Source: Patescibacteria group bacterium
GTDB taxonomy: Bacteria > Patescibacteriota > Microgenomatia > UBA10105 > UBA927
Reading direction: 5' to 3'
DNA: 64,000 nt
Assembly (NCBI GenBank): GCA_023379025.1
Contig: JAMCTH010000009.1
Coordinates: 69,092 to 133,091, forward strand
Of this stretch, positions 1 to 64,000 are shown one piece after another. A model generated the notes under the pieces. It did no database searches and had not been told where the DNA came from. It was given only the letters and a program-made list of their open reading frames with translations. How positions within the stretch are numbered: position 1 is the stretch's first letter; each line of letters begins with the position of its first letter. The translations under genes were made by a program, and so were the position numbers.

Positions 1-345
1 TCCGGCGCCGAATATCCTACGAAACACCCCCAATACAGACAAACCGAAAACAAAGATAAACAGACCCCCGATCCTGAGGAGATTTATCTTATGGAGGATA
101 AGGAAAGAGCCGATAAACGAACTTCCCATCCCGAGTGCGGTAAATACCACCGTAAACCCGGCGAGAAAAAGACCGGTATGGACAGCGACGGTGCGGATGT
201 ACGTTCTGCGCGTACTGTTTCTGCCGAATGCAGATACCGATGCACCGCTCAGATACCCGAGATAAATCGGCAGGAGCGGTATGACGCACGGGGAAAAGAA
301 CGAAAGAAGCCCTGCAGTAAAAGCGATGATAAACGTGATGTTCAT
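1..345 (-). CDS. ccdA: CcdA/DsbD-family transmembrane thiol-disulfide electron transporter (partial; runs off window start)
   Basis: Manual translation of the minus strand from ATG at 345 gives MNITFIIAFTAGLLSFFSPCVIPLLPIYLGYLSGASVSAF...FLAGFTVVFTALGMGSS... with the CcdA signature SPCV(I/L)PLLPxYL. There is no stop before position 1, so it is absent from the ORF track. The plus ORF 91..453 on the opposite strand is low-complexity and charged. Confidence 0.75.
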   Translation of the reverse strand, partial: MNITFIIAFTAGLLSFFSPCVIPLLPIYLGYLSGASVSAFGRNSTRRTYIRTVAVHTGLFLAGFTVVFTALGMGSSFIGSFLILHKINLLRIGGLFIFVFGLSVLGVFRRIFGAG

Positions 346-480
346 GCCGCTGCTCTCCCCGATCCTGATACAGGTATTATATGTCAGCGTTTAACTCCTG
401 CCTATGACAGCCATAGTCTGACGGGGTTCCACAGATACGGAAAGGTGTTATGATAAAAGAACGAGCGATCCGTTATTCTT

Positions 481-1236
481 ATGGTTACTATTGCCCTACA
501 ACCAGACTATGTCGCACGTCTTGCCGGCATCAGAATCACCAACACGTTCCTGACAAGCCTCGTTGTCACTGCCATTCTGAGTATTTTGGCTGTCATTCTG
601 ACCCCCGTCGGGAAACGGTCTTCCTCCCGTCTTACGGAAACGGAAACAATCATTGCCGATAAACTCATGGGCTTTATAGACGGGGTCACCGGTGACCACA
701 GGCAAACCGTCCAGATTTTCCCGGTCGTCGTTACGCTGTTTGTTTTTATCGTGACGGCCAACCTCCTCGGGCTCATCCCGGGGTTTCTCGGATCCCTCTA
801 TATTACCGCCGGGAGCGCTCACCTGCCGCTTCTGCGCGCGCCGAACAGCGATCTCACCACGACGCTCGCCCTTGCCCTCTATGCCATGTGTGCCGTGGAG
901 ACCTTTTCTTTCACCCAAGCCGGCATCAGGGGATTCGTTGCCCGCCTTTTCAATATCCGGAGCCCCCTCGAATTCATTATCTCTTTTTTTGAATCGCTGT
1001 CAGAACTCACAAAAATCATCTCATTTTCGTTCCGGTTATTCGGCAATATCTTTGCCGGTGAAGTACTCCTTCTCCTTGCGGCATTTTTCCTCCCGTATAT
1101 CCTTCCCCTGCCGTTTCTTGTCATGGAGCTGTTTGTCGGCGTCATTCAGGCATTCATTTTTGCCGTTCTGACGCTCGCGTTTGCCAAAGCCGGAAGCATC
1201 AGGAGTAAACAATTAGCAAAGGAGGTGACCATATGA
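481..1236 (+). CDS. atpB: F0F1 ATP synthase subunit a
   Basis: 251 aa polytopic membrane protein at the head of the a-c-b-alpha-gamma-beta-epsilon gene order. C-terminal region FRLFGNIFAGEVLL matches the conserved subunit-a R-containing helix. The exact start codon is uncertain. Confidence 0.85.
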   Translation: MVTIALQPDYVARLAGIRITNTFLTSLVVTAILSILAVILTPVGKRSSSRLTETETIIADKLMGFIDGVTGDHRQTVQIFPVVVTLFVFIVTANLLGLIPGFLGSLYITAGSAHLPLLRAPNSDLTTTLALALYAMCAVETFSFTQAGIRGFVARLFNIRSPLEFIISFFESLSELTKIISFSFRLFGNIFAGEVLLLLAAFFLPYILPLPFLVMELFVGVIQAFIFAVLTLAFAKAGSIRSKQLAKEVTI

Positions 1237-1451
1237 ACGCTACGTATCCGTCCGCATTTGTCATGGGTATCGGGACACTGGGGCCCGCACTCGGCATCGG
1301 CATGATCGGCGCCGCTGCCCTTCTTGCCATGGCCAGAAACCCTCAGAATTCCGAGCGCATCCAGGTTGCCATGATTATCGCAATCGCATTCGCTGAAGCG
1401 ATCGCAATCTATGCCCTGGTTGTTGCATTGCTGTTGAAATTTATTCCGTAA
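1233..1451 (+). CDS. atpE: F0F1 ATP synthase subunit c
   Basis: 72 aa two-helix proteolipid (GIGMIGAAA...RNPQ...AFAEAIAIYALVVALLL), overlapping atpB by 4 bp. Confidence 0.9.
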   Translation: MNATYPSAFVMGIGTLGPALGIGMIGAAALLAMARNPQNSERIQVAMIIAIAFAEAIAIYALVVALLLKFIP

Positions 1452-1462
1452 TTGTTCCGCGT

Positions 1463-2329
1463 ATGCAACTTTTGGGATCTCTCGGTATTGATTTCCGCCT
1501 CCTGGCTGCTCAGGTTGTCAATTTTGTGCTGCTCATGTGGATTCTAACGAAATTACTCTATACGCCGCTCATGAGCGCCATTGACCGGGAACGCCGCAGC
1601 CGGCTGAAGACCGAAGAAGACCGGAAAAAACTCGAGAACGAAAAAAATGCATCGGAGGCGATGAAACGGTCCCTCGTTACCGACGGCCGGAAGGAAGCAG
1701 AAAAACTCGTGGCGGATGCCGGACACATGACGGAACTCATCAAGCTCCAGGCGCTCCGGGACGCACAGCAAACCGGAACCAAACTGGTGACACAAACCAA
1801 AGCGGAACTCGCCGCGCGCAAAAAGGAACTTGAAGATGCTTTTTCCGCCAATAAAGCAACGCTTCTCACCACCCGCCTCACGGATATCTTCGGCACGCTT
1901 CTGTCTGACCGGACCCTGTCGGAAGAGATGGACCGCATGTATTTTGAGCGCCTTAAAACTTCGCTCGCCCGGCTTTCCCCGACCGCCATTTGGCCGGAAA
2001 CCGGACGGGCCGGAAAAACCGGGGCAGGAGCCGGCATGCCGGGTGAAACAAAACTCCGGGCAATCCTTGCCAAAAAGCAGGCCGGAGCAGCCGCATCCAA
2101 GTCCGGCAGACAGGACCGCGACCGGCTGACCGGTATTGTAGAAAGCACCCGGCCGCTCACGACAAAGGAAAAATCCGAACTCAACCGGATGCTCAGATCT
2201 GTCGCAAAAAAACCCGTGGCGCTTCGTGAGACAAAAAATCCGGCGCTTCTTGCCGGCTTTTCCTTCGAACTTGCTGGCGTACTCCTCGAACACAATCTTA
2301 TGAGCGATATCCGGAGGGTCCATGCCTGA
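1463..2329 (+). CDS. atpF: F0F1 ATP synthase subunit b fused to a short delta/OSCP-like C-terminal domain
   Basis: N-terminal TM helix plus a long charged coiled coil, typical of subunit b. C-terminal ...NPALLAGFSFELAGVLLEHNLMSDIRRV resembles the conserved C-terminus of subunit delta. No separate atpH lies between this gene and atpA, which overlaps it by 8 bp. Confidence 0.75.
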   Translation: MQLLGSLGIDFRLLAAQVVNFVLLMWILTKLLYTPLMSAIDRERRSRLKTEEDRKKLENEKNASEAMKRSLVTDGRKEAEKLVADAGHMTELIKLQALRDAQQTGTKLVTQTKAELAARKKELEDAFSANKATLLTTRLTDIFGTLLSDRTLSEEMDRMYFERLKTSLARLSPTAIWPETGRAGKTGAGAGMPGETKLRAILAKKQAGAAASKSGRQDRDRLTGIVESTRPLTTKEKSELNRMLRSVAKKPVALRETKNPALLAGFSFELAGVLLEHNLMSDIRRVHA

Positions 2330-3779
2330 ACTCCTGAAAAAAGAAACCGGTCACATCAACGCCTTGTTTTCCGGCGTTGCCATCTGCGGGGGATTCCCCT
2401 ATGCCAGGCTTCACGAGGTGATCCTCGACAGCGACGGCCGCCCCGGGGGCATCGTCGTAGGGTTTCGCGAGGACTATACCGAAGTTCTCCTCTTTTCCGA
2501 GAGGAAAAACGTCGGAAGACCCTTCTTCAGGAGCAACACGCTCATGAGCATACCCGTGAGCGAGCGCTATATCGGACGGGTTGTGGACGGCACCGGCACA
2601 CCCGTCGATAAACACGGCGCGATCACCGGCCAGCTCCGACCCCTCTTTACCAAAGCGCCCGCGATCTTTGACAGGAAACCCGTCTCCCGTCCGTTTGTCA
2701 CCGGCATAAAGATTATTGATACCGTCCTCCCGATCGGACGGGGTCAGCGGGAACTCATTATCGGCGACCGCAAACTCGGCAAAACGACGATCGCCGTCGA
2801 CACCATCCTCAATCAGGGACGGATGCATAAAAACCCTCCGGTCTGCATCTATGTTTCCTGCGGCAAAAAGGTGAGCGAACTTGAGGAAATCATCCGGCTC
2901 TTCACGAGAGAGGGTGCCATGACGTACACCGCCGTCGTTGCGGCAACGGCAGACAGTCCGTTTGCTTCCCAGTACCTTGCCCCGTTTACCGGGACGACCA
3001 TCGGCGAATACTTTCGTGATCTCGGATCGGATGTTCTGATCGTTTATGATGACCTCACCAAACACGCAGCCAGTTACCGCGATATCTCCCTCCTCCTCTC
3101 GAGGGCCCCCGGCCGTGAGGCATACCCCGGAGACGTGTTCTCCCTGCACGCGGGACTCCTTGAACGGGCCGGGCAACTTTCGGACAAGCGGAAAGGCGGC
3201 TCCCTGACGGCGCTCCCCATCGTCGAAACGCAGGAAGGGGACCTGACGTCATTTATCTCCACCAACATCATCTCAATAACGGACGGACAGATCTATCTTG
3301 AGCGCGGCTTGTTTCAGAAACGGTTTCTGCCCGCCATAAATGTCGGCCTTTCGGTGTCCCGTATCGGCTCCAAAGGTCAGCCGGACGCGCTCCGTGAGGT
3401 AACCGGAGGCCTCCGGCTTGCCCTTGCCCAACACCGGGAGCTCCAGAAACTGACGCAGATAGAAACGGTGTTAAGCCAGGCGGCGCGCCGGACGATTGAG
3501 CGCGGAGAGCTTATTCTCGAACTCCTGAAACAGGACAAACATATCCTGGTAGACTGGCCCGTACAGGTAGTCCTCTTTTATGCGGCAGAGCAGGGGTATT
3601 TTGACGATATAGAACTCGATACATGGAGGGGATTTGAAGACCTGGTCGTCAAGGCCATAACGACCAAAAACAAGCGGATCACGGAAACCATCTCCCGCGG
3701 CACGTTTGATGACAAAACGCGGGAGGATATACGGCTTTTTATCAGCAGCATGAAAAAGGACTTTGTCAGTCCGGTCTGA
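2322..3779 (+). CDS. atpA: F0F1 ATP synthase subunit alpha
   Basis: 485 aa; P-loop GDRKLGKTTIAVDTILNQ and overall alpha-subunit architecture. Confidence 0.95.
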   Translation: MPELLKKETGHINALFSGVAICGGFPYARLHEVILDSDGRPGGIVVGFREDYTEVLLFSERKNVGRPFFRSNTLMSIPVSERYIGRVVDGTGTPVDKHGAITGQLRPLFTKAPAIFDRKPVSRPFVTGIKIIDTVLPIGRGQRELIIGDRKLGKTTIAVDTILNQGRMHKNPPVCIYVSCGKKVSELEEIIRLFTREGAMTYTAVVAATADSPFASQYLAPFTGTTIGEYFRDLGSDVLIVYDDLTKHAASYRDISLLLSRAPGREAYPGDVFSLHAGLLERAGQLSDKRKGGSLTALPIVETQEGDLTSFISTNIISITDGQIYLERGLFQKRFLPAINVGLSVSRIGSKGQPDALREVTGGLRLALAQHRELQKLTQIETVLSQAARRTIERGELILELLKQDKHILVDWPVQVVLFYAAEQGYFDDIELDTWRGFEDLVVKAITTKNKRITETISRGTFDDKTREDIRLFISSMKKDFVSPV

Positions 3780-3785
3780 GGCAAT

Positions 3786-6275
<2,490 letters not shown>

Positions 6276-6279
<4 letters not shown>

Positions 6280-6842
6280 CGCGCGCTTCCTATCACCGGA
6301 AACATCTCTTTACCAATCTCCTTCTCATCACTCTGGGGGTAGCCGTCGCCGTCGCGCTTTCTCAAAATAGGGCATTTACAGGCTTTCTCCTCCACCTCGG
6401 CACCCTCGGCTACATCGGCGCCTTTGTGGCCGGCATCCTCTTTGTATCGACATTCACGGCGTCGGTCGGGATCCTCGTCCTTTTTCTTCTCGCGGAAACG
6501 CTTTCCCCTATAGAAATCGCGCTTCTTGCGGGGTTGGGCGCGGTGGTCGGCGATCTTCTCGTGTTCCGATATGTCCGCGACGATCTTCTCGAGGATATGC
6601 AGTATCTCTACAAAAAATTCGGTTCCCGCCACCTCCATCATCTTCTCCGTACCCGGTACTTCCGCTGGTCGCTTCCGGTCATCGGCGCCGTCATCATCGC
6701 CTCTCCCCTGCCGGATGAGCTTGGCGTGACGCTCATGGGTATTTCCAAAATGAAAACGCTCCGGTTTATCCCCGTTTCGTTTTTCCTCAATAGCCTGGGC
6801 ATCTTTACCGTCATATCCGCAGTTCACCTGATAGGGGGATAA
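6276..6842 (+). CDS. hypothetical polytopic membrane protein
   Basis: 188 aa with four or more hydrophobic helices, overlapping atpC by 4 bp. No family confidently recognised. Confidence 0.5.
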
Positions 6843-6845
6843 GCT

Positions 6846-7181
6846 ATGCATCTCGGCTACCACCACTGGCTCCACCACAGAAAACTGTCCGGTCGGCCGA
6901 AACGGAGGCAGGTTTCCGGAAGGGTTGCCCGGCTGTTTGACGAAAGTGTCTACGTGGCTGCGTTTATCTCCGTGGCTTCCAATCTTGCCCAGCTGGGGAA
7001 AATCATCGCGGCGCATTCCACCCAGGGCGTCTCCATCATCACCTGGGTTGGGTTTCTTTTGGGAACGATCTTCTGGCTCGGCTACGGCATCGTGCACCGG
7101 GAAAAGCCGATTATCTTCGCGAACGTCTGTCTGTTTTTCGTCCAGGGGGCAATCGTTGCCTGGCTTCTCTGGTTGGGCTAG
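6846..7181 (+). CDS. SemiSWEET/PQ-loop family sugar transporter homologue with AQ in place of the PQ motif
   Basis: Core YVAAFISVASNLAQLGKI...ITWVGFLLGTIFWLGYGIVHREKPIIFANVCLFF closely resembles bacterial SemiSWEETs (YVAAF..S.LPQ...W..YGI....PII.AN). Three predicted TM helices. The N-terminal about 30 aa of the ORF are probably not translated. Confidence 0.6.
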   Translation: MHLGYHHWLHHRKLSGRPKRRQVSGRVARLFDESVYVAAFISVASNLAQLGKIIAAHSTQGVSIITWVGFLLGTIFWLGYGIVHREKPIIFANVCLFFVQGAIVAWLLWLG

Positions 7182-7462
7182 CGGGACGTTTTCCCGAACG
7201 TTCGGCGCAGTTCGGTTTTGGCCGCTTCGAGAATGCGGCGGCGTGAGGCGGGAAGGTTTTTCCCGGCGCGGTTCACGGAACAATTGAGCATCGCCATGGC
7301 GGACTGAAAGGGCGCGGCTTTCCTGCGCGTGCTCGTATCCGCGGAATGTTTAAGGGAACGGGCAATGCGCTTGGGATCATCCCACGTAAATACCCCTTCT
7401 TCCAAATCGAGTGCAACGCTATGTTTGGTCACGTAGTCTGACCAGGAGTTCCTAGTTGGCAT
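7178..7462 (-). CDS. small conserved hypothetical protein, DUF3175-like
   Basis: 94 aa. The ...DLEEGVFTWDDPKRIARSLKHSADTS.RRKAAPFQSAMAMLN...NRAGKNL...RRRILEAAKTELRRTFG pattern resembles the DUF3175 family, recalled from memory and not verified. Confidence 0.45.
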   Translation of the reverse strand: MPTRNSWSDYVTKHSVALDLEEGVFTWDDPKRIARSLKHSADTSTRRKAAPFQSAMAMLNCSVNRAGKNLPASRRRILEAAKTELRRTFGKTSR

Positions 7463-7877
7463 AACTACCCAGAAAAATCTGAATAAACTCGGCGGGATCC
7501 AGAAGTAACATGTCTTTATATTTTTTGATTTTCAGAAGATGCTGGTCTCCCGTGATGATAAATTGGCTGTTTCCTGCCTCGCCTGCTTCTAAAACACGGT
7601 TATCTGATTCATCTCCGGCTAAATGAACTGACTTTTGCGGTTCAACAATTTGAAATTTTTTTCTAATCTCACGGTCTATATCCTTAAACGTGATTGCCAA
7701 CACCGAAAATCTTTTAGAGACAACATCTGCCAGTTCTGCCAGAAGAATAGGCGAAGTAACTGCGGTTAACTGATCGTTCAATGTTAATTCAAAAATGGTG
7801 TGCGGTTTGCCGCCAAAACCTACTGCGGAAATAAGTATATTTGTATCGAGAACAACTTTAACGCTTGGCTTTGCCAT
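7452..7877 (-). CDS. PIN-domain ribonuclease toxin (VapC-like)
   Basis: N-terminal VVLDTNILISA acidic PIN motif, 141 aa. Overlaps the upstream RHH antitoxin gene by 20 bp. Confidence 0.8.
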   Translation of the reverse strand: MAKPSVKVVLDTNILISAVGFGGKPHTIFELTLNDQLTAVTSPILLAELADVVSKRFSVLAITFKDIDREIRKKFQIVEPQKSVHLAGDESDNRVLEAGEAGNSQFIITGDQHLLKIKKYKDMLLLDPAEFIQIFLGSYAN

Positions 7878-8115
7878 GCCTGTATTCGGAAACTATTCTG
7901 ACGACATCTTCTTCACTTTTTATACCCATCTTTTTCATGGCTTTCCGGCCGTAGGCAAAAATGTCCTCCCATTTAGCTTTATCTGCCAGATACACTCTCA
8001 GGGCTTCACGGATAAGCTCGCTCCTGTTGCGGTATTCCTTCTTAGCTACCAGGTCGGCCTTTTTCACCAGGTCGCGAGGAAGAGCAATATTGAGGGTTTG
8101 TGTTTGCATATACAT
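7858..8115 (-). CDS. ribbon-helix-helix (CopG/RHH) antitoxin
   Basis: 85 aa. N-terminal beta-strand MQTQTLNIALPRDLVKKADLVAKKEYRNRSELIREALRVYL is a typical RHH fold signature. Lies upstream of, and overlaps, the PIN gene. Confidence 0.75.
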   Translation of the reverse strand: MYMQTQTLNIALPRDLVKKADLVAKKEYRNRSELIREALRVYLADKAKWEDIFAYGRKAMKKMGIKSEEDVVRIVSEYRHGKAKR

Positions 8116-8140
8116 ATATTGTATAGATATTGTATATATA
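8116..8140. promoter_or_regulatory. AT-rich tandem 10-bp repeat (ATATTGTATA x2, 11-bp register) immediately upstream of the RHH-PIN operon; candidate antitoxin operator
   Basis: ATATTGTATA at 8116-8125 and 8127-8136, with flanking TATACATATA. Tandem half-sites at one helical turn are typical of RHH operators. Confidence 0.4.
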
Positions 8141-8200
8141 CGTCAAGTCCTTCGTTTGCTTCGGACAGCCGGTCCCCCAGTTCAACGCTTAGCTTTGATT

Positions 8201-10045
8201 TTATTTGGAGCCCTGCTGTCGTCCGGCGCGGACGCGGTCCACGCGGGAGAGGTATCTTTTCCGGAGCCGGAGATTTGACGGCGTCACTTCGAGAAGCTCA
8301 TCTTCCTCGATAAAATCGAGGCACTGCTCAAGCGTCATCACGAGCGGCGGATCAAGCTGGATCGCGATATCGGCATCAGCCGAATGGATATTCGTAAGTT
8401 TTTTCGTTTTGCAGACATTGATCTCGATATCCTCCTGCCGGTGGTTGAGTCCGATGATCATCCCTTCATATACCGGGACGCCCGGTCCGATGAATGCCCG
8501 TCCCCGCTCCTGGACCGTGGTCAGCGCATACGCCGAGGATTTTCCGGTCTCAAGCGAGACAAGTACGCCGTTACGAAGTTTGGGAATATGCTGTGCCGCC
8601 GGAAAGTAGCCGATGACGCGCGTCGCGAATATCCCATTACCGCGTGTTTTTGTAAGGATGTCTCCCCGGAACCCCAGGAGATTCCTGCTTGAAACTTTAT
8701 AAACCATTTTCGTCACACGACGTTCATTTGTATGAGTGTCGAGAAGTTCAGCCCGACGTTTCCCCAAGTCCTCGACCACAATACCGACAAACGGCTCATC
8801 GATTTCGATGGTTACCTCTTCAAATGGCTCCTCCCTCGTCCCGTTAATCTCTCTAATAATAACCTCCGGTTTACCGACCTGAAATTCGTATCCTTCACGG
8901 CGGAGTGTCTCAAAAAGCACTGCAAGATGCAGCTCTCCCCGACCGGACACCACAAAGCTCGATCCTCCTGCGTTCTCTTCAATTTTGAGGCCGATATTCG
9001 TTTGCTTCTCTTTCATGAGCCGCTGATAGATCTGCCGGGCAGTACAAAACTTCCCTTCCCGGCCTGATAGCGGAGATGTATTTGCCGAAACGACAATTTT
9101 GAGCGTTGGTTCTTCCAGGGTAATCATAGGGAACCCAACAGGGTCGACGGGATCAGCAAGTGTCTCACCAATGGCGATATCGGGAATCCCGGTAATTGCG
9201 ATGATATCGCCCGGGAGTGACTCTTCAATAGGTATTCGCCTGAGGCCTCGGCTCGTAAACAGATCCTCTACCCGTGCGCTTCCTAACCGCTCCGTTTCAA
9301 TAACTCTAACAAGTGATTGTCCTTTCTGTACACTGCCTTGACTCACTTTCCCGATTGCATAGGTTCCTTTGTACGGATCAAAATCAAGCGTCGACACGAG
9401 CATTTTAAAGGGAAGGTCCGCAGTTGCTTCCGGAGCCGGAACGTGGGTGAGAATTGCGTCAAAGAGCGGCGCCAAATCTGCGGACCCCTCAGGATCCTCC
9501 GGATAGCTGTCCCATGCTTTGCCTTCACGGCCTATGGCATAGAGGACCGGGAATGACAAATGGTCTTCGTGATGAGCCAGATGTAAGAACAATTCTTCCG
9601 TTTCCCGCAACACCTCAGCCGGCCGGGCGTCTTTTCTGTCAATTTTATTTATGACCACAATAAGTTTAAGGTTGTTTTCCAGTGCCTTTTGAAGCACAAA
9701 TTGCGTCTGGGGAAGCGGCCCCTCTGCCGCATCGATGATGAGGAGCGCGCCGTCTGCCATATTTATGACGCGCTCAACCTCCCCGGAAAAATCCGCATGT
9801 CCCGGCGTATCGATGATATTTATTTTTGTGTCTTTATAGACGACCGAGGTATTTTTCGCAAGGATTGTAATCCCCTTCTCCCGCTCGAGCGCATTGCTGT
9901 CGAGAATGGTCGTCTCGCTCATGGCAGCCTCGTTTTCCCGGAACGTATGGGTCTGTTTGAGCATCCAGTCCACAAGCGTGGTCTTGCCGTGATCCACATG
10001 GGCTATGATTGCTATATTTCTTATATCCATAGACGTACCGGCCAT
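8201..10045 (-). CDS. typA: translational GTPase TypA/BipA
   Basis: 614 aa; G1 AIIAHVDHGKTTLVD, DTPGHADF, NKIDR motifs; length and domain order as BipA. Confidence 0.9.
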   Translation of the reverse strand: MAGTSMDIRNIAIIAHVDHGKTTLVDWMLKQTHTFRENEAAMSETTILDSNALEREKGITILAKNTSVVYKDTKINIIDTPGHADFSGEVERVINMADGALLIIDAAEGPLPQTQFVLQKALENNLKLIVVINKIDRKDARPAEVLRETEELFLHLAHHEDHLSFPVLYAIGREGKAWDSYPEDPEGSADLAPLFDAILTHVPAPEATADLPFKMLVSTLDFDPYKGTYAIGKVSQGSVQKGQSLVRVIETERLGSARVEDLFTSRGLRRIPIEESLPGDIIAITGIPDIAIGETLADPVDPVGFPMITLEEPTLKIVVSANTSPLSGREGKFCTARQIYQRLMKEKQTNIGLKIEENAGGSSFVVSGRGELHLAVLFETLRREGYEFQVGKPEVIIREINGTREEPFEEVTIEIDEPFVGIVVEDLGKRRAELLDTHTNERRVTKMVYKVSSRNLLGFRGDILTKTRGNGIFATRVIGYFPAAQHIPKLRNGVLVSLETGKSSAYALTTVQERGRAFIGPGVPVYEGMIIGLNHRQEDIEINVCKTKKLTNIHSADADIAIQLDPPLVMTLEQCLDFIEEDELLEVTPSNLRLRKRYLSRVDRVRAGRQQGSK

Positions 10046-10180
10046 GGGCCGTGACCAACATAGACATGCCTCTCATTTCGTGAACGGGAACGGGCCAAAG
10101 ACGGAGGGTCCGGCGGGCCTATTGCCGCCCTCGACGAATACCGGAGTATAGCAGACAATCTCCCTGCCGGTCAAACATGT

Positions 10181-11362
10181 TTATCGCGAAACGAGGCTTA
10201 TAAGCGCCCGGGCCATTTCTCCCGTTTCTCCCGTCGGAATCACCCACACACCAACGCGTGCTGTTCCTCCGGATATCATCCCCTCGCCTTCCGTCAACGC
10301 CTGGTTTCTCCCCTCATCAAGGTCTATGCCGAGAAACGATAAACCCTTGCAAACCCGCCCGCGGATAACCGGCGCATGTTCCCCGACCGCACCGGTAAAG
10401 ATAAGCGTATCCAGCCCCTCAAGGACCGCGGCATATGCCCCAAAAGAAGCCTTCAGCGCATTGACAAAATATCCGAGAGCCTCCGTTGCCCCGTTATCAC
10501 CCGCTTTCTCAAGCGACAGAAGCGACGCAACGTCTCCGGTCCTGCCGCTTAACCCGAGAAGCCCTGACTCTTTATTGAGGTATGCCTCCAACCCGTTGGT
10601 ATTCAGGTGTTTCCGGATGCCGATCGCGAGCGCCGCCGCGGGGTCGATCGTTCCTGACCTTGTCCCCATCGGAAGCCCCTCAAGCGGGCTAAACCCCATG
10701 GACATGGCAACCGGCTTCCTCCCGGAAAGAGCAACAACGCTGACTCCGCCCCCTATATGCGCTACAATCGTACGCCCCGGATCCCGATTCATGAGTTCCC
10801 CGGCGCGCCCAACAACCGACGCCACGGATAGGCCGTGATACCCGAACCGGTAGATGTCAAAACGTTTCGCATCACCGCGCGCTATGGCATACATCCTGGC
10901 CGTAAACGGCACACCACGGTAAAAGGCGCTGTCGGAAATACCCCAAAGCGGAAGCGCGGGCAGGAAGTCCGTCAGCGCAAAAATCTCGGAAAGCAGACTG
11001 TCAACGTGGAGCGGCGCGGTCTCCCGCACAGTGCGGAGCGCCTCCATGTAGGCGCGGTCGATTGCCGCATGCGTCTGAAACGCCGTACCGGGTGCAACGA
11101 CGCGGATGCCCGAGGCAGAAAATTCTTCTCGGGCACCAAGTAGTCCTTTGTTTTTTGCCCATTCCAGAAATTCCGGCAGGGCTTTGTCGTATGCTGCGGC
11201 CGGACCGGTTTTTGTCTCCGTGACGGAGCCGCTCCTGAAAACACATTCCATGCCCGCCGGCGCAGTCCCCGCGCGCATATCGGCAACCGGGCTCATCCCC
11301 CGGAAGAGGGCGTATTTCTTGGATGTGCTTCCGGGATTTACGATGAGGAAGATTTTTTCCAT
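10181..11362 (-). CDS. ackA: acetate kinase
   Basis: 393 aa; N-terminal ILVLNCGSSS-like motif (IFLIVNPGSTSKKYALF) and acetate/propionate kinase family features. Overlaps xfp. Confidence 0.85.
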   Translation of the reverse strand: MEKIFLIVNPGSTSKKYALFRGMSPVADMRAGTAPAGMECVFRSGSVTETKTGPAAAYDKALPEFLEWAKNKGLLGAREEFSASGIRVVAPGTAFQTHAAIDRAYMEALRTVRETAPLHVDSLLSEIFALTDFLPALPLWGISDSAFYRGVPFTARMYAIARGDAKRFDIYRFGYHGLSVASVVGRAGELMNRDPGRTIVAHIGGGVSVVALSGRKPVAMSMGFSPLEGLPMGTRSGTIDPAAALAIGIRKHLNTNGLEAYLNKESGLLGLSGRTGDVASLLSLEKAGDNGATEALGYFVNALKASFGAYAAVLEGLDTLIFTGAVGEHAPVIRGRVCKGLSFLGIDLDEGRNQALTEGEGMISGGTARVGVWVIPTGETGEMARALISLVSR

Positions 11363-13686
11363 ACCCAGTTAGCGATCTCCGGCGGATCCACGCCGTGTTC
11401 CTTGATGTACCCCCGGTGATCGGACAGAATGGTCCGACACGCTGCAATTTCCGCCTCTGCCCGCTTCCGGTCGATTTTCCCCTGCGCGAGGGCAAGGGAA
11501 ACTATTTCGATCGCCAGCTGATACCGGCTGGTATTGTTTCTGACCTGCATGTCAAACGGTGTCGTCAGGGAACCGTTTTCTATGTACCCGTGGACGGAAA
11601 ACCGCTCCGGGAGCTTATGTCCCAGGATGTAGGGCTTGAGAGTCTCCGGATTGCCGTGGAAATTGACGATGACCGGACGGTCCGCGGTCAGAAAGCCGTC
11701 AAAATCATGGTACGTCGTCCCGTAATCGGAAGATGCCGCAAGTGCCAGTACGTTTATGACATCGACGCACCGGAGGCGTATCCCGGGAATTCTCGATTTT
11801 ACATAATCGATCGTTGCCAGGACTTCTTTCATCATGTAGTCCCCGATACCGACGAGAACGATGTCGGGGTCGGGATCGCTCGCAAACTCCCATGTCATCA
11901 TGCCCCGGGAAAATTCCTGTTCCGCTTCCCCGATCGTGAGCCAGCGCGGTTCGTACGTTTTGCCGCAGACGATGACATTTATGCCGTTCGTGCGTTCAAG
12001 ACTGTGTTTAAGGCAGACCAGCGCCATGTTGCCGTCTGCCGGAAAATAGATATTGATGAACCCTCCCTGCTTCTCGAGAAGATCCCCGATGATCCCCGGG
12101 TTCTGGTGGGAAAACCCGTTATGCTCCTGCCGCCAGCCCGAGGACGTCAGGATGATGTTGAGGGAGGAAACTTCGCCTCTCCAGGGCGTTTCCCGGAGGA
12201 CTTTGATAAACTTTGCATACTGGTCCACCATGCTCCCGACGATCTGGACAAACGCCTCGTAAGACGCAAACAATCCGTGCCTGCCGCTTAAGATATACCC
12301 TTCAAGCATGCCGGTCAGAGCATGTTCACTGAGCATTTCTATGACGCGCCCGGTCGGCGCCAGATTTTTGTCCCAGCTCATGAGCGGCCAGACGAATTGT
12401 CTCGCCGTTGCCTCAAATACCCCGTCGAGCTTGTTTGAGTAGATTTCATCCGGTGAAAACAGCCGGAAATTTTTTTCTGCCTCGTTTTTCCGGAACACTT
12501 CCGTCAGGTATTTGCCGATCCTCCTCATGCTGCTTGATCCCAAAACGCCGGGGTGGGATACCTCCTCTGCGCAGCTTGCCGGGTCCGGCAGGACAAGCGG
12601 CGTTCTTATGGTGCCGCCGTTGCCGTGTCTGTTTTCTCCGATCCGCAGTCCTTCCGGCGGTACAAGGCCCAGGATATCGGGCACAAAGCCGTGCTCCGGG
12701 TCATACAGCTCAGGAAAATTATACGAACGCATCCACTTCTCAAGTGCCGCAAGTTCGACGGGATCGGATTTTGCCTTGGGTACGACAATCTGATGCGCGA
12801 GATTATTGCCTTCGATTTTCTCCCCGTGGAGCTCTTTAATGCCGGTCCATCCCTTCAGGGTCCGGAGTATGATCATGGGATATCTCGGGGCAACAAGCCT
12901 CCTTCCGGCCTTTGCCTGCTCTTTTACCCCGCGGATCTCCTCGTAACAGATGTCGAGGGCATCGATCATGGTTTCATAGATGGTCGTGTCGTCGCCGTCA
13001 ACGATGTGCGGGTTGTACCCATACCCGTAAAACAGCGAAATCAGCTCTTCGTCGCTCATCCGGCCGAAAATCGTCGGACCGGAAATTTTATACCCGTTCA
13101 GGTGGAGCATCGGCAGCACCGTGCCGCAGGTCGTCGGATCCATGAATTTATTAAGGTGCCACGATGTCGCCATCGGTCCGGTCTCCGCTTCTCCGTCGCC
13201 GACAAGAACAACCGTCAGAAGATCCGGGTTATCGAGTACCGTGCCGTATGCCGTAGAAAGGGAATAGCCGAGCTCCCCGCCTTCCAGAACGACTCCGGGA
13301 GTCGTCGGATTGCTGTGGCTCTGGAATCCATACGGCCAGCTGAAATTTTTGGATAAGTAGGCGATGCCTTCCGGCGTCCGGGTCGCCTGGGGATAGAATT
13401 TCTCAAGTGTCCCTTCAAGGAACAGGTTTGCCTGGATAGCGGCAAACCCGTGCCCCGGCCCCAGGATAAAAAGTACCTGCTGCCGGTATTTTTGGATAAG
13501 GTAGTTGAGATTGGCATAGACGAAATTGACGCCCGGGCACGTCCCCCAGTGCCCGATGAGCCTGGGTTTTATATCGTCAAACGTGAGGGGACGGGCAAGA
13601 AGATAATTATCCAGAAGATGTATCTGGGTAACCGTCAGGTAGTTTGCGGCACGGACATACTTCCGGATGATATCTGCGGGTGTCAT
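11338..13686 (-). CDS. xfp: xylulose-5-phosphate/fructose-6-phosphate phosphoketolase
   Basis: 782 aa. Regions RAANYLTVTQIHL, GHWGTCPGVNFVYANLN, EGGELGYSLSTAYG, GDGEAETGP, LHLNGYKISGPT align with phosphoketolase signature regions (TPP enzyme). Confidence 0.9.
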   Translation of the reverse strand: MTPADIIRKYVRAANYLTVTQIHLLDNYLLARPLTFDDIKPRLIGHWGTCPGVNFVYANLNYLIQKYRQQVLFILGPGHGFAAIQANLFLEGTLEKFYPQATRTPEGIAYLSKNFSWPYGFQSHSNPTTPGVVLEGGELGYSLSTAYGTVLDNPDLLTVVLVGDGEAETGPMATSWHLNKFMDPTTCGTVLPMLHLNGYKISGPTIFGRMSDEELISLFYGYGYNPHIVDGDDTTIYETMIDALDICYEEIRGVKEQAKAGRRLVAPRYPMIILRTLKGWTGIKELHGEKIEGNNLAHQIVVPKAKSDPVELAALEKWMRSYNFPELYDPEHGFVPDILGLVPPEGLRIGENRHGNGGTIRTPLVLPDPASCAEEVSHPGVLGSSSMRRIGKYLTEVFRKNEAEKNFRLFSPDEIYSNKLDGVFEATARQFVWPLMSWDKNLAPTGRVIEMLSEHALTGMLEGYILSGRHGLFASYEAFVQIVGSMVDQYAKFIKVLRETPWRGEVSSLNIILTSSGWRQEHNGFSHQNPGIIGDLLEKQGGFINIYFPADGNMALVCLKHSLERTNGINVIVCGKTYEPRWLTIGEAEQEFSRGMMTWEFASDPDPDIVLVGIGDYMMKEVLATIDYVKSRIPGIRLRCVDVINVLALAASSDYGTTYHDFDGFLTADRPVIVNFHGNPETLKPYILGHKLPERFSVHGYIENGSLTTPFDMQVRNNTSRYQLAIEIVSLALAQGKIDRKRAEAEIAACRTILSDHRGYIKEHGVDPPEIANWVWKKSSSS

Positions 13687-13756
13687 AAGCCGGTGAGGTA
13701 TAAAACGGTACTCTTCTTCTATACTATCACGTTTGCCCGGGTCAAAAAGGAAACAC

Positions 13757-14425
13757 TTACCCGGATGTCTTTTTCACTGCCGTTTCCAGCGCTTTTTTTA
13801 CCGCCGTCCGGAAATCATCAATGGCCGCGGGGTTATCCAGTTTCACGCCGTTGAGGTAAAATGTCGGGGTTGCGTCGACGCCGAGCGCTGTCGCGTCGGA
13901 TACGTCGCGGTCAATCATGGCGGAGACTGCCTGTGACGCGACATCTTTTTTATAGTGATCCATATTCAACCCGAGGGTTTTTGCATACCCTTCAAATATG
14001 GCCGCTGCGTCCGGACTGTCACTCCACTTTACCTGATTTGTGTAGATCAGGTCGTGCATCTGCCAGAATTTCCCCTGCCGTCCTGCGGCCTCGGCTGCAT
14101 ACGCCGCCGGTTTGGCATTGGGGTGCTGGTCGAGCGGGAAGTTCCGGAAAACGAAATTGAGTTTTCCGGTAAATTCGGAGACCACCTGTTTAACCACCGG
14201 ATAATATGCCCCGCATGCCGGACACTGATAATCGGCAAACTCAACCAGCGTCGCGCGCGCGGACGGCGAGGAAATCTTTTCGCTGTCGCTGCGGACGAGA
14301 AGCGTCCGGTCTGCCGCCGGAGTGGCGGATTGCCCGGCGGGACTGCTGAAGAAAAACACGGCGGCTCCGACGATCACGAGGATTGCGGCGACAAAACCCA
14401 GAAATAATTTTGTCTCTCCCTTCAT
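13757..14425 (-). CDS. DsbA-like thioredoxin-fold thiol-disulfide oxidoreductase (N-terminal membrane anchor)
   Basis: 222 aa; CPAC active site in FADYQCPACGAYYP; N-terminal hydrophobic segment. Confidence 0.8.
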   Translation of the reverse strand: MKGETKLFLGFVAAILVIVGAAVFFFSSPAGQSATPAADRTLLVRSDSEKISSPSARATLVEFADYQCPACGAYYPVVKQVVSEFTGKLNFVFRNFPLDQHPNAKPAAYAAEAAGRQGKFWQMHDLIYTNQVKWSDSPDAAAIFEGYAKTLGLNMDHYKKDVASQAVSAMIDRDVSDATALGVDATPTFYLNGVKLDNPAAIDDFRTAVKKALETAVKKTSG

Positions 14426-14526
14426 AGTCTCGCGGTCAATGCTTCGATACTACTACAAAAATCCCTTGGGTACCACCATGGAATTATTGCCCGAAAACCG
14501 CCGGTCCCGTATAATGGGCAACGTCT

Positions 14527-15252
14527 ATGCTTCCCATACTTTTCGCGTTCTGCACATTCTGTTCGACGTTTCTCGGCGGGCTCTTCAGTCTCCGGTACCG
14601 GAAGAAGATGCACCTCATCCTCGGGTTTACCTCGGGAGTGCTTCTGGCAGTCGTATCGTTCGACATCCTTCCGGAAATTATTTCGCTCGTCGGGCGGCTT
14701 CATATGGAGCCGATCCAACCCATGCTCGCGCTTGTCGTAGGATTTCTCCTCTTCCATATCCTCGAAAAACTTCTCCTCATCCATCACAGCCACGAGCAGG
14801 AATATGTTGCCCACACGCATCCCTCTGTCGGGAAACTCTCCGCCCTTGCCCTTTCGGCGCATTCATTTCTTGACGGCGTCGGCATAGGGCTTGGCTTCCA
14901 GGTGTCGGCTCCGATCGGCATACTGGTGGCGCTTGCCGTCATCTCCCATGACTTTTCCGACGGGCTCAATACCGTCTCCCTTGTCCTTGTCCATAAAAAT
15001 ACGGACCGGACAGCGCTGTATTTCCTGCTCCTGGACGCAGTGACGCCGACGCTCGGCGTCCTCTCCACCCTCCTCGTCCGCATCCCGGATACGGTACTTG
15101 TGCTCTATCTCGGTTTCTTCGCCGGGTTTCTTCTCTATATCGGCGCTTCGGACATCCTGCCGGAAGCACACAGCAAGCACTCCTCGGTCGGCACGATCCT
15201 CATGACTATTGCCGGGGTTCTCTTTATCTTTCTCGTGACGCGGGTGGTCTGA
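14527..15252 (+). CDS. ZIP family metal (zinc) transporter, ZupT-like
   Basis: 241 aa; HSFLDGVGIGLGF and His-rich loop HHSHEQEYVAHTH typical of ZIP permeases. Confidence 0.8.
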   Translation: MLPILFAFCTFCSTFLGGLFSLRYRKKMHLILGFTSGVLLAVVSFDILPEIISLVGRLHMEPIQPMLALVVGFLLFHILEKLLLIHHSHEQEYVAHTHPSVGKLSALALSAHSFLDGVGIGLGFQVSAPIGILVALAVISHDFSDGLNTVSLVLVHKNTDRTALYFLLLDAVTPTLGVLSTLLVRIPDTVLVLYLGFFAGFLLYIGASDILPEAHSKHSSVGTILMTIAGVLFIFLVTRVV

Positions 15253-15700
15253 GGACCATCGTGGCGGCATCAGGAAGCAGTAGCCGCCGATCCCGTCCAT
15301 CCCCTCTCCTGCCTCTGCTGCCCTGCCCGGAAAAAACGGCGAGATGGTCTTCCGGCGTCCAGCCCGGACGGGATTCACACCGGAACCGCGTTCCCTTGCC
15401 GCTTGCCCAATGCACAATACCCGGACGGATGGTCACAGACTCGCGCGGCCCCAGATGCCGCCGTTTTCCTCCGAGGTAGACATCCATTTCCCCTTTTTCT
15501 GCCGTATAGCGTTCCGTTGTCTTCCTGTGGATATGCGGCGCGCTTCTGTCAAGATATCCTATCACCACAGAGTATTCTGGATGTTCGGCGGCCGGTTCCG
15601 TCTCACAGAGGATTTCCGTCGGATTAGCCGCAGGGTTTTTGATAATCCGCTTACCCGGAAATCCTTTCGTCAATGCAGCGATAATTCGACCACTATCCAT
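15224..15700 (-). CDS. cupin-domain protein (C-terminal extent uncertain)
   Basis: HIHRKTTERYTAEKGEMDVYLGG...TIRPGIVHWA resembles the two-motif cupin fold (HxH...E ... H). The low-complexity C-terminal tail overlapping the ZIP gene may not be translated. Confidence 0.45.
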   Translation of the reverse strand: MDSGRIIAALTKGFPGKRIIKNPAANPTEILCETEPAAEHPEYSVVIGYLDRSAPHIHRKTTERYTAEKGEMDVYLGGKRRHLGPRESVTIRPGIVHWASGKGTRFRCESRPGWTPEDHLAVFSGQGSRGRRGDGRDRRLLLPDAATMVLRPPASRER

Positions 15701-15704
15701 AGTC

Positions 15705-16271
15705 TTATGATAGGGATTTCAAATAATACGCGATGTGGAGAAACGGCAGACCGAATGCACGATCGTTATAAAACCGTTTATCGTATATCCGTAGCTTCAT
15801 TCGACGGAATATTTGTTCCCATTCCACATCAGTTTTGTATGACCTCCAGAAGCACCGGAACCTACAATTCCCTATGGTATCAATTACAACCGTCCGGTAT
15901 TTTTCCCATCGCGTCCTATATGTCGTCTCTATGATAATCAGTTCTCTGGAGACTCTTACTGCTTCTCCCAGCACGCTGTCGGGATATTGAGCATGATGGA
16001 GAACAGTGCAGAGGATCGCCTGATCAAATGACTTATCGGCAAACGGCAGAGTTTTTCCGTCGTAGATCGTTATATCGGAAATTATTCTTCCCAACCGATA
16101 ATCAGAAACATCCACAGGTGTCAAGCGGAACCCGATATCCCGAAGAAGGAGTGTCATTCCGCCTCTGCCGCAACCGACATCAATAATGTTCGAGCCTGAA
16201 TGGAGGAACCTTCGTATTCGAGCCGCCATGAGTCGGTCGCGTGACGTTACTCCTCGCATCATGTGGGTCAT
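15705..16271 (-). CDS. class I SAM-dependent methyltransferase
   Basis: 188 aa; motif I IIDVGCGRGGMT, followed by post-I acidic residue PVDVS and motif II/III hydrophobic stretches. Confidence 0.75.
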   Translation of the reverse strand: MTHMMRGVTSRDRLMAARIRRFLHSGSNIIDVGCGRGGMTLLLRDIGFRLTPVDVSDYRLGRIISDITIYDGKTLPFADKSFDQAILCTVLHHAQYPDSVLGEAVRVSRELIIIETTYRTRWEKYRTVVIDTIGNCRFRCFWRSYKTDVEWEQIFRRMKLRIYDKRFYNDRAFGLPFLHIAYYLKSLS

Positions 16272-16334
16272 TGTACCATAAAAAAAGAGCGCTCCCGGGC
16301 GCGCTCTTATATATGATGTATGGAGAGGCTATCC

Positions 16335-16838
16335 CTACTGCACGGTTCCGTCGGCGCCGACGATCACGCAGTAATCATCGCGGTAATTGAGGTCTTTATC
16401 CGTATCCGGCTGATCGTCGCCGCGCGTCTGCTCTATATAATATAAGGTTTGTCCCGGAGTGATGGTATAGTCCTGCTTCTCGTTTTCCGAATCCTTCGGA
16501 GTAAGCATCACGGTCTCTGAGCCATCACTTCCGGTTGCCGTCGTCATGGTGAATCCGGTCATCGCCGCGGCTGCCGCAGCTGTCATGGTGCCCGGGGCTA
16601 TCGCATATGCATAGCGCAAAAGCGGCGACGTTTTAAATTCCATCCCTTTCGTAAGTATCATCTGCCGTCCGCCCCTGGAATTTGGCCCTGCCGGAGGGAG
16701 CGCGGAGGAAGCACCATGACGCTCGGCCGTTTCTTCAGGCGGCAGACGGCCGGCAATTTTCCCGCGGAAAATAGACGCAGTCTCAAGGACAACAATAACG
16801 ACAAGGACCAGAAGAGCAAACGATTGGATATTTTTCAT
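16335..16838 (-). CDS. secreted hypothetical protein (signal peptide)
   Basis: N-terminal MKNIQSFALLVLVVIVVLETASIFRG signal-like segment; no recognised domain. Confidence 0.5.
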   Translation of the reverse strand: MKNIQSFALLVLVVIVVLETASIFRGKIAGRLPPEETAERHGASSALPPAGPNSRGGRQMILTKGMEFKTSPLLRYAYAIAPGTMTAAAAAAMTGFTMTTATGSDGSETVMLTPKDSENEKQDYTITPGQTLYYIEQTRGDDQPDTDKDLNYRDDYCVIVGADGTVQ

Positions 16839-16860
16839 AGAATCCCATTCTATCCCTGTT

Positions 16861-17460
16861 GTGAAATGTAAGCAAGATTACATTTCATCCCGCTTTCCCG
16901 TTCTCATCTCACTCTTTGGAAGTACCGCGTATAATACCTATATGAAGCTATCCGAAACGGAACAGGTGGAAGTATCCTGGATCATCGTCGCCTATAAACT
17001 CATCTCCGGCGCGTTCGAGCTTATCCTCGGAACCGGCATCGTCTTCTTCGGCAACCGGATGCTCGGGATGTATACCCGGTTCCGTAATGAAGAGCTTCTC
17101 GAGGATCCGCATGACCTCCTTGTGCGGGTTCTCGGATCCGTCGTCCCCATGCTGGTCGAATACCGTACGGCGATTACTATATTCCTTTTTATTCTCGGAG
17201 CGACCAAAATAATCGGCGCAATCGGACTCCTGAAAAAGAAAGAGTGGGGACTCGATCTTCTTATAGCCCTGTTTCTCATCCTTCTTCCCTTTGATCTTTA
17301 CAGTCTTGCTTTCCATTTTACCGTCGTCAAACTCCTGTATTTCATCGTCAATACGCTGATTGCCCTCTTTCTTATGGAATTCCGGCCGCACAAATATGTC
17401 GCGCGTCTCAAAAAGTATGTTCACAAACCGAAACGTGATGCTATAATGGAGGACATATGA
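16861..17460 (+). CDS. hypothetical membrane protein (4 predicted TM helices)
   Basis: Hydrophobic helices WIIVAYKLISGAFELILGTGIVFFG etc. The true start may be the internal Met at MKLSETEQ. Confidence 0.45.
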   Translation: MKCKQDYISSRFPVLISLFGSTAYNTYMKLSETEQVEVSWIIVAYKLISGAFELILGTGIVFFGNRMLGMYTRFRNEELLEDPHDLLVRVLGSVVPMLVEYRTAITIFLFILGATKIIGAIGLLKKKEWGLDLLIALFLILLPFDLYSLAFHFTVVKLLYFIVNTLIALFLMEFRPHKYVARLKKYVHKPKRDAIMEDI

Positions 17461-18179
17461 AACATATATTCGGTAAAGACGGCGTTATCGTTCCTGTTTT
17501 GGTTACTCTTCTCGTGGCGGGCGCATTTTTCCTGGGGTCTCTCTATACCAAGGTGCAGATGCTGGAAAAAGGAACTCCGCAGGGGACGGCACAGGCGCCA
17601 ACTGCACCCGGACAGCCGGTTCCTTCCGCCGCACCGGCCAAAGTGTCCGTCGATATCGGCAAACTTCCGATCAAAGGAAACAAAAACGCCAAAGTCACCC
17701 TGATCGAATTCGCGGATTTCCGCTGCCCCTTCTGCGAACGGTTCTATACCCAGACCGAATCCCAGATCATGAAAGAATACGTGGATACCGGCAAGGTCAA
17801 ATTTGCCTTCCGCAACTATGCATTTCTGGGTCCGGCGTCGACGGTTGCCGCCAATGCAGCCGAATGCGCCAACGAGCAGAACAAATTCTGGGATATGTAT
17901 GAGTATTTTTACAAGAACCAGCCGCCGGAAACGGATACATCCATGTACACGACGGATACGCTTACAAAGGCAGCCGGGACGCTCGGCATGGATACGGCAA
18001 AATTCCGGTCCTGCCTGTCAGGGAACAAGTTTGACGCAAACGTCAACGGAGACTTTACCGCAGGGCAAAACGCCGGAGTGACCGGTACGCCCACGTTTTT
18101 CGTCAACGGCACCATGCTCGTGGGTGCACAGCCGTATTCCGCATTCAAGGCCGCAATCGACGCGGAACTGGCCAGGTGA
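17457..18179 (+). CDS. DsbA-like thiol-disulfide oxidoreductase (membrane-anchored)
   Basis: 240 aa; N-terminal TM; CPFC active site in FADFRCPFCERFY; overlaps the upstream gene by 4 bp. Confidence 0.8.
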   Translation: MKHIFGKDGVIVPVLVTLLVAGAFFLGSLYTKVQMLEKGTPQGTAQAPTAPGQPVPSAAPAKVSVDIGKLPIKGNKNAKVTLIEFADFRCPFCERFYTQTESQIMKEYVDTGKVKFAFRNYAFLGPASTVAANAAECANEQNKFWDMYEYFYKNQPPETDTSMYTTDTLTKAAGTLGMDTAKFRSCLSGNKFDANVNGDFTAGQNAGVTGTPTFFVNGTMLVGAQPYSAFKAAIDAELAR

Positions 18180-18186
18180 AGCGCGG

Positions 18187-20667
18187 TCATTCGGAACGCC
18201 GGACGGCACTCCGCACCGGTACAGGGAGGTGTATACGCCGGTAGATACACGGTACCTGATAGAGCAGTTTGCACGCTTCGACCACAAAAAACATCACGAC
18301 AGACAATGAAGCGGCGAGCACCCAGTAGAACGGCGGCAATGCCGTAACCCCGAAAAACGCCCTGAGTTCCGGCAGGAGAAACGGTACTACCTGAAGAATG
18401 AGCCCCGCCGCAACCGCACCGATGAGCCACCGGTTTTCGAACAGCTTTCCGCGCCAGAACGGCCGCATGAGAAGCCGGACGGAAAAGACATAGGAAAGCG
18501 AATTTAATCCGAGTATGATGAATGTCACGGAACGCGCCAGCTCCCGGTTTCCGGTCATGGACAAAACGGCGATAAATGATCCGAGCGCGAGTAGCCCTGC
18601 CACGACACTCACCAGGGAAATAAGCGTAAGCATGGCGTGGTTCACGATCGGCTCGCCCGTCGGTCGCGGATGTTCGCGCATGATACCGCCACGCGCGGGG
18701 TCAACGGTCAGCGAGAGTCCCGGAAACCCGTCAGAAACCAGATTGACCCACAGGATCTGAACGGCCGTCACGGGAAGCGGCAGCCCCAGAAGGATCCCTC
18801 CCAGAACGACGGCAATCTCCGCAAATGCATCGCTCATAAGGTACAGGATGACTTTCCGGATGTTTTCAAACATGGCGCGCCCTTCCTCCACCGCAGCGAT
18901 AATCGTCGCGAAGTTGGAGTCAAGGAGTACAAGGTCCGCGGATTCTTTGGCCACATCCGTCGCTTCTCCGACCACAATTCCGATATCCGCGCTATGAAGA
19001 GCCGGCGCATCGTTAACGCCGTCCCCCGTCATGGCGACGACTTCTCCGCGCTGTTTCAGCGCTTCGACGATACGCAGTTTCTGGTCCGGCGTCGTCCTGG
19101 CAAACAGCCGTACTGAATCGATCGTTTCGGCAAGCGCCTCTCCCGAGAGTTTCGCAAGTTCCGTGCCGGTTAGGAGTTCATCCTGCCGGACCGGGAGCCC
19201 CAGCTCCCGAAGAATATGGACCGATGTCGCCGGATAATCCCCGGTGATGACGACGGTCCTGATCCCTGCGGCATGGGCTTCTGCCAGGGCATCCTTTACC
19301 CCACCGCGGACCCGGTCCGAAAACGCGAGAAGCCCGACCCAGATTAAGCCGTTTTTGGCGTCATCCGGTCCGATATGCGTTGTATCCCCGCGGCATTCTT
19401 TCCGCGCAAAACCGATGGCGCGTTTTCCCGACTGCGTCAGCGCCTCTATCGTCCCGCGGATCTCCTCCTGCTCTTTCTGGGAAAGCGTCGTCCATCCGAG
19501 AAGCATTTCCGGAGCGCCGTTGACAAACAGCATGGTTTTTCCGTTTGTCCAGGTGTGGAGACTCGCAAAATAGCGGTTTTTTGACGTAAAGGGTATGCTG
19601 TCAAGCCGGTGGTTTCCCGTGGACGCGTCCGTCCTTTCTTTTCTTGCCCATTCGTAAGCGGCGATCACAATGGGATCATCAAGGTCATTGGCGAGTACCG
19701 CCTGAAGCGCCAGATGCCGAACATTTCCGACCGCATCAACGACCTGCATGGTCCCTTCGGTAAGCGTGCCCGTCTTATCTACACAGATGACGGTAACGGA
19801 TCCGAGCGTTTCTGCTGCAGTAAGACGCCGTACCAGTCCCCGGCGGGCCAATATTTTCTGCATTCCGATGGCAAGGATCACGGTCAGGGATACGAGTAAG
19901 CCTTCCGGGATAGCAGATACCGCAAGAGCGACCGACGTCACGAAGATGTCCGCGATGTTCACGCGGTGCAGGAGTCCCACCGCAAAAACCAGGACAGTCA
20001 GCCCGATGATGATCGTCACGAGCTGTCTGCTGAATCCCCGAAGCTGCCGCTCAAGCGGTGTCTCCGCTTCTTCCGTCTGGATTTCCCGGGCAATCGAACC
20101 CATTCTGGTCGCCGGCCCGATCGCACTTATCTTCATCGTCCCCTGCCCCGCCGACACCGTCGTGCCCATAAACACCTGTCCGTTCGCGTGCTTCTCCGCC
20201 GGCATGCTTTCGCCCGTCAGGACGGATTCTTCGATATACAGCCGGTTTACCTTCATGAGTATCCCGTCCGCCGGCACGCGTTCGCCGGGGTTCAGGAGTA
20301 CGATGTCTCCCGGCACGAGATGCCGTGCCGGAACCGTCTCCCGGCGACCTCCCCGGATGACGGTAACCGAATGCGTCAGGTAATGTTTGAGGGCGGCAAG
20401 GGCACGGCCCGCTTTCTGTTCCTGAAAAACGCCGAGGGCCGTATTGATGACCACGGCAACCAGGATTATGACCGCATCGGATAGGTGACCGATAAGGATG
20501 GTCACGCATGCGGCAGCAAGCAGGACATACACCAGGGGATTTTTCAGCTGGCCGAAGGCAAGTGCGATACTGCCCGGAGGTTTTTTTTCCGGGAATTCGT
20601 TTGCCCCGTAGAGCTGGCGAAACCTCCTGACATCATCATCGGACAAACCGGTGAATGTGTCGTTCAT
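18187..20667 (-). CDS. P-type cation-transporting ATPase (type IIA/SERCA-like, Ca2+/Mg2+ class)
   Basis: 826 aa; phosphorylation motif DKTGTLT, TGES-like TGESMP, hinge MTGDGVNDAPAL, 8-10 TM segments. Confidence 0.9.
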   Translation of the reverse strand: MNDTFTGLSDDDVRRFRQLYGANEFPEKKPPGSIALAFGQLKNPLVYVLLAAACVTILIGHLSDAVIILVAVVINTALGVFQEQKAGRALAALKHYLTHSVTVIRGGRRETVPARHLVPGDIVLLNPGERVPADGILMKVNRLYIEESVLTGESMPAEKHANGQVFMGTTVSAGQGTMKISAIGPATRMGSIAREIQTEEAETPLERQLRGFSRQLVTIIIGLTVLVFAVGLLHRVNIADIFVTSVALAVSAIPEGLLVSLTVILAIGMQKILARRGLVRRLTAAETLGSVTVICVDKTGTLTEGTMQVVDAVGNVRHLALQAVLANDLDDPIVIAAYEWARKERTDASTGNHRLDSIPFTSKNRYFASLHTWTNGKTMLFVNGAPEMLLGWTTLSQKEQEEIRGTIEALTQSGKRAIGFARKECRGDTTHIGPDDAKNGLIWVGLLAFSDRVRGGVKDALAEAHAAGIRTVVITGDYPATSVHILRELGLPVRQDELLTGTELAKLSGEALAETIDSVRLFARTTPDQKLRIVEALKQRGEVVAMTGDGVNDAPALHSADIGIVVGEATDVAKESADLVLLDSNFATIIAAVEEGRAMFENIRKVILYLMSDAFAEIAVVLGGILLGLPLPVTAVQILWVNLVSDGFPGLSLTVDPARGGIMREHPRPTGEPIVNHAMLTLISLVSVVAGLLALGSFIAVLSMTGNRELARSVTFIILGLNSLSYVFSVRLLMRPFWRGKLFENRWLIGAVAAGLILQVVPFLLPELRAFFGVTALPPFYWVLAASLSVVMFFVVEACKLLYQVPCIYRRIHLPVPVRSAVRRSE

Positions 20668-20738
20668 AGCAGAAAAAGAACCGGCTTCCGATCAATATCC
20701 GACCGGCAGAGAGAGAATCGTCCGGCAATCCTACCGGA

Positions 20739-20984
20739 TTACTTCGTCAGGTTCTGATACACCCAGACCACGATATAGGTGCCGACCGCCGCATCCAGAA
20801 ACCCGTACATAAGCCCTATGACACTGCCTCCGGGTGTCAGTTGATATCCCGGATAGATACTTGTAAATACGCTGAAAAACGCAGTACCGTACCCGATAAA
20901 TACGGACGCAAGCGTCCCGAGAAATACCGTCAACCCCCATACGATACCCGCAGTCAGTGCCGCGCGCCGAATAGATTTCTTCAC
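20739..20984 (-). CDS. small membrane protein, hypothetical
   Basis: 81 aa, two hydrophobic helices. Confidence 0.4.
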   Translation of the reverse strand: MKKSIRRAALTAGIVWGLTVFLGTLASVFIGYGTAFFSVFTSIYPGYQLTPGGSVIGLMYGFLDAAVGTYIVVWVYQNLTK

Positions 20985-21048
20985 ACTGCCTCACCTCCCC
21001 TCCTTCCAGCCTACCGCGGAAGGAACACCCGGGTCAACCACCCCGCCT

Positions 21049-21915
21049 TTAGATACTTACGGCAGAAAGCGCCGCAATACCGGCAATCGTGAGGAGGATG
21101 CCAATAATCTGCCGTTTCCCGAGCGGATCTTTCAGGAAAAGAAACGCGAGAAGGATGAAAAGGGTTGGGTTGGCGCCGGCTATGGGCGCAACCACGGCAA
21201 CCGCTCCGTGGCTGATACCGAAGTTATAGGCAAATTCCGCGATCCGGACAAGGACGGTCGAGATAAGAAACGGCACGAAAAACCCCCTACTCGTCAGCGG
21301 TTCCAGCCGTTCGTGCCGCCTCCGCATCACAAGAAAAATGACCGGAAATGTCAGGAACGAAAGGTAGTTCGGCCAGAACCAGCCGACCCGGACGACCAAT
21401 ATTTTTATGAGCGCGTACCACGTTCCCCACACCATCATGGTCAGGAATGCAAGGGCCACGCCGCGGGTCAGAAACGCCTTTCTTCTCCCAAGCGCCTCCG
21501 GTTCCACCGTGGAAATGAAGATGCCGGAAAATACCAGGCCTATGGCCAGAAGCTGCATGCCGGTAATCCGCTCCCCGAACAGCAGCACCGACAGGAGAAC
21601 CGTCACGATCGGAAACGAGGAAGCGATCGTTCCGACGAGTGCACGGTTTTCTATCTGGAGTGCTTCGTAATAGGATATAATCCCGAAAAGCATGCCGCCT
21701 GCTCCAAGCGCGATATTCAGTGCAAGGAGCGGGACGGTATAGGCAAAAAGGTCTTTCCACGCAAACGGGATATACCACCCGGTCAGGATGAGGCTTGCCG
21801 CAAAGCCCCACACCGCAAACGACAGCGGCTTGATACGCCGGGCGGCAATCGTCTCGGCAAAAACCCCGGACCCCCAACCAAAATACGCAATGATGGCAAA
21901 CATTATGGCTTCCAT
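21049..21915 (-). CDS. EamA/DMT family transporter
   Basis: 288 aa, 10 predicted TM helices; duplicated EamA-like halves. Confidence 0.75.
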   Translation of the reverse strand: MEAIMFAIIAYFGWGSGVFAETIAARRIKPLSFAVWGFAASLILTGWYIPFAWKDLFAYTVPLLALNIALGAGGMLFGIISYYEALQIENRALVGTIASSFPIVTVLLSVLLFGERITGMQLLAIGLVFSGIFISTVEPEALGRRKAFLTRGVALAFLTMMVWGTWYALIKILVVRVGWFWPNYLSFLTFPVIFLVMRRRHERLEPLTSRGFFVPFLISTVLVRIAEFAYNFGISHGAVAVVAPIAGANPTLFILLAFLFLKDPLGKRQIIGILLTIAGIAALSAVSI

Positions 21916-22787
21916 AACTCTCCCTTTTTCATAGTTCCCGCGACTTCCTTATGCAGGAGACGAAAAAACGCCCTCGTGGCCTGCCGTTCAAGCCACGGCG
22001 TATGGCCCGAGTGCTTCAGGAGGAGAAAGCGGAAATCAGGGAGCGTACGGGATAAGGGTTTTTCCACACCCCGAACCGGATGGGGATCCCAATCCCCATG
22101 GATAGCTACGACCGGACACGTAAGGGTTTTGGCGGCTTTGAGGAGTGCGCCGCTTTCCCGGAGCCGGTCCGCTTCCGGCCAGACCGATGCATACACCCGG
22201 GGATCAGCAGGCAGGTCCCCGGCATGCGGATCCGGAAGCGCGTCATACCTGTCCGCGAGATCCATATATCTGCCGAATTCGGAAAAATCCGACTTCCCCG
22301 CTTTGCCGTTTTGCAGTTTGCGGGATAGCTTTTCCGCTGATTTTCTTTGAGCGGGGGATAACCGTTTCAGCCTCGTCGCCATAATGCCCTTGGCATACTG
22401 CGCTTCAAACGGGCCGCTTGAGACGAGGATAAGTTTGGCAACCTCCCTGGGATACCGCGCGGCGTAATAAACCCCGAGCCATGCGCCCCAGGACCACCCG
22501 ATGAGCGCAACCGGAAATGCGGCGTGGGCGGTCAGCACCCCGTGAAGCTCCTCAATCTGTCCGTCCACGGAATACGCCGTTCCGAATGGTTCGATAACGC
22601 CGTAGGTTTTCCCAAGCTCGAAAGCCACGGGCTGCATACCTCCAGGTGCACCCGGACCGCCATGAAGCACTGCCACACGGTACGGCGGCAGACCATATAA
22701 CCGAAATGCATCACTACTACTCTCCACTCCCTTAAGGATACCAGAATGCAAAGATGAAAAAATACTTACTGTTCTACAATCTCCCAT
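21903..22787 (-). CDS. alpha/beta hydrolase (proline iminopeptidase-like, S33)
   Basis: HGGPG motif and nucleophile elbow GWSWGAWLG. Start set at the Met preceding the HGGPG block; the ORF track extends to 22937, so the start is uncertain. Confidence 0.65.
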   Translation of the reverse strand: MGDCRTVSIFSSLHSGILKGVESSSDAFRLYGLPPYRVAVLHGGPGAPGGMQPVAFELGKTYGVIEPFGTAYSVDGQIEELHGVLTAHAAFPVALIGWSWGAWLGVYYAARYPREVAKLILVSSGPFEAQYAKGIMATRLKRLSPAQRKSAEKLSRKLQNGKAGKSDFSEFGRYMDLADRYDALPDPHAGDLPADPRVYASVWPEADRLRESGALLKAAKTLTCPVVAIHGDWDPHPVRGVEKPLSRTLPDFRFLLLKHSGHTPWLERQATRAFFRLLHKEVAGTMKKGELWKP

Positions 22788-22806
22788 CCATGGTATAGTA
22801 GAGACT

Positions 22807-23295
22807 ATGCCAGACGCCGCCGCACCATCCAACACCTGCCCCAAATGCGGCAGTCCCCTGGGAGACATAACGGCCACGCCGACCGGAAGAAAACTAAGGC
22901 GCTGCAGCGCCGGACGCTGGAATCCCGAAACCCGCAAGGTCGAGGGGTGCGACTATGTCCTTTGGCTCGCCGTCGAACCCGAAACGCTCGGCGAACCCTG
23001 TCCCAAATGCGGCGCGCCGCTCGTTTTGGCCGTTACCCGCTTCGGGAAAAAGATGAAGAAGTGTTCAACCAACAGCTGGGACAGTGCCGCCAAAAAAGCC
23101 ACCGGGTGCGATTATGTTGCGTGGATAAACGGTACGACCGAACCGCTTGAAGAAAACTGCCCGGAATGCGGGGCCAAACTGGTCCTCTATACGACTGCGG
23201 CCGGCAAACGCATGAAAAAATGCTCGACCGCCGGATGGGACAAGGCAAAAAAAGAAGCCACCGGCTGCACCTACGTTGAGTGGCTCCGGGCGTAA
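22807..23295 (+). CDS. YrdD-like protein with three tandem topoisomerase-I-type C4 zinc ribbons
   Basis: Three about 50-aa repeats: CP(K/E)CG-x10-12-GKKMKKCS-x2-W(D/N)-x6-GC(D/T)YV(x)WL. Each has 4 Cys and matches the CPxCG...GCSxY pattern of topo I C-terminal zinc ribbons. Confidence 0.6.
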   Translation: MPDAAAPSNTCPKCGSPLGDITATPTGRKLRRCSAGRWNPETRKVEGCDYVLWLAVEPETLGEPCPKCGAPLVLAVTRFGKKMKKCSTNSWDSAAKKATGCDYVAWINGTTEPLEENCPECGAKLVLYTTAAGKRMKKCSTAGWDKAKKEATGCTYVEWLRA

Positions 23296-23960
23296 GCGCT
23301 ATGACCGTTTCGGATGCGTACGCGCGCTATCGTATCCCCTCGAACCTTCAGGACCATCAGCTCCGTGTTGCGGCCCTCGCCGCAATCATCGCCGGAAACT
23401 GGACCGGCCCCGCCATAGACCAGCCGTCGCTCGTTACCGCATGCCTTCTCCATGATATGGCCAATATCATCAAATTCGATTTCACCAATTCCCTCATGGA
23501 TCCTGCCGAACACGGCCGTCTCGGTTACTGGAAAACGGTGCAGCATGAGACAGTAGAGCGTTACGGCAACGATGTCCACGCAGGAACGCTTACTATCTGC
23601 CGGGAACTCGGCGCACCGGATGCCGTCTGCCGCATCGTTTCTGCCATAGAATGGAACGACACGGAAAAAGTACTGGACGGAGGGGAGTACGAAACAGCCA
23701 TCGGTATCTATAGCGATATGAGGGTGGGCCCGCACGGCATCCTGTCCCTTGCAGACCGGCTTAGCGACCTCCGGACACGGAACACAAAGCACGACCCCGC
23801 CTGGCTCATCCCTGCCCAGGCACGTCTTGAACAAACTATCCGGGGATCTGTTTCCCGGGATCCGGGATCTGTCACGGACCAAGATCTTGAAGCACGGTTT
23901 TCTTCCCTCCTCACGCGCTCCGTCTCCGGTGCCGGAGCGGTTTGCCTCCGGTCTTCCTGA
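23280..23960 (+). CDS. HD-domain phosphohydrolase
   Basis: H...HD motif (ACLLHDMANIIKF) and downstream conserved Asp residues. The start may be the internal Met at 23301. Confidence 0.65.
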   Translation: MAPGVSAMTVSDAYARYRIPSNLQDHQLRVAALAAIIAGNWTGPAIDQPSLVTACLLHDMANIIKFDFTNSLMDPAEHGRLGYWKTVQHETVERYGNDVHAGTLTICRELGAPDAVCRIVSAIEWNDTEKVLDGGEYETAIGIYSDMRVGPHGILSLADRLSDLRTRNTKHDPAWLIPAQARLEQTIRGSVSRDPGSVTDQDLEARFSSLLTRSVSGAGAVCLRSS

Positions 23961-24236
23961 TTCCCACGAGAACGGGAAGCAGAAACACCAGAAGATAGGA
24001 GAGGTACACGTCTGCCTTGTAGTACCCGGCCGCGCTTGTTCCCCAATGTAGGCACCGGTAAACTCGCCGTCCACCCGTAGGACAAACACGTTTCCGAAGT
24101 TCCGCCAACCCGAAGCATCGATCCACCCGACATGAGGAACCATATGGAGCTCATGGACAAGGACGGCAATTTCCTCTTCCCGAAGTCTCCTCTTTTCAAA
24201 CTCCACCTTCATGCAAGAAGTATATACCACGCAGTT

Positions 24237-24788
24237 TTAAAAAATTCCTTCCAGACAAAAAATATTTAGCTTCTCTGCTTTTTGTGCCTTCTCACAAAGC
24301 GGACGCAAATCACAGTGTCGGCAGAGTGAATCATGAAGATCGTCTTTATGGACACCCAGTGTTCCCCGTTTCTGGTGAAGATCAAATAAAAGTTTCAAAT
24401 ATTTTCCTTCTGCTATCCTTGGAATCTCATCTCTGCGTTCATATCCGTACCATTCGTACAGCCGTTTATCGCCCTTACTCAAATTGCAATGTTTGCATAC
24501 CCGTATGGCGTTTTCCGGCGTATCTGGGCCATTGTGTTTTTTTGGAAGTATATGCTCTGTGGTTAGTTCGATTTGCTTTTCGCAATAGATACACTCATCC
24601 AAATGTTCCCGCTCCTTTTCCCATTCACGGAGTGTTGTAGACCATTCTATCTCGCCATCCCGCAATGCGAGAAACCGGTTCATCTGAAATCCTCGCCCCT
24701 GATTCCCGATGCAGGCGGATTTGGATATCAGCTTAGCATACTGCCAATAAATCGTATCCCGAATCGTTTGTGCGATAGGCGGAGGCAT
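24237..24788 (-). CDS. HNH endonuclease
   Basis: 183 aa; CIYCEKQ...EHILPKKHNGPDTPENAIRVCKHCNLSKG is a classic HNH/His-Me finger with a CxxC...CxxC zinc site. Low-GC DNA. Confidence 0.8.
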   Translation of the reverse strand: MPPPIAQTIRDTIYWQYAKLISKSACIGNQGRGFQMNRFLALRDGEIEWSTTLREWEKEREHLDECIYCEKQIELTTEHILPKKHNGPDTPENAIRVCKHCNLSKGDKRLYEWYGYERRDEIPRIAEGKYLKLLFDLHQKRGTLGVHKDDLHDSLCRHCDLRPLCEKAQKAEKLNIFCLEGIF

Positions 24789-24794
24789 AAGTAA

Positions 24795-25025
24795 CTAAAT
24801 TTTCCCTTGTTTCCTTCTATTTTTATGAATACGAACATGCTTGCCTATACTGATGACTCGTACATTTCGTTTTGTAGTTTTCCCACCTAGCGCTACTGGT
24901 TTAACATGGTGCGCTATGTTCCCCTTAGGCGCTCTTCCTTTCGGATAACCCTTTGCCTTCAAAACTCTTTTAAGTTTACCGGGGTTCCGCCCCTTCCTTA
25001 TCTGAGTCTTAGTTGGTTTTCTCAT
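24795..25025 (-). CDS. 76-aa highly basic mini-protein with HNH-like core (HH-x-P-x-ALGG...N...H..IH)
   Basis: MRKPTKTQIRKGRNPGKLKR... then IAHHVKPVALGGKTTKRNVRVISIGKHVRIH. Overlaps the hsdS stop by 17 nt and lies 6 nt from the HNH gene. Confidence 0.45.
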   Translation of the reverse strand: MRKPTKTQIRKGRNPGKLKRVLKAKGYPKGRAPKGNIAHHVKPVALGGKTTKRNVRVISIGKHVRIHKNRRKQGKI

Positions 25026-26391
25026 TTTCCTGGCCTCCCTTCTCTATCATCTCTTCAACTTTGCGTTTTGCTTCCTCCAATAATTCCTTCGATTTCTTCC
25101 GTGCCTCGTGCGACTGACGTACCAAGTCTGCAATTTTTTGTTGAGTGGATTCCGCCAAAACGGGAATAAGCATATTATCAATTGATTCTTGCGGGACTGC
25201 GGTCAAAATAGTTCCTGCGCATCGTTTTTTTAATTGCTTTTGCATTATCAAACTTCTGGCCATCACCAATAATACCTCCGGTAATACTTCATCACTTCGA
25301 AATTGAAAAAATCCTGTCGATGCAATATATCCATCTTGTTCTTCGTCGATAAGTGCGACTTTTTCTAACGATCCTTCGACGCTGGAAACGATAACATCAC
25401 CGGCTTTCAATAATCGTTTCGCTCTGCCCGGCGCCTCCTTACCCGATACTTCCTCATATCCATCAACAACGCCAATTGATGCATTTATGTTTGCAAGCTC
25501 GACGTACTTAAATGTCTCATCCGGTTTCTCGCCTGGTTTAAAATTTGCAGGTACGTCAAAAATAGTTTTCTTTAATGTTTTCGCTCCCCGCTTTTTTAAT
25601 TCTGACTCTAATACTTCATATTTCGGTTGAAAATAATCCGCATCTATCCTATTCGTTTTTGTAGAATCAGAAAAATTAATGACGTAACTCAAGTCATCGG
25701 AAAATTGTAAATTTTTTAACTCTAGCTCATCCAACAGCAAATTTTCTGCATCTGCATAGCTTTTTTTTGAGACATCAGTCATTCTAAGTGATTCTTTATA
25801 TAACGACTCAACCTCTTTGACTTCATTCTCTAAAAACGTAGGGATCAATATTGTTTTTGTTTGCCAAAGAAAAATATGTTGTTGAACGCTTCCTACTGGC
25901 AATCGTAACACCTGTTTTTTCCCATACTTCGAATTTAGAAACATAGCAATCATTAGGGCCGAATAGTTTGGTTTTAACGAAATCTTCACAATGTCTTGAT
26001 TGGAATTTAGCTTTTGCGGAATATTGAGAGCCATTGCGGCATTTCCAACAGATCCAGACATTGCCAATAAAACCTGTCCCTCATAAACGCGGGATTTCTT
26101 TAATATTTCATCAGATCTATTATCAATAAATTTAACGTCGTTATAATCTATATAACCTTCCTTAATATTATTGGCTTCAATAAATGGAATCCCATCTTCG
26201 ACCCATTCAATGTAATTTGTTAAGTCGTATGCACCAAAACTAATTAAGCTTTCAGATATATCCTCAAGTGTTTGATGGGGTATAGATTGGAGTTTTTTTG
26301 CTATCTCTAAATATTCCGGCTGGTAATATTCAGAGTCTATCCGTTGCGCCCCTTCAAGTTGAGATTTTTTAATAATTGAATATGTGGTCAT
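25009..26391 (-). CDS. hsdS: type I restriction-modification specificity subunit HsdS (two TRDs)
   Basis: 460 aa; N-terminal ...RIDSEYYQPEY, duplicated TRD architecture with a central conserved region; 4-bp ATGA overlap with the upstream gene. Confidence 0.85.
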   Translation of the reverse strand: MTTYSIIKKSQLEGAQRIDSEYYQPEYLEIAKKLQSIPHQTLEDISESLISFGAYDLTNYIEWVEDGIPFIEANNIKEGYIDYNDVKFIDNRSDEILKKSRVYEGQVLLAMSGSVGNAAMALNIPQKLNSNQDIVKISLKPNYSALMIAMFLNSKYGKKQVLRLPVGSVQQHIFLWQTKTILIPTFLENEVKEVESLYKESLRMTDVSKKSYADAENLLLDELELKNLQFSDDLSYVINFSDSTKTNRIDADYFQPKYEVLESELKKRGAKTLKKTIFDVPANFKPGEKPDETFKYVELANINASIGVVDGYEEVSGKEAPGRAKRLLKAGDVIVSSVEGSLEKVALIDEEQDGYIASTGFFQFRSDEVLPEVLLVMARSLIMQKQLKKRCAGTILTAVPQESIDNMLIPVLAESTQQKIADLVRQSHEARKKSKELLEEAKRKVEEMIEKGGQENEKTN

Positions 26392-26969
26392 AACGTCTTA
26401 TTCGGAAAGTTGAGAAATTCGATATATGAAAGAAATGCCTTTCCCTTATCGGTAATTAAATAGTGATCATTCCTCGAATGGATTAACCCTGCATCAAAAA
26501 GGAATTTTAAATAGAAATCGAAAGTCCAATTTTTTAATAGAGGAAATATATTTTGAGTGAAAACAAAAAATAATATTGTATCTTTTGATTGTTCGCCGTT
26601 TCTAGTCTCTTGCGCTCTTAATCTCTTTAGCAATTCTATTTGGCTTCCAAAAATAAACCGATAGATTCTTTCAAAATCTAAATATATTTGTGTGTAGCTT
26701 AAATCTTTTTTAATTTTTTCTATCTCTGATGTTTTAGGATTATTTTCTGCTAATTTCTCATACTGCGGAGGGGGTGATAAATTCACTCTAGTTCCGCCCG
26801 GTAAATCTGCGCTTTGAATCCGATTCAATAAATTTTTAATCTCTTGGTTAAATTTTATAATTAAAAATATAACTATAGAAGGCCAAATCAATACCTTTAC
26901 ATATTCAAGGATCAAAACCCAATCTATTCGCGAAACTGACCGTATGGTAGTTGACGTTGTTGCTATCAT
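26388..26969 (-). CDS. hypothetical membrane-anchored protein embedded between hsdM and hsdS
   Basis: 193 aa; one N-terminal TM helix (WVLILEYVKVLIWPSIVIFLIIKF) and a soluble C-terminal domain with winged-helix-like LLKRL...GLI...YLITDKGKAFLSYI. No recognised family. Translationally coupled on both sides. Confidence 0.55.
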   Translation of the reverse strand: MIATTSTTIRSVSRIDWVLILEYVKVLIWPSIVIFLIIKFNQEIKNLLNRIQSADLPGGTRVNLSPPPQYEKLAENNPKTSEIEKIKKDLSYTQIYLDFERIYRFIFGSQIELLKRLRAQETRNGEQSKDTILFFVFTQNIFPLLKNWTFDFYLKFLFDAGLIHSRNDHYLITDKGKAFLSYIEFLNFPNKTL

Positions 26970-26971
26970 CT

Positions 26972-28912
26972 CTACCTCCGAAAACTAAATTTCTGCTCTT
27001 TCGCAAATTCGATAAATTTATCTGCTATCTCATCCAAATCGTGGTCGAGGACTTTGCGACCGCGGGAATCGTACACATAGTTTCCCGAGGAATCTTTTTT
27101 ATAGACGTATTCGCCGGAGTTATCTTTGCCGCCGCGCTTGGAGACCGCCATAAAAATGGGATAATCGGCAAGCGGCTCACTCTCCCATTTTTGCAAAAAC
27201 AATACTGATGTCTTGGTTCCCGTGTGCGGTTTAAACGTATTTCCGTGCAGCCCGACGACGGCGAGAATACGCGCCTTGTCAAACAGCCACTGCCGGATAT
27301 ATTCCATATTGGTATTGTTAAATACTCCCTGCGGCAACACAATGGCGATTCTGCCGCCGGGTTTAACGAATTCAAGCACCCGCTCGATAAAGAGAACGTG
27401 CCGCTCTACCGTATTCACCAGCTTTCCGTTTTTCTTTCCGAACTCGTACTGACGGAGTAACCCAGGATCTTTGAGCTCACCCGCAAACGGCGGATTCGTA
27501 AGCACGAGGTCAAACGAAAAATTTTTAAACGTCTTTTCATTTTCTTCCTGCTCGCCGTAATCCTGACATTTCAAAAGCCGTTGACGTAGCTCCCGCCGCG
27601 CCTGCAATTTTTCGTCGTCTTCCCCCTGCCATTCGCGCGGATCAAGCGAGTTGAGCTTAAACAAATGCGACCGTCCATCACCTGCTATTAGCATAAGAGC
27701 GCGTGAAACTTTCGCCGTTTCATCGGCAAAATCAATGCCGTACAAATATTGTTTTGAATATTCCTGTTTCGCGTGTTCAGTCGATAAATACTGTTCTTTC
27801 ACCCAATTCATTGCACCAATAAGGAATCCTCCGGAGCCGGCCGCGGGATCCAACACATACTCGCCCGATTTCGGATTGAGCATTTTGACTGCCATCGCGA
27901 TGACATGGCGCGGGGTAAAATATTGCCCCTTCTTCCCCTTGGCCACTTCCGGAATCAGATATTCAAACGCTTCGTCGATGATAGATAAATCAGCGCCGAA
28001 AAGCCTAGCGGTTTCCATTTCTCCCACAACCACGGACAAATGCTCGGGAGACAATCGGATGAGTTCCTGTTCATAAAACGTCCCGGGCCATTTATATATT
28101 GCCTTTCGGAATAAATCGTTGATCGCCGTATACGTTTTTGCGGGATCTTTATATTTACGGAAATAGATTTCATTATCCGGCCGGCTTTCTGCTTCCATTT
28201 CGTCGTACAGCTTTGCGTAAATGAGTTTGAATACCTCGTTAAATACATCAACGCCGGCATTGGCGAGCACCAATTCCTCCATGATCTCTATCGCCCGCTT
28301 CAAATCAAATTTTGGATTGGTATCGCCAAGTGTCTTTTTTTCGCTCAATAAATCATCAATGGTTTTGTTGGCAGATGGAATATCCGGAAGCGTATCTTCA
28401 AATTGATTCGGATAATTCCGATACAAGATCACGCGGTCAATCCCATTTGACCATACGCCGATTTCGCATCCTTCCGCGTTTAAATAACTCTTGAGTTGAT
28501 CAATACCTTTTTCCTCCGTTGGGCTTTTTACTTCGACAATGATATACGGCGTCACCTTGTCGGTTTTGTACACAACAATATCCGCCGCCTTTTTATGGAT
28601 TTCCCGCCCGAAATGAATGCTTTTTTCCGTCTCCAACCGGTCATATGGATACCCAAGAAGCGCATGAAGCTTGTGAAGCCACAACTGCCGCACAATTTCT
28701 TCCGGACGACCGAGTTTTTTCTGTTCGTCGTATACTACGCGTGGATTTCCCGTTTTGAGATCTTTGATAAAAAACTTTTTTTCTTCTTCCCAGATGTAGA
28801 GTACCGAGTTGATATCAATACCCTCAAATTCCTTTAACCCATAGACGATGGAGGCATCTTTAAAAATTCTGTCAATAATTTCTCCGGCTTTATTCGGTTT
28901 TATGGTTGGCAT
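26972..28912 (-). CDS. hsdM: type I RM N6-adenine DNA methyltransferase HsdM with N-terminal HsdR_N-like PD-(D/E)xK domain
   Basis: 646 aa; motif I VLDPAAGSGGFL, motif IV TNPPFAG. N-terminal 150 aa contain ADIVVY...IIVEVKSP (D...ExK), resembling the N-terminal nuclease-fold domain of HsdR. Confidence 0.85.
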   Translation of the reverse strand: MPTIKPNKAGEIIDRIFKDASIVYGLKEFEGIDINSVLYIWEEEKKFFIKDLKTGNPRVVYDEQKKLGRPEEIVRQLWLHKLHALLGYPYDRLETEKSIHFGREIHKKAADIVVYKTDKVTPYIIVEVKSPTEEKGIDQLKSYLNAEGCEIGVWSNGIDRVILYRNYPNQFEDTLPDIPSANKTIDDLLSEKKTLGDTNPKFDLKRAIEIMEELVLANAGVDVFNEVFKLIYAKLYDEMEAESRPDNEIYFRKYKDPAKTYTAINDLFRKAIYKWPGTFYEQELIRLSPEHLSVVVGEMETARLFGADLSIIDEAFEYLIPEVAKGKKGQYFTPRHVIAMAVKMLNPKSGEYVLDPAAGSGGFLIGAMNWVKEQYLSTEHAKQEYSKQYLYGIDFADETAKVSRALMLIAGDGRSHLFKLNSLDPREWQGEDDEKLQARRELRQRLLKCQDYGEQEENEKTFKNFSFDLVLTNPPFAGELKDPGLLRQYEFGKKNGKLVNTVERHVLFIERVLEFVKPGGRIAIVLPQGVFNNTNMEYIRQWLFDKARILAVVGLHGNTFKPHTGTKTSVLFLQKWESEPLADYPIFMAVSKRGGKDNSGEYVYKKDSSGNYVYDSRGRKVLDHDLDEIADKFIEFAKEQKFSFRR

Positions 28913-28913
28913 A

Positions 28914-29552
28914 TTAGCTTACAGTCCTCCACTGTCCGGCTTTCAGGATGGAAATGACTTTTCCCTTCATTTCGACCAAGCTGGTAAAAAATATTGGCGG
29001 ATAATTCGGATTTTCCGGCTTCAAATAATGATACGGAGGCTTATCTTGGGAAATAAATCGCTTGATCGTTGATTCCTCGCCGATCTGTGCATACACAATA
29101 TCACCGGAGGCGAATTCTTTTTGACTTTTCACCAACACGTTGTCGCCATCATTAATACCCGCATTGATCATCGAATCTCCAGAAATCTTCAGGAGAAAAA
29201 CTTCGGCATCTAGCTTCGAAATATCTTTTGAAACCGGCTTCCAGTCTCCGTCGATAACGATTGATTGAAGTGGTGCCCCTGCATGACTCACGCCTAAAAA
29301 AGGAACAAGCGGATCTCTGCCTAAGGCTTCATATCCGTATGGCAATATCGCAAGACTGCGCGCTGCGGATCCATTGCGCTTGATGATCCGTTTTTGTGCT
29401 AATTTCCCGAGAAGATCTATCACTGACTGATTCGAAGAAACGCCGAGGCGCTCCCGCATTTCTTCAAACGTCGGCGGGTACCCCGTATCTTTTATATAAT
29501 CGTAGAGGATAGACAACATTTCCAATTGACGCTTCGTTAACGGCAGATTCAT
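28914..29552 (-). CDS. lexA: LexA-like repressor (N-terminal wHTH plus C-terminal S24 self-cleaving peptidase)
   Basis: 212 aa. N-terminus LTKRQLEMLSILYDYIKDTGYPPTFEEMRERLGVSS...IIKR aligns with the LexA DNA-binding domain. C-terminus GDSMINAGINDGD...TIKRF carries the Ser/Lys dyad. Stop lies 1 nt before the hsdM start. Encoded in low-GC island DNA. Confidence 0.8.
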   Translation of the reverse strand: MNLPLTKRQLEMLSILYDYIKDTGYPPTFEEMRERLGVSSNQSVIDLLGKLAQKRIIKRNGSAARSLAILPYGYEALGRDPLVPFLGVSHAGAPLQSIVIDGDWKPVSKDISKLDAEVFLLKISGDSMINAGINDGDNVLVKSQKEFASGDIVYAQIGEESTIKRFISQDKPPYHYLKPENPNYPPIFFTSLVEMKGKVISILKAGQWRTVS

Positions 29553-29700
29553 AATACTGCCATACTACCCGACTAAATATTCTGGGTCAACTGGAAATCT
29601 ATATATCAAATAGCATCATTATCCATAAAACCCTGCGGGTATAAAAGCGCGATCAGAAATACCTAAATGTAAAGTGTCTCGGGCCGAAAGTTTATTCGAT

Positions 29701-31407
29701 TTATGACAATTTCCCCAAAAAATCGTTTATCTTTTGTTCTATTGCCGAACGACGGTATGCGAGAAATTCTTGAAAATTATCCATCTCCCAAAGCCGTTTA
29801 TCTGCCGGAATAAGTTGGGACGTAAGCGCTGTCTCACCGCGTTTTGGAATAATTTCATTTGTAAAGTAATCGATTGGCTCTCTGTCTAGTATGTGCCTGT
29901 TCGTTTTCCCTCCGATAAATGCAAGGTTAGCAATTTCGTTTATATCCTTGGAGTCAATGTTCCGTTTGGTTAGCTGGGCTTTAGGAAATATATGATGCCA
30001 TTGAATTTTATGCGTATCCCCTAGCGTTTTATCCGAAAGCTGCAGCCCAGTCAGCCAATCCTTTGCGCCATTTGCCTTTAGTACAAAATACAGCATGGTA
30101 AATATAGGACTAACTGTCGTCTTACCCGCAAGCTCGCCGGGTTCAAGTTCAAATCGCCGTACGTGCTCCTTGAGCTTGGCAATCAAATCATCGAGCGTAC
30201 CTCCACGAAACAATACTGCTAAATCCGCATCCAAAATAGATTCCGAAGATCCCATTCCATAGTGTCCGCGTATGTGAGCCAGGAAAAACCATCGCAACAG
30301 CTTCTTTTCCTCATCCATGCTCAATTGCTCATTGTGAAGGTACGCAAAAACGGCGATTGGAACGACAAGCATGGGTGACGATAAATATTCCAGATTGTCA
30401 ATTCCAGCGTTTTTCCGAAGGAAGTTCACGGCAAACCGCAGGCTGTTTTGAGCAATATCCCATGCTTCCGCCAACTTTTCTTTGGAATACCGACCAATGG
30501 TCTTGAATTTGCTTTGTTTTGTCGCAAACACGGTCATGAAGCGCACGAGTAACCAATCAAACACATAATCTGAATCGTCCCCAAATGTCTCAGCAAAGTC
30601 ATCCATGAGATTCATAAATCCGCGCCATTTGGCTGTGATTTGTGCTAATGCCAGATCAGAACCCCGTAGTTTCACCCCAAGTGAATTTACGCGGACAAAT
30701 ATCTCCGTTACCTCCTCATACGACATTTCGCTCTCGAGGAGTTGTATGTCATACATATATTTTTCAATATCTTTTACTTTCTGCAGCCGATCGGAGTAAC
30801 GGAGGTAGTTGGGGTCCTCAAACGAGGTGACGCCCGCGCGCTTGAGAATTTCCGCATGGTTTTTATTGAATATATCCGATACGGATACCCATGTGGGTAT
30901 GTTTTTCAGCGCCCGGGACGTAACTACAAACGTCCGTTTTTTCAGTTCCTCCTGGATATCCCGGTCATCACCGTCATTTTCCATTTGTTCGTCAATATCA
31001 GCGGTTTCCGCTTCTTCATCCACTTCCAGGACTTCTATTGGCGGCCCTTCCGGATGCTCAAGATTAAAAAGGATTTCAATGGGCCGTTTTCTGTTCCTCA
31101 CAATAATCGGTTGCCCGGTTAATATTGCGGCAAGCGAGGTGATTCTCTGTTGGCCGTCCAACAACAACCATCTGCTGAGCGGTAAATTCGGTTTCGTGGC
31201 ATCCACGGACAAGCCGTGCGTTACCACATTTTCGGACGTTTGCCACACTAAAATACTTCCGGAAGGATAATTGCGATACAGGGAATCAAGGAGGTCGCGG
31301 ACCCGAGTTGCAGTCCACACGTATTTGCGCTGCATCTCCGGAAGCTGTAGCTCATCGTTCTGAACTTTATTAACCAAATCCCGAACGGAAATATCGCTTT
31401 TCTGCAT
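29701..31407 (-). CDS. GmrSD-family type IV (modification-dependent) restriction endonuclease, DUF262-DUF1524
   Basis: 568 aa. N-terminal ParB-like DUF262 with (L)LDGQQRITSL motif; C-terminal DUF1524 His-Me finger QWHHIFPKAQL...N...N. Confidence 0.8.
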   Translation of the reverse strand: MQKSDISVRDLVNKVQNDELQLPEMQRKYVWTATRVRDLLDSLYRNYPSGSILVWQTSENVVTHGLSVDATKPNLPLSRWLLLDGQQRITSLAAILTGQPIIVRNRKRPIEILFNLEHPEGPPIEVLEVDEEAETADIDEQMENDGDDRDIQEELKKRTFVVTSRALKNIPTWVSVSDIFNKNHAEILKRAGVTSFEDPNYLRYSDRLQKVKDIEKYMYDIQLLESEMSYEEVTEIFVRVNSLGVKLRGSDLALAQITAKWRGFMNLMDDFAETFGDDSDYVFDWLLVRFMTVFATKQSKFKTIGRYSKEKLAEAWDIAQNSLRFAVNFLRKNAGIDNLEYLSSPMLVVPIAVFAYLHNEQLSMDEEKKLLRWFFLAHIRGHYGMGSSESILDADLAVLFRGGTLDDLIAKLKEHVRRFELEPGELAGKTTVSPIFTMLYFVLKANGAKDWLTGLQLSDKTLGDTHKIQWHHIFPKAQLTKRNIDSKDINEIANLAFIGGKTNRHILDREPIDYFTNEIIPKRGETALTSQLIPADKRLWEMDNFQEFLAYRRSAIEQKINDFLGKLS

Positions 31408-31470
31408 ACTTCTGCCCTATTTTACACCCACCCCGCCCTTTTCGCGATGATAACAAATTTAAAAATCTCA

Positions 31471-32658
31471 TTACCTTTTATTCACTCGGTGGCGCGCTAT
31501 GCGGTAGCTGTCATCAAATAATTCGTAATAATCGCCGTAGATATATTTTTGTCCGTATACCGCAGTTCCGAGCGGCTCAAGTATATCCAGACGCATAAGG
31601 CGTTCGATCACGTTATATGCGCCCGGCGCCGTAAAACCTGTCCATTTCATAATTTCCGCGACTCCCACAATCGGCTGGCCAAACAGTTTCCGAACGAGCC
31701 CTAAGGTTAATGCTGCAGATTTTTTGCCGAGCATTTGCATTTTTGCAAAATCGCGGTCACGAAGTGCTGTAATCCGGGCACAGGTTTCTATAGACGATTC
31801 CGCTGTTTCCGCAACCCCATCCAAAAAAAACTCCAACCATCCGTCAACATCAGATTCGTCATCGTGATATGTTTGCAACTTCTCATAATAAAGCTTGCGG
31901 TACTTTTTAAAGTAACCCGACAGATAGAGAACCGGCAATTCCAAAAGCTTCGCATGCTGCATGTACATCGCGACCAGCATACGGCCCGTACGTCCGTTTC
32001 CGTCCGTGAACGGATGAATCGTCTCAAATTGTGCATGGATGAGTCCGGCTTTCACAAGCGACGGGTACTCATCTTCGGCATGCATAAACAATTCCAAGTC
32101 TTGAAGACTTGCGACCATATCTTCTGGCGCAGGCGGCACAAAAGATGCATCCATCGGCGTCTTGCCTCCGATCCAATTTTGACTCCTCCGGAATTCACCC
32201 GGGTACGCATGCTGCGTTGCCCGTGCGCCAGTCATGAGTTTCTTATGCAGCTCCCGGATCAAACGAAGAGAAATCGGTAATATTTCCGATCTCTTCATAC
32301 CGTAATTCATTGCCTCCACGTAGTGGATAATGTCATCCACGTCCGGCTCCAAACGCGATTTTTCTTCGGTCACTGGCGCTGCCACGGCATCTTGCAGTGT
32401 TGCTCTAGTCCCTTCGATTTGGCTGGAATAGGTAGCGTCTTTTTTGACAAACATCAAAAGAAAAAAATCTTTGTCCGGCAGTAACCGGGTGATGCCGTCC
32501 AGCTTGCCGACCAAACGGATCGCACGTTCATGTTTTTTATGGAGGAACGCTCGTATAGGGAATCCGCTCTTCGGTGGGAACGGGAAGGGCGTAAACGACG
32601 AGTATCCGTCTTTCTGTGCTATATACCGACCAATGCGTGGTTTGTTTATATTGCTCAT
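31471..32658 (-). CDS. Fic family protein (AMPylase-type; Fic_N plus Fic plus C-terminal wHTH)
   Basis: 395 aa; canonical Fic motif HPFTDGNGRTGR. Confidence 0.85.
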   Translation of the reverse strand: MSNINKPRIGRYIAQKDGYSSFTPFPFPPKSGFPIRAFLHKKHERAIRLVGKLDGITRLLPDKDFFLLMFVKKDATYSSQIEGTRATLQDAVAAPVTEEKSRLEPDVDDIIHYVEAMNYGMKRSEILPISLRLIRELHKKLMTGARATQHAYPGEFRRSQNWIGGKTPMDASFVPPAPEDMVASLQDLELFMHAEDEYPSLVKAGLIHAQFETIHPFTDGNGRTGRMLVAMYMQHAKLLELPVLYLSGYFKKYRKLYYEKLQTYHDDESDVDGWLEFFLDGVAETAESSIETCARITALRDRDFAKMQMLGKKSAALTLGLVRKLFGQPIVGVAEIMKWTGFTAPGAYNVIERLMRLDILEPLGTAVYGQKYIYGDYYELFDDSYRIARHRVNKR

Positions 32659-32699
32659 ACGAATATAAACATATTATACTATTTTGTTTATATTTGCAA
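32643..32699 (-). promoter_or_regulatory. sigma70-like promoter (TTGCAA-N15-TATAAT) with three TGTTTATAT/ATATAAACA half-sites straddling the fic start codon; candidate operator
   Basis: TGTTTATAT at 32643-32651, ATATAAACA at 32663-32671, TGTTTATAT at 32685-32693. -35 TTGCAA at 32694-32699 and -10 TATAAT (minus strand) at 32673-32678. Confidence 0.4.
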
Positions 32700-33767
32700 C
32701 ACCAATGTAAACGAACCGTGTAACCCTTTTCTATCCCCGGAGTGGGGAAAAATAGTTTCTGACACATGTAATTGCACCGTCCGGAACATATTTCCGCGAC
32801 CATCCCTCTTCACTCAATTTTGTCAATTTATCGTGAATTTGGCTAAAAAATCGGCGGTATTCACGTTATTTCATCGTCATTGCGCCGTAGACCAATCCTA
32901 TGGGAATCACAAAGATGCAGAGGGGGCTACCGGTCCGCCCACGATAAACCCGACTGCTACGATTCCGTCCCATCAACCCTCTCTCCCCCGTTGACAAAAC
33001 GCGCGCAGAAATCCCGATGCTTCAGATCACTGTTTGCACCGAAAGCACCCGGAGTGGAAGAGTGGAAAACGAAACGATGTCAGAAACAAACACCATCACC
33101 CGCAAACTCGTCCGGATCCGCAAGACCATCGGACACCTCCGCATACCGCCTGCATCGTTTTATGTCATCGCCTGCAGTCACCAAACGCTCCGCATCCTGG
33201 AGCGCACCGGTGATACCACGAAACTCCACACCCATGTGCTCCGTCATATGGCGGCGCCGGAACAGATTACACGTCTCGTCCGTTCGGCCATTGCCGGAAC
33301 CGACACAAAACCCCTCGCCGCGGCCTATGCCGGACCGCGCTCCGGATTGTTCCATACGGTTGCGTCCCTCTTGTGGTTTGGGGATGACGTCATTCCGGCC
33401 GTCATCTTCCCCGAACACAAAGGTCGAGGGAACGGACACGCCCTTCAGGAACTGGTCCCGGACGGCCCGGATGTTTTCCGATACCCACGACCTCCTTCAG
33501 ACGCTTTCGCCCGACAACGAAGTAGCGGTCCGGCCGCTCGTGACCATCGGGGGCTATCGCGACACTACTTCGGAGGACGGCATGAGTACGCTTCTAAACC
33601 TCGCTTCCCGCGTCAAAAAGATACGCATACTCTTCATCAGTGCAACTCCTCGGTGAGGCGGGGTTGCCCTCATGCGGCATGCCCTCATCCCCAAGCAGGA
33701 AATTTTGAAATCACCAAAACCAAATTCTTCAACGTCCTCCAGGGAATAAACGGTCCTGACATCGTCC

Positions 33768-34274
33768 TCACCTCCGGGGAGAAAAACTGTATGAAGCATG
33801 GATCGGGGATAATCTCCGCCTTCTGGCGCCGGCCAGGCACGCGTTAGGAAGGGCGAGTGCGCGTGTGGCTACAATGGAAGGCATATCCCCTTCCCGTCCC
33901 GGGTATCTGTCGAGGATCTGCGTGAACCGATCGGAAAATGCCGCGTCACTGAACGCGCCGCCGTGACAGATGACCGCCGTGTCTCCCGGCGGCAGGCCAA
34001 ATGCATGGAAGAGTCCCCGGGCGGCAACGGCAGTCACAAGCACCGCAGTGTCCATGAGCTGTTGTGCGTCACGGTCACCGCCCCTCGCCCGAGCGGCTTT
34101 CAGGGCTGTCCCGCCGATATCCACTGCCCAGACCAAACGCGCTCCCACTCCGCGCGCGTCAGACGGAAACAGGTCCTGCATCCGTCCGACACACTCTGCC
34201 GGAAGCGATTCCTGGATAAACAAGCGTGCCGCGTACGCAACTCGTTCTGCTACGGGAACATCTGTATGAAACAT
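33768..34274 (-). pseudogene. possible remnant of a ROK/BadF-type sugar kinase (N-terminal DIGGT motif only)
   Basis: LVWAVDIGGTALKAARARGGD resembles the N-terminal phosphate-1 motif of ROK/glucokinase or BadF ATPases. The ORF is far too short and surrounded by overlapping junk ORFs. Weak. Confidence 0.25.
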
Positions 34275-34442
34275 GACACAATTTCTTTGTATTGCGTCTC
34301 TTTCCTATGTCACGGTAATTCTGTTCGCCAGACGGACCGGCCCCCGCACCGAATACGCAGCGGATGTTTTCGTTCCCGGAATGCCAATCCTCCCGCGGTC
34401 GTTCGGGCAGGAGTTTCGTCTTCTGCCGGTGCAATCCGGGCA

Positions 34443-34643
34443 TTATTTCCTCTTTTTCGAAAACTGATACGCTACGTAACTCAGGTACCACAGGAATAAA
34501 CCGGCAACAAAGCTGAGCCACGCCGGGACGCTCCATGTATCATATATCAGTACATATCCCGTAAAAATACGGATAATGTGCAGGAGCCCTACAACGCAGA
34601 ATATCACGCTGGTCAGCTGAAAAAAGGTTTTGGCAGAAAGCAT
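34443..34643 (-). CDS. small two-helix membrane protein, hypothetical
   Basis: MLSAKTFFQLTSVIFCVVGLLHIIRIF...WLSFVAGLFLWYLSYVAYQF; start taken at the internal Met of the 104-aa ORF. Confidence 0.4.
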   Translation of the reverse strand: MLSAKTFFQLTSVIFCVVGLLHIIRIFTGYVLIYDTWSVPAWLSFVAGLFLWYLSYVAYQFSKKRK

Positions 34644-34931
34644 ACGGTTCACCTCCTTTCTGACAGGCGCTTGGAAACGTCCTCCTAAATCCCGACAAAA
34701 ACTGCCGGATTTAAGATAAACAGACAAAACAGCGTCATTACCCCGATGAGACCCCATGCGATAAACGGATTCACCTCCCGGTGCCAGACGGACTGTTTGC
34801 GCGGTGCGTGCCGCAGCGCATGGGCGTGCTTTTTCTTCTCTTTCTTTTTCACGGGCAGCTCACCTCCCTTTAACGGTACCTCTTCTATCGAACCACTCAG
34901 GACCCCCGCCTGTCAACCGTACCGCCTTTAC

Positions 34932-35144
34932 TCATACGGTAATACTGCGCGGCGCGTCCTCAGCGACCCGGCCGCCGGCCGCATCATCAATGAAAACGCT
35001 CTCGCTAAAACCGAGTCGCGTTGCGATGTTCTGACGCGTCTTGCCGGAAAAACGTTTATCCGCGTCAGACACGATCCCTACCGGATTGCCAAAGTTTCCT
35101 CCCGGGTCGGTAAACACACGCAGAATCGTAAGCAGGACACGCAT
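34932..35144 (-). pseudogene. PhzF-family (phenazine biosynthesis-like isomerase) N-terminal fragment, truncated after about 70 aa
   Basis: RVFTDPGGNFGNPVGIVSDADKRFSGKTRQNIATRLGFSESVFI matches the PhzF/YddE N-terminus (FT..PF.GN.AGVV...L....MQ.IA.E...SETAFL). The remaining about 200 aa are absent. Confidence 0.55.
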
Positions 35145-35219
35145 ACTTCTTCCATCATATCAAATACGACGTTTCTTTCCCTCCCCACCTTTTCTTGACG
35201 GATACCGTACAATGAGAGC

Positions 35220-35729
35220 ATGGAACCTATCCTGGGAATCGTCCTTCGCTCGGTGGCGGTCTACATTTTCATCGTCCTCGCAATCCGGTTTTTCGGAAAA
35301 AAGGAAATCGCGCAGCTGTCGGTTGTCGACCTGGTCTTCATCCTCCTTATCAGCAACTCAGTCCAGAACGCCATGGTCGGCGACAACAGCACGCTCCTCG
35401 GGGGCTTAGTTGCCGCGACCGCCCTTTTCCTCATCAACGCCCTCTTCAAAATCCTCCTGTTCCGGTCCAAAAAACTCAACGAGTTCATCCAGGGATCACC
35501 GCTAATGCTTATTTACCGGGGACGGGTTATGGTCCGGCACCTCAAAGAAGCGCAAATTTCTATGGACGAGCTTGAAGCGGCGGTCCGCGAGCACGGCGCG
35601 GCAAAAATCAGCGATGTGGACCTTGCCGTCCTTGAAGTCGACGGCAATATCAGCGTCCTTTCAGAAAACTTCCGCAGGGAAACCGTCCGCCGCAGACGCG
35701 CCCACAAAGTCATAGCAAAAAACCAGTAA
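35220..35729 (+). CDS. DUF421 (YetF-like) membrane protein
   Basis: 169 aa; N-terminal TM helices and conserved ...QLSVVDLVFILLISNSVQNAM... and C-terminal ...LAVLEVDGNISV segments, typical of the YetF/YdfS family. Confidence 0.65.
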   Translation: MEPILGIVLRSVAVYIFIVLAIRFFGKKEIAQLSVVDLVFILLISNSVQNAMVGDNSTLLGGLVAATALFLINALFKILLFRSKKLNEFIQGSPLMLIYRGRVMVRHLKEAQISMDELEAAVREHGAAKISDVDLAVLEVDGNISVLSENFRRETVRRRRAHKVIAKNQ

Positions 35730-35745
35730 TATCTGCTGCCCGGGC

Positions 35746-36279
35746 ATGGTGAAGCCAGAACTCGGATTTATCGGCTGCGGACGGCATGCCGCCATGTGCA
35801 TCTATCCCTCTCTTGAAGCTCTCGGTATCAAACTCTCAGCGGTTTGCGCACTCCATAAAGACCATGCGGATGCGGTCGCACGGAAATATGATATCCCCCA
35901 TAGTTATGATACGTACCGGGAAATGCTCGGCAAAGAAAAGCCTGACGCCGTCTTTGTTGCTGCCGGAGAAAACGCGCATATAAAAATCGTTGCCGACATG
36001 CTCTCCGCGGGTGTTCATGTCTTTGTGGAAAAACCACTTGGCTTAACTGTTGCGGATGCCAAGCGTATTGCCCTCTTATCACAAAAAACCGGCAAACACA
36101 TACAGGTTGGGTTTATGAAACGCTTCTCACCGATCTACCAAAAAGCCAAACGCCTTATGGGTGACAAGACGCGCTTCGGTTCGCCGGTTTGCCTCCACGG
36201 GATATTCACCTGCCGGAACTTCGGTTTCGGAACGGATGACCGAAAATTTCTCCTAAACGCCGCGGTGGCAGATCATTGA
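35746..36279 (+). CDS. Gfo/Idh/MocA-family NAD(P)-dependent oxidoreductase (N-terminal Rossmann part; apparently frameshifted from the 36296..36481 continuation)
   Basis: ELGFIGCGRHA...VFVAAGENAHIKIVADMLSAGVHVFVEKPL is the Gfo/Idh/MocA N-terminal signature. A stop at 36277-36279 is followed by a 61-aa ORF in another frame, so the gene is probably disrupted. Confidence 0.55.
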   Translation: MVKPELGFIGCGRHAAMCIYPSLEALGIKLSAVCALHKDHADAVARKYDIPHSYDTYREMLGKEKPDAVFVAAGENAHIKIVADMLSAGVHVFVEKPLGLTVADAKRIALLSQKTGKHIQVGFMKRFSPIYQKAKRLMGDKTRFGSPVCLHGIFTCRNFGFGTDDRKFLLNAAVADH

Positions 36280-36483
36280 AGAAGAGGAAACGCACATGAG
36301 TTCCGTGGATTCGACAAGCTCCGGCGGACTCCAACCGCTCTACCTTACCGGATTTGTCGGGGAACTTCGGGAATTTGTAGCCTCTGTCGGCAATAACACC
36401 TGGAGGGAAAATTCAGCGGAGGAAAACGTCAAAACCATGAAACTCTGCGAAAAACTTCTGTCTTCCCTTGAAGCGGTCTAATG

Positions 36484-36969
36484 TCAGAGGATGCTCCGGA
36501 TAACGCGTTTGGTATTTTCAAACATCCGAAGGCGAAGCGCTTCGTCTTTGGTAAACCACCCGATGCCTTCGGCTTCACCGGGAGCATGCCGGACCATCTG
36601 CTCCGGCAACGCGACACGGTAATTGAGATCCAGATGAAAATGCGCGGGTTCCGTACCCACACGGGGAATTGCCTGTTCCATAAAAAAATCCGGCAACGGA
36701 AGATATGACGCAACAGCATCTATCTGCTCAAGCCGGGGCAGAAGTGAACGTATGTCCAGTCCCGTCTCTTCCTTCGCCTCGCGCGCAGCCGCTTCGACCG
36801 GGTTTTCCCAGGACTCTATATGGCCGCCGGGCTGCATCCACGTGCCGAGTTTTTTGTGATGAATGAGAAGGATTTTTTTGGAAGCGCCATCCGTGACCAT
36901 CCACACGGAAACGGTAAAATGTTTATCCCCTTCATGGGCCGCTTTTCTCATACATACCCCTATAATCAA
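36484..36969 (-). CDS. NUDIX hydrolase
   Basis: Nudix box GGHIESWENPVEAAAREAKEETGL. Confidence 0.8.
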   Translation of the reverse strand: MIIGVCMRKAAHEGDKHFTVSVWMVTDGASKKILLIHHKKLGTWMQPGGHIESWENPVEAAAREAKEETGLDIRSLLPRLEQIDAVASYLPLPDFFMEQAIPRVGTEPAHFHLDLNYRVALPEQMVRHAPGEAEGIGWFTKDEALRLRMFENTKRVIRSIL

Positions 36970-37027
36970 TCACAGAGACTCCATGATGTAACCAATGCCG
37001 TATCCAATACCGTAGGACTTCCTCATG

Positions 37028-37525
37028 TTACCGTCTGGAGGTGCCTTCCGCGGACTGATGTCCAGCCAAGGCGAGTTGTGTCAAAAACGATCCTATTACT
37101 CTGATGTTCAACAGGGGTAATGTCGGCTTGGGGAGGATTATGTCCTTCTGTTTTGCCGCCGCATGGAATTCCAAAGCCTGTTTTGTACGCAGTGCTGCAA
37201 GTTCTAACTGCGCTCTCATGAGATCCGGGTATTTGCTGTCAACCCAGGTGGAACGCATCAGCATGCCGCTTGCAACCGCAGGCAACGCCTCAACACCCAG
37301 TGTTTCAATAAAATCTGCAACGTCATTCGGAGAAGGACCATGCTCAGGGGTAACATGTTTTACAGCGAATACTGTTACCTGATCATCGATATGCCGGGGC
37401 AATGGTCTTGCGGGATACATCAAATCAACCGGGCTCGGATTTGGTTCTTGAACTGCCGGATAGGCAACCATTTCGGCCAGCGCTAATATTGAATTTCTCG
37501 CACCTTCCGTCTCAAGCGGATCCAT
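37028..37525 (-). CDS. hypothetical protein
   Basis: 165-aa ORF without recognisable motifs; coding-like composition. Confidence 0.35.
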   Translation of the reverse strand: MDPLETEGARNSILALAEMVAYPAVQEPNPSPVDLMYPARPLPRHIDDQVTVFAVKHVTPEHGPSPNDVADFIETLGVEALPAVASGMLMRSTWVDSKYPDLMRAQLELAALRTKQALEFHAAAKQKDIILPKPTLPLLNIRVIGSFLTQLALAGHQSAEGTSRR

Positions 37526-37754
37526 AGTTTTTATGCTACCGGGTTTCCCTACTCAATGCAAATACTGACTCGAAAAAAGCATTTTGCTCATCAGGGCAGA
37601 ATGATATACCCCATTTCCCATCTTATCAGCCGGCGGGAAACAAGCATACGTTCGGGGAGTGGTAATGCGGATTACCGATGCGCGAAGATGGGTATGGTAC
37701 ACTGATGAATATCATCCGTTTTTCCGTGTATCCTGTTGCAGGATACACAATCAT

Positions 37755-38981
37755 ATGGGACCTATTGCGTCTGTTTTCAGAAAAATCTCTGCCTTTCCCC
37801 GCGCGGTGAAGCTCAGTATCATCGTGATCCTTCTTATCGTCGGAGGATTTGCTGTCTATCGCGTTCGTTCATCCGGCGGTACAAACGGCTATATCATGGA
37901 GCCGGTCAAACGCGGAACGGTCGTTGAAGTTGTCAACGATTCCGGAACGATTGTTTCGGGTGGATATGTAGATATTGCATCCCCAAGCGATGGGATCATC
38001 GATGCCATCTATGTTCAGAACGGACAACCGGTCAAACCCGGAGACAAACTCTTTACCGTCATAAGCAGCGCGACAAAAGAGGAACAGGAATCGGCATATT
38101 CCACATATCTCGCCGCCGTATCCGCGCTCAAAGCATCTCAGGGGACGGCACACTCACTGCGCTCGGCCATGTATACCAAATGGAAAACGTATTTTGACCT
38201 TGCGACAAACGATACATACGAAAAAAGTAATGGTGTTCCTGATGAAACCAACAGAAACGCCGCGGAATTTCAATCCGCCAAAGAAACCTGGCTCGGGGCG
38301 GAGCAGCAGGTGATCAATCAGGATGCAGTCGTTTCTGCCAATCAGGCGGCTGTCACGGCTGCATGGACTGCCTACCAGGCGACACAAACGACAACGGTCA
38401 CGGCCGAGATTCCGGGTATCGTCGAAAACCTCGCTGTTGCCTCCGGCAGTGCCGTACAGGCGGTAACGGCTCTCAATCCGAACGTTCTGCCGGTCCTCAT
38501 GATCAGCTCCGGCGGCACACCGGAAACCGACCTTGCCGTAAGCCAGACGAATATCGCGGGGGTCAAACCCGGACAAAAAGCCGTCATCTATCCGGACGCG
38601 TATACGGACCGGAATTTCCCGGGCACGGTCGCCCGGGTGGATACGGTCGGACATACCACCGCCGGTGTCGTGAGCTACAACGTCTATATCCGGATGAATG
38701 ATTCCCGGGGCCTTCTCAAACCCGGTATGACGGTAGACGGGGACATCATGACAAACGAAAAAAAGAACGTGCTCACGGTCCCCAATTCTGCGGTCGTCCT
38801 CTACAAAAACGGGAAAGCGGTCCGCGTGCTCGCGGGCGGCACCATGACCTACATCCCCGTTGAGACCGGCATCAAAGGGGAAACCACGACGGAAATTGTC
38901 CGGGGTCTTCGTGAAGGCCAACAGGTTATCACCGCACTGACGAACGAAAAAGTAGAGCGCAAGGGCCTTCTGGGATTATGA
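37755..38981 (+). CDS. efflux transporter periplasmic adaptor subunit (HlyD/MacA family)
   Basis: N-terminal TM anchor (LSIIVILLIVGGFAVY), then coiled-coil and beta-barrel regions typical of membrane fusion proteins. Followed by ABC ATPase and FtsX permease genes with 4-bp overlap. Start chosen at the internal Met. Confidence 0.7.
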   Translation: MGPIASVFRKISAFPRAVKLSIIVILLIVGGFAVYRVRSSGGTNGYIMEPVKRGTVVEVVNDSGTIVSGGYVDIASPSDGIIDAIYVQNGQPVKPGDKLFTVISSATKEEQESAYSTYLAAVSALKASQGTAHSLRSAMYTKWKTYFDLATNDTYEKSNGVPDETNRNAAEFQSAKETWLGAEQQVINQDAVVSANQAAVTAAWTAYQATQTTTVTAEIPGIVENLAVASGSAVQAVTALNPNVLPVLMISSGGTPETDLAVSQTNIAGVKPGQKAVIYPDAYTDRNFPGTVARVDTVGHTTAGVVSYNVYIRMNDSRGLLKPGMTVDGDIMTNEKKNVLTVPNSAVVLYKNGKAVRVLAGGTMTYIPVETGIKGETTTEIVRGLREGQQVITALTNEKVERKGLLGL

Positions 38982-39676
38982 CACGGGGAGACGTTCTCAT
39001 AGAGCTTATCGGCGTCACCAAGAGCTATCCCATTGACGACGGCAAGTCATACCAGGCAATCCGGGGCATTTCCCTGAAAATCAGGAAGGGTGAATTTGTT
39101 TCCGTTATGGGTCCGTCCGGCTCCGGCAAATCCACCCTCATGCATATCCTTGGGGCGCTCGATACCGTCACGACGGGTACCTATACGTTCCAGGGGAAAG
39201 AAATTTCCCGCTACAGTCCCGATGAAATAGCCAGAATCCGAAATAAAGAAATCGGGTTTGTGTTTCAGTCGTTTAACCTCCTTCCCCGCACGACCGTTTT
39301 CAAAAACGTGGAACGCCCCATGATATACGGCGGTGTCCCGAGGCAGGAACGGAAAACCCGGGCTATGGATGCGCTCCGGGTGGTCGGGATCGCCGGCAAA
39401 GCGGATAACCTGTCCAACAAAATCTCGGGAGGAGAAGCGCAGCGCGTCGCGATAGCCCGCGCACTCATCATGAACCCCTCGGTCATCCTGACAGACGAAC
39501 CTACCGGCAACCTCGACTCGGCAACTTCCCGCGACATCATGCATCTTCTCACCGCGCTCCACGAAAAAGGCAGTACGGTCGTCGTCATCACCCATGACCC
39601 GACCGTTGCGGCCTACGCTCACCGGAGAATCCGCATCGTCGACGGCAAAATCATAGAAGACAAAACATCACGCTAA
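38978..39676 (+). CDS. macB: ABC transporter ATP-binding protein (MacB/LolD-type)
   Basis: Walker A GPSGSGKST, signature SGGEAQRVAIARAL, Walker B ILTDEPTGNLD. Confidence 0.9.
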   Translation: MTRGDVLIELIGVTKSYPIDDGKSYQAIRGISLKIRKGEFVSVMGPSGSGKSTLMHILGALDTVTTGTYTFQGKEISRYSPDEIARIRNKEIGFVFQSFNLLPRTTVFKNVERPMIYGGVPRQERKTRAMDALRVVGIAGKADNLSNKISGGEAQRVAIARALIMNPSVILTDEPTGNLDSATSRDIMHLLTALHEKGSTVVVITHDPTVAAYAHRRIRIVDGKIIEDKTSR

Positions 39677-39677
39677 T

Positions 39678-40892
39678 ATGGACATACAGGAACTCATTCT
39701 CTCGGCAATCCAGGCTCTCCGCACCAATCTTTCGCGGACACTTCTCACGATGCTCGGGATTATCATCGGCATATCATCCGTTATCCTCATTTTTTCCATC
39801 GGTCAGGGAGCGGTTGCCTACGTCACACATGAGCTTTCCTCCTTCGGCACCAACTTTTTCCAGATCAATCCGGGCACGAGCGCCATCGGAAGTATTTCCG
39901 GAGGTGCCAATTCGCTGACGCTTGACGACGTCGACGCGATCAGGAACGATACCTCCCTCACCAACATCGAAAGTGTCGGCGCATTTGCCATGGTGTCGGC
40001 CGTCGTCTCGGCAAACGACACGGATAAAACACTGCTTATCTATGGTATGACGCCCGAAATCCTTGAGATGCTCAAGCCGGAACCGGTGGACGGCCGCTTT
40101 ATTACGGCGGATGATAACGAAAATATGCAGAGGGTCGCGGTGATCGGCGATAAAGTGACGGAGACTTTTTTCGGCAAAGACGCAGACCCGGTGGGACAAA
40201 AAATCAAAATCGACAAGCGGACGTTCAAAATCATCGGCATCGCGAGATCGGGATCGGTACTGTTCGGCAGCTTTTTTGACAATACCGTCTTTATCCCCTT
40301 GAACGTCGCGCTTCACGAAATCGAAGGAAACGTACGCATCAACGAAATCGACATCAGCGTCAAAGACACGAACCTCATCAATGACACCATGGAGAGCGTC
40401 ACCACACTTCTCCGGGACCGCCACAATCTGAAACCGACGGATGAAAACGATTTCATCATGTCAAGCGCCACCGATGCCATTTCAACCATTCAGACGATCA
40501 CAAACCTCCTGACCCTTATGGTTGCGGCAATTTCCGCGATCTCGCTCATCGTCGGCGGAGTCGGCGTCATGAACATCATGCTCGTGTCCGTGACGGAACG
40601 GACCCGGGAGATCGGCCTTCTCAAAGCTATCGGTGCTCTGGAGCGGGATATCCTCATGCAGTTTCTCATCGAATCCATGGTGATGACGGGGATAGGCGGT
40701 ATCCTCGGAATACTTCTCGGTATCACATTCGCGTTTGTGGTGACGCTTATCGTGGGCATTCCCCTCGTCATTGTCCCCGAAGCAATCGTCGCTGCGGTTC
40801 TCGTATCTATGACGGTTGGTGTAGTATTCGGTCTTTACCCTGCCCGGCGTGCTGCACGCCTTTCCCCGATCGATGCGTTGCGCTATGAATAG
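39678..40892 (+). CDS. ABC transporter permease (FtsX/MacB-type)
   Basis: 404 aa; N-terminal TM, large periplasmic domain, C-terminal FtsX-like four-helix bundle. Confidence 0.8.
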   Translation: MDIQELILSAIQALRTNLSRTLLTMLGIIIGISSVILIFSIGQGAVAYVTHELSSFGTNFFQINPGTSAIGSISGGANSLTLDDVDAIRNDTSLTNIESVGAFAMVSAVVSANDTDKTLLIYGMTPEILEMLKPEPVDGRFITADDNENMQRVAVIGDKVTETFFGKDADPVGQKIKIDKRTFKIIGIARSGSVLFGSFFDNTVFIPLNVALHEIEGNVRINEIDISVKDTNLINDTMESVTTLLRDRHNLKPTDENDFIMSSATDAISTIQTITNLLTLMVAAISAISLIVGGVGVMNIMLVSVTERTREIGLLKAIGALERDILMQFLIESMVMTGIGGILGILLGITFAFVVTLIVGIPLVIVPEAIVAAVLVSMTVGVVFGLYPARRAARLSPIDALRYE

Positions 40893-40915
40893 AAAAAATT
40901 CTCAAAAGGGGGCTA

Positions 40916-41344
40916 TCAGAGCATCTTCGCGTAGATGACAAAATCGCGCTTGAAGTAATGCAGGGGTAACTTCCCGGCTTCTTTGTACCCCAGTTGCTCG
41001 TAAAGCTGCCGGGCACCCCACGCTTCCCCGGTAAACAAATATACTTTATGAGCACCTAAGGATTTACCGAATTTTTCCGCTTCTGTCACGAGCAGTGTCC
41101 CCACCCCCTGGCGCCTCGCTCCTTTGGCAACGATCAGATTGTCGATGAAGAGCACTCCCCCGCCAAAACGGCCATCAATCTTTCCGACGATGGTACCATC
41201 CTTGGTTGCCTTAAAGAGAAAGGGTTTTTCAACCCACCGGATGGGTTTGCCGTAAAGCTCGAGATCGGCTTCACGCCATGCGCGCTCGCCGAATTTCCCA
41301 AGTTCCTTTTTCGTTGCTTTGGATATGACAATGCCCATAGGCAT
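40916..41344 (-). CDS. GNAT family N-acetyltransferase
   Basis: Acetyl-CoA binding motif RRQGVGTLLV...; start placed at the internal Met (MPMGIV). The Cys-rich N-terminal extension of the ORF is unlikely to be translated. Confidence 0.7.
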   Translation of the reverse strand: MPMGIVISKATKKELGKFGERAWREADLELYGKPIRWVEKPFLFKATKDGTIVGKIDGRFGGGVLFIDNLIVAKGARRQGVGTLLVTEAEKFGKSLGAHKVYLFTGEAWGARQLYEQLGYKEAGKLPLHYFKRDFVIYAKML

Positions 41345-41399
41345 GGTATAGCAAATCGGACACTCATGCCATAACAAAGGATGACGCGGAAAATGTGCT

Positions 41400-41645
41400 T
41401 CACAACACACCAGAAGCGTACAACACGTAATTCTGGATGCGCGTGCTGTACAGCAGCGCGTCTTCTGCCTGCGCTTCCCTGCCTTCCGTATCGAGATGAT
41501 CAATGGCGGCCACCATCTTCTGCATATACGGTGGAAGCGTGCTCATATCCACTTCCGCTTTCCGTTTTTTCGCTTCTTTCAAAAATATTTCAGCCGTGCG
41601 ATACGATTTCCCGTGCAACCCCAGCGCAACACGCTTTAAATCCAT
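41400..41645 (-). CDS. hypothetical small protein
   Basis: 81-aa ORF upstream of the GNAT gene; no motifs. Confidence 0.25.
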   Translation of the reverse strand: MDLKRVALGLHGKSYRTAEIFLKEAKKRKAEVDMSTLPPYMQKMVAAIDHLDTEGREAQAEDALLYSTRIQNYVLYASGVL

Positions 41646-41907
41646 CGCAAGCGCCGACAGAATATCTTTATTTCACATAGATATTCCGGAAAAAATACCG
41701 GGACAGATCTTCAAAAATTTTCCTGCGCGGAGAGTCCTGTATTTCATTACCCGAATCTCCCTGAGCGGGGATAATCATGAAAGCATTATAGCAAAAGAAG
41801 CGCCTTCTGATCTCTCGCTCCCGGCCAAGAGACTGATCTTTCGTATATGTACTGCAGTCTATTTTCCCGACATCAGGAACAGTCGCAGCAGCTGCGTTTG
41901 TAACCGG

Positions 41908-42219
41908 TTACGCTTTGTTGGCCCGTTTACTGAGTATGTATTGCACCGAAGGGCTTACTGATTTATCCGTCCGGTGGATACAGCCTATCCAGCAACACGG
42001 ACGGCGCATGCCGTCTTTGAGCTCGGTGCATACCCGCTCCACATGTTCTTTTCTGGTTTTCGGCATTTTAACGGAGATCGTCCAGCAAATCCATTCATTA
42101 CGCGCAAGCGGGGTAAGGCTTTCCCAAAGCGCAGACGCTTTCGGATCAGACAGTAAGGCCTCCCGCAAATCCGGAGGAACGTCATGGACGACGCCTCCTG
42201 ACATATCTTTTTTGGTCAT
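41908..42219 (-). CDS. YdeI/OmpD-associated family protein
   Basis: PPDLREALLSDPKASALWESLTPLARNEWICWTISVKMPKTRKEHVERVCTEL matches the P.DL..AL...P.A...F..L.P..R.E...W...AK...TR..R pattern of this family. Confidence 0.6.
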   Translation of the reverse strand: MTKKDMSGGVVHDVPPDLREALLSDPKASALWESLTPLARNEWICWTISVKMPKTRKEHVERVCTELKDGMRRPCCWIGCIHRTDKSVSPSVQYILSKRANKA

Positions 42220-42505
42220 AGCGTCATTCTAACAAATGTTCGGGTGTCCGACAAAAAAAGTGTTGAAGTAACGGGATAGGAAAAACTTCTTTCATGCAGA
42301 CACTTTTTTGTGTATCATAAAAGTAATGATACGGGGAAACTTTATCGGTGCGGCGGTTGTTGCGATAATCTATACGGTTTATATTTTGATTAAGCCGCTT
42401 CCGTCAAAACCGCAGGAAGTAGTTGCGCTCGTCGTTCTCAATGCCCTGACCATCGTGCTCCTGTCGCAAGCTTTCAAATAAATTTTTTACCTAATAAAAA
42501 GGGGC

Positions 42506-42991
42506 TTATTTCACCGCAATACATTCCTCATCTTCTCCCGGCGGTTGCCAATATTCTACATAACTATCAAACGTCTCTCCGCTTATTTCAAATGAATCTC
42601 TAGGCGGATTTTTACTTCTGGAGATCACCCGCTCCCTCATTTTCTCCATCGAACATGCGACGTAATACAGAATCGGCTTTGCGCCTATTTCATATATTTT
42701 TTTCTTTATATCGTCTCTTTGTGACTTAACCCAAAAACCTTCGTCCAGTATCACATCTTTACCTGCTTTTAGGATTTTGAATGCTGTCTCTGTTGCGAGA
42801 TCAGTAATTTTATTGTCATAGGCTGCAAAATTCTTATCTGCGGTTATCTTGTTTCCGAAAATTTTGATTATCCATTCGTCTTTGGTTATACGTACGGCTC
42901 CTGTTTCTTCCTCCAGTTTCCTGGCAACCGTCGTCTTCCCCGAACCGATGAACCCGCAGATAAGATAAGCAATAGGCTGTTTCTTATTCAT
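42506..42991 (-). CDS. P-loop NTPase / predicted small-molecule or polynucleotide kinase (AAA_33-like)
   Basis: Walker A ICGFIGSGKTT at the N-terminus, 161 aa; low-GC DNA. Confidence 0.55.
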   Translation of the reverse strand: MNKKQPIAYLICGFIGSGKTTVARKLEEETGAVRITKDEWIIKIFGNKITADKNFAAYDNKITDLATETAFKILKAGKDVILDEGFWVKSQRDDIKKKIYEIGAKPILYYVACSMEKMRERVISRSKNPPRDSFEISGETFDSYVEYWQPPGEDEECIAVK

Positions 42992-43135
42992 GAGTCAATT
43001 ATATCAGAAGGATCGAACTGTCCAGCGAAGGGTCCTTGAGGCTAAAATAGCTAACTTCCCCTAAACGACCCATCCATCAACGAAAGAGTGGAGTTCGGAC
43101 ACAGACTTGGACTAAGAAAGATACTTGCGGAGAGC

Positions 43136-44236
43136 TTAAACTTTAAAATATGCGAAAACCTCGTTCATCGCTTCAAATCCTCGCTTTATATTCCTTTGTA
43201 GTCCTGGTGAGTTGTGGACAGTGGCCATTTTCACTCGTAATTTCAGTTTTGAGACTAAGTATCTGAGTTTGAAGATCTGAAACTTATTATTGAAATTAGT
43301 GGGGAACGTATTTGTGAGAGAATAGCCTTCTTTAAACCATGTCATTCTGGGCTCCCCAAAAAACAGGCTGTATGCAGAAAATTCCATGACGGGATCACCT
43401 GAAATGCACTCATCCCAGTCAACAATACCTGTTATATGCTTCCCATCTGACAGCGTATTCCAGTCTGCAACGTCGTTATGGATTAAAGCTGGTTCATCGC
43501 AATTGATGAGATCTGCGTTTTTATTAAGGAGTGCCAATATCTTTTCTTGCTGTGAATGAGTGATCTTATGGTCATTATCAAGGTATTCAAGGTCTTCATG
43601 AAGCGAGGCAAAAAAATGCTCACGGAGAGAATTGTACTGTCCTTCCAACGTGCCTTTGCTCTTTGCTATTTTATTGTCAAAAAAACCGAAACCCCTTGTT
43701 TTCACCCGATGAATCAGGCCGATTTGTCGACCCGTTTCCCTAATTAGTTGTTCTTCATAAGCGTATTTGATTTCACCTGAATGGGTAAAATTTCGCATTG
43801 TTTCTCCCGGCAAAGCTTCCATGATTATGAAATCAAAATCAAATTTTTTCCTGTCATTGACGATGATATACGTTGAATAAGTAAGAACCCCGTACGCTTT
43901 TGCCTTTTCTGCAGCGACTTTTTCAACCCAAAAATATCCATTTTTTACATCTTTTGGATGCATTCTGATTACTATATTTGTACCATCCGCCAATTTTGCT
44001 TTCAGAACGTTATTAACCAAACCATCGGTTATCAACTCTCCAACCTGAACTACTTTAGCATCCTGAGGCTTTTTCCCTGTTTTAATCATTCCATATTCAA
44101 TTGCTGGTACTGCATCACTCTTATCAAAACTTTCAGATCGATCTAAGAAGATTTTTTTCATGTCTTCGGCAGAAATATTACGGTTAGTCTGCCAATAAAA
44201 CATATTGTGGCGGTTTGAAAGGTCAAGAATAGGCAT
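43136..44236 (-). CDS. aminoglycoside phosphotransferase (APH) / choline-kinase-like family kinase
   Basis: Brenner motif LIHNDVADWN and downstream IVDWDE; 366 aa; low-GC DNA. Confidence 0.7.
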   Translation of the reverse strand: MPILDLSNRHNMFYWQTNRNISAEDMKKIFLDRSESFDKSDAVPAIEYGMIKTGKKPQDAKVVQVGELITDGLVNNVLKAKLADGTNIVIRMHPKDVKNGYFWVEKVAAEKAKAYGVLTYSTYIIVNDRKKFDFDFIIMEALPGETMRNFTHSGEIKYAYEEQLIRETGRQIGLIHRVKTRGFGFFDNKIAKSKGTLEGQYNSLREHFFASLHEDLEYLDNDHKITHSQQEKILALLNKNADLINCDEPALIHNDVADWNTLSDGKHITGIVDWDECISGDPVMEFSAYSLFFGEPRMTWFKEGYSLTNTFPTNFNNKFQIFKLRYLVSKLKLRVKMATVHNSPGLQRNIKRGFEAMNEVFAYFKV

Positions 44237-44457
44237 GGAGGAATTATATCAAATCCCTGAAATTGAACTTATAGATTATCTTAACTATATTTTTAGATTG
44301 TTTTCATGCCCTAGATCAAAATTTGCTCGAGAAATGGGCTTCGCAAAGCTAAGCTTTGATTTTCTATGGCGCGTTTTGACAATCTAACATTTTAGCTCGC
44401 TTACTGGGACGATTTTAGAGCGGTGGATTGCTCCCCGTTCTTGACCTAACTCGAACT

Positions 44458-44694
44458 TTAGCCATCCTTTTTCTTCCAGGGTAGTTTATCCTTTTCATGC
44501 TTTTTGGTTATTCTTCTGTCTAGATAATTAAAATATGATGGTAGTAAAAAGAAAGTAAGAACAAATCCAAGTATTACTACCCCTTTAACGTCAAGAAAAC
44601 TAGCAAAAAATACTAATAAGGTAATCGCGAAAAAAGAGAATTTCAACGGATCACTGTAAATATTATCTATGAAATTATTGAAGATACTTTTCAT
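44458..44694 (-). CDS. small membrane protein, hypothetical
   Basis: 78 aa, two hydrophobic helices. Confidence 0.35.
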   Translation of the reverse strand: MKSIFNNFIDNIYSDPLKFSFFAITLLVFFASFLDVKGVVILGFVLTFFLLPSYFNYLDRRITKKHEKDKLPWKKKDG

Positions 44695-44729
44695 AAAACT
44701 ATTAATTTGTTGCTATTTAATGTATATAA

Positions 44730-45320
44730 TTAAAGTGATGGTTTTATAACTTCACTTGGAAGTCCATACATATCCTTCGTTGATACTTCAGTACAAACCA
44801 AATCAAATATACTTGTTCCGTTGTTTTCATCCCTAACCTGATAGTACCTTCTATCTTGACCAGCATAAACTGGCTCAAATATTACTACATTACTATTTAC
44901 GCTAATATCACCTAAATGATAACCACCCTCACCTTTACTAAAGGCAATTATATTTCCACTAGTCACGTCAATTACTGCATAGCCAAAACAATCTGTACCA
45001 CACCCCCAAGAAACAAAAGTATAGTGTCCAGCGAAATTAACTCCCTTTGCAACGACCTCTTTAATTCTTGTATCAAATGTTTTTGCTTCGGGAAAATTGG
45101 AAAAATTGACCGGACTAGGACTTCCTTCAAATTTCGGCCGTGTATTTAATTGATTTTTTGCTAATTGCTCCTTACATGTCCCTGCAGTAGAAGTTTTTGT
45201 AATACTTTTACCCACACCAATATCTTTCTGTTTAACTTTTATGTAGCCTGATAAGGCTATCCCAGTCAAACATAAAACACTAATAGAAATTAATAATTTA
45301 CGATTAATTTTCCTTCTCAT
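44730..45320 (-). CDS. secreted/lipoprotein-like hypothetical protein
   Basis: N-terminal signal-like LLISISVLCLTGIALSG; Cys-containing mature domain; no known family. Confidence 0.45.
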   Translation of the reverse strand: MRRKINRKLLISISVLCLTGIALSGYIKVKQKDIGVGKSITKTSTAGTCKEQLAKNQLNTRPKFEGSPSPVNFSNFPEAKTFDTRIKEVVAKGVNFAGHYTFVSWGCGTDCFGYAVIDVTSGNIIAFSKGEGGYHLGDISVNSNVVIFEPVYAGQDRRYYQVRDENNGTSIFDLVCTEVSTKDMYGLPSEVIKPSL

Positions 45321-45513
45321 CTACTACTCCCAAAGAACTGAAAGAGCTTAAAAGTAAAAATCAGTAAATTCTGAACCAATAATTCCAATACTTAGCATTT
45401 TCAGTTTCATAGGAAATATAATAAAAAGCACCAGTAAAACCAAGCTCCGTAATCCTAGTATTAATCTGACTGAAAGTCTAGCACAAGTTATCAAGGCTTT
45501 CCAAAATCCGATT

Positions 45514-46285
45514 ACACACCCCCGGGGTGTGGGCAGACCTACCCAATGTCGTGATATAAATGTGATTCAAGAAATAGGAACCGCTGATATTCTGCCTGAT
45601 CAAACGTACTCCTTTGCAGACTCTCCGCATTCCGATAATATCCCATAAGCAATGTTTTATCCAACATCGCCATATCTGCACGTGATGCATATGACGCGAA
45701 CGAACTCCACCGATACTGAATAAGTTCGTTCTGTGAATGCAGGATGCCGGCGCTTAAGGGATTGAGGTGAATGTATCTGGCCACATGTACAAGCTGCTCA
45801 TCCGTTTCTATCCGCACCGCCTTAAACATGGATTGAAACAGAGCTCCAAACCTCTTTGTTTTGATATTAAAGTACTTCGCATACCCATTTTGAATTTGAG
45901 AAACGAATGTGGCTATTCCTCCATTTCTCAGTTGAGTAAGAAGCATATGAAAATGATTTGGCATCCAGCAAAATGCGAGTATATTCACCAACTTCAGATG
46001 CTGGTGTGCAAACTGTTCGAAGTAGTGTTGTTTTGCAGCCAAGGATAGCCTGTTATATTCAGAGAAACGTACCGGAGGATGTTCAAAGCGATAATACTCG
46101 GCAAGATCTAAAAAACGCTGGTAATCACGACTATTAATGAAAATTATCTGATTCGCGACGCTGCGATTAAAAATATGATACGTCTCTGACGTTTGACAAG
46201 GAACATAACGATATGGCATCACGCATACTATACGCCCCTCAATTAGAATATTCAGTAAGATGACCCACACCCCGGGGGTGTGGGT
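45514..46285 (-). mobile_element. IS200/RAYT-like element: HUH-Y1 transposase gene flanked by CACACCCC-GGGGTGTG hairpin palindromes
   Basis: Imperfect palindromes at 45514-45533 (ACACACCCCCGGGGTGTGGG) and 46265-46285 (CCCACACCCCGGGGGTGTGGG) bracket the transposase ORF. The element abuts the 3' end of tRNA-Asn. Confidence 0.6.
45539..46219 (-). CDS. IS200/RAYT-family tyrosine (HUH/Y1) transposase
   Basis: HUH motif MPNHFHMLL and catalytic Tyr region VARYIHLNP. Start placed at the Met after the upstream hairpin; the ORF track extends to 46315 through the palindrome. Confidence 0.7.
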   Translation of the reverse strand: MPYRYVPCQTSETYHIFNRSVANQIIFINSRDYQRFLDLAEYYRFEHPPVRFSEYNRLSLAAKQHYFEQFAHQHLKLVNILAFCWMPNHFHMLLTQLRNGGIATFVSQIQNGYAKYFNIKTKRFGALFQSMFKAVRIETDEQLVHVARYIHLNPLSAGILHSQNELIQYRWSSFASYASRADMAMLDKTLLMGYYRNAESLQRSTFDQAEYQRFLFLESHLYHDIG

Positions 46286-46322
46286 GGACACAATAAGAAG
46301 GCATAATTGTTTCAAAACTCAG

Positions 46323-46394
46323 CTCCCCCGGCTGGATTCGAACCAGCAACCTTCTTCTTAACAGGAAGCCGCTCTACCGTTGAGCTACAGGGGA
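46323..46394 (-). tRNA. tRNA-Asn(GTT)
   Basis: Manual cloverleaf: TCCCCTG-TA-GCTC-AACGGTA-GAGC-G-GCTTC-CTGTTAA-GAAGA-AGGTT-GCTGG-TTCGAAT-CCAGC-CGGGGGA-G, 72 nt. U1-A72 and G73 as in E. coli tRNA-Asn. CCA not encoded. Confidence 0.85.
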
Positions 46395-46528
46395 GCGGAG
46401 TTTTGAAACGGTATGCTCCAAACCATTTTTCTCTACTATCCAACTGGTCTAGAGAACGTTGATATTATACCATGAGAACTTTCTGTCTCAATAGCGTTAG
46501 AGTCTTCTGAAAGGTTTTGGAAAAAGTC

Positions 46529-47617
46529 TTATTCGAGGTAATCTTTGAGCTTTTTGGAACGAGATGGATGGCGTAATTTTCGTAAGGCCTTGGCTTCTAT
46601 CTGCCGTATACGCTCGCGGGTGACGCCGAACTGTGCGCCCACTTCCTCAAGCGTCCGGGGTCTGCCGTCCTCGAGGCCAAAGCGGAGGATAAGCACTTTT
46701 TTCTCGCGGTCGGATAGGGTCGCCAGGACTTCTTCCATATGCTCCTTGAGGAGTTGCCGCGAGGTCTGGTCATACGGGGAAGGACCCGGATCGGAGATAA
46801 AGTCTCCCAAGTGGCTGTCTTCCTCGTCGCCGACCGGCGTCTCAAGGCTTGTCGGCTCCTGGGATACTTTCATAATTTCCCGGACTTTGGCCACATCGAT
46901 CTCCATGACCTTGGCCACTTCTTCGGGAGTCGGCTCCCGCCCCAGGTCCTGCATGAGCCGGCGCGAGGTCCGGACAAACCGGTTGATCGTCTCGACCATA
47001 TGGACGGGGATGCGGATCGTCCGCGCCTGGTCGGCTATCGCGCGGGTAATGGCCTGGCGTATCCACCAGGTTGCGTACGTCGAAAACTTGAAACCTTTGT
47101 TCCAGTCGTACTTTTCGACCGCACGGATCAGTCCCTGGTTACCTTCCTGGATAAGGTCCAGGAGGCTCATGCCGCGGCCGATGTATTTTTTGGCGATCGA
47201 TACGACGAGACGGAGGTTACTTTCGATGAGCTTTTTCTTGGCGCGCTTGTCGCCTTTTTCGTACCGTTTGGCGAGCGAAATCTCATCGGCAAAAGTGAGA
47301 AGCGGGATCCTGCCGATTTCCTTAAGGTACATGCGGACCGGATCGGACACACCTTCGTCGCTGGCCCGTGCCAGAGCTTCAATCTCGCGCTCGAGGTCCT
47401 GAATGCTCTTGGATGCTTCCTTTTCGATGTCCTGCGAAGTCGTCTCAAATACATCCACCCCGGAACGGATCAGTTTGTTGTAGAGGGTGTCGAGCTCCTT
47501 GATATGTTCTTCGGGCTTCGGAAAAAGCTGGAGGATATCGTCCTGCGCCACAAAGCCGTTGTCGCGGCCCTCGCGCAGCAAATCATCGATGGTGGTAACG
47601 GTTTTCGTGCGTGGCAT
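46529..47617 (-). CDS. rpoD: RNA polymerase sigma-70 factor RpoD (short form)
   Basis: 362 aa; regions 2-4 conserved (e.g. [40 protein letters not shown] and the region 4.2 HTH). Confidence 0.9.
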
Positions 47618-47713
47618 AGCGTACCGACGGTGTTTGCCGATAGTCGCATACAGGAAGCGCGGACCTCCGTACCGGATAAAGGCAAACCACCTCGCTTGAA
47701 CGGCCCTATTGTA

Positions 47714-49546
47714 TCAGGTGTTCATGGAGTTTTCCAGGGTTTTGAGTTCCCGGGTATAGGTACGAAGCTGTTCCTGGGCTTCACGGATCGGGGGGGTATC
47801 CGCATCACCGTTTTCCCCGGCCTCTTCCCGGACTTTTGCCGAGAGCGCCCGGATACGGCTCCGGAGGAGAAGGTAGCGGTGCGCGGTCATTGCTTTATTC
47901 CAGACTGCTGCCCGGCGTTCTTCTTCTTCGGCGCCGGCACCAAGATCCCAGAGAAATGCTTCATCAAGCGTCGGGACCAGCTCGTTCGGCAGCTTATCGG
48001 CAAAATCCTTGATGAGAAACACGCGCTCCTGCCCGGCAAACGCGAGAAGCGCTTCCAGGATCCGCCGGATTGGTTGTGAGGTGAAATCCGGCAACGGAAT
48101 GCCGTCCCTCAGCTCTTCCAGAAGCTCGTACGTTTTCCCCTGGAGCATGAGGGAAAGGATAAGGAGCTCTACCCGGTCCAGCCTGGTCAGCGCGGTTTCC
48201 TTGCGCTTTTCCTGTGTCTCCGGGCCGCGGAGCGGAAGTTCGGACGCTTTCCTGCTTCGCCGCAGGCTTTCCGCCACGACCTCTTCGGAGACGCCGAGGA
48301 CGCCTGAGAGGATCTTGACATAGTGCCCCTGGACGATCGAGTTTTCTATCCTGCTAAGGACCGGCAGCAGTTCGTCGCCTATCTTTTTCTTTCCGTACGC
48401 GCTCTCCGTCCCGAACCGGCGGACTGCCGAGGAGATGAGGTAGTCGTATACGGGCACGGCATCTTTGATGGCTTTCGTAAAAAGTAACGGATTCTCCCGC
48501 ACTGCCTCATCCGGGTCTTTGCCGCTCGGCATCACAGCCACCCTCATCTCGAGCCCCGCATGATCGGCTATTTCTATACCCCGGCGGCTTGCCGCATCTC
48601 CGGCCAGGTCACTGTCGAGGGCAAATACCACCTCCCCAGCAAACCGGCGGATAAGCCGGACATGCCCTTCGGTAAGTGCCGACCCTTTGATAGCTACGGC
48701 ATTTCCCACTCCCGCCTGAAACGAGGAAATGACGTCAAATTCTCCCTCCATGAGGATCGCCTGATTTTTTTCGCGGATGGTGTCATGCGTCACGTCCAGA
48801 CCATAGAGCATGTTGCTTTTGCTGTAGACCGGCGTCTCCGTGGTATTGATGTACTTTGCCTCTTTGGCGTCCGGATCCAGAAGTCTGCCGGAAAACCCTG
48901 CCACCTGACCGCGGTGATCCCGGAGCGGAAACATCACCCTGCCGCGGAAGCGGTCATACCCGCCCTGCCGCGACGGGACCAGAAGCCCAGCCTCGGCAAG
49001 GACTCCGGTATCGTAATTTTTTTTCCTGAGATAGTTGGTCAGCGCGTCCCAACTGTTCGGGCTGTATCCGATCCCGAAGGTTACGATGGTTTTGTCCGAA
49101 AGCCCCCGGGTTTTGAGGTATTGGCGGGCGCGCTCTCCCAGCCGGTGACGGGTCAGAATGAAATGGTAAAACTCGCCCGCCATGTGGTTGACCTCGTAGA
49201 GTTTTTCCTTTTTCTTTCCTTCCGGCGTATCTGCGACCCGCCGCTCGAGTTTGACACCGGCGCGCACGGCTAGTTCCTCGAGCGCTTCAGGAAAGTCGAC
49301 ATGGTCATACTCCATGACAAAGTCTATGACCGAGCCGCCCTTACCGCACCCGAAACACTTCCAGATATTCCTTTCCGGCGAGACGATAAATGAGGGGGTT
49401 TTTTCCGAATGAAACGGGCAAAGGGCGGTGAAGTGACGACCGGACTTTTTGAGCTTCACCCGCTCGCCGATCACTTCGACGATATTGATCCGTGATTTGA
49501 CGTCATCGATATCACCCATAGGCACCAGAACTATACCATGAAGCAC
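47714..49546 (-). CDS. dnaG: DNA primase DnaG
   Basis: 610 aa; zinc ribbon CPFHSEKTPSF...CFGCGKGG, TOPRIM domain (EGEFDVIS), C-terminal helicase-interaction region. Confidence 0.9.
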   Translation of the reverse strand: MLHGIVLVPMGDIDDVKSRINIVEVIGERVKLKKSGRHFTALCPFHSEKTPSFIVSPERNIWKCFGCGKGGSVIDFVMEYDHVDFPEALEELAVRAGVKLERRVADTPEGKKKEKLYEVNHMAGEFYHFILTRHRLGERARQYLKTRGLSDKTIVTFGIGYSPNSWDALTNYLRKKNYDTGVLAEAGLLVPSRQGGYDRFRGRVMFPLRDHRGQVAGFSGRLLDPDAKEAKYINTTETPVYSKSNMLYGLDVTHDTIREKNQAILMEGEFDVISSFQAGVGNAVAIKGSALTEGHVRLIRRFAGEVVFALDSDLAGDAASRRGIEIADHAGLEMRVAVMPSGKDPDEAVRENPLLFTKAIKDAVPVYDYLISSAVRRFGTESAYGKKKIGDELLPVLSRIENSIVQGHYVKILSGVLGVSEEVVAESLRRSRKASELPLRGPETQEKRKETALTRLDRVELLILSLMLQGKTYELLEELRDGIPLPDFTSQPIRRILEALLAFAGQERVFLIKDFADKLPNELVPTLDEAFLWDLGAGAEEEERRAAVWNKAMTAHRYLLLRSRIRALSAKVREEAGENGDADTPPIREAQEQLRTYTRELKTLENSMNT

Positions 49547-49648
49547 CCGCGTGGTCTAACAGAAGGAAGGGTATTCGTTCGTTCACTACAATGCTGGGGA
49601 TAAAGACGTTTTGCCGATACCGCGATGGAGCACTATGGCAATGCCAAT

Positions 49649-50116
49649 TTATACCATGATCGGCAGCGGAAACGGTGCGTTCCGGTATGTGCGGTAGAGT
49701 TCGATGGTTTCTTTATGATCAAACGCAAACGTCTTGCCGGACAATTCTTCAAAGGGCATCCAGAGGACCTCGGTCGATTCCCCGTCCGGTTTGCCGGACT
49801 GCCTGATCGGACTGATAATATATTCTAGCACGACGTTTTGCCTGTCCTCTCCCGGCCGCTCGGGGTTGCTGTTAATCCGCAAGAGCGAAACGACTGCCCC
49901 CTCCCAGCCCGTTTCTTCCCTCAGCTCACGGAGCACTCCCTGGGCTGCTGTCTCATCCCGGTTGAGAAATCCTCCGGGAAACGCAAGCTTCCCGCCCTCG
50001 ACGAGAGCGTTTGAACGCCGCACCAGCAGAAGCTTCCCCCTGTCTTCGACGATGGCATGGACGACCACATGCCGGAGGCTGGCAGTATATCCTTTTTCAA
50101 AGGTGCAGGTGATCAT
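49649..50116 (-). CDS. NUDIX hydrolase
   Basis: Nudix box GGFLNRDETAAQGVLRELREETGWEG. Confidence 0.8.
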   Translation of the reverse strand: MITCTFEKGYTASLRHVVVHAIVEDRGKLLLVRRSNALVEGGKLAFPGGFLNRDETAAQGVLRELREETGWEGAVVSLLRINSNPERPGEDRQNVVLEYIISPIRQSGKPDGESTEVLWMPFEELSGKTFAFDHKETIELYRTYRNAPFPLPIMV

Positions 50117-50120
50117 AGGT

Positions 50121-50414
50121 CTAACTGATGGTCACCCCGACGAAGTCGATTTTCGGGAATGTTTTGCGGATCTCGTCCCAAAATTTCTGCGAAAGATTCT
50201 GCGAAAACCGGCCGTAGACGCCGGTTGCCATGTTGGCGCAGAGGCGCCGTTCGTACTCCCGCATGATCTCCACGACCTCCCCGCCGTAGGAATTGAATAT
50301 CTTCTGCCACTTTACCGGGTCAAGCGCGTACTCGTCGTGGATTTCCCTGAAGTTGTCAAACAATTCCTTGTTTTCTTCGGTCATTTTGATCACCATCTTT
50401 TTATATTCGTTCAT
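50121..50414 (-). CDS. hypothetical protein
   Basis: 97-aa ORF between NUDIX and cyclase genes; no motifs. Confidence 0.35.
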   Translation of the reverse strand: MNEYKKMVIKMTEENKELFDNFREIHDEYALDPVKWQKIFNSYGGEVVEIMREYERRLCANMATGVYGRFSQNLSQKFWDEIRKTFPKIDFVGVTIS

Positions 50415-50441
50415 GTGACTATGGTACCAGCGGCATGGCGA

Positions 50442-50975
50442 TTATTCTACTACGGCATAGGCCCTGACCGGACTGCCGTCGCCGGCGCGGATCCTGAGAG
50501 GAACACCAACGAACTGAAACGGTTTATCCGAAAGATTCCGGGTATTGGCGAGGTTTTCGTACGTGATGATACCGTGGGAGAGAAGTGTCTTTTCCACTTC
50601 CTCTATGATGACAAATTCTGCGGCAAGTCCCACAAATCGTGGTTTTATTTTAACTATAAATTGTACGACGTCTAAGGTAATCTGCATATCTGGGAAAATT
50701 ACACCGGCATCACGCTTCATCGCCTCCGGCGCCGTATAAACGACGGCTTTCCCCATAAAATCCCCAATCGTATACGCATCAAGCGTATTTCCCCCGGTAA
50801 TGCCATGAACGGGTACGTTTACATGCGTGCCATCGTGGGTATTCATATGGAGGCGCGCCATATTCCACCCGACCGTCGGGATCGTCTGCACCGGTTCGAG
50901 TACGAACTCCGGATCACCCGGATAGACCGGCATGTGATCGTAGATTGGCAGTGAAAGATCGACGATCCTGCTCAT
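50442..50975 (-). CDS. cyclase family protein (kynurenine formamidase-like)
   Basis: HMNTHDGTHVNVPVH resembles the HxGTHxDxPxH zinc motif of the putative cyclase family. Confidence 0.65.
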   Translation of the reverse strand: MSRIVDLSLPIYDHMPVYPGDPEFVLEPVQTIPTVGWNMARLHMNTHDGTHVNVPVHGITGGNTLDAYTIGDFMGKAVVYTAPEAMKRDAGVIFPDMQITLDVVQFIVKIKPRFVGLAAEFVIIEEVEKTLLSHGIITYENLANTRNLSDKPFQFVGVPLRIRAGDGSPVRAYAVVE

Positions 50976-51166
50976 TGGACTATATGCAACGATATCCGGG
51001 TACAGATCACTCAGTCAACACCGCAAATTTAAAATGCAGAAAACCATTGACAGTGAAAAAGCCGGAACAAAAAAAGAACCTCCCGGGGCTACAATGGTCG
51101 TGTAGCTTCAGTACTCTGGTCCGGAATGGATAGAAACCGGAACTATCCCTTTCATAATAGCAGCCC

Positions 51167-51195
51167 TTGCGCTATAGGACAATAACTGCTATACT
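51167..51195 (+). promoter_or_regulatory. candidate sigma70 promoter (TTGCGC-N17-TATACT) about 160 nt upstream of the DEAD-box helicase gene
   Basis: Hexamers and spacing read directly; AT-rich 350-bp leader region. Confidence 0.25.
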
Positions 51196-51352
51196 ATGCG
51201 GGCAGTTGTATTAAAACGATACATCTGCTTAAGAAAGTTAAGTTTAAGAAGTGTAAGAGAAAAAACGCCCCATCTCCTTTATTATCAGCGTCTTTTCCCC
51301 ATTTCAACGATTTTTCCGACGTAAGCAGTTATATATTTTTAATCCCTTTGTT

Positions 51353-52546
51353 ATGCGGACTACCACAAAATATTTTCATACACAACGATCTGCCCAAGGC
51401 GGAAGAAAGGGGCGGATAAAAACCGTGGCCAAAAGCATACTGCTTGAAACAATCGCCCGAAGTAAACGGGTTATTCCGGAAACACCGGGTACACATGCTT
51501 CACCGGCAGCACCTCATTCATTTGGGGAATTCCCGTTAGATCCGATGTTACAGAAGAATATCAGGGAAAAAGGATATATAACGCCTACCCCCATCCAACA
51601 GCATGTCATCCCTGCCATTCTTTCAAAAAAGGATGTAATCGGTACGGCAAATACGGGAACCGGAAAAACTGCGGCCTTTCTCATCCCTCTCATCCAAAAG
51701 GTTTTACTGGACCGGGCGCAGCGGGTTTTGGTCGTGGCGCCAACAAGAGAGCTGGCAGTTCAAATTACGAAAGAATTGCGGGATCTTTCCCTCGGGTTAT
51801 CCCTGCGCACGGCTATGCTTATCGGCGGTTCGAGTGAATGGAGGCAGACGCGGGACATCCAGCGTGATCCGCATGTTGTCACAGCAACCCCCGGACGGTT
51901 AAAAGAATTTATTGAGAGCAGACGCATCAGACTCTCGGGGTTCCGCAATGTCGTCCTCGACGAGGCAGACCGGATGGTTGATATAGGTTTTATAAACGAT
52001 ATTAACTATTTCATTTCTCTTCTGCCTAAGGAACGGCAGTCATTATTTTTTTCCGCGACAATCTCCGGCAGTGTCGAAGAGATTATGAAGCAATTTGTGA
52101 GAGATCCTGTCCGGATATCCGTGGCCTCTCAGCCGATCGCGACGACCATTATCCAGGACGTCATACATGTTTCTGACAATAAATCAAAGCTGGACACGCT
52201 TCACGATTTGCTGAAAAACAAGGAATTTGAGAAAGTACTGGTCTTCGGAAGAACAAAATATAGCGTTCAGAGGCTTTCTGATGAACTGGTAAAACGCGGG
52301 GTCAAATCCGGCGCCATCCACGGAAATAAGCGGCAAAATCAACGTCGGTATGTGCTCGAACAATTTGCCCGGAGTGAAATCCAGATATTATTCGCTACGG
52401 ATATAGCGAGTCGCGGACTGGATATCCCGAACGTCTCACACGTCATAAACTATGATCTTCCGGAAACGATAGAGGACTACACCCACCGTATCGGTCGGAC
52501 AGGACGGGCCGACAAACAGGGTGTTGCGCTTACCTTCATCGATTAG
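51353..52546 (+). CDS. DEAD-box ATP-dependent RNA helicase
   Basis: Q motif TPTPIQ, motif I ANTGTGKTAAF, motif II VLDEADRM, motif III SAT, motif VI HRIGRTGRA. Confidence 0.9.
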   Translation: MRTTTKYFHTQRSAQGGRKGRIKTVAKSILLETIARSKRVIPETPGTHASPAAPHSFGEFPLDPMLQKNIREKGYITPTPIQQHVIPAILSKKDVIGTANTGTGKTAAFLIPLIQKVLLDRAQRVLVVAPTRELAVQITKELRDLSLGLSLRTAMLIGGSSEWRQTRDIQRDPHVVTATPGRLKEFIESRRIRLSGFRNVVLDEADRMVDIGFINDINYFISLLPKERQSLFFSATISGSVEEIMKQFVRDPVRISVASQPIATTIIQDVIHVSDNKSKLDTLHDLLKNKEFEKVLVFGRTKYSVQRLSDELVKRGVKSGAIHGNKRQNQRRYVLEQFARSEIQILFATDIASRGLDIPNVSHVINYDLPETIEDYTHRIGRTGRADKQGVALTFID

Positions 52547-52735
52547 CCATCTCCACCGTCATAAAGGACGAAACTCGTTTGTTGTACACACATAACAGAA
52601 ATGACCTCTAGCTTCACCTCTCCATGGCACCGGAAAGAACAGGGGTCGCTCTCCCTTATGCGGCACTGAAGGATGGATGATACTGCCTCAGACACGGCGT
52701 AAAACACGCAGTGCCCTCCTATATCCGGAAGGCCA

Positions 52736-52766
52736 TAAAAAACTCCGTGAAACCGGAGTTTTTTAT
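52736..52766. terminator. bidirectional rho-independent terminator between the convergent helicase and cspA genes
   Basis: TAAAAAACTCCG-TGAAAC-CGGAGTTTTTTAT: 7-bp GC-containing stem, with a T-run on the plus strand and an A-run (T-run on minus) upstream. Confidence 0.6.
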
Positions 52767-52788
52767 ATGTACCTTACGCTACTGAGCG

Positions 52789-52989
52789 TTATGCTGCACG
52801 TTTTACATTTTTCGCGTTCGGGCCTTTCGGTCCGTCTACCACGTCAAACGTAACCTTTTCACCGACTTGAAGCTCGTCAAATGTGACGCCTACCAAATCT
52901 TTCGAATGAAAAAAAAGGTCTTTCGATTCGCCCTCACGGGAAATAAAACCAAATCCACGATCCGTTTTCGTTTTAATGGTTCCATTCAT
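52789..52989 (-). CDS. cold-shock protein (CspA family)
   Basis: 66 aa from MNGTIK...; RNP1-like GFGFI and RNP2-like DLFFHSK motifs. The ORF-track N-terminal extension is discarded. Confidence 0.85.
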   Translation of the reverse strand: MNGTIKTKTDRGFGFISREGESKDLFFHSKDLVGVTFDELQVGEKVTFDVVDGPKGPNAKNVKRAA

Positions 52990-53026
52990 AGTGTGTTGTC
53001 TCCTTTCAGTAACCGTAGTATAGCAC

Positions 53027-53287
53027 TTATTGTAGTGAAATATATCGTCGGTTCTCATCCTGCTTCTCTTCAGGGGTTAGAGGAATTGCCCCGGCTCGTG
53101 TATCAACAACGGGTTTATTTCCAGTTAATAAAATCGCTGTTTCTACGACCCGCGGTTTATCAGAAGAATAAATACAATCGAAGTGACCTAAGCGTCTCCT
53201 TTGTTCTGCGGCGGTAACTTTGCCTCTCTTAGTTAACTCTCCCGTCACGTCTTTTTCTGCATGTCTCAAAATGTATATTTCTTTCAT
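53027..53287 (-). pseudogene. truncated histidine-phosphatase (SixA/PGAM-like) fragment
   Basis: MKEIYILRHAEK... carries the N-terminal RHG-type motif (RHA here) but the ORF is only 86 aa and lacks the C-terminal catalytic His. The 3' end overlaps the cspA upstream region. Confidence 0.4.
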
Positions 53288-53319
53288 ATGCGGAAAACTA
53301 TTTACAAAGTTATAACTTA

Positions 53320-53964
53320 CTATAAAACCAATTTTTTAACTTCATCAAGATTAGAGACGATAAAGTCAGGATTAGTCTTTTTTAATTCTTCAAATGAATA
53401 AAATAGATCATATTCTTTTCGTGTAAATAGAACTGTTTTACTTCCAGCCGCTTTTCCCATCAATATATCACTCTTGGAATCTCCAACAACTAACGTCTCT
53501 TTGGCTGTGATTTTCAATTTTTCAATGGCTTTTAGCACGGCTTCCGGGTGAGGTTTGGGGCTGACCACATCATCGGTGCTGATAACAAAATCAAAATAGG
53601 GTTCCAATTTATATTGACCCATCATTTGATCGATATACCATCGATATGCGAAGGTGATTACAATAATTTTGGTGTTACGATCTTTTAGGAAATTCAAAAC
53701 TTCAATGGTGTCGTTGAAAAGTGGAGCATGCTTAAACAAATCTTTTACAGCTGAAAAATATGCTTGAGCAAATAATTCTGTTTTTTCCGGAATCCCGAGA
53801 CTATTACAAATAACATATTCGCTTTTGCCAAAACATTTTTGAGCTATTTCTTTTTCGTCCAACACAAAACCAACGGATCGTAGAGCTACATCGTATGCCT
53901 TAATGTAAAAAGGAAGTGTGTCGGCGAGGGTTCCGTCAAAATCAAAAAGTACTGCCTTAATCAT
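53320..53964 (-). CDS. HAD-family hydrolase (phosphoglycolate phosphatase-like)
   Basis: Motif I VLFDFDGTLADT, motif II/III lysine and GDSKSDI at the C-terminus. Confidence 0.8.
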   Translation of the reverse strand: MIKAVLFDFDGTLADTLPFYIKAYDVALRSVGFVLDEKEIAQKCFGKSEYVICNSLGIPEKTELFAQAYFSAVKDLFKHAPLFNDTIEVLNFLKDRNTKIIVITFAYRWYIDQMMGQYKLEPYFDFVISTDDVVSPKPHPEAVLKAIEKLKITAKETLVVGDSKSDILMGKAAGSKTVLFTRKEYDLFYSFEELKKTNPDFIVSNLDEVKKLVL

Positions 53965-54170
53965 AAAAAATCTTTAGGTTCTACTCCCGCTTCATCTCAG
54001 CTTCAAGCTAAAACACAATTTGAACCTGCGGTGTCTGTTTGAAAATATCCGAACGGAACTCTCTGGGCTCGGCGGGCGGAATTCCCCCCACACCCCCCTT
54101 CCGCCCGCCTCGCCTGCCCGACCGAAACTCTTGAGTGAAGGCGGGAACCGGAGCGGAAAGGACGATTTCA

Positions 54171-54192
54171 AGTTTTTCTTTGGCGGCAAATT
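54171..54192. repeat. 22-bp direct repeat AGTTTTTCTTTGGCGGCAAATT, copy 1 (just 3' of the membrane-protein gene stop)
   Basis: Exact match to 54744-54765; followed in both copies by ...TTCCAAAAG. Confidence 0.7.
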
Positions 54193-54194
54193 TT

Positions 54195-54605
54195 TTACTT
54201 CCAAAAAGTCAAAATCAAAACCATCGCAAAAAGACAGATGACATTTATGAGGTTATTGAAAAACCACCACTTCACAGATTTACCTTCCCACAACACGGGC
54301 CCGATGGTGAGTGGGCCGACAAACGCTATGAATGACCAAAATGTAAACCAGAGCGCATTTGAAACCGCGCTCGTGCCAAGTGCATTAACAAAATATGCGA
54401 GCCCAAATGCCATAAATAAATTCGCAAAGAAAATCCCAACAAGTACTTTCGGATTAGGTTTCTGTTTCGCTTGCGCCTCGGCATCAGCAGAGCCATTGAG
54501 CGTCGCTAACTGCTTTTTGAAAAGAGCCGTATACGCACCGCCGAGAATAAAGCTCATAACGGCTGCGGAAATAATAGCGAGATAATTGAAGGTTATAGTT
54601 TCCAT
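54195..54605 (-). CDS. hypothetical membrane protein (4 TM helices)
   Basis: 136 aa; low-GC DNA; flanked by the 22-bp direct repeats. Confidence 0.5.
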   Translation of the reverse strand: METITFNYLAIISAAVMSFILGGAYTALFKKQLATLNGSADAEAQAKQKPNPKVLVGIFFANLFMAFGLAYFVNALGTSAVSNALWFTFWSFIAFVGPLTIGPVLWEGKSVKWWFFNNLINVICLFAMVLILTFWK

Positions 54606-54743
54606 ATTGATTAAAAATTATTTTGTCTTCTTTATGCTTCGTCTCTTTTGACTTCCTGGCCAGCAGATAGGGCACGACCCGCTCCCCTGATACTTATGCC
54701 CTCGACTGCATATTTTCAATTTTCCTTTTGCGATTCTCATAGT

Positions 54744-54765
54744 AGTTTTTCTTTGGCGGCAAATT
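54744..54765. repeat. 22-bp direct repeat AGTTTTTCTTTGGCGGCAAATT, copy 2 (just 3' of the SRPBCC gene stop)
   Basis: Exact match to 54171-54192. Confidence 0.7.
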
Positions 54766-54773
54766 CTTTTGGC

Positions 54774-55202
54774 TTATTTTTCCAAAAGATTCTTTAGGAC
54801 ATCGAGCATCATTTGCCAATTTTTTTTGGAATGCTCACGGGCTTCTTCGGTTGCATTGTTGTCCTGCGAGAGTGTGACGATTGTTTGCGCTTCGTCACCG
54901 GAAAGCTCTATTGTGACGATGTGATAATTTTCCGGTACATCGGGCTTGCCTGAAAGCGGACTGAAATGACTATATTGCAGTATTCGCTCTTTTTCAAATT
55001 TAAGGATTTTGCCTTTGTCCTCATACGATTTTCCCTGCCATTCTCCCTTCCAGACGATGGAGCTTCCTACCTGCCAATCTGAAACAACATTTGTCCCGAA
55101 CATATATTGTTTGATAATTTCCGGCTTCGTTAATGCTTCCCAAACCTTTGTAGGTGAAGCGTTGATGGCAGTTGATACTTGTGCGATGAGGTTATTGTTC
55201 AT
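54774..55202 (-). CDS. SRPBCC-superfamily protein (AHSA1/activator of Hsp90 ATPase-like)
   Basis: N-terminus ...INASPTKVWEALTKPEIIKQYMFG... and overall about 140-aa length typical of AHSA1-type SRPBCC proteins. Confidence 0.65.
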   Translation of the reverse strand: MNNNLIAQVSTAINASPTKVWEALTKPEIIKQYMFGTNVVSDWQVGSSIVWKGEWQGKSYEDKGKILKFEKERILQYSHFSPLSGKPDVPENYHIVTIELSGDEAQTIVTLSQDNNATEEAREHSKKNWQMMLDVLKNLLEK

Positions 55203-55234
55203 ATTGGTAAATTTACTTCTAGATTTAATCGTTA

Positions 55235-55432
55235 TTATTTTACTAAATCTTCCATTGGAACGCCCAACGCCTTGGCGATCTTGGCGACCGTTTGCACACT
55301 TGGCTTGATGACCACATCGCTCTCAATTTTAGTAAGGGTAGTGTGCTTTACGCCGGATTTTCTCACTAAGTCGTCTTGGGTCAAGCCAAGCTTATTTCGT
55401 GCCCTTTTGATATTCTTGCCAATCGTTGCCAT
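55235..55432 (-). CDS. XRE-family helix-turn-helix transcriptional regulator
   Basis: IKRARNKLGLTQDDLVRKSGVKHTTLTKIESD is a canonical XRE HTH. Confidence 0.75.
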   Translation of the reverse strand: MATIGKNIKRARNKLGLTQDDLVRKSGVKHTTLTKIESDVVIKPSVQTVAKIAKALGVPMEDLVK

Positions 55433-55616
55433 AGTTTCAATACTTTGATATCATTACTTATGTTATATTTATTACAATACTATGATAGCAAAATTATTTC
55501 TTTCTTTCAAGAAAAGCCCGCTTCTGGCCTTACTGAATTCAAAACGGCTTGAAATTTCTCCGAAAAACGGCTGGCGAGCCCGCGTAGCGGGCGAGCCGAG
55601 ACTCTCATTTCCCAAC

Positions 55617-55707
55617 TGGCGGAGAGGGCGGGATTCGAACCCGCGATCACCTTGCGGCGATATGCGCCCTCCAAGCGCACGCACTAGACCAACTATGCGA
55701 CCTCTCC
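55617..55707 (-). tRNA. tRNA-Ser(GGA), CCA encoded
   Basis: GGAGAGG-TC-GCA...TGC-G-TGCGC-TTGGAGG-GCGCA- long variable arm -GCGGG-TTCGAAT-CCCGC-CCTCTCC-G-CCA; type II tRNA with a 3-bp D stem. Confidence 0.85.
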
Positions 55708-55751
55708 AATAAGCCTGATTATACCATCTCTCCGGCATCACCGATGCTATA

Positions 55752-56678
55752 ATGAGCTGTATGTCCCTCCGTACCAAAGCTCTTCTTGCCGTCTTTGCCG
55801 CGGCACTTCTCTGGTCCGGGGCAAACTCGGTCGGGAAAATCCTCGTGACCCATACTAATCCGTTCGTCATCGCGTTCTACCGCTTTACTCTGGCTTCTCT
55901 CATCATCCTTCCCTGGTTTTGGAAAGCCAAAAAGCCCAAAAACTTTGCGTTCCGCCTCTTGCCGCTTGGCATATTCAACGGCGGAAATATCCTTTTTTTC
56001 TATTCAGGCCTCGCGCGGACGACCGCAAATACCTCATCCATCCTCGGCGCGACCGTACCGATCGTGACACTACTCCTCTCCGCCCTCATCATTCACGAAA
56101 CGATCACCGGGAAACGGATTCTCGGAGTGCTCATAGGACTTCTCGGCGCCCTCTTTATCATCATTCTGCCGGAATTGAAACACGGAGCGCCAATCTATGG
56201 AAATTTCTCCGGAAACATCCTGCTTCTCGGAAGCATCCTGAGCTGGACGCTCTATATTATTTCCTCACGGAAAATACTTTCAAAAGATACTTTTGATCCA
56301 GTTCTTGCGCTTGCCATGAACTTCTTTGTGACTTCTGCCATGACCGGACTTGCCGCTCTTCTCACCCATCAGTCGTTTCTGGTGCCGGCATTTTCCGATG
56401 GGAACTATATAGTAGTCTTTCTTTATGCCGTCCTCGGTATCACTATTACGACGTTTTTCCTTTTCCAATGGGCGGTCCAGTATCTTTCGGCAACTACCGT
56501 ATCGCTTAAAGAGTATTTGCAGCTGGTCATTGGAATCGGACTCAATATCCTTATCCTCGGCGAACGGATGACCGTGGAATACGTCCTTGGCAGCATCCTG
56601 GTCGTCATCGGACTCATCGTCGCAACCGGATTGTACACGCCGCACGAGACACTCCGGAAAACCATGGGACGGCAGTAG
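55752..56678 (+). CDS. EamA/DMT family transporter
   Basis: 308 aa, 10 TM helices, duplicated EamA halves. Confidence 0.75.
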   Translation: MSCMSLRTKALLAVFAAALLWSGANSVGKILVTHTNPFVIAFYRFTLASLIILPWFWKAKKPKNFAFRLLPLGIFNGGNILFFYSGLARTTANTSSILGATVPIVTLLLSALIIHETITGKRILGVLIGLLGALFIIILPELKHGAPIYGNFSGNILLLGSILSWTLYIISSRKILSKDTFDPVLALAMNFFVTSAMTGLAALLTHQSFLVPAFSDGNYIVVFLYAVLGITITTFFLFQWAVQYLSATTVSLKEYLQLVIGIGLNILILGERMTVEYVLGSILVVIGLIVATGLYTPHETLRKTMGRQ

Positions 56679-56681
56679 GGA

Positions 56682-57254
56682 TTATTTCGCAAATTCCCTG
56701 TGCAGGGTATCACGGAGGTGCTTCCACCATTCATGAGAATCCGTTTCAGCCAGACTTCCGGCCAGTTCAACGGCTTCGGGGATCCGCAGCCGCTTTGCAT
56801 TGGCGTCCAGCCATTCCCGCGCATGCGTGTTTCCTTTTTCTTCCAGAAGCTTGAGTTCTGCCAGAAATGCGATGACGTTGGCCTCATACACAATCTTGGC
56901 CTCCCGGGTTTCCTGCTTCTCATACGTATTGAGTGTAGCGAGGAGTTCGTCATCCACTCCGGCAAAAATATCGCGGTTTGCTTTGTCCTGATCGCGCGTC
57001 ATATAGAAATGCGCGATTTTGTCAAGGTCGCCGGTCCTGGCTTCATGGAAATCATGAAATACGGCCATGGTCAGAACGGTCTCCAGATGTGCGCCGAGTT
57101 CCTTCCCTAAAAAATATGCGATGACCGCGGTCATAAACGAGTGCTCGCCCACCCCTTCTTCGTTATCCCCAAGGATCTGCCAGCCGGTCCGTTTGAGACG
57201 TTTGACGACCGCTGCCTCATAGATAATATTGGTCACGTGTTTGAGTATTTTCAT
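56682..57254 (-). CDS. HD-domain phosphohydrolase (YfbR-like 5'-deoxynucleotidase type)
   Basis: ...GEHSFMTAVIAYFL...VFHDFHEARTGDL matches the HD motif arrangement of YfbR-type nucleotidases. Confidence 0.65.
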   Translation of the reverse strand: MKILKHVTNIIYEAAVVKRLKRTGWQILGDNEEGVGEHSFMTAVIAYFLGKELGAHLETVLTMAVFHDFHEARTGDLDKIAHFYMTRDQDKANRDIFAGVDDELLATLNTYEKQETREAKIVYEANVIAFLAELKLLEEKGNTHAREWLDANAKRLRIPEAVELAGSLAETDSHEWWKHLRDTLHREFAK

Positions 57255-57283
57255 ACATTCAGGATCACGAACATTTTTCGATG

Positions 57284-57356
57284 CGCTCCCTGGCAGACTT
57301 GAACTGCCATATCAGCCTCCGGAGGGCCGCGCTCTATCCAGTTAAGCTAAGGGAGC
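57284..57356 (-). tRNA. tRNA-Arg(CCG)
   Basis: GCTCCCT-TA-GCTT-AACTGGATA-GAGC-G-CGGCC-CTCCGGA-GGCTG-ATAT-GGCAG-TTCAAGT-CTGCC-AGGGAGC-G; 73 nt; no CCA. Confidence 0.85.
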
Positions 57357-57372
57357 ATTCATCCCGGGCTCA

Positions 57373-57807
57373 TTATACCGCAGCGCGGGTTTCTGCGGCT
57401 ATTGTAGTCAGATCCCCGTCGAGGATAACGGGCTGCATGGCGTGCATTTCAGTGAGGTAATCCATTTTCGGAACAGGATACAACAGGAAAATTTTTTTAC
57501 CGAGCCAAAAGGCAATACCCATTTCGAGAAACGTGTTGCCGCCGATATACCCGGCTATTCCATTTTTTTCGTAATTAAGGACCACGATGGCATCGGCTCC
57601 CTGTATGGCCCGGAAGTGTTCACGGATAAAATCGTGCTCGATTTTAACGTTGATCTTTTCTTCGTCCGTCGTCATATACGATTCGTTCAGTTCATCGTGA
57701 TACGCGCCGGAAGGTATGACGACGAGGTGTCCGGCCTTTTCGAGTGTAGCCTTGGCCGCAATCATCTCCCTATGAAACTGCATACTGCCGCAGATCGTGA
57801 TATTCAT
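57373..57807 (-). CDS. nucleoside 2-deoxyribosyltransferase-like protein
   Basis: MNITICGSMQF...AGHLVVIPS...DAIVVLNYEKNGIAGYIGGNTFLEMGIAFWLGKKIF matches the PF05014-type fold with the conserved Glu in ...FLEMG. Start trimmed so as not to run through tRNA-Ser(CGA). AGGAG RBS upstream of the chosen ATG. Confidence 0.6.
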   Translation of the reverse strand: MNITICGSMQFHREMIAAKATLEKAGHLVVIPSGAYHDELNESYMTTDEEKINVKIEHDFIREHFRAIQGADAIVVLNYEKNGIAGYIGGNTFLEMGIAFWLGKKIFLLYPVPKMDYLTEMHAMQPVILDGDLTTIAAETRAAV

Positions 57808-57941
57808 AATTATTACTCCTCTTTCCGGTAGACAACCGTTGTGACAAATTACGCACACTACAGATAACACAACCTGCCTGCCGGAAGACCGGGATTCGTC
57901 TCGCACTCTTCGGTAGCGGCGGGATCTGCCCCGTAACAGCG

Positions 57942-58027
57942 CGGAGGGTACAGGATTCGAACCTGTGCCTCCCGAATGGGAGAACGGTTTTCGAGACCGT
58001 CGCTTTGAACCGCTCAGCCAACCCTCC
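57942..58027 (-). tRNA. tRNA-Ser(CGA)
   Basis: GGAGGGT-TG-GCT...AGC-G-ACGGT-CTCGAAA-ACCGT- long variable arm (CTCCC/GGGAG stem) -ACAGG-TTCGAAT-CCTGT-ACCCTCC-G; 86 nt. Confidence 0.8.
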
Positions 58028-58152
58028 GCGCTTGTACGGGATTCGAGATCAGCCAATAAAACCGCTCTTGCACACCTCCCGAATCAATTAAGAATTATTC
58101 CGGGTAAACCACACAGCGTTTACGCAGAAATTTCTTCCGAGAAATTATTCTG

Positions 58153-58226
58153 CGTCCCCGGTGAGAGTTGAACTCACAATCTCAGCCTCCGCAGGGCCGC
58201 GCTCTATCCAGTTAAGCTACGGGGAC
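58153..58226 (-). tRNA. tRNA-Arg(GCG) (near-duplicate of tRNA-Arg(CCG) in its 5' half)
   Basis: GTCCCCG-TA-GCTT-AACTGGATA-GAGC-G-CGGCC-CTGCGGA-GGCTG-AGATT-GTGAG-TTCAACT-CTCAC-CGGGGAC-G; 74 nt; anticodon read directly as GCG. Confidence 0.8.
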
Positions 58227-58907
58227 ATGTATACTTCCGGTCAGATGTTCTCCCAGAGCTAATGAAAAATGTACAATTTGCTCTCTGAGATAGTCATTAT
58301 TATAGCGCAGAAAGCAGATACCACCAAAATTTCGTCTGAAGGTTTTCTCTTTACTCCTATCCTTCCGATATGTTTTCATAAACTGAGTCTCAGGTATGCT
58401 AAGTAAAGCCGACCAAAATTTTTTTACCTTTGCCTCGTTGTGGTACCAATGGAGGTGAAGCCTTACTCGGAGTCTACATTCATCAATATGATAACAGTGT
58501 CTCAACAATGTTATGAATAATTTCATACGTCTCGGATCTGTATTTACAAAAACAAGTGGTCCTCTTCCCTTACATCCTTCTGACCAATACAGCATAGCGA
58601 GCATTGCTTTTTTCGTTGTGCTACCAATATCCAACGAATTGATCTCTTGCTTTGTCTCTGTGACGATTTTCTGTATCTTTTCCTCTCTCTTTCTCTTTTG
58701 TGCAAGAGCACCCAAAGGTTGAATTTCCCGTATCCATTTTTGCCTACCCATAAGAGCATATTTTCTCTCGTTGGACATCGACCTTACCCATTCATAAACT
58801 GTGCTCTTGGCGACCAACACATCATTTGCAATTTGTCCGATTGATCGTCCTTGCCTTCTTAACGTGCGGGCTCTCTGTTTCGTCCTCTCGGGAATATACC
58901 TTCTCAT
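58212..58907 (-). CDS. HTH-domain protein with possible LAGLIDADG-like endonuclease region (low-GC insertion in the tRNA cluster)
   Basis: N-terminal resolvase/IS630-type HTH (RSIGQIANDVLVAKSTVYEWVR). Downstream ...KKAMLAMLYWSEGCKG...LVFVNTD loosely resembles a LAGLIDADG motif with an acidic residue. The 3' end overlaps the 5' end of tRNA-Arg(GCG) by 15 nt. Confidence 0.4.
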   Translation of the reverse strand: MRRYIPERTKQRARTLRRQGRSIGQIANDVLVAKSTVYEWVRSMSNERKYALMGRQKWIREIQPLGALAQKRKREEKIQKIVTETKQEINSLDIGSTTKKAMLAMLYWSEGCKGRGPLVFVNTDPRRMKLFITLLRHCYHIDECRLRVRLHLHWYHNEAKVKKFWSALLSIPETQFMKTYRKDRSKEKTFRRNFGGICFLRYNNDYLREQIVHFSLALGEHLTGSIHVPVA

Positions 58908-58970
58908 ATCGAACGAGAAATATAGGGATAAATTAATTATGCTTCAATCCGATCTAATTGTTTCGAGGTA

Positions 58971-59489
58971 TTATGAAGGTTTGTCCAGAGGTATTTTTTC
59001 CGTAATCCAGGAAGCGGCGTTATCCACCCAGTTTTTTTGCGGTTCTTCCTGAAACTCTATATACCGGCCAACTATACTTTTGACTTTTTCCTTGCTTTGA
59101 CCGGCAAGAAGGATGATCTCCCGTGGTGCCCGGAATGGTCGGATGACGAGCATTGTCTGCCCCCACTGCTCCTCAAACCAGAAATCCCCCAATTCTTCCC
59201 AACGATACGTATGTGCACCGGTCATGATGCCCAGACTACTGATCCGGTGCCGTATTTCCTCCGGCGGGACGGTAGAAAGGACGTAGATAAGAAATACTAT
59301 GGACACTACGGCTGCGATAAGGACAAACTCACGCGCAAAGACAAGGATGATGAGAAGCAGCACCACGATCGCGCCGACATTGGTAAAATATTCCTTGTCG
59401 CGCCGCTTAAAAAGTCGGGATGGAGATGACCACTCGAGATAGACATCTTCTTTTTTCTTTTCGGAGTCCGGTTGTTGTTTGCCTTCCAT
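58971..59489 (-). CDS. hypothetical membrane protein (2 TM helices plus cytoplasmic domain)
   Basis: Start placed at MEGKQQ... to avoid reading through tRNA-Ser(TGA); ...VGAIVVLLLIILVFAREFVLIAAVVSIVFLIYVLS... Confidence 0.45.
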   Translation of the reverse strand: MEGKQQPDSEKKKEDVYLEWSSPSRLFKRRDKEYFTNVGAIVVLLLIILVFAREFVLIAAVVSIVFLIYVLSTVPPEEIRHRISSLGIMTGAHTYRWEELGDFWFEEQWGQTMLVIRPFRAPREIILLAGQSKEKVKSIVGRYIEFQEEPQKNWVDNAASWITEKIPLDKPS

Positions 59490-59549
59490 GTCTCCAGTAT
59501 ATACTATACAAAAACCTCGCGTGCAATTGCCGGCAGGATAAACTTGATG

Positions 59550-59636
59550 CGGAAGGGGGGAGATTCGAACTCCCGCTGGGCTTACACCCACCACGGTTTT
59601 CAAGACCGGGCCGTTAAACCGCTCCGGCACCCTTCC
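59550..59636 (-). tRNA. tRNA-Ser(TGA)
   Basis: GGAAGGG-TG-CCG...CGG-C-CCGGT-CTTGAAA-ACCGT- long variable arm -GGGAG-TTCGAAT-CTCCC-CCCTTCC-G; 87 nt. Confidence 0.8.
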
Positions 59637-59714
59637 TCAGAACGAATTAGGAAATTTTTCTGAGTAGACCCATACTGATTTACCCCGCCTATTATACCAA
59701 GCAGCACACGCTTC

Positions 59715-60350
59715 GTGGTACCATACCCCATGCCACATATGATTTTTGAGGCTGTTTTTGATATCGAAACGAAAAAGCTTTTCAGTGAAACGGAAACAGG
59801 CGACCCTGCGGAGCTCGGTGTCTCCATCGTGTCGGTATATTCAAGAAGCCTTGATGAATCACGGCGACTCATCTCGGACAATCTCCGATCGTTCTGGGAA
59901 CAGGACTTTTCCGACATGTGGGAAGTCTTCAGTAAGGCAGACCGCATCATCGGATTTAACAGCCTGAACTTTGACGTACCGGCTCTGGCCCCATACGCTC
60001 CCAATGGTTTTGAGGGATACAAGCATTTTGATCTCCTTGATGTCATAAAAAAGAAAACCGGCAGGCGCTTCAGCCTCAACTCGCTGGCGCGCGACACCCT
60101 GAGCCATGAAAAAACAGACGTCGGCACCAACGCAGTGTACTACTGGAACCAGGGGGACCACGAAAGCCTCCGGAAGCTCAGGGAATACTGTGAGGCAGAC
60201 GTCCTCATCACCCGGGACCTCTATGATTACGGGTTTACCCACGGACAACTCAAATATACGGATAAGTGGAACTACCAGAGGACCATGGATATAGATTTTT
60301 CTTACCCCAAAAAAGACTCTGAGCGCCCAAAACAGGGTTCACTCTTCTGA
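59715..60350 (+). CDS. DEDDy-type 3'-5' exonuclease domain protein
   Basis: Exo I FDIETKK, Exo II IGFNSLNFDVPAL, Exo III YCEADVLITRDLY; about 200 aa. The start may be the internal Met at 59739. Confidence 0.7.
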   Translation: MVPYPMPHMIFEAVFDIETKKLFSETETGDPAELGVSIVSVYSRSLDESRRLISDNLRSFWEQDFSDMWEVFSKADRIIGFNSLNFDVPALAPYAPNGFEGYKHFDLLDVIKKKTGRRFSLNSLARDTLSHEKTDVGTNAVYYWNQGDHESLRKLREYCEADVLITRDLYDYGFTHGQLKYTDKWNYQRTMDIDFSYPKKDSERPKQGSLF

Positions 60351-60423
60351 CATGTGACCGCCCCACCGCACACCTCCTATTCATGGTTTGTCCGAGTATT
60401 CTTTGTTATAATGCAACCTGTCA

Positions 60424-60514
60424 GGAGGAGTCGCATAGCCCGGTCCATTGCGAGGGTTTGCTAAACCCTTGAGCCGCAAGGCTCGCGTGGGTTCGAATCC
60501 CACCTCCTCCGCCA
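60424..60514 (+). tRNA. tRNA-Ser(GCT), CCA encoded
   Basis: GGAGGAG-TC-GCA...TGC-G-AGGGT-TTGCTAA-ACCCT- long variable arm -GTGGG-TTCGAAT-CCCAC-CTCCTCC-G-CCA. Confidence 0.85.
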
Positions 60515-60664
60515 TCACGGACAAAATAAATATCGGGTTATCCGGACAATCCGGAGCATTAGAAAAACACGTTCTAACTGAAAAGTGAGTTTAGCCTGAC
60601 AGGGGGCGGGATTAGAACCTAAAGTGGTATAATCCGTTTTATATAACGCTATAACAAAATTTTT

Positions 60665-61114
60665 ATGCAAAAAAGCAATAAATTAACAACACAGACAGTT
60701 AAAAAATGGGGAATGGATTTTATGACGCTGGATAGGAAATTTCCGTCTGAGAAGTATAAGAAATACTTAGATGATTTTGGAGTCAAAAAAGACGAAGAGC
60801 TTGATGCAAAAAGTATTGAAGAGATGTTTTTTGCTCTTCGTCAAGATTTTATCAATGGGAAATTAGATCTTGATGAATTTGCACTTATATGCAATTCTTT
60901 GCATTTGGTGATGAGAAAAAAACATTTTGATGACGATAACCCTGCATTGGCACGCGCATTAGATGAGGGAAATGAGTTAAGTTTTGATATTAGAAGTGTT
61001 CCAAAACATTATCGTAACGTAGCAGATACATTACAAACTATTTATGACTATAAACAGGAATCGGATTCCGCGCTTCATGGTTCATCTGCTCCTCCCAAAG
61101 ATTTTTATAAATAA
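60665..61114 (+). CDS. hypothetical protein (low-GC orphan ORF downstream of tRNA-Ser)
   Basis: 149 aa, charged and helical; no recognised motifs; GC markedly lower than flanks. Confidence 0.4.
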   Translation: MQKSNKLTTQTVKKWGMDFMTLDRKFPSEKYKKYLDDFGVKKDEELDAKSIEEMFFALRQDFINGKLDLDEFALICNSLHLVMRKKHFDDDNPALARALDEGNELSFDIRSVPKHYRNVADTLQTIYDYKQESDSALHGSSAPPKDFYK

Positions 61115-61240
61115 ATCGGATCTTAAAAACAAAACCGGCATGAATTCTGTGAAGTACGCAGAAATCCCTGCCGGTTTTAGTAGATATCAAGTGTGTTCGG
61201 GCATCCAGCTAGTTGCATGCTGATCGCACATGATATTCAT

Positions 61241-61531
61241 CTAGTCCCAGAGACATTCGGGATCAAACACAACACGAACTCCCGGTTTTTTTGGGCTAGG
61301 AGGATTGACAGAAGTGATTTCACCACCGATGGATTCGGGGGGTGTGCGGTGTCCGTCAACGACATTGCCGGCGGCATCAGTGTCAAAACTGTAATGTTCG
61401 CCTTCAACGCCGGTGAATATGGAATGGTGCATTCCACCGATTTTGTTCGGACCGCCAACGGTGTAACCAGCATCATCGCCCAATACGCCCAAATCCACAT
61501 CAAGATCTCGTACATTCACTTTGCCGGTCAT
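61241..61531 (-). CDS. hypothetical Gly-rich protein (downstream part of the stop-interrupted frame)
   Basis: 96 aa; GxxG-rich; in frame with 61544..61951. Confidence 0.4.
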   Translation of the reverse strand: MTGKVNVRDLDVDLGVLGDDAGYTVGGPNKIGGMHHSIFTGVEGEHYSFDTDAAGNVVDGHRTPPESIGGEITSVNPPSPKKPGVRVVFDPECLWD

Positions 61532-61543
61532 GCCATATCTCCT

Positions 61544-61951
61544 TTACGATACACCTGGCTGTTCCCAGCGGTGAGCGTCCCAGTTGTATACCGCGGGTGC
61601 CGCGAGCTTGGGGGATGTGATGCGCCAGTCGTGTAGGTCGCCGTTTTCGTCCATTTCCAGCGTACCTTGACCGTTATCCTTGCCCCCGTTGTTCCACCAC
61701 GAAACGATCTTGTATGTCTGGCCGTTTCGTTCAACCGTAAATCCCCACTTTGTCGTCCCTGGATGCGGAATGACGAATTCGGTTTTCCCTTCGGGGACCG
61801 TAATTTCACCGTCCGAAATCCCTTTGCAGAAGTACGGGAGCGTTGTGAACGCGATGTAGCCGTTTTCAGCGCGTTGATCCATGGCGCAGAAAATGCCGTT
61901 AGTCAGTCCGATGTGTTGCAGAATCCAGTTGTTCCGCTCTTCGGTTGACAT
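61544..61951 (-). CDS. hypothetical protein (upstream part of a stop-interrupted reading frame)
   Basis: 135 aa, Trp/Gly-rich (WGFTVERNGQTYKIVSWWNNGGKDNGQG). It is in the same frame as ORF 61241..61531, separated from it only by a single TAA and 4 sense codons. Confidence 0.45.
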   Translation of the reverse strand: MSTEERNNWILQHIGLTNGIFCAMDQRAENGYIAFTTLPYFCKGISDGEITVPEGKTEFVIPHPGTTKWGFTVERNGQTYKIVSWWNNGGKDNGQGTLEMDENGDLHDWRITSPKLAAPAVYNWDAHRWEQPGVS

Positions 61952-62096
61952 CTGCTTGAACTTCTCGCGCTCCTCTGCAGTTGTCGGTCTGTGGTAGACC
62001 GCCTTGAAAAGATCCTCGTACCCGATGTAACAGTGTCTATGGTCCTCCGCAAGACGTCCCCATCGCCAACCTCATATATATTGTTAGAATAGGAGC

Positions 62097-62438
62097 ATGG
62101 ATATTCATACGGGTGTTGATGTCGTATCCATCGATGAGTTTACGGAATCGCTTCATTCCGGTGGTGAATCTTTCCTCCGTCGCCTCTTCCTTCCGCAGGA
62201 GCTTACCGATCGGTCTCCCGAACACCTCGCAGGTCTTTTTGCGGCAAAGGAGGCGGTCATGAAAGCGCTTCCCCTTCCCGCGGCCGCCTGGCATGCTGTC
62301 AGCATTACGGTTTCCGATATGGGAAAACCAACCGCCCTGATTACAGACAAACACGCCGCGGCGTCGCTTGTCTCCCATGACCTGTCCATAACGCACGCAG
62401 CAGGCGTCGCCGTTGCCGTATTTGTGGCCATCACGTAG
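62097..62438 (+). CDS. acpS: holo-[acyl-carrier-protein] synthase (4'-phosphopantetheinyl transferase)
   Basis: 113 aa; GVDVVSIDEF...FAAKEAVMKAL...ITVSDMGKPTAL...LSITHAAGVAVAVF matches AcpS; AGGAG RBS 7 nt upstream. Confidence 0.85.
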   Translation: MDIHTGVDVVSIDEFTESLHSGGESFLRRLFLPQELTDRSPEHLAGLFAAKEAVMKALPLPAAAWHAVSITVSDMGKPTALITDKHAAASLVSHDLSITHAAGVAVAVFVAIT

Positions 62439-62483
62439 TATAAAAGAGTGCCTCGTAACATCGGGGGCGCCGGACTCATCTAT

Positions 62484-64000
62484 GTACGACACGGTACCAG
62501 AATTTCTTTCCTCGATTGCGGATCAATACGGAAACAAGACGGCGCTCCATATCCGGCGGCTCTTCCAAACCGCTAAATATAGCTATCGCGATCTCGAAAC
62601 GTTTTCCAGAAAAACTGCCCGGTTTTTAGCCAAACACCATGTCCGTCCGGGAGACAGAGTCATGATCTGGGCTCCCAATATGCCGGAGTGGGTGATCGTA
62701 CTCATGGGGAGTCTGACTGCCGGCGCCACGGTCGTCCCTGCCATGATCCACTCATCAGGAGAGGTTGTGGAGAAATACATACGCCGCACGAAACCGAAAC
62801 TTCTGTTTACTTCCCGCTTCTATCCGCTCGGGCTTTCCAAAAACCAAACCGTCAATACGTTATTTCTGGAAGACCTTCCGGATCTTCTGAGGGAGGTGGA
62901 TGACGGACCCCTGCCGACTCCGCATCCGGACGAGCTCGCAGAGATCGTGTTTACGTCAGGAACCACAGGCGAGCCTAAGGGGGTCATGATCACCCAACGA
63001 AATATTCTCTATGAGATAGAGAAGCTCCTTGCAACGATCCCGAGTTACAAAGAGTACCGGCTTCTGTCTATCCTTCCCCTCTCCCACGTCATGGAACAGA
63101 TCGTCGGACTGTTTGCTCCGCTTGCGCGGGGTGCCACCATTTATTACATCCCCCGCATCAACACCCTGACCATACGCAAAGCGCTCAGGAAATACCATAT
63201 TACGGATCTTGGGGTGGTTCCGCAGATGCTCCGGATGTTTCTTGATACCATAGAGTTCGAGATATCCGAGAAAAAACTCATGCCTCTCTTTCGTATTCTC
63301 CGTTTCCTGACTCTCCGGACACCATTTCCCGTTCGCCGGACAATCTTCCGCTCCATACACGCATCCCTGGGAGGAAAACTCTATGTTTTCGGTGTCGGCA
63401 GCGCACCGCTTCCCGTTCACCTTGCGGAGGCATGGGAAGCCATCGGGATCCGCGTCGTTGAAGGGTATGGGGCATCCGAACTCACCGGAGGCATCACGGC
63501 AAATTTCATCGATCACCGGCGACTCGGTTCCGTCGGAAAAATTATTCCCGGCATGGACGTCAAACTGTCTTCTGAAGGTGAAGTGCTTGCTCGGGGCCCG
63601 AATGTCACGCCCGGATATTTCGAGAACCCGGAAAAGACCGGGGAAGCATTTGCGCCCGACGGCTATTTTCGGACCGGAGATATCGGATATTTTGACCGTA
63701 ACGGATATCTCTATATCACCGGACGGGAAAAATTTAAAATCGTCACTGCGGCAGGAGACAAAGTATACCCCGAGGACATAGAAAAAATACTCAACGGTAA
63801 TCCGTATGTCTGGGATAGTTGTGCCGTCGGACTTCCGGACGGAGACGGAGAATCCCTGACTGTTGCGGTCATTCTGCATCCTGACAGTCATACATCCCTT
63901 GAGGGTATCATCCGCTGGGCAAATAGCCGGCTGGAGTCCCACCAGCAAATCCGGGCGTCAATCCTCTGGCCGGACAAAGATTTCCCAAGGCTTTCAACCC
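62484..64000 (+). CDS. AMP-dependent synthetase/ligase (long-chain fatty-acid-CoA ligase-like), partial at window end
   Basis: Manual translation from ATG 62484 gives an open frame to the window end containing the AMP-binding motif TSGTTGEPKGVMITQRN and YGASE...GEVLARGPNVTPGYF. Absent from the ORF track because there is no stop in the window. Confidence 0.85.

What the first reader, a model, noticed from the sequence alone, without database searches (positions are those of the whole stretch)
26972..28912. HsdM with intact N-terminal PD-(D/E)xK nuclease-fold domain and no HsdR partner in the window
The first about 150 aa contain ADIVVY...IIVEVKSP (D...ExK) preceding a complete gamma-class N6-adenine MTase (DPAAGSGGFL / NPPF). 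No helicase motifs (DEAD/H, motor domains) occur in any island ORF. The MTase may therefore carry its own DNA-cleavage or DNA-recognition domain, making this closer to a type IIG/ISP-like split enzyme than a classical type I system.
Basis: partly seen in the sequence, partly recalled or inferred. Interest (0 to 1): 0.6.

Follow-up and report, generated by a model that had tools for sequence, protein, structure and literature searches.

The report
Nuclease-methylase fusion restriction enzyme, no HsdR
The gene encodes a DNA methylase with a working-looking DNA-cutting domain at its front end, and with its neighbouring specificity subunit it forms a self-contained restriction system of an already known kind (type IIB-like), unusual mainly because a LexA-type repressor gene heads the operon.

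Summary
The 646-aa ORF lies on the minus strand at 26972-28912. It carries a full-length HSDR_N_2 PD-(D/E)xK nuclease domain (aa 70-179) in front of a gamma-class N6-adenine methyltransferase. Neither the window nor about 100 related loci encode an HsdR.

The catalytic tetrad E96/D111/E127/K129 aligns with BsaXI E73/D90/E105/K107, which were validated by mutagenesis. These four residues and a QxxxY motif are 96-99% conserved across 150 diverged relatives. BsaXI's RM subunit (type IIB) is the best solved-structure match by sequence and by fold, over the full length. The closest cultured relative is Anabaena variabilis plasmid D HsdRM+HsdS (47% identity). A preprint reports that those two genes alone block conjugation.

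This is therefore the RM subunit of a two-gene "RM + S" type IIB-like restriction-modification enzyme. It is a known kind, routinely mis-annotated as "N-6 DNA methylase / type I M".

The newer part is the context. Across Patescibacteria the cassette is always lexA-RM-(variable cargo)-S. The LexA looks self-cleaving, and a conserved palindromic operator sits inside its own promoter. More distant relatives carry a small C-protein-like HTH gene in the same position.

Cleavage geometry and LexA control are inferred, not shown.

The parts
26972..28912 (-). RM subunit (646 aa): N-terminal PD-(D/E)xK nuclease, a multi-helical connector, a gamma-class N6-adenine methyltransferase and a C-terminal helix
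   Evidence: Pfam HSDR_N_2 + N6_Mtase. Best solved-structure sequence hit is RM.BsaXI at 1.1e-35 in three stretches. AF2 model pLDDT 85, pTM 0.78. Foldseek to BsaXI 6e-27 over 660-683 columns.
28313..28912 (-). Nuclease domain (aa 1-200). Pfam HSDR_N_2 core is aa 70-179 (28376-28705). Catalytic E96 (28625-28627), D111 (28580-28582), E127 (28532-28534), K129 (28526-28528). QxxxY is aa 139-143.
   Evidence: Alignment to BsaXI E73/D90/E105/K107. Conservation 96-99% in 150 representatives. Separate AF2 model pLDDT 82.5. Fold hits: BsaXI 5e-5, REase-like 3ijm, Cas4, HsdR fragment 3h1t. Coordinates checked.
26981..27982 (-). N6-adenine methyltransferase domain (aa 311-644). Motif I DPAAGSGGFL at 27821-27850, motif IV NPPF at 27485-27496. 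Terminal helix aa 626-639.
   Evidence: Pfam N6_Mtase 1e-40 and Eco57I 7e-13. Both motifs invariant in A1. Coordinates checked. Terminal helix seen in the AF2 model.
25009..26391 (-). Specificity (S) subunit, 460 aa, with two target-recognition domains. Its start overlaps the preceding ORF by 4 nt.
   Evidence: Pfam Methylase_S. Full-length PADLOC Specificity_I matches. Solved S subunits 5ybb_D and 3okg match aa 285-449, and 7vru_C matches aa 48-160. An S gene lies downstream in 36 of 38 related loci with enough DNA.
26388..26969 (-). Variable 'cargo' ORF (193 aa) between RM and S. It has a hydrophobic N-terminus and a weak winged-helix match at the C-terminus. It is not conserved in related cassettes.
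   Evidence: Pfam HTH_45 1.7e-6, aa 149-184 only. No BLAST similarity to the ORFs at the same position in other loci.
28914..29552 (-). LexA-type repressor (212 aa), first gene of the operon. Its stop codon is 1 nt from the RM start codon.
   Evidence: LexA_DNA_bind + Peptidase_S24. TIGR00498 lexA 146 bits, above the 110.95 cutoff. A91-G92 site, S127 and K164 conserved in 118-120 of 120 homologues. Directly upstream of RM in 6/6 Patescibacteria loci, in 15 metagenome loci, and in 3/3 loci reached from the LexA side.
29562..29590 (-). Predicted lexA-operon promoter with embedded operator: -35 TTGACC (29585-29590), operator CCAGAATATTTAGTCGGG (29568-29585), -10 TAGTAT (29562-29567). The ATG lies 9 nt after the -10.
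   Evidence: The same layout, TTGAC-N13-GTCGGGTAnTAT, occurs in L005, L007, L010 and L011. The core palindrome GACT-AAAT-AGTC occurs at the same place in most metagenome loci. Coordinates checked. It occurs only once in the window.
24237..25025 (-). 76-aa ORF (24795-25025) and 183-aa HNH endonuclease (24237-24788), packed behind S on the same strand. Not conserved in related cassettes, so they are island neighbours of uncertain relation.
   Evidence: Pfam HNH 4e-9. No homologue of the HNH protein in the 80 metagenome loci. No Pfam hit for the 76-aa ORF.
29701..32658 (-). Neighbouring defence-type genes in the same low-GC island: GmrSD/DUF262 (29701-31407) and a Fic/SoFic-like gene (31471-32658)
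   Evidence: Pfam GmrSD_N, Fic_N and Fic. PADLOC HEC-05 and SoFic. GC 0.33-0.48 across 24-33 kb against 0.55-0.58 in the flanks.

Best explanation
The gene encodes the RM (restriction + modification) subunit of a two-component, type IIB-like restriction-modification enzyme. Its partner is the S subunit encoded two genes downstream.

Proposed mechanism, by analogy with BsaXI and BcgI:
- Two RM chains dock on one S subunit, which has two target-recognition domains. Docking probably uses the RM C-terminal helix. The result is an (RM)2S complex that reads a bipartite DNA site.
- On hemimethylated host DNA, the gamma-class MTase domains (DPAAGSGGFL / NPPF) methylate one adenine in each half-site.
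- On unmethylated incoming DNA, the N-terminal PD-(D/E)xK domains (E96, D111, E127, K129), each tethered by a helical connector, cut at fixed positions near the site.
- No ATP-driven translocation is involved, so no HsdR is needed.

The operon is transcribed from one promoter in front of a LexA-type repressor gene. That repressor most likely plays the role that small C-proteins play in related cassettes.

Shown here: domain architecture, intact and conserved catalytic residues, full-length homology to a solved type IIB enzyme, the conserved RM...S gene pair without HsdR, and the conserved promoter/operator.

Inferred: stoichiometry, double-sided cleavage, cofactor needs, and LexA binding and induction.
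For: Architecture and family:
- HSDR_N_2 + N6_Mtase on one chain.
- RM.BsaXI is the top solved-structure hit by sequence (1.1e-35, three stretches including the nuclease).
- RM.BsaXI is also the top hit by fold: full-length model 6e-27 over 660-683 columns, against about 1e-17 over 410-470 columns for type I M subunits. For the N-terminal domain alone the BsaXI match is 5e-5.

Active site:
- The BsaXI catalytic residues E73/D90/E105/K107 were established by mutagenesis and are described as absolutely conserved in type IIB enzymes (PMC11997821). They align with E96/D111/E127/K129.
- Those residues plus Q139 and Y143 are 96-99% conserved in 150 diverged representatives.

Relatives of the N-terminal domain:
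- The nine longer relatives I scanned (712-1210 aa) all combine HSDR_N_2 with N6_Mtase. Three of them also carry Methylase_S, which makes them single-chain RMS forms. None has helicase domains.

Gene context:
- An S gene lies downstream in 36/38 loci.
- No HsdR appears in the window, in 12 annotated contexts, or on three plasmids.
- Of 52 large flanking ORFs from 80 metagenome loci, only 2 have a DEAD domain, and no ResIII or HSDR family appears in the list of the 25 most frequent families.

Functional precedent:
- A. variabilis plasmid D HsdRM is 47% identical with the same N-terminal motifs.
- Its two genes alone strongly reduce conjugation when moved into Nostoc strains (bioRxiv 10.1101/2025.10.21.683720).
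Against: - No biochemical or methylome data exist for this protein or for any Patescibacteria member.
- Only 64 kb of the genome was available, so an unlinked HsdR cannot be excluded.
- The protein lacks BsaXI's 'knob' and 'paddle' elements (646 vs 916 aa). Cleavage geometry may therefore differ from BsaXI.
- REBASE-derived PADLOC profiles file this architecture under 'type I MTase' (PDLC03034, 574 bits).
- One related locus (L036) has an 853-aa DEAD-family helicase 185 nt upstream.
Confidence: 0.78

Rival explanations
1. It is a classical type I M2S methyltransferase core whose HsdR (motor + nuclease) is encoded elsewhere in the genome. The N-terminal HSDR_N-like domain would then be an accessory DNA-binding or regulatory module, not the restriction nuclease.
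For: The MTase and S parts resemble type I M and S subunits. PADLOC's best profile is labelled type I MTase. Sources annotate relatives as 'type I restriction enzyme M protein'. Only 64 kb of the genome could be inspected.
Against: - The complete catalytic tetrad and QxxxY are under strong purifying selection.
- No HsdR lies near roughly 100 related loci, including small plasmids.
- The homologous two-gene system restricts DNA in heterologous hosts.
- Type I M subunits match only the MTase part, and less well than BsaXI.
Confidence: 0.07
2. It is part of a larger multi-gene defence system, MADS-like or otherwise. In that case LexA, the cargo ORF, the 76-aa ORF, HNH or GmrSD would be obligatory partners and the RM+S pair would not be a stand-alone restriction enzyme.
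For: NCBIfam MAD2 and MAD5 are the best named matches for RM and S, and PADLOC mad2 and mad5 also hit. The genes sit in a tightly packed low-GC defence island. lexA is invariably linked within this clade.
Against: - Scores are far below the family cutoffs (297 vs 720 and 154 vs 400).
- No other MADS component was detected among the seven island proteins scanned.
- The ORFs between RM and S are unrelated from locus to locus and are often absent.
- HNH, GmrSD and Fic are not conserved with the cassette.
- More distant relatives are plain RM+S pairs.
Confidence: 0.08
3. It is functionally a methyltransferase only (an orphan or epigenetic M+S), with a nuclease domain that is structurally intact but no longer used for cleavage.
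For: Annotation as 'N-6 DNA methylase'. Very high conservation (71-89% identity) across Patescibacteria lineages could hint at a housekeeping role. Linkage to lexA is atypical for RM systems.
Against: Residues needed only for catalysis (E96, D111, E127, K129) are 96-99% conserved across a deep family. The cassette sits at different genomic positions and, in this window, in a low-GC island, which fits a mobile defence module. The S subunits show the TRD diversification typical of restriction systems.
Confidence: 0.05

Closest known systems
BsaXI (type IIB, RM + S; PDB 8w0p/8w2p/8w2q; PMC11997821)
   Same: N-terminal PD-(D/E)xK nuclease with the E...D...ExK tetrad, a helical connector and a gamma N6A MTase on one chain. 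A separate type I-like S subunit with two TRDs. No translocase. It is the best sequence and fold match over the full length.
   Different: Only 22-23% identity. BsaXI RM is 916 aa, with a 'knob' and a C-terminal double-helix 'paddle' that the 646-aa protein lacks. According to the BsaXI paper, the other 'RM + S' members have an EcoKI-like MTase with a lone C-terminal helix. That description fits this protein's AF2 model.
Anabaena (Trichormus) variabilis ATCC 29413 plasmid D HsdRM + HsdS (bioRxiv 10.1101/2025.10.21.683720)
   Same: Closest cultured relative: 47% identity over aa 6-583 plus the C-terminus, with identical N-terminal motifs (E, D, ExK, QLKSY). An S gene is adjacent and there is no HsdR. 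The preprint reports that the two genes block conjugative transfer.
   Different: 917 aa, with an insertion of about 210 aa before the C-terminal segment. It is plasmid-borne. The incomplete PLSDB gene table lists no lexA upstream. Its cleavage sites are also still undetermined.
BcgI (archetypal type IIB; A subunit = nuclease + MTase, B subunit = specificity)
   Same: The same two-gene logic: a fused RM polypeptide plus a type I-like S subunit reading a bipartite site (from the literature as summarised in PMC11997821).
   Different: The 637-position PADLOC IIG profile PDLC03602 matches only around motif I (46 bits). BcgI is reported to need higher-order assemblies.
Type I RM methyltransferase cores (EcoKI M2S1, StySJI M, 5ybb)
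   Same: MTase fold, helical N-terminal region, C-terminal helix and S-subunit architecture.
   Different: Type I M subunits have no nuclease domain and depend on an HsdR motor-nuclease. Here the nuclease is fused to M and HsdR is absent.
Controller (C) protein-regulated RM operons
   Same: A DNA-binding regulator gene sits immediately upstream of, and overlaps or abuts, the restriction gene. Its operator lies within its own promoter, and the -10 is only 6-11 nt from the start codon. More distant relatives of this cassette carry small HTH_3, HTH_17, HTH_26 or RHH genes at that position.
   Different: Here the regulator is a full LexA, with a winged-helix domain plus an S24 self-cleaving protease whose Ala-Gly site, Ser and Lys are intact. 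This implies a RecA/DNA-damage input that C-proteins lack.
MADS (methylation-associated defence system) MAD2/MAD5
   Same: These are the best named NCBIfam matches for the MTase and the S subunit.
   Different: Scores are well below the equivalog cutoffs, and the other MADS genes were not found.

Membership tests
Type IIB restriction-modification enzymes, 'RM + S' group (BcgI/BsaXI-like) | Endonuclease and gamma-class N6-adenine methyltransferase on one polypeptide, with the nuclease N-terminal | tested here: met
   Pfam HSDR_N_2 aa 70-179 + N6_Mtase aa 311-644. Full-length sequence and fold match to RM.BsaXI.
Type IIB restriction-modification enzymes, 'RM + S' group (BcgI/BsaXI-like) | Conserved catalytic tetrad E...D...ExK in the nuclease domain (BsaXI E73, D90, E105, K107) | tested here: met
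   These align with E96, D111, E127, K129. They are 96-99% conserved in 150 representatives and invariant in A1.
Type IIB restriction-modification enzymes, 'RM + S' group (BcgI/BsaXI-like) | Separate type I-like specificity subunit with two TRDs, encoded with the RM gene | tested here: met
   460-aa S gene in the same operon. S lies downstream in 36/38 related loci.
Type IIB restriction-modification enzymes, 'RM + S' group (BcgI/BsaXI-like) | No ATP-dependent translocase subunit or domain | tested here: met
   No helicase domain in RM, in the island or among the large ORFs of the window. None in the annotated related loci. Only 2 of 52 large flanking ORFs carry a DEAD domain. The whole genome was not available.
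Type IIB restriction-modification enzymes, 'RM + S' group (BcgI/BsaXI-like) | [quoted passage not shown] | not testable with these tools
   Needs in vitro cleavage mapping. This is also undetermined for the 47%-identical Anabaena system.
Type IIB restriction-modification enzymes, 'RM + S' group (BcgI/BsaXI-like) | (RM)2S assembly through a C-terminal helix of RM and the conserved helices of S | tested here: inconclusive
   The AF2 model ends in a lone helix, aa 626-639, as the BsaXI paper describes for the RM+S group. No complex was modelled.
Classical type I RM system | HsdR subunit carrying an SF2 motor plus nuclease, encoded with hsdM and hsdS | tested here: not met
   Absent from the window and from related loci (and the context calls).
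Classical type I RM system | HsdM-type gamma N6A MTase and an HsdS with two TRDs | tested here: met
Type ISP (LlaGI/LlaBIII) | Single polypeptide with Mrr-like nuclease, SF2 helicase, MTase and TRD | tested here: not met
   There is no helicase domain and the TRDs are on a separate protein. LlaBIII matches only via the MTase part (rank 22).
Single-chain type IIG/IIL (MmeI, BpuSI, DrdV) | Nuclease, MTase and TRD in one chain | tested here: not met
   The TRDs are on a separate S subunit. However, 1100-1200-aa relatives of the N-terminal domain are single-chain R-M-S proteins, as is the 1179-aa protein on PCC 7002 pAQ6.
MADS (MAD2/MAD5) | NCBIfam equivalog cutoffs and the presence of the other mad genes | tested here: not met
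   MAD2 scores 297 bits against a cutoff of 720, and MAD5 154 against 400. No other mad hits in the island.
LexA repressors (for the upstream gene) | LexA DNA-binding domain plus S24 peptidase, with the Ala-Gly cleavage site and Ser/Lys dyad | tested here: met
   Pfam and TIGR00498 above cutoff. A91-G92, S127 and K164 kept in 118-120 of 120 homologues.
LexA repressors (for the upstream gene) | RecA*-stimulated self-cleavage and operator binding that controls an SOS regulon | not testable with these tools
   A palindromic operator candidate is conserved in its own promoter. No second copy was found in the window or in L007, including upstream of recA.

The most novel reading that the evidence does not exclude
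In Patescibacteria this type IIB-like RM+S enzyme travels as a mobile cassette. Its controller is not a small C-protein but a complete, self-cleaving LexA that binds a GACT-N4-AGTC palindrome inside its own near-leaderless promoter.

If so, expression of the restriction-modification enzyme, and of whatever defence 'cargo' is inserted between RM and S, would be wired to RecA/DNA-damage signalling. Much of what is annotated as 'the LexA' of these bacteria would in fact be the regulator of a restriction cassette.
Probability: 0.45. Interest if true: 0.6.

Novelty: new member of a known kind. Interest (0 to 1): 0.38.

Why it matters
**Annotation.** Thousands of genes labelled 'N-6 DNA methylase' or 'type I M protein' with no R partner look like orphan methylases or incomplete type I systems to pipelines and defence finders. 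If they are complete nuclease-methylase restriction enzymes, the defence inventory of Patescibacteria and other lineages is undercounted.

**Enzymology.** These compact 646-aa RM + 460-aa S pairs have highly variable S subunits. They are a large, unexplored source of programmable type IIB-like specificities.

**Regulation.** The strict lexA-RM-S linkage, with a conserved operator, suggests restriction coupled to DNA-damage signalling. It also raises the question of what 'LexA' actually regulates in these reduced genomes. Both points can be tested directly with cloned cassettes.

Tried and rejected
- **Genome-contig scan.** I obtained contexts from the look-up of encoding contigs and one metagenome scan instead.
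- **MADS membership.** Considered because of the NCBIfam and PADLOC hits. Rejected because scores are far below the cutoffs and the other components are missing.
- **Type ISP.** Rejected because there is no helicase.
- **A conserved partner between RM and S.** The ORFs in that slot share no detectable similarity, so the 193-aa ORF is cargo and not a subunit.
- **Additional LexA boxes.** I searched the window, L007 (including upstream of recA) and L003. I found only the lexA-promoter copy, plus one 3-mismatch hit in L003 that is probably chance. I cannot say whether this LexA has a wider regulon.
- **Literature on the lexA link.** Sanchez-Osuna, Barbe & Erill 2017 (Environ Microbiol 19:3465, on the Patescibacteria SOS network) is not held. 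Full-text searches for LexA plus restriction-modification in CPR found nothing relevant. Prior description of the lexA-RM linkage therefore cannot be excluded.
- **Alignment A2.** This was a mistaken call and was not used.
Full report
**1. The observation**

The ORF lies on the minus strand at 26972-28912 (646 aa). Pfam finds a complete HSDR_N_2 domain (PF13588, aa 70-179, profile 1-110 of 110, E 2.6e-22). This family models the N-terminal PD-(D/E)xK nuclease of type I R subunits. Pfam also finds N6_Mtase (aa 311-644, E 1e-40) and a secondary Eco57I-MTase match.

D111 lies in ADIVVY, E127-x-K129 in IIVEVKSP, motif I is DPAAGSGGFL and motif IV is NPPF. I re-derived the coordinates from the DNA.

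The gene sits in a low-GC island (GC 0.33-0.48 over about 24-33 kb, against 0.55-0.58 in the flanks). The genome is annotated by NCBI as a Patescibacteria group bacterium.

**2. No HsdR**

On the minus strand the island reads, in order:
- Fic (31471-32658)
- GmrSD/DUF262 (29701-31407)
- LexA-like gene (28914-29552)
- this gene
- a 193-aa ORF
- a 460-aa S subunit (25009-26391)
- a 76-aa ORF
- an HNH protein (24237-24788)

None of these has helicase domains. The other ORFs of 600 aa or more in the window are BipA, phosphoketolase, a P-type ATPase and DnaG. The only SF2 protein is a 397-aa DEAD-box helicase 22 kb away, with no nuclease domain.

**3. Is the nuclease domain real and active-looking?**

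- *Sequence match to a solved structure.* The best hit in the PDB is the RM subunit of the type IIB enzyme BsaXI (8w0p_A, E 1.1e-35). It matches in three stretches, and the first aligns query aa 65-143 with BsaXI aa 42-122.
- *Catalytic residues.* The BsaXI cryo-EM paper identified E73, D90, E105 and K107 by mutagenesis and cleavage assays. It states that they are absolutely conserved across type IIB enzymes (PMC11997821). In the HMMER alignment they correspond to E96, D111, E127 and K129.
- *Conservation.* I searched the N-terminal 210 aa against 1.84 billion cluster representatives. This gave 630 relatives at E<=1e-3 and 225 at E<=1e-10. In the 150 best, which are no more than 50% identical to each other, conservation is: E96 133/139, D111 135/139, E127 139/141, K129 138/141, Q139 136/137, Y143 133/135.
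- *Structure prediction.* AlphaFold2 models are confident for the full length (pLDDT 85, pTM 0.78) and for aa 1-200 (pLDDT 82.5).
- *Fold search, full-length model.* Foldseek ranks BsaXI first (E 6e-27, 660-683 aligned columns). Type I M subunits follow at about 1e-17 and cover only the MTase part (410-470 columns).
- *Fold search, N-terminal model.* The hits are BsaXI (5e-5), a restriction-endonuclease-like fold protein (3ijm), Cas4, a Vibrio HsdR fragment (3h1t), and the nuclease domains of BpuSI and DrdV.

**4. What carries this domain elsewhere?**

I scanned nine longer relatives of the N-terminal domain against Pfam (712-1210 aa). All combine HSDR_N_2 with N6_Mtase. Three of them (906, 1130 and 1210 aa) also carry Methylase_S, which makes them single-chain R-M-S proteins. 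None has helicase domains. This is the same split into 'RM + S' and single-chain 'RMS' forms that the BsaXI paper describes for type IIB enzymes.

**5. Gene context across relatives**

The family is large. The close relatives (71-89% identity) are almost all from Patescibacteria.

Annotated contexts, Patescibacteria clade:

| Locus | Gene order |
|---|---|
| L003 | LexA, RM, 183-aa ORF, 160-aa ORF, S |
| L005 | LexA, RM, NYN, 181-aa ORF, S |
| L007 | recA, LexA, RM, 137-aa ORF with a GIY-YIG-like motif (read by eye), 187-aa ORF, S, a recX-like ORF (also by eye) |
| L010 | LexA, RM, S |
| L011 | LexA, RM, S |

A more distant clade (about 50% identity):

| Locus | Gene order |
|---|---|
| L014 | HTH_17, RM, S |
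| L015 | HTH_17, RM, S |
| L017 / L018 | integrase, HTH_3, RM, 197-aa ORF, S (a resolvase-type recombinase follows in L017) |
| L016 | RM, three ORFs, S |
| L009 | lepA, RM, 291-aa ORF, S |

In 80 metagenome loci:
- 36 of the 38 loci with at least 3.5 kb downstream have an S gene. In 20 it abuts RM, and in 16 it follows 0.17-2.4 kb of inserted genes.
- Of 52 large flanking ORFs, two have DEAD domains. No ResIII or HSDR family appears among the 25 most frequent families listed.
- The single suggestive case is L036, with an 853-aa DEAD-family helicase 185 nt upstream.

On plasmids of cultured bacteria:
- Klebsiella pneumoniae INF231 plasmid 2 carries RM (674 aa, 45% identity) plus S, with no HsdR.
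- A. variabilis plasmid D carries RM (917 aa, 47% identity) plus S.
- Picosynechococcus PCC 7002 pAQ6 carries a single-chain 1179-aa form.

**6. Functional precedent**

A 2025 preprint reports that deleting hsdRM on A. variabilis plasmid D, or losing the plasmid, greatly improves conjugation. It also reports that moving only hsdRM+hsdS into two Nostoc strains drastically reduces conjugation. The authors interpret the system as type IIB-like (bioRxiv 10.1101/2025.10.21.683720).

My alignment shows that protein shares the N-terminal E, D, ExK and QLKSY motifs with the query. The preprint assigns the PD...(D/E)XK motif to aa 444-452, which lies inside the MTase domain. The conserved nuclease site is N-terminal.

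**7. Conclusion on identity and mechanism**

This is the RM subunit of a two-gene, type IIB-like restriction-modification enzyme. By analogy with BsaXI, I expect an (RM)2S complex on a bipartite site. It would methylate adenines in both half-sites of hemimethylated DNA. It would cut unmethylated DNA near the site using the tethered N-terminal nucleases, independently of ATP.

The architecture, the active-site conservation, the homology and the HsdR-free gene pair are shown here. The stoichiometry, the two-sided cutting and the cofactor needs are inferred. The protein lacks BsaXI's knob and paddle. It looks like the EcoKI-like 'RM + S' majority, with a lone C-terminal helix (aa 626-639).

Membership checks for other families:
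- Type I fails on HsdR.
- Type ISP fails on the helicase.
- MADS fails on the curated cutoffs and on the missing partner genes.

**8. The lexA linkage (beyond the original finding)**

*The protein.* The upstream gene is a full LexA. It has LexA_DNA_bind plus S24 domains and scores 146 bits on TIGR00498 against a cutoff of 110.95. The Ala-Gly site, Ser127 and Lys164 are kept in 118-120 of 120 homologues. Its stop codon is 1 nt from the RM start codon.

*The linkage.*
- It sits immediately upstream of RM in all six independent Patescibacteria contexts.
- It does so in 15 of the 59 metagenome loci with usable upstream DNA. That covers essentially all loci with at least 59% identity to the query, except L036.
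- In the reverse test, three LexA homologues picked only for contig length (64-69% identity) all precede HSDR_N_2+N6_Mtase ... S.

*The operator.* The lexA promoter is conserved as TTGAC-N13-GTCGGGTAnTAT. The core palindrome GACT-AAAT-AGTC sits between the -35 and the -10, and the -10 is 6-11 nt from the ATG, which suggests a near-leaderless transcript. The motif occurs once in the window and once in L007, and not upstream of recA there.

*The same slot elsewhere.* In more distant relatives, small HTH or RHH genes often occupy the position upstream of RM. I therefore read LexA as occupying the C-protein slot.

*Mobility.* The cassette is flanked by different genes in different genomes, and in this window it lies in a low-GC island. 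In L007 it sits between recA and a recX-like ORF. All of this fits a mobile cassette that brings its own LexA.

*Limits.* I could not test whether this LexA also runs a wider SOS regulon. I also could not establish whether the linkage has been described before, because the key 2017 paper on the Patescibacteria SOS network is not held.

**9. The cargo slot**

The ORFs between RM and S are unrelated from locus to locus. They include matches to NYN, PBECR3 (weak), an OLD-family ATPase-TOPRIM protein, DUF6119, Fic and a metallo-beta-lactamase fold (weak), together with a GIY-YIG-like motif seen by eye and several membrane or unknown proteins. The 193-aa ORF in this window belongs to that variable set.

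**10. Verdict**

However, the thing itself is a known kind (type IIB-like RM+S), so it counts as a new member and not a new system. Interest is moderate-low for the enzyme. It is higher for the conserved LexA-controlled cassette, which I give as the novel reading.

Noticed in passing
window 28914-29590 (-); L003, L005, L007, L010, L011, L022-L035, L043, L077, L096, L102-L105: A strictly conserved cassette, lexA-RM-(cargo)-S, occurs across Patescibacteria. The LexA looks self-cleaving. A palindromic operator (core GACT-AAAT-AGTC) sits between the -35 and -10 of its own promoter. Picked blind from the LexA side, 3/3 homologues are followed by the RM gene.
   Followed up: yes
window 26388-26969 (-); same slot in L003, L005, L007, L009, L016, L017, L079, L080, L085, L102, L103, L105: The interval between the RM and S genes is a hypervariable insertion slot. 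It holds unrelated small genes: matches to NYN, PBECR3, OLD-like ATPase-TOPRIM, DUF6119, Fic and a metallo-beta-lactamase fold, a GIY-YIG-like motif seen by eye, and membrane proteins. This resembles defence cargo nested inside an RM operon.
   Followed up: partly
L007 8051-15013: In one Patescibacteria genome the whole lexA-RM-cargo-S cassette sits between a recA-like ORF and a recX-like ORF (both read by eye, no profile search), two genes that are usually adjacent. This suggests insertion of a mobile cassette. The LexA-box candidate is absent upstream of that recA.
   Followed up: partly
L021 60-2813 (A. variabilis plasmid D hsdRM): The preprint on this system places the PD...(D/E)XK motif at aa 444-452, inside the MTase domain. 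Alignment with the query and with BsaXI shows that the conserved nuclease motifs (E, D, ExK, QLKSY) are in the N-terminal ~170 residues.
   Followed up: partly
window 24237-25025 and 29701-32658 (-): The island also carries an HNH endonuclease with a 76-aa ORF directly behind S, and GmrSD/DUF262 (PADLOC HEC-05) and Fic (SoFic-like) genes directly in front of lexA. None of these is conserved with the cassette elsewhere. A DUF262 pair also lies next to the Klebsiella plasmid homologue (L020).
   Followed up: partly
window 42000-46400: A second low-GC island (GC 0.34-0.43) abuts tRNA-Asn (46322-46394). It holds a zeta-toxin/AAA_33-like kinase (42506-42991), an APH-family phosphotransferase (43136-44236) and an IS200-like Y1 transposase (45539-46315).
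   Followed up: partly
window 55617-60514: An unusual cluster of six tRNA genes (four tRNA-Ser with different anticodons and two tRNA-Arg) is interspersed with short ORFs and patches of lower GC. One 231-aa ORF (58212-58907) has a resolvase-type HTH.
   Followed up: no
L036 1721-4282: This is the only related locus with a helicase next to the RM gene: an 853-aa DEAD/Helicase_C protein 185 nt upstream. This locus has no lexA. It is not a typical HsdR (no ResIII or HSDR_N hit reported), but I did not examine it further.
   Followed up: no
PADLOC/NCBIfam results for window 26972-28912: The REBASE-derived PADLOC profile PDLC03034 ('type I MTase', 672 positions) matches aa 66-644 at 574 bits. Nuclease-MTase fusions of this kind are therefore already filed as type I M subunits in defence-finder libraries. 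A locus like this one would be scored as an incomplete type I system.
   Followed up: no

What the first reader, a model, noticed from the sequence alone, without database searches (positions are those of the whole stretch)
28914..29552. Bona fide LexA-type repressor encoded inside the island, 1 nt upstream of hsdM
The protein has both the LexA wHTH (LTKRQLEMLSILYDYIKDTGYPPTFEEMRERLG) and the S24 autoproteolysis domain (GDSM...Ser/Lys dyad). It sits in low-GC, apparently horizontally acquired DNA and is transcriptionally fused to the RM genes. This suggests RecA*/DNA-damage-responsive control of a restriction module, analogous in logic to CapH/CapP control of CBASS, which has not to my knowledge been described for type I RM.
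Basis: partly seen in the sequence, partly recalled or inferred. Interest (0 to 1): 0.75.

Follow-up and report, generated by a model that had tools for sequence, protein, structure and literature searches.

The report
LexA-headed restriction-modification operon cassette
A complete, apparently cleavable LexA repressor is the first gene of a tightly packed restriction-modification operon in a horizontally acquired island, and the same LexA-then-DNA-methyltransferase pairing (in some relatives as one fused protein) recurs across candidate-phyla-radiation bacteria, which suggests that DNA damage switches these defence genes on.

Summary
ORF 28914-29552(-) is a full LexA: wHTH, S24 domain, Ala91-Gly92, Ser127 and Lys164. 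It passes the NCBIfam lexA equivalog cut-off. Its stop codon lies 1 nt before the next gene.

That gene is not a plain hsdM. It is a BsaXI-like (type IIB-like) nuclease-methyltransferase, followed by a cargo gene, an S subunit and two HNH-type genes. There is no hsdR.

New here: the pairing is not a one-off. In species-representative genomes, 19 of 21 LexAs of this clade (almost all Patescibacteria) are followed by a DNA methyltransferase gene, drawn from five families. Only 1 of 59 other LexAs is. A large family fuses LexA to a methyltransferase.

All clade promoters carry a 16-18 bp palindrome (CYGACTA-WW-TAGTCRG) between -35 and -10. The window's copy is at 29568-29585. I found that site only at lexA promoters, and not at recA.

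In one Levybacteria genome the whole lexA-RM-S cassette sits exactly between recA and recX. In the window, lexA shares the island's low GC.

Best reading: a cassette-borne, autoregulated LexA that gates an RM operon on RecA*/DNA damage. Binding, cleavage and induction are inferred, not shown. Whether the host has another lexA cannot be tested here.

The parts
29585..29590 (-). -35 hexamer TTGACC of the lexA operon promoter
   Evidence: Promoter scan: TTGACC, 17-nt spacer, TAGTAT. The same TTGAC...TAnnAT architecture occurs upstream of lexA in about 30 related loci.
29568..29585 (-). Predicted LexA operator CCAGAATATTTAGTCGGG. The right half, TAGTCGGG, matches the consensus; the left half is degenerate. 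It fills the -35/-10 spacer.
   Evidence: PWM score 25.7; it is the only site above 17 in the 64-kb window. The clade consensus is CYGACTA-WW-TAGTCRG, a perfect palindrome in L012 and L026. In a metagenome scan, every promoter-context perfect palindrome with readable downstream sequence precedes lexA (9 of 9; a tenth, L091, is cut off by the contig end).
29562..29567 (-). -10 hexamer TAGTAT. The ATG follows 9 nt later, so the mRNA is leaderless or nearly so.
   Evidence: The 6-9 nt spacing from -10 to ATG is conserved in related loci.
28914..29552 (-). lexA (212 aa): wHTH domain, A91-G92 cleavage site, S127/K164 dyad
26972..28912 (-). RM subunit (646 aa): N-terminal PD-(D/E)xK nuclease (D111, E127, K129) fused to a gamma-type N6-adenine methyltransferase (motif I at 355-363, NPPF at 473-476). 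BsaXI-like / type IIB-like.
   Evidence: Pfam HSDR_N_2 + N6_Mtase. PADLOC MTase_I PDLC03034, 574 bits. PDB RM.BsaXI 8w0p, E 1e-35, with the nuclease motif aligned. Motif positions.
26388..26969 (-). Cargo gene (193 aa): a hydrophobic N-terminal stretch that I read as a membrane helix, plus a C-terminal winged helix. It occupies a slot that holds unrelated genes in other loci.
   Evidence: Pfam HTH_45 at residues 149-184. The hydrophobic stretch is read from the translation; no transmembrane predictor was run. The slot content is not homologous between loci: GIY-YIG, a 581-aa protein I read as OLD-like, and others.
25009..26391 (-). Specificity (S) subunit, 460 aa; its start overlaps the cargo gene's stop codon (ATGA)
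   Evidence: Pfam Methylase_S, PADLOC Specificity_I. Present downstream of the RM subunit in most related loci.
24795..25025 (-). Small basic ORF (76 aa) overlapping the S gene by 17 nt. It looks like an HNH/His-Me finger; no family hit.
   Evidence: Called as a gene in an independent assembly (L002).
24237..24788 (-). HNH endonuclease (183 aa), last gene of the packed unit
   Evidence: Pfam HNH, 36.9 bits. A 49%-identical homologue lies downstream of the S gene in L024.
29701..32658 (-). Island neighbours that are not part of the operon: a GmrSD/DUF262-type enzyme (29701-31407; PADLOC HEC-05) and SoFic (31471-32658)
   Evidence: Their GC matches the rest of the island.

Best explanation
lexA is the promoter-proximal gene of a mobile, self-repressed operon: lexA, a BsaXI-like nuclease-methyltransferase, a cargo gene, an S subunit and two HNH-type genes.

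Proposed mechanism. A LexA dimer binds the palindrome that fills the -35/-10 spacer of the single leaderless promoter. This keeps the whole unit at a low, self-limiting level, enough for the enzyme to keep host sites methylated. When RecA-ssDNA filaments form (DNA damage, or phage replication and restriction products), LexA cleaves itself at A91-G92 through S127/K164. The promoter opens, and the RM enzyme, its S subunit and the cargo and HNH genes rise together. Newly made LexA then closes the promoter again.

Shown here: protein identity and catalytic residues; gene packing; clade-wide conservation of the lexA-methyltransferase pairing and of the operator; movement of lexA together with the RM genes.

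Inferred: DNA binding at this site, RecA*-stimulated cleavage, co-transcription, induction, and the benefit to defence.
For: (1) Full LexA with invariant G92, S127 and K164 across 26 relatives, and again in 10 LexA::MTase fusions.

(2) Gaps between the six genes run from -17 to +6 nt, and one promoter lies upstream.

(3) In GTDB representative genomes, 19 of 21 LexAs with at least 42% identity are followed by a DNA methyltransferase gene. Most start within 45 nt and all within 1.5 kb. The methyltransferases belong to five families. Only 1 of 59 LexAs at 40% identity or less has one (Fisher 3.5e-15; the loci are not independent). Extra cases come from metagenomes: L102, L133, L142, L154, L167.

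(4) L008 and L010 keep the first codons of the lost methyltransferase. In L010 a type II M plus TdeIII R has replaced it. In the LexA tree, other RM types are nested inside the BsaXI-like majority.

(5) A large family fuses LexA_DNA_bind + S24 + N6_N4_Mtase in one 460-500 aa protein (about 80 of the top 120 clusters, plus 13 more that show S24 + N6_N4_Mtase without a LexA_DNA_bind hit). A 198-aa HNH gene follows it.

(6) The operator is conserved between -35 and -10 in about 30 loci. It is the only strong site in the window and in roughly 400 kb of related loci. Every promoter-context perfect palindrome in the metagenome scan that has readable downstream sequence is followed by lexA.

(7) There is no such site upstream of recA in L006 or in three related Levybacteria. 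This points to a local rather than global regulator.

(8) lexA moves with the RM genes. In L006 the 5.2-kb lexA...S block lies exactly between the recA stop and the recX start, which are adjacent in relatives. The window's lexA has island-type GC3. LexA and methyltransferase divergence are correlated (Mantel r 0.41, p 0.023).

(9) Homologous RM+S pairs without LexA exist on plasmids of cultured bacteria, so LexA is an added control layer.
Against: - There is no experimental evidence for binding, cleavage or induction.
- The left operator half in the window is degenerate (CCAGAATA against CCGACTA). That variant is, however, conserved in the window's subclade.
- The protein scores as an ordinary LexA equivalog, and the host is a Patescibacterium. 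It may be the cell's only LexA, with targets elsewhere in the roughly 216 kb of the contig and the rest of the genome that I could not see.
- The absence of recA operators rests on four loci of one class.
- Raising a restriction enzyme after DNA damage runs against the classical logic of restriction alleviation. The benefit is therefore unclear.
- The loci counted are phylogenetically related, so the contingency statistic overstates independence.
Confidence: 0.6

Rival explanations
1. It is simply the housekeeping SOS repressor of Patescibacteria. RM genes land downstream of lexA because that spot is a tolerated insertion site, and co-transcription has no selected function.
For: - It passes the lexA equivalog cut-off.
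- The clade spans many CPR lineages.
- RM types are replaced downstream of a resident lexA (L010).
- A LexA of another CPR group also has an RM pair 579 nt downstream (L029).
- No second lexA is visible in the window.
Against: - The pairing holds in 19 of 21 loci, with junctions mostly of 1-45 nt.
- A fusion family exists.
- lexA moves together with the RM genes (L006; island GC).
- The operator was not found at recA.
- Promoter-context perfect palindromes occur only at lexA.
- A neutral hot spot would not be expected to preserve translational coupling, nor to generate fusions that keep the catalytic residues.
Confidence: 0.25
2. LexA acts like a C-protein or RptR-type establishment and homeostasis controller. 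It sets RM dosage by negative autoregulation when the cassette enters a new cell. RecA plays no role, and the S24 domain serves only for dimerisation.
For: - It is the first gene of the operon, with its site overlapping the promoter, as for RptR (PMC12255303).
- The cassette is mobile.
- R and M activities are on one polypeptide, so dosage control is what matters.
Against: The Ala-Gly bond and the Ser/Lys dyad are invariant in 26 + 10 sequences across deep divergence. That is hard to explain unless self-cleavage is under selection.
Confidence: 0.1
3. It is a CI-type repressor of a degraded prophage or other mobile element. The RM genes are a lysogeny-expressed 'moron', as in the Thermus phage operons of LexA-like repressor, defence genes and integrase.
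For: - Such operons exist (PMC11437467).
- The island is horizontally acquired.
- One phage-like contig (L118) carries three tandem operator-like palindromes.
Against: - There are no integrase, structural or replication genes in the island, and no flanking att-like repeats.
- No clade member occurs in IMG/VR; the best viral hit has 35% identity.
- The protein matches LexA far better than cI.
- Operator scans of viral contigs gave only chance hits.
Confidence: 0.05

Closest known systems
RptR-controlled type I RM / DarTG2 island of EPEC (Zhang et al., NAR 2025, PMC12255303)
   Same: The repressor is the first gene of the RM operon. It represses its own promoter through sites that overlap the core promoter. 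Unrelated defence cargo is embedded among the RM genes. Regulator and site are conserved together across many genomes.
   Different: RptR is a 9-kDa four-helix protein with no sensor domain, and its de-repression signal is unknown. Here the regulator is a full LexA with a built-in self-cleavage switch. The RM enzyme is BsaXI-like without HsdR, and the hosts are CPR bacteria.
lexA2-imuA-imuB-dnaE2 mutagenesis cassette (e.g. Pseudomonas putida; from my own knowledge of Abella et al. 2004 and Erill et al. 2006, not re-read here)
   Same: A mobile multi-gene cassette whose first gene is a lexA copy. That copy autoregulates the cassette through its own divergent operator.
   Different: The cargo is translesion polymerases, not restriction-modification genes. 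In that case coexistence with a primary lexA is documented; here it is unknown.
C-protein (controller) regulated type II RM systems
   Same: A dedicated DNA-binding protein is encoded within the RM unit and binds a palindrome at its own promoter to tune RM expression.
   Different: C proteins are small Xre-type HTH activator/repressors that time R relative to M. They have no protease domain and no link to DNA damage.
CapH/CapP (CBASS) and WYL regulators BrxR/CapW (BREX, CBASS)
   Same: The logic matches: a defence operon is kept repressed and then released by a DNA-damage-type signal. In CapH/CapP the release is by proteolysis of the repressor (cited in PMC12255303).
   Different: The proteins are not homologous. 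CapH needs a separate metalloprotease, CapP, and WYL proteins bind ligands. Here repressor and protease are one LexA polypeptide, and the presumed signal is RecA*.
BsaXI / BcgI-type type IIB restriction enzymes (PDB 8w0p)
   Same: The RM subunit has an N-terminal PD-(D/E)xK nuclease plus an N6-adenine methyltransferase, and works with a separate HsdS-like specificity subunit. No motor subunit is involved.
   Different: The window protein is 646 aa against 916 aa. Identity is low outside the motifs. Cutting on both sides of the site is not testable here.
SsoII-type methyltransferases with an N-terminal HTH that represses their own gene (my own knowledge, not re-read here)
   Same: These parallel the LexA::N6_N4 methyltransferase fusions found in relatives: a DNA-binding regulatory domain is fused to the M enzyme of a two-gene RM system.
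   Different: The SsoII-type N-terminal region is a short HTH without an S24 self-cleaving domain.
Prophage operons of LexA-like repressor, defence genes and integrase in Thermus phages (PMC11437467)
   Same: An S24-type repressor is co-transcribed with restriction genes.
   Different: Those are CI-like repressors within prophage lysogeny modules. Here there is no phage context, and the protein is an orthodox LexA.

Membership tests
LexA (TIGR00498) | N-terminal LexA-type winged HTH plus C-terminal S24 peptidase domain, with a score above the curated cut-off | tested here: met
   PF01726 52.8 bits, PF00717 81.8 bits; TIGR00498 146.2 bits against a cut-off of 110.95.
LexA (TIGR00498) | Ala-Gly scissile bond and Ser/Lys catalytic dyad | tested here: met
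   A91-G92, S127 and K164 align to E. coli A84-G85, S119 and K156. They are invariant in the clade.
LexA (TIGR00498) | Autoregulation through an operator at its own promoter | tested here: met
   A conserved 16-18 bp palindrome lies between -35 and -10 in about 30 loci, including 29568-29585 in the window. Binding itself was not tested.
LexA (TIGR00498) | Controls a DNA-repair regulon that includes recA | tested here: inconclusive
   No operator was found upstream of recA in L006, L325, L327 or L329. No second strong site occurs in the window or in roughly 400 kb of related loci. Whole genomes were not available.
LexA (TIGR00498) | RecA*-stimulated self-cleavage | not testable with these tools
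   This needs biochemistry. recA is present in related genomes.
Classical type I RM (HsdR-HsdM-HsdS) | HsdR motor/nuclease subunit | tested here: not met
   No helicase-type R gene lies in the island or adjacent to the cassette in related loci.
Classical type I RM (HsdR-HsdM-HsdS) | HsdM-type N6 methyltransferase and HsdS with two target-recognition domains | tested here: met
   N6_Mtase 140 bits; Methylase_S and PADLOC Specificity_I hits on both halves of the 460-aa S protein.
Type IIB RM (BsaXI/BcgI-like) | One polypeptide carrying a PD-(D/E)xK nuclease and a gamma N6-adenine methyltransferase, plus a separate S subunit | tested here: met
   Best PDB hit is RM.BsaXI, E 1e-35, in three aligned segments that include D..EVK. 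Motifs: D111, E127-V-K129, NPPF 473. The S gene lies downstream.
Type IIB RM (BsaXI/BcgI-like) | Double-sided cleavage that excises the recognition site | not testable with these tools
   This needs an enzymatic assay.
MADS (methylation-associated defence system) | mad2 and mad5 scoring above cut-off, plus the other mad genes | tested here: not met
   MAD2 scores 297 against a cut-off of 720, and MAD5 scores 154 against 400. No other mad genes are present.
C-protein controlled RM | Small Xre-type controller protein with a C-box | tested here: not met
   The regulator is a 212-aa LexA. No Xre-type ORF lies in the unit.
Known defence-system regulators/components (PADLOC) | The LexA protein matches any PADLOC model | tested here: not met
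   Zero families matched the LexA protein.

The most novel reading that the evidence does not exclude
In candidate-phyla-radiation bacteria a whole branch of the LexA family has been taken over as a portable, self-cleaving switch for restriction-modification. It travels with the RM genes, recognises only its own promoter, survives swaps of the RM type, and has repeatedly been fused to the methyltransferase itself. In those fusions self-cleavage would detach the enzyme from its DNA-binding domain. These would be SOS-gated RM systems. They would supply the explicit signal-sensing step that is still missing for regulators such as RptR.
Probability: 0.4. Interest if true: 0.8.

Novelty: new variant of a known kind. 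Interest (0 to 1): 0.7.

Why it matters
How defence systems are kept quiet and then released is an open question. For type I RM the only described dedicated repressor, RptR (2025), has no known release mechanism.

Here the repressor is a LexA, whose release mechanism (RecA*-stimulated self-cleavage) is textbook. The hypothesis 'RM output is gated by DNA damage or phage replication' therefore becomes directly testable with a short list of experiments.

The finding also bears on how ultra-small CPR bacteria, which mostly lack CRISPR, organise defence. It shows LexA acting as a modular, horizontally moving cassette regulator rather than only a chromosomal master switch.

The LexA::methyltransferase fusions are currently annotated either as 'LexA' or as 'methyltransferase'. 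They are an unstudied architecture.

Tried and rejected
- **Second lexA in the window.** tblastn with this LexA and with E. coli LexA found none.
- **Prophage or viral origin.** No clade member occurs in IMG/VR. The RM subunit has no close viral relative. Two operator scans of viral contigs gave only chance hits or terminator hairpins.
- **The gene between the RM and S subunits as a conserved third component.** Rejected: the occupants are unrelated between loci.
- **MADS membership.** Rejected: the scores are far below the cut-offs.
- **att-like direct repeats flanking the island.** None found.
- **Operator half-sites at the start of the methyltransferase gene (L008, L009, L022).** Explained by the coding sequence for the conserved N-terminus MPTKK. 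The window lacks them.
- **Other perfect-palindrome hits in metagenomes.**
  - L089/L155 is a TetR-family promoter.
  - L093 and most of the others are repeats or terminator stems.
  - L024's second site lies inside a coding sequence.
It holds an unrelated 30-nt repeat, not the LexA site.
- **Literature.** Sanchez-Osuna, Barbe & Erill 2017 (Environ Microbiol 19:3465) on the Patescibacteria SOS network could not be opened. Ten full-text searches found no paper linking LexA to RM genes in CPR bacteria or describing the fusion.
Full report
**1. The observation**

The ORF at 28914-29552 on the minus strand encodes 212 residues.
- It carries Pfam LexA_DNA_bind (residues 4-65) and Peptidase_S24 (87-200).
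- It scores 146.2 bits on the NCBIfam lexA equivalog model, whose cut-off is 110.95.
- Its best solved-structure relatives are genuine LexA proteins (E about 1e-21). UmuD and lambda cI rank far below.
- Alignment to E. coli LexA puts A91-G92 on the scissile A84-G85 bond, S127 on S119 and K164 on K156.
- In an alignment of 26 relatives, G92, S127 and K164 are invariant and A91 nearly so.
- The TAA stop is followed by one base and then the ATG of the next gene.
- The island is real: GC is 0.33-0.48 over 24.2-32.9 kb against 0.55-0.58 outside.

**2. What follows lexA**

The next gene (26972-28912, 646 aa) is more than an hsdM.
- It has an N-terminal HSDR_N_2 domain and an N6_Mtase domain.
- Its best solved relative is the RM subunit of the type IIB enzyme BsaXI (8w0p, E 1e-35). 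The alignment includes the nuclease motif, 'aaDIVVY...IIVEVK' against 'vDVLV...FIEVK'.
- The motifs sit at D111, E127-x-K129, motif I at 355-363 and NPPF at 473.

The genes after it are:
- a 193-aa protein with a hydrophobic N-terminus and a winged-helix C-terminus;
- a 460-aa S subunit;
- a 76-aa basic ORF;
- a 183-aa HNH endonuclease.

Gaps between the six genes are +1, +2, -4, -17 and +6 nt. No hsdR is present. NCBIfam MADS models hit far below their cut-offs. The LexA matches nothing in PADLOC.

Upstream lie a GmrSD/DUF262-type enzyme (PADLOC HEC-05) and a SoFic protein. The stretch is thus a small defence island.

**3. The host**

Flanking genes encode ATP synthase subunits, BipA, acetate kinase, phosphoketolase, RpoD and DnaG. 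The exact proteins are recorded at NCBI from a 279,906-bp contig of a 'Patescibacteria group bacterium'. An independent Logan assembly carries the island together with both flanks. The host is therefore itself a CPR bacterium.

lexA has GC 0.45 and GC3 0.48, like the other island genes. Host genes have GC3 0.56-0.70. lexA thus arrived with the island. No second lexA is present in the 64 kb. The rest of the genome is out of reach.

**4. The pairing is conserved**

The closest LexA relatives (64-85% identity) are nearly all from Patescibacteria. In three contigs looked up directly, the same order recurs: lexA, RM subunit, variable gene(s), S subunit.

A scan of one genome per GTDB species returned 80 LexA loci.
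- Among the 21 with at least 42% identity to the window protein, 19 have a DNA methyltransferase gene starting within 1.5 kb downstream, mostly within 45 nt.
- Among the 59 with 40% identity or less, one does.
- Fisher's test gives p = 3.5e-15, with the caveat that the loci are related.

The methyltransferases belong to five families:
- the BsaXI-like one (the majority);
- a second nuclease-methyltransferase of about 620 aa with a short S protein (L014, L027, L154);
- N6_N4 enzymes (L010 with a TdeIII endonuclease, L015, L028);
- an Eco57I-like enzyme (L023);
- a 301-aa enzyme with a small putative nuclease (L133).

L008 and L010 still carry the first codons of the lost BsaXI-like gene. In a neighbour-joining tree the RM-linked LexAs form one clade, sister to other CPR LexAs. 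The minority RM types are nested among BsaXI-like ones. RM types have therefore been swapped downstream of lexA while the linkage persisted.

LexA and RM-subunit divergence are correlated (Mantel r 0.41, p 0.023). The S subunits vary freely, as expected for specificity domains.

**5. Fusion proteins**

In L028 the LexA reading frame continues into an N6_N4 methyltransferase, giving a 478-aa protein. A database search shows this is a family.
- About 80 of the top 120 clusters combine LexA_DNA_bind, Peptidase_S24 and N6_N4_Mtase in 460-500 aa, and 13 more show S24 + N6_N4_Mtase without a LexA_DNA_bind hit.
- Identities run from 53 to 82%.
- Members come from Paceibacterota, Portnoy-, Vogel- and Jorgensenbacteria.
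- Sources annotate them either as LexA or as methyltransferase.
- A91, G92, S127 and K164 are invariant in ten aligned members.
- In three loci a 198-aa HNH gene follows.

This is Rosetta-stone evidence for a functional link between LexA and DNA methyltransferases in these bacteria.

**6. Promoter and operator**

Upstream of lexA in about 30 loci the same architecture recurs:
- TTGAC as the -35 element;
- a spacer filled by the palindrome CYGACTA-WW-TAGTCRG, perfect in L012 and L026;
- TAnnAT as the -10 element;
- the ATG 6-9 nt later, implying a leaderless mRNA.

In the window these elements are TTGACC (29590-29585), CCAGAATATTTAGTCGGG (29585-29568) and TAGTAT (29567-29562). The left half-site is degenerate, but in a form shared by the window's subclade.

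A matrix built from 22 sites finds no other site above 17 bits in the window, and none in roughly 400 kb of related loci apart from lexA promoters. One weaker site occurs inside a coding region.

A metagenome scan for the perfect palindrome returned 80 loci. Ten have the promoter context. All nine with readable downstream sequence have lexA there; the tenth (L091) is cut off by the contig end. The remaining loci are terminator stems, repeats or a TetR promoter.

recA lies directly upstream of lexA in L006. It has no such site, and neither has recA in three related Levybacteria.

On present evidence the repressor's only detectable target is its own operon. Whole genomes were not scanned.

**7. 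lexA moves with the RM genes**

In Levybacteria whose RecA is 88-94% identical to that of L006, recA is followed within 10 nt by recX, then by rny and hup. In L006 the 5.2-kb block (lexA, RM, GIY-YIG, X, S) begins 3 nt after the recA stop. It ends overlapping the recX start. Together with the island GC in the window, this shows that lexA plus its promoter is part of the mobile unit.

Homologous RM+S pairs occur without LexA on plasmids of Klebsiella and cyanobacteria. LexA is therefore an added control layer specific to this lineage.

**8. Mechanism**

The most economical reading is a self-repressed operon that is opened by LexA self-cleavage when RecA filaments form. That raises the RM enzyme, its S subunit and the cargo and HNH genes together.

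Because nuclease and methyltransferase are one polypeptide, induction does not unbalance R against M.

Which advantage is gained is open:
- a stronger barrier during phage replication;
- re-methylation after repair synthesis;
- or expression of toxic cargo only in compromised cells.

Shown: identity, residues, packing, conservation, operator, mobility. Inferred: binding, cleavage, co-transcription, induction. I put this reading at 0.6.

The main rival, at 0.25, is that this is the cell's ordinary SOS LexA and RM genes merely accumulate behind it. The two readings overlap: even then the RM genes would be SOS-induced. A RecA-independent controller role (0.1) is disfavoured by the invariant catalytic residues. 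A prophage origin (0.05) is disfavoured by the lack of any phage context.

**9. Comparison with known systems**

- The closest functional analogue is RptR. It is the first gene of type I RM islands, an autorepressor with embedded cargo, and its release signal is unknown (PMC12255303).
- The closest evolutionary analogue is the lexA2-imuA-imuB-dnaE2 cassette (my own knowledge).
- C proteins, CapH/CapP and the WYL regulators share the logic but not the ancestry.
- SsoII-type HTH-methyltransferases parallel the fusions.
- Thermus prophages co-transcribe LexA-like repressors with restriction genes (PMC11437467).

I found no open paper describing LexA-headed RM operons or LexA::methyltransferase fusions. 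The one dedicated study of the Patescibacteria SOS network could not be read, so prior mention cannot be excluded.

**10. Verdict**

This is a real feature, and ordinary in its parts: LexA, RM, an autoregulated operon. It is unusual in their conserved combination. I rate it a new variant of a known kind, with interest 0.7.

Noticed in passing
L012, L014, L023, L024, L028, L091, L092, L102, L121, L133, L142, L149, L154, L167, L331 (upstream of lexA); window 29619-29627: A DnaA-box-like TTATCCACA sits at a fixed place, about 8-10 nt upstream of the -35, in many CPR lexA promoters. It is perfect in 14 of 32 and has at most one mismatch in 20 of 32. Only 26 perfect boxes occur in 394 kb of these loci. 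The window has a reverse-orientation, one-mismatch copy (TATGGATAA). This suggests DnaA input into lexA/RM expression.
   Followed up: partly
L118 4376-4440 (JACCDG011563814.1): A phage-like 8.3-kb contig carries three tandem operator-like palindromes about 25 nt apart in an AT-rich intergenic region: CTGACTAAATAGTAGG, CCGACTATATAGTCGG and CTGACTAAATAGTCAG. The contig has no lexA. It may be a mobile element that reads the host's LexA of this clade.
   Followed up: partly
L028 10001-11437; L330 6001-7410; L331 6001-7434; proteins P0246-P0342: There is a large family of LexA (DNA-binding + S24) fused to an N6_N4 DNA methyltransferase, followed by a 198-aa HNH gene. Two different LexA N-terminal types occur. 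The L330 type has a different operator-like spacer (TTCTATTTTTGTTCTAG) and lies just after nrdD-nrdG.
   Followed up: partly
Between the RM and S genes in L003, L006, L016-L026, L102, L167; window 26388-26969: The position between the RM subunit and the S subunit holds unrelated genes in different loci: membrane proteins, a GIY-YIG nuclease, a 581-aa protein I read as an OLD-like ATPase-nuclease, and proteins I read as DUF3800-like and NYN-like. It behaves like a cargo slot inside the operon, reminiscent of DarTG2 inside the RptR island.
   Followed up: partly
L006 7953-13190; L329 10127-11257: The recA-recX junction of Levybacteria is an insertion hot spot. It holds the lexA-RM cassette in L006 and an unrelated 376-aa ORF in L329, but nothing in L325 or L327.
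   Followed up: partly
window 42000-46400: There is a second low-GC patch (GC 0.34-0.43). It contains an APH-type phosphotransferase (43136-44236) and an IS200/Y1-transposase-like ORF (45539-46315) abutting tRNA-Asn (46322-46394). It may be another acquired segment.
   Followed up: no
window 32641-32712: An imperfect 30-nt direct repeat (TTTGTTTATATT...ATATAAAC, copies 42 nt apart) lies just upstream of the SoFic gene. It is unrelated to the LexA operator and may be a regulatory site for the Fic/GmrSD pair.
   Followed up: no
L016 8559-9617; L012 8902-9351: A Fic-family gene also lies next to lexA in L016 (49% identical to the window's SoFic, opposite strand), and more weakly in L012. The Fic-lexA neighbourhood is therefore not unique to the window.
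   Followed up: no
window 55617-60514: A cluster of six tRNA genes (four Ser, two Arg) lies within 5 kb.
   Followed up: no
L324 (Klebsiella plasmid NZ_LR890357.1) 10603-13832: The LexA-less homologue of the RM+S pair on a Klebsiella IncF plasmid is also flanked by two DUF262 (GmrSD-type) genes. This echoes the GmrSD neighbour in the window.
   Followed up: no

Follow-up and report, generated by a model that had tools for sequence, protein, structure and literature searches.

The window, by which we mean the whole 64-kb stretch of DNA analysed here, contains a class 2 Y1 HUH single-stranded DNA endonuclease/transposase gene located between two inverted cognate palindromes, and together they probably form a resident unit of the RAYT/TIRYT type. 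The gene belongs to a Y1 clade that is specific to Microgenomates (CPR) and that constitutes a large branch of the RAYT/TIRYT kind, recognisable as such although previously undescribed. The features of the locus, in window coordinates, are as follows:

42300..45514, minus strand: low-GC accessory islet, delimited by GC profile, gene calls and Pfam; adjoins the downstream hairpin
45515..45533, no strand: palindrome A (downstream), CACACCCC-C-GGGGTGTG(GG), 8-bp stem, inverted copy of B
45539..46219, minus strand: Y1 HUH (RAYT/TIRYT-like) transposase gene, 226 aa, identified by motifs, Pfam, homolog alignment and AF2 model
46220..46262, minus strand: promoter/leader interval, from sequence reading and family geometry
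46263..46285, no strand: palindrome B (upstream, outer), ACCCACACCCC-G-GGGGTGTGGGT, 11-bp stem, cognate hairpin of the gene 5' end
46322..46394, minus strand: tRNA-Asn(GTT), conserved neighbour of the upstream hairpin in the sub-clade

The ORF extends from an ATG at 46219 to a TAG stop codon at 45541-45539. This ATG was favoured over an upstream TTG because the homolog alignment begins at MPYR; the public gene call uses an upstream start and yields a protein of 250 aa (P0001), and an exact-protein look-up with the 226-aa ORF returned no match. As a preliminary description of this DNA had claimed, the protein carries the HUH motif HFHMLL (residues 89-94, with H89-F-H91 at its core) and the tyrosine motif YIHLNP (residues 149-154, with the catalytic Tyr149), that is, the metal-binding motif and the catalytic tyrosine within an HUH fold that characterise the superfamily. 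A WSSF motif is located in the tail, at residues 171-174. In the alignment of 23 homologs, H89, H91, Y149, N153 and P154 are unvarying, as is the F128-Q129 pair (FQ motif) in the Y1 protein alignment.

The HMM comparison that had been proposed for this protein gave a match to the Pfam model Y1_Tnp (PF01797) above the cut-off (29.4 bits vs 23, E = 9.4e-7), which spans only profile positions 40-119 of 121. With the NCBIfam equivalog model NF047646 REP_Tyr_transpos, which represents the RAYTs sensu stricto, the score of 51.1 bits was under the cut-off of 80. No DnaA_C/HTH-like C-terminal domain was matched by Pfam at E <= 1 in the 226-aa protein, and the AF2 model (pLDDT 90.9) places three C-terminal helices at residues 189-224. 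A single-sequence search of the PDB found no match; profile and fold searches did find structures. The top PDB fold match of the model was 4ER8, the E. coli TnpA-REP (E = 5e-8), after which the IS608 and ISDra2 TnpA structures ranked at ~1e-4; the entries matched include 4ER8, 2A6M, 2VJV and 2XM3. The protein is thus a relative of the Y1 HUH transposases, as proposed. With respect to its "IS200/RAYT-like" label, the RAYT side stands and the IS200 side does not, since the motifs are NHFH and Y---NP rather than DH[VI]H and Y---Q.

Palindrome A proper spans positions 45515-45531 and ends 5-7 nt past the Y1 stop codon, while the 19-mer common to A and B extends to 45533. Palindrome B precedes the ATG by 43 nt, with the tRNA-Asn 3' end at a distance of 36 nt on its other side. 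The two match exactly over 19 nt as an inverted pair and at 88% over 24 nt as a direct pair, and therefore represent two copies of one GC-rich palindrome, in agreement with their being described as nearly identical; the positions first reported for them were essentially right, with edges displaced by 1-3 nt. With up to 3 mismatches allowed, the motif was found at two sites only in the 64 kb, both flanking the Y1 gene (0.22 expected). The window contains only five perfect palindromes that combine a stem of 8 bp or more with 5 or more G-C pairs; the pair flanking the gene is among them. As single-stranded DNA, B folds with -11.2 kcal/mol (z = -2.6) and A, the weaker hairpin, with -6.7 to -7.3 kcal/mol (z = -1.3 to -1.9). 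Rfam contains no family for either. The hairpins are preceded by GATTA and ATGA/CCAC, and not by a 5' GT[AG]G. The same hairpin is found at the same position as B in the closest homologs, L084, L107, L108 and L087.

The clade comprises 1,731 protein clusters and, in species-representative genomes, at least 587 loci; the plasmid-borne relatives found in proteobacteria and firmicutes are only 26-40% identical. For our comparative analysis, we used 80+ homologous Microgenomates loci, most of which present cognate palindromes at fixed positions at both ends: the upstream hairpin lies 38-46 nt (~40 nt) before the ATG, and 1-36 nt separate the stop codon from the downstream hairpin. Among 76 homologous genes, 35 have a perfect GC-containing palindrome at each end, compared with 4 of 460 control ORFs from the same loci. 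The hairpin arms show double-sided (compensatory) changes in all 10 of 10 stem pairs, with a covariation score of 0.363 vs 0.134 for shuffles. Additionally, the hairpin type follows the protein clade across the 80+ loci, irrespective of the neighbouring genes. The palindromes thus belong to the gene, as had been supposed from the window locus, since cognate, co-varying palindromes occur in the same arrangement across the family.

In most clades, the palindrome is included in a terminal inverted repeat (TIR) of ~40 nt, which consists of an outer perfect palindrome and an inner T(T/A)GACAC-NTAAGGA module. The consensus of the upstream end is cccACaCc.gG.gTGt..TagcTTGACACctaagga, and that of the downstream end, in reverse complement, is ccCACaCC.GGtgTGt..TAggTAGACACaTaaGGa; the hairpin is followed after 2 nt by a conserved TAG on its 3' side and is not preceded by a GTAG on the 5' side. 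In the complete Beckwithbacteria genome CP011210.1 (locus L052), the hairpin is CTATCACACACCCGGTGTGTGATAG. The palindrome centres of the two ends are identical in 19 loci, exactly reverse-complemented in 15 and neither in 5. The inner module echoes the hairpin arm as a third half-site (4.07 of 5 positions at the own locus vs 3.89 +/- 0.06 when shuffled), a weak covariation that may hint at a relation between module and arm.

The upstream TIR copy appears to serve a second function, as its TTGACA doubles as a -35 box, with the transcription start predicted at or next to the ATG. TTGACA begins 35-36 nt upstream of the ATG in 44 family loci, 42 of which have a -10-like hexamer, mostly with a 17-nt spacer; an SD-like motif was found in 1 of the 44. 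The corresponding order in the window is CTGAAT at the -35 position, a 17-nt spacer, TATAGT, 7 nt and the ATG. CTGAAT matches TTGACA at 3 of 6 positions, so that this -35 box reads as decayed, and a consensus promoter scan of 46220..46262 called no promoter. Given that a Shine-Dalgarno sequence is absent, a leaderless mRNA is predicted for the Y1 gene, whose expression is probably weak or due to read-through from tRNA-Asn.

Regarding its lifestyle, the family looks more like domesticated RAYTs than like an IS. Eleven synteny groups keep the Y1 gene between the same core genes, for example between rpsP-trmD and pilMNO or adjoining ftsZ-ftsA, and the gene diverges much as its neighbours do (mean identity 63% for Y1 vs 59% for neighbours; Spearman 0.50, p = 1e-4). 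Some of the syntenic pairs disagree, such as L051 and L059 (Y1 79%, flanks 50%) and L059 and L070 (Y1 56%, flanks 72%), which fits occasional replacement or site-specific re-insertion. The nine same-genome paralog pairs are 43-63% identical, each paralog with its own hairpin type. Extra hairpin copies amount to ~10 in ~800 kb of family flanks (~1 per 80 kb); among these are solo ends in which the inner module is complete and, in L020, a gene-less mini-element of ~90 nt. Partial duplications of the outer arm were also seen at family ends. A metagenome scan with the 19-mer retrieved ~8 low-GC contigs on which one exact hairpin stands alone and a Y1 gene is absent; some dispersal may therefore occur. 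Essentially no relatives of the family were found in the viral contigs scanned. At the window locus, neither the ORF nor the two hairpins are disrupted, the -35 box has decayed, and nothing points to recent transposition: the 64 kb contain neither a second Y1 gene nor a third copy of the palindrome, and REP-like dispersal was not seen within them. Because of the diverged paralogs, conserved positions, neighbour-like divergence and rare extra hairpins, the proposal that this is an intact or recently active unit, in the sense of a recently active IS, is unsupported.

The positional stability and neighbour-like divergence of the gene would also be expected of a fully domesticated enzyme that acts elsewhere on host single-stranded DNA, whose unit never moves and whose repeats are regulatory double-stranded sites. 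We consider such full domestication unlikely. Its regulatory component, in which the upstream repeat, overlapping the -35 box, acts as an operator and the downstream repeat terminates transcription or stabilises the mRNA, is to be doubted to the same degree. Two further observations speak for it: the third half-site of the inner module and the location of the -35 box within the upstream repeat, whose downstream counterpart reads TAGACA in 30 of 38 cases, which looks like selection against an antisense promoter. Nevertheless, solo ends, the gene-less mini-element and outer-arm duplications indicate DNA-level events at the ends, and the catalytic residues are unvarying. Moreover, palindrome centres that are either identical or exactly reverse-complemented, and rarely anything else, imply repeated hairpin-mediated inversion and homogenisation and not simple operator conservation.

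The tRNA-Asn gene next to the unit has its own promoter (46491-46464). The window locus (W) forms a sub-clade with L084, L087, L107 and L108. tRNA-Asn also adjoins the upstream hairpin in L084 and L108, and relics of it do so in L087 and L107; in L084 and L108, the tRNA has the opposite orientation and the proteins are 61-64% identical. Comparison of the tRNA-Asn flanks in relatives, as had been advised, thus supports the linkage and speaks against a recent insertion "against tRNA-Asn", since the linkage is ancestral to the sub-clade and predates the split of these homologs. In all five members, tRNA-Asn or its relic adjoins the upstream end, and the DNA beyond the downstream hairpin varies, with different genes in each. 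As the five loci have no common neighbour except tRNA-Asn, this sub-clade may be more mobile than the syntenic branches. In relatives with a 91%-identical RpoD, tRNA-Asn, the Y1 gene and the islet are all missing at the corresponding place; unrelated genes directly follow rpoD there, without tRNA-Asn, so that a clean empty site cannot be defined.

Other explanations of the tRNA linkage were discarded. A classical tRNA-integrated island was ruled out, given that no att-like repeat of the tRNA-Asn 3' end of at least 12 nt is present within 42-47 kb and no integrase is encoded in the islet. Family-wide tRNA targeting was rejected as well, given that a tRNA is present within 250 nt in only 7 of 81 loci and that these tRNAs have different identities; the tRNA-Asn link is confined to the window sub-clade, and the family has no general preference for tRNA-Asn. 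Finally, the break of Logan contigs inside tRNA-Asn may stem from strain variation, but just as well from the tRNA occurring as a repeat in several places, and was not counted as evidence.

The unit is located at the right edge of the low-GC islet, whose boundary it does mark, as first suggested: GC is 0.34-0.43 across 42-46 kb vs ~0.55 around. The islet encodes a 196-aa protein, a 78-aa protein, an APH-family kinase and a Zeta-toxin/AAA-like kinase. It represents context, and is not demonstrably part of the Y1 unit.

Several of these observations bear on whether the locus is an autonomous IS of the IS200 group of ~770 bp (45514-46285), recently transposed beside tRNA-Asn by single-strand peel-and-paste. 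Its size, its one tnpA-like gene and its subterminal hairpins do resemble IS200, the members of the sub-clade occupy different contexts, the family has solo ends and a mini-element, and the gene, with a GC content of 41%, is AT-richer than its 21-kb flanks (48.5%) and the core stretches of the window (~55%). Nevertheless, a GC content below that of the flanks is a family-wide trait (median -6.5 points), the class 2 motifs NHFH and Y---NP replace the DH[VI]H and Y---Q of IS200, and the fold is closer to that of TnpA-REP. The window has neither a second copy nor a tnpB gene, and same-genome paralogs share 43-63% identity vs ~99% for IS200 copies (Quentin et al. 2018, PMC6006769). Considering also that many orthologs are located at fixed core-genome loci, where they diverge like their neighbours, and that the tRNA-Asn linkage is older than the divergence of the 60-64%-identical homologs, we regard a recent IS200-type insertion as quite improbable.

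A further proposal, for which we see very little probability, is that the CPR clade is a distinct, undescribed domesticated HUH system whose enzyme works on its own "flip-flop" palindromes, somewhat like parvoviral Rep on its ITRs, with the downstream hairpin as a capture hot spot. If this were true, AT-rich foreign accessory genes would be captured or exchanged at that hairpin, and the roughly equal mix of identical and exactly inverted palindrome centres would have arisen by repeated processing of the hairpins. Least probable of all, and largely refuted by the comparative data, is that the palindromes are plain transcription signals with no tie to the enzyme, B being a terminator or processing site of tRNA-Asn and A the Y1 terminator: both are GC-rich stems at suitable distances from the tRNA 3' end and the stop codon, and a T-run follows the hairpin in two high-GC metagenome contigs (L095 and L099), but neither A nor B is followed by a T-run or called by a terminator scan, their 19 exact nucleotides in common argue against unrelated terminators, such palindromes are rare at control genes of the same loci, and gene and cognate hairpins recur whatever the neighbours, with a hairpin type that tracks the protein clade.

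For the resident RAYT/TIRYT-type unit, we infer hairpin binding, cleavage and a biological role by analogy with E. coli TnpA-REP and IS608 TnpA. The palindromes would extrude as hairpins on single-stranded DNA, such as the lagging-strand template, and would be bound by the HUH core of the enzyme, as the structures of both proteins suggest; nearby DNA would be cleaved and rejoined via Tyr149, with the metal held by His89 and His91. Over evolutionary time, the unit is low-copy and mostly vertically inherited, domesticated like the RAYTs, and now and then sheds or mobilises its ends, as the solo ends and the one gene-less mini-element show.

RAYT/TIRYT enzymes are among the few transposases that bacteria have clearly kept over millions of years, and Group 1, or subclass 2.1, is their largest and least understood group. 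CPR genomes are reduced, with each kilobase under pressure; nonetheless, the gene, its cognate hairpins and the repeat-embedded promoter are conserved at core-genome positions. A protein with a hairpin of ~20 nt constitutes a compact, sequence-defined system for the study of domesticated HUH enzymes. In genome annotation, genes of this clade should neither be named IS200 insertions nor be taken as markers of recent mobility.

Among the known systems, the IS200/IS605 family (IS200, IS608, ISDra2; subclass 1.1) has in common with the window unit the HUH/Y1 fold, a unit size of ~0.7 kb, subterminal hairpins at the two ends and, in IS200, an outer hairpin upstream of the promoter. However, IS200 transposases are core-only proteins of ~150 aa with DH[VI]H and Y[IV]ENQ, compared with 226 aa, PNHFH and YIHLNP here. 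The LE and RE hairpins of IS200/IS605 elements are on the same strand, whereas the window ends are inverted copies of one palindrome. IS200 is present in multiple near-identical copies (~99%), in contrast to one copy in the window and 43-63% identity among family paralogs; the tnpB partner is absent here, and many CPR loci are syntenic.

The best structural match is E. coli TnpA-REP (RayT/YafM; REP/BIME REPtron, PDB 4ER8, subclass 2.2). Both systems have the Y---NP motif, cognate palindromes that flank the gene in inverted orientation, low copy number with vertical inheritance, and co-evolution of protein and hairpins. They differ in that REPs have a 5' GT[AG]G foot, whereas the CPR family has TAG 2 nt 3' of the hairpin, and in that REP hairpins are dispersed in tens to hundreds of extragenic copies per genome, compared with two in the 64 kb and ~1 extra copy per 80 kb of family flanks. 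Additionally, the window protein is ~60 aa longer and does not reach the NCBIfam equivalog cut-off (51 vs 80 bits).

The closest likeness in motifs is to TnpA-Y1 subclass 2.1, defined by Quentin et al. 2018 (PMC6006769; signature in their Table 1), which corresponds to the Group 1 RAYTs of Bertels et al. 2017 (PMC5581495) and to what Di Nocera et al. 2013 (PMC3733652) described as TIRYT/TIRtron units; our assignment was made by motif comparison only. The CPR family nevertheless departs from this subclass in several respects. It is 26-40% identical to the plasmid-borne proteobacterial and firmicute relatives, and its host phylum (CPR/Microgenomates) lies outside the subclass 2.1, RAYT and TIRYT surveys. 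Subclass 2.1 proteins have a C-terminal HTH (DnaA_C/HTH_23/HTH_28-like), for which the window protein gives no Pfam match at E <= 1. Quentin et al. found no adjoining hairpins, whereas the CPR ends are each built on a perfect palindrome. The TIRYT motif GGGGWSAS is not the CPR family consensus, although the window hairpin GGGGTGTG matches it at 7 of 8 positions. On the other hand, the signature of subclass 2.1, NH[YF]H, Y[IV]HLNP and, instead of W[EQ], FQ, is found in the window protein as NHFH, YIHLNP and FQ, together with a serine motif in the tail (WSSF in the window), and its 226 aa are close to the subclass median of 238. The TIRs are at a fixed distance from the gene, and some are self-complementary, as in subclass 2.1/TIRYT units; few repeats derive from the flanks, as in Group 1, with ~12 occurrences of flanking 16-mers; and ~1-3 diverged copies are present per genome, with a mean identity of 49% reported for the subclass and 43-63% in the CPR family. 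In the broader sense, the Y---NP motif, the small number of copies and their divergence within a genome place the family in class 2 TnpA-Y1 (RAYT-like sensu lato).

The Y1 gene, an ORF for a RAYT/TIRYT-like HUH transposase, lies among the following features of the window:
46322-46394, minus strand: tRNA-Asn(GTT), upstream of the ORF and on the same strand, with an RpoD-like sigma factor gene (362 aa) beyond it
46263-46285: palindrome B, ACCCACACCCC-G-GGGGTGTGGGT, with an 11-bp stem, between the tRNA 3' end (36 nt away) and the ATG (43 nt away)
46219 (ATG) to 45541-45539 (TAG stop), minus strand: Y1 ORF of 226 aa, from reading of the sequence and ORF calling
45515-45531: palindrome A, CACACCCC-C-GGGGTGTG, with an 8-bp stem, its end 5-7 nt past the stop codon; the repeat that A has in common with B reaches 45533

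The preliminary description of a Y1 gene bracketed by two near-identical palindromes is thus borne out, with edge coordinates shifted by 1-3 nt. Read as an inverted pair, A and B share exactly 19 nt, and no further site with this motif was found in the 64-kb window at up to 3 mismatches (0.22 expected). As single-stranded DNA, hairpin B folds into a clearly stable structure (-11.2 kcal/mol, z = -2.6), and hairpin A is weaker (about -7 kcal/mol). The whole window contains five perfect GC-rich palindromes with a stem of at least 8 bp. The three others (37726-37748, 13289-13305 and 15042-15060; e.g., GTGTATCCTG-TTG-CAGGATACAC) show no sequence relationship with the Y1 hairpins.

The 226-aa protein passes the Pfam Y1_Tnp model, the HMM proposed as a check in the preliminary description, with 29.4 bits (cut-off 23); it also matches the NCBIfam RAYT equivalog model, yet below its cut-off (51 vs 80 bits). 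Its motifs are HFHMLL (residues 89-94) and YIHLNP (residues 149-154). In an alignment of 23 homologs, H89, H91, Y149, N153 and P154 do not vary. Based on this alignment, AlphaFold2 produced a confident model (pLDDT 90.9), whose top PDB match in a fold search was 4ER8, the E. coli REP-associated tyrosine transposase with its REP hairpin (E = 5e-8), followed by the IS608, ISDra2 and IS200 TnpA structures (about 1e-4). A profile search of PDB sequences recovered the same two structure groups.

A protein search returned 1,731 clusters, nearly all of 222-232 aa and 47-64% identical; the named clusters belong to Gottesmanbacteria and Daviesbacteria. Scanning one genome per species gave at least 587 family loci, the best 80 of which belong to Microgenomates-type CPR lineages (Daviesbacteria, Gottesmanbacteria, Levybacteria, Curtissbacteria, Shapirobacteria, Woesebacteria, Beckwithbacteria and CPR2). 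The RpoD of the window organism is about 90% identical to that of Gottesmanbacteria. The family is essentially absent from the viral contigs scanned, and plasmid 'transposase' genes from other phyla are only 26-40% identical to it.

In 80 loci, we located each homolog and then searched both flanks for palindromes. Most of these loci carry two GC-rich palindromes, one 38-46 nt upstream of the ATG and the other 1-36 nt past the stop, the palindrome being the same at both ends of one gene and different from gene to gene, for instance TCTACACACACC-T/A-GGTGTGTGTAGA in L002, TTCCACCT-TAG/CTA-AGGTGGAA in L054, CCCATGCC-G-GGCATGGG in both L004 and L023, and one with stems of 15-18 bp in L035. Perfect palindromes at both ends were found for 35/76 Y1 genes vs 4/460 control ORFs of the same loci. 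In an alignment of 86 ends, preselected as hairpins so that the paired percentage, though not the diversity of pair types, is partly by construction, all 10 of 10 stem pairs showed compensatory (double-sided) changes. The stem covariation score was 0.363; shuffles scored 0.134 and slid controls no more than 0.124. In L087 (1120-1143) and L108 (~825-847), the downstream palindrome lies within the ORF, and the hairpin encodes the final residues, ..DPHTGGV*, of the respective proteins, P0003 and P0004.

Comparison of the upstream regions with the reverse-complemented downstream regions showed that the ends are imperfect terminal inverted repeats of ~40 nt. The upstream end reads [palindrome]-NN-TAGC-TTGACAC-CTAAGGA, and the downstream end, as its reverse complement, [palindrome]-NN-TAGG-TAGACAC-ATAAGGA, continuing into the stop codon. 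The inner module opens with a copy of the hairpin left arm (e.g., ACACC, ACAAACC, ACATGC); module and arm covary weakly, above permutation. At 44 loci, TTGACA starts exactly 35-36 nt ahead of the ATG; in 42 of these, a -10-like hexamer follows, in most cases with a spacer of 17 nt, and ends 6-8 nt before the ATG. A Shine-Dalgarno-like motif is present in only one of the 44. These positions, together with the single Shine-Dalgarno-like case, suggest a promoter embedded in the upstream repeat that would give a leaderless mRNA. In the downstream repeat, 30 loci have TAGACA and 8 have TTGACA, as would be expected under selection against an antisense promoter directed inward. In the window, the promoter geometry is retained (CTGAAT, 17 nt, TATAGT, 7 nt, ATG), with a -35 box matching TTGACA at only 3/6 positions; in the closest homologs, this box reads CTGACA (L084) or TTGACA (L087, L107 and L108). 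A consensus promoter scan called none ahead of the window Y1 ATG and a strong tRNA-Asn promoter at 46491-46464. Neither hairpin was called in a terminator scan, so tRNA read-through into the Y1 gene is possible. Within the sub-clade formed by the window copy and these four homologs, the downstream end is compact: 6-10 nt separate hairpin and stop, and the TAGACAC module is missing.

The preliminary description also viewed the unit as inserted against tRNA-Asn. Only 7/81 family loci have a tRNA within 250 nt, and the tRNA identities differ. Within the sub-clade, the upstream hairpin always adjoins tRNA-Asn or its relic:
L084 (64% identical), 5300-5374: intact tRNA-Asn, 70/73 identical, adjoining the upstream hairpin in divergent orientation, with its promoter TGATATAAT outside the hairpin at a distance of about 45 nt
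L108 (61% identical), 1-24: the sequence starts inside the same tRNA-Asn, divergent
L087, ~300-360: promoter TGATATAAT plus tRNA nucleotides 1-11
L107, ~1440-1470: promoter relic only

This consistent link, which spans the 61-64%-identical L108 and L084, indicates an ancestral adjacency and not a recent insertion. The sub-clade loci compared have no other neighbour in common, and the DNA past the downstream hairpin differs in every member; in the window, a low-GC islet encoding an APH-family and a Zeta-toxin-like kinase occupies the side past hairpin A. Relatives with a 91%-identical RpoD retain NUDIX-dnaG-rpoD and have other genes directly after rpoD; this region is variable, and no clean empty site could be defined in them. 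The window tRNA-Asn is co-oriented with the Y1 gene. A perfect 12-bp leader/trailer inverted repeat (46309-46320 / 46398-46409, GTTTCAAAACTC / GAGTTTTGAAAC) extends its acceptor stem; it is absent from the other six window tRNAs and has a weaker equivalent at the L084 tRNA-Asn. This repeat could be a processing helix, or a scar or mediator of tRNA inversion relative to the Y1 gene. Two Logan contigs of SRR10278331 (61,079 and 7,693 nt) end in or just past tRNA-Asn (window ~46365-46406), where that assembly breaks. A six-tRNA-gene cluster (Ser x4, Arg x2) lies at 55617-60514 of the window.

Evidence across loci indicates that the family is resident rather than hopping. Nine pairs of same-genome paralogs are 43-63% identical, each gene with its own hairpin type. 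In eleven groups of loci, the genes flanking Y1 on either side are homologous; the rpsP-trmD operon and pilMNO enclose one paralog, and another adjoins ftsZ-ftsA-ftsQ. In these synteny groups, mean identity is 63% for Y1 and 59% for the flanking proteins, with a correlation between them (Spearman 0.50, p = 1e-4). Discordant pairs (Y1 vs flanks: L051/L059, 79% vs 50%; L059/L070, 56% vs 72%) hint at occasional replacement. Across the 80 loci, the GC content of Y1 genes is systematically below that of the surrounding 12 kb, with a median difference of 6.5 points (maximum 16); low GC in the window copy is therefore no evidence of recent arrival. The AT-richness holds even at syntenic, apparently vertically inherited sites. 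Other low-GC stretches of the window are 24000-33000 (GC 0.33-0.48) and 53000-54000 (GC 0.37).

The ends nevertheless bear traces of activity at the DNA level. Reading the two ends of 39 loci as inverted repeats, we found the palindrome centre identical in 19, exactly reverse-complemented in 15 and otherwise in 5, with flip/flop also in 3-nt loops (TAG/CTA, GGG/CCC). Since independent drift would mostly yield the third class, this implies that the two ends are homogenised and the hairpin centre repeatedly inverted. Partial tandem duplications of outer flank, left arm and loop, ending at or just past the loop, occur upstream (L010, L014, L028, L032, L053, L054, L078) and downstream (L003, L050) and could stem from slippage or abortive strand transfer. 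Cognate hairpins away from genes are rare (about 10 in about 800 kb). Solo ends, in which a hairpin comes with the complete inner T(T/A)GACAC-TAAGG module, occur at distances of 0.2-5 kb from the resident gene (L011 5761, abutting tRNA-Val; L036 11433; L062 11555; L065 5109; L017 7658; L043 2849). A ~90-nt gene-less mini-element at L020 ~4867-4960, 1.1 kb upstream of the L020 Y1 gene, is MITE/REPIN-like: its upstream hairpin, the sequence TAGATTGACACCTAAGG and the promoter region equal those of the gene copy, and a second hairpin follows directly. Of 15 contigs from a metagenome scan with the window 19-mer, two have a Y1 gene with a hairpin on each side, three high-GC ones look like chance or terminator matches, and about eight low-GC ones have a lone hairpin. 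Low-GC contigs with a lone exact 19-mer and no Y1 gene are L089/L100, L090/L094/L098, L091, L093, L096, L097 and L101. L096 and window hairpin A have the 5-nt flank CGATT in common.

The initial identification as an IS200/RAYT-like unit is broadly right, the feature being real with gene and hairpins intact; for recent activity we found no evidence, and the window copy is best read as a long-resident unit. By analogy with related enzymes, the window enzyme would bind and cleave its hairpins. The window unit has neither the 5' GT[AG]G foot of canonical REPs nor the Y---Q motif of IS200, and across the window and the family loci we saw neither the hundreds of hairpin copies typical of REPs nor the near-identical multi-copy insertions of IS200. 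TnpA-Y1 subclass 2.1 has the signature NHFH / FQ / YIHLNP, an SS tail and about 230 aa (Quentin et al. 2018, PMC6006769); it equals the Group 1 RAYTs (Bertels, PMC5581495) and largely the TIRYT/TIRtron units (Di Nocera, PMC3733652). Those units are low-copy, with diverged paralogs and few dispersed copies, and are flanked at fixed distance by TIRs, some self-complementary (PMC6006769, PMC5581495, PMC3733652); Quentin et al. found no hairpins for subclass 2.1 (PMC6006769). The window protein has the same motif set, SS tail and similar length. However, the CPR family is very divergent in sequence, an HTH tail is not detectable in the window protein, a perfect palindrome forms the core of each end, the TIR consensus differs, and the host is a CPR bacterium. 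In the full-text literature, we found no paper tying subclass 2.1 or RAYT-type enzymes to CPR bacteria. The family is best filed as a CPR-specific addition to the RAYT/TIRYT kind.
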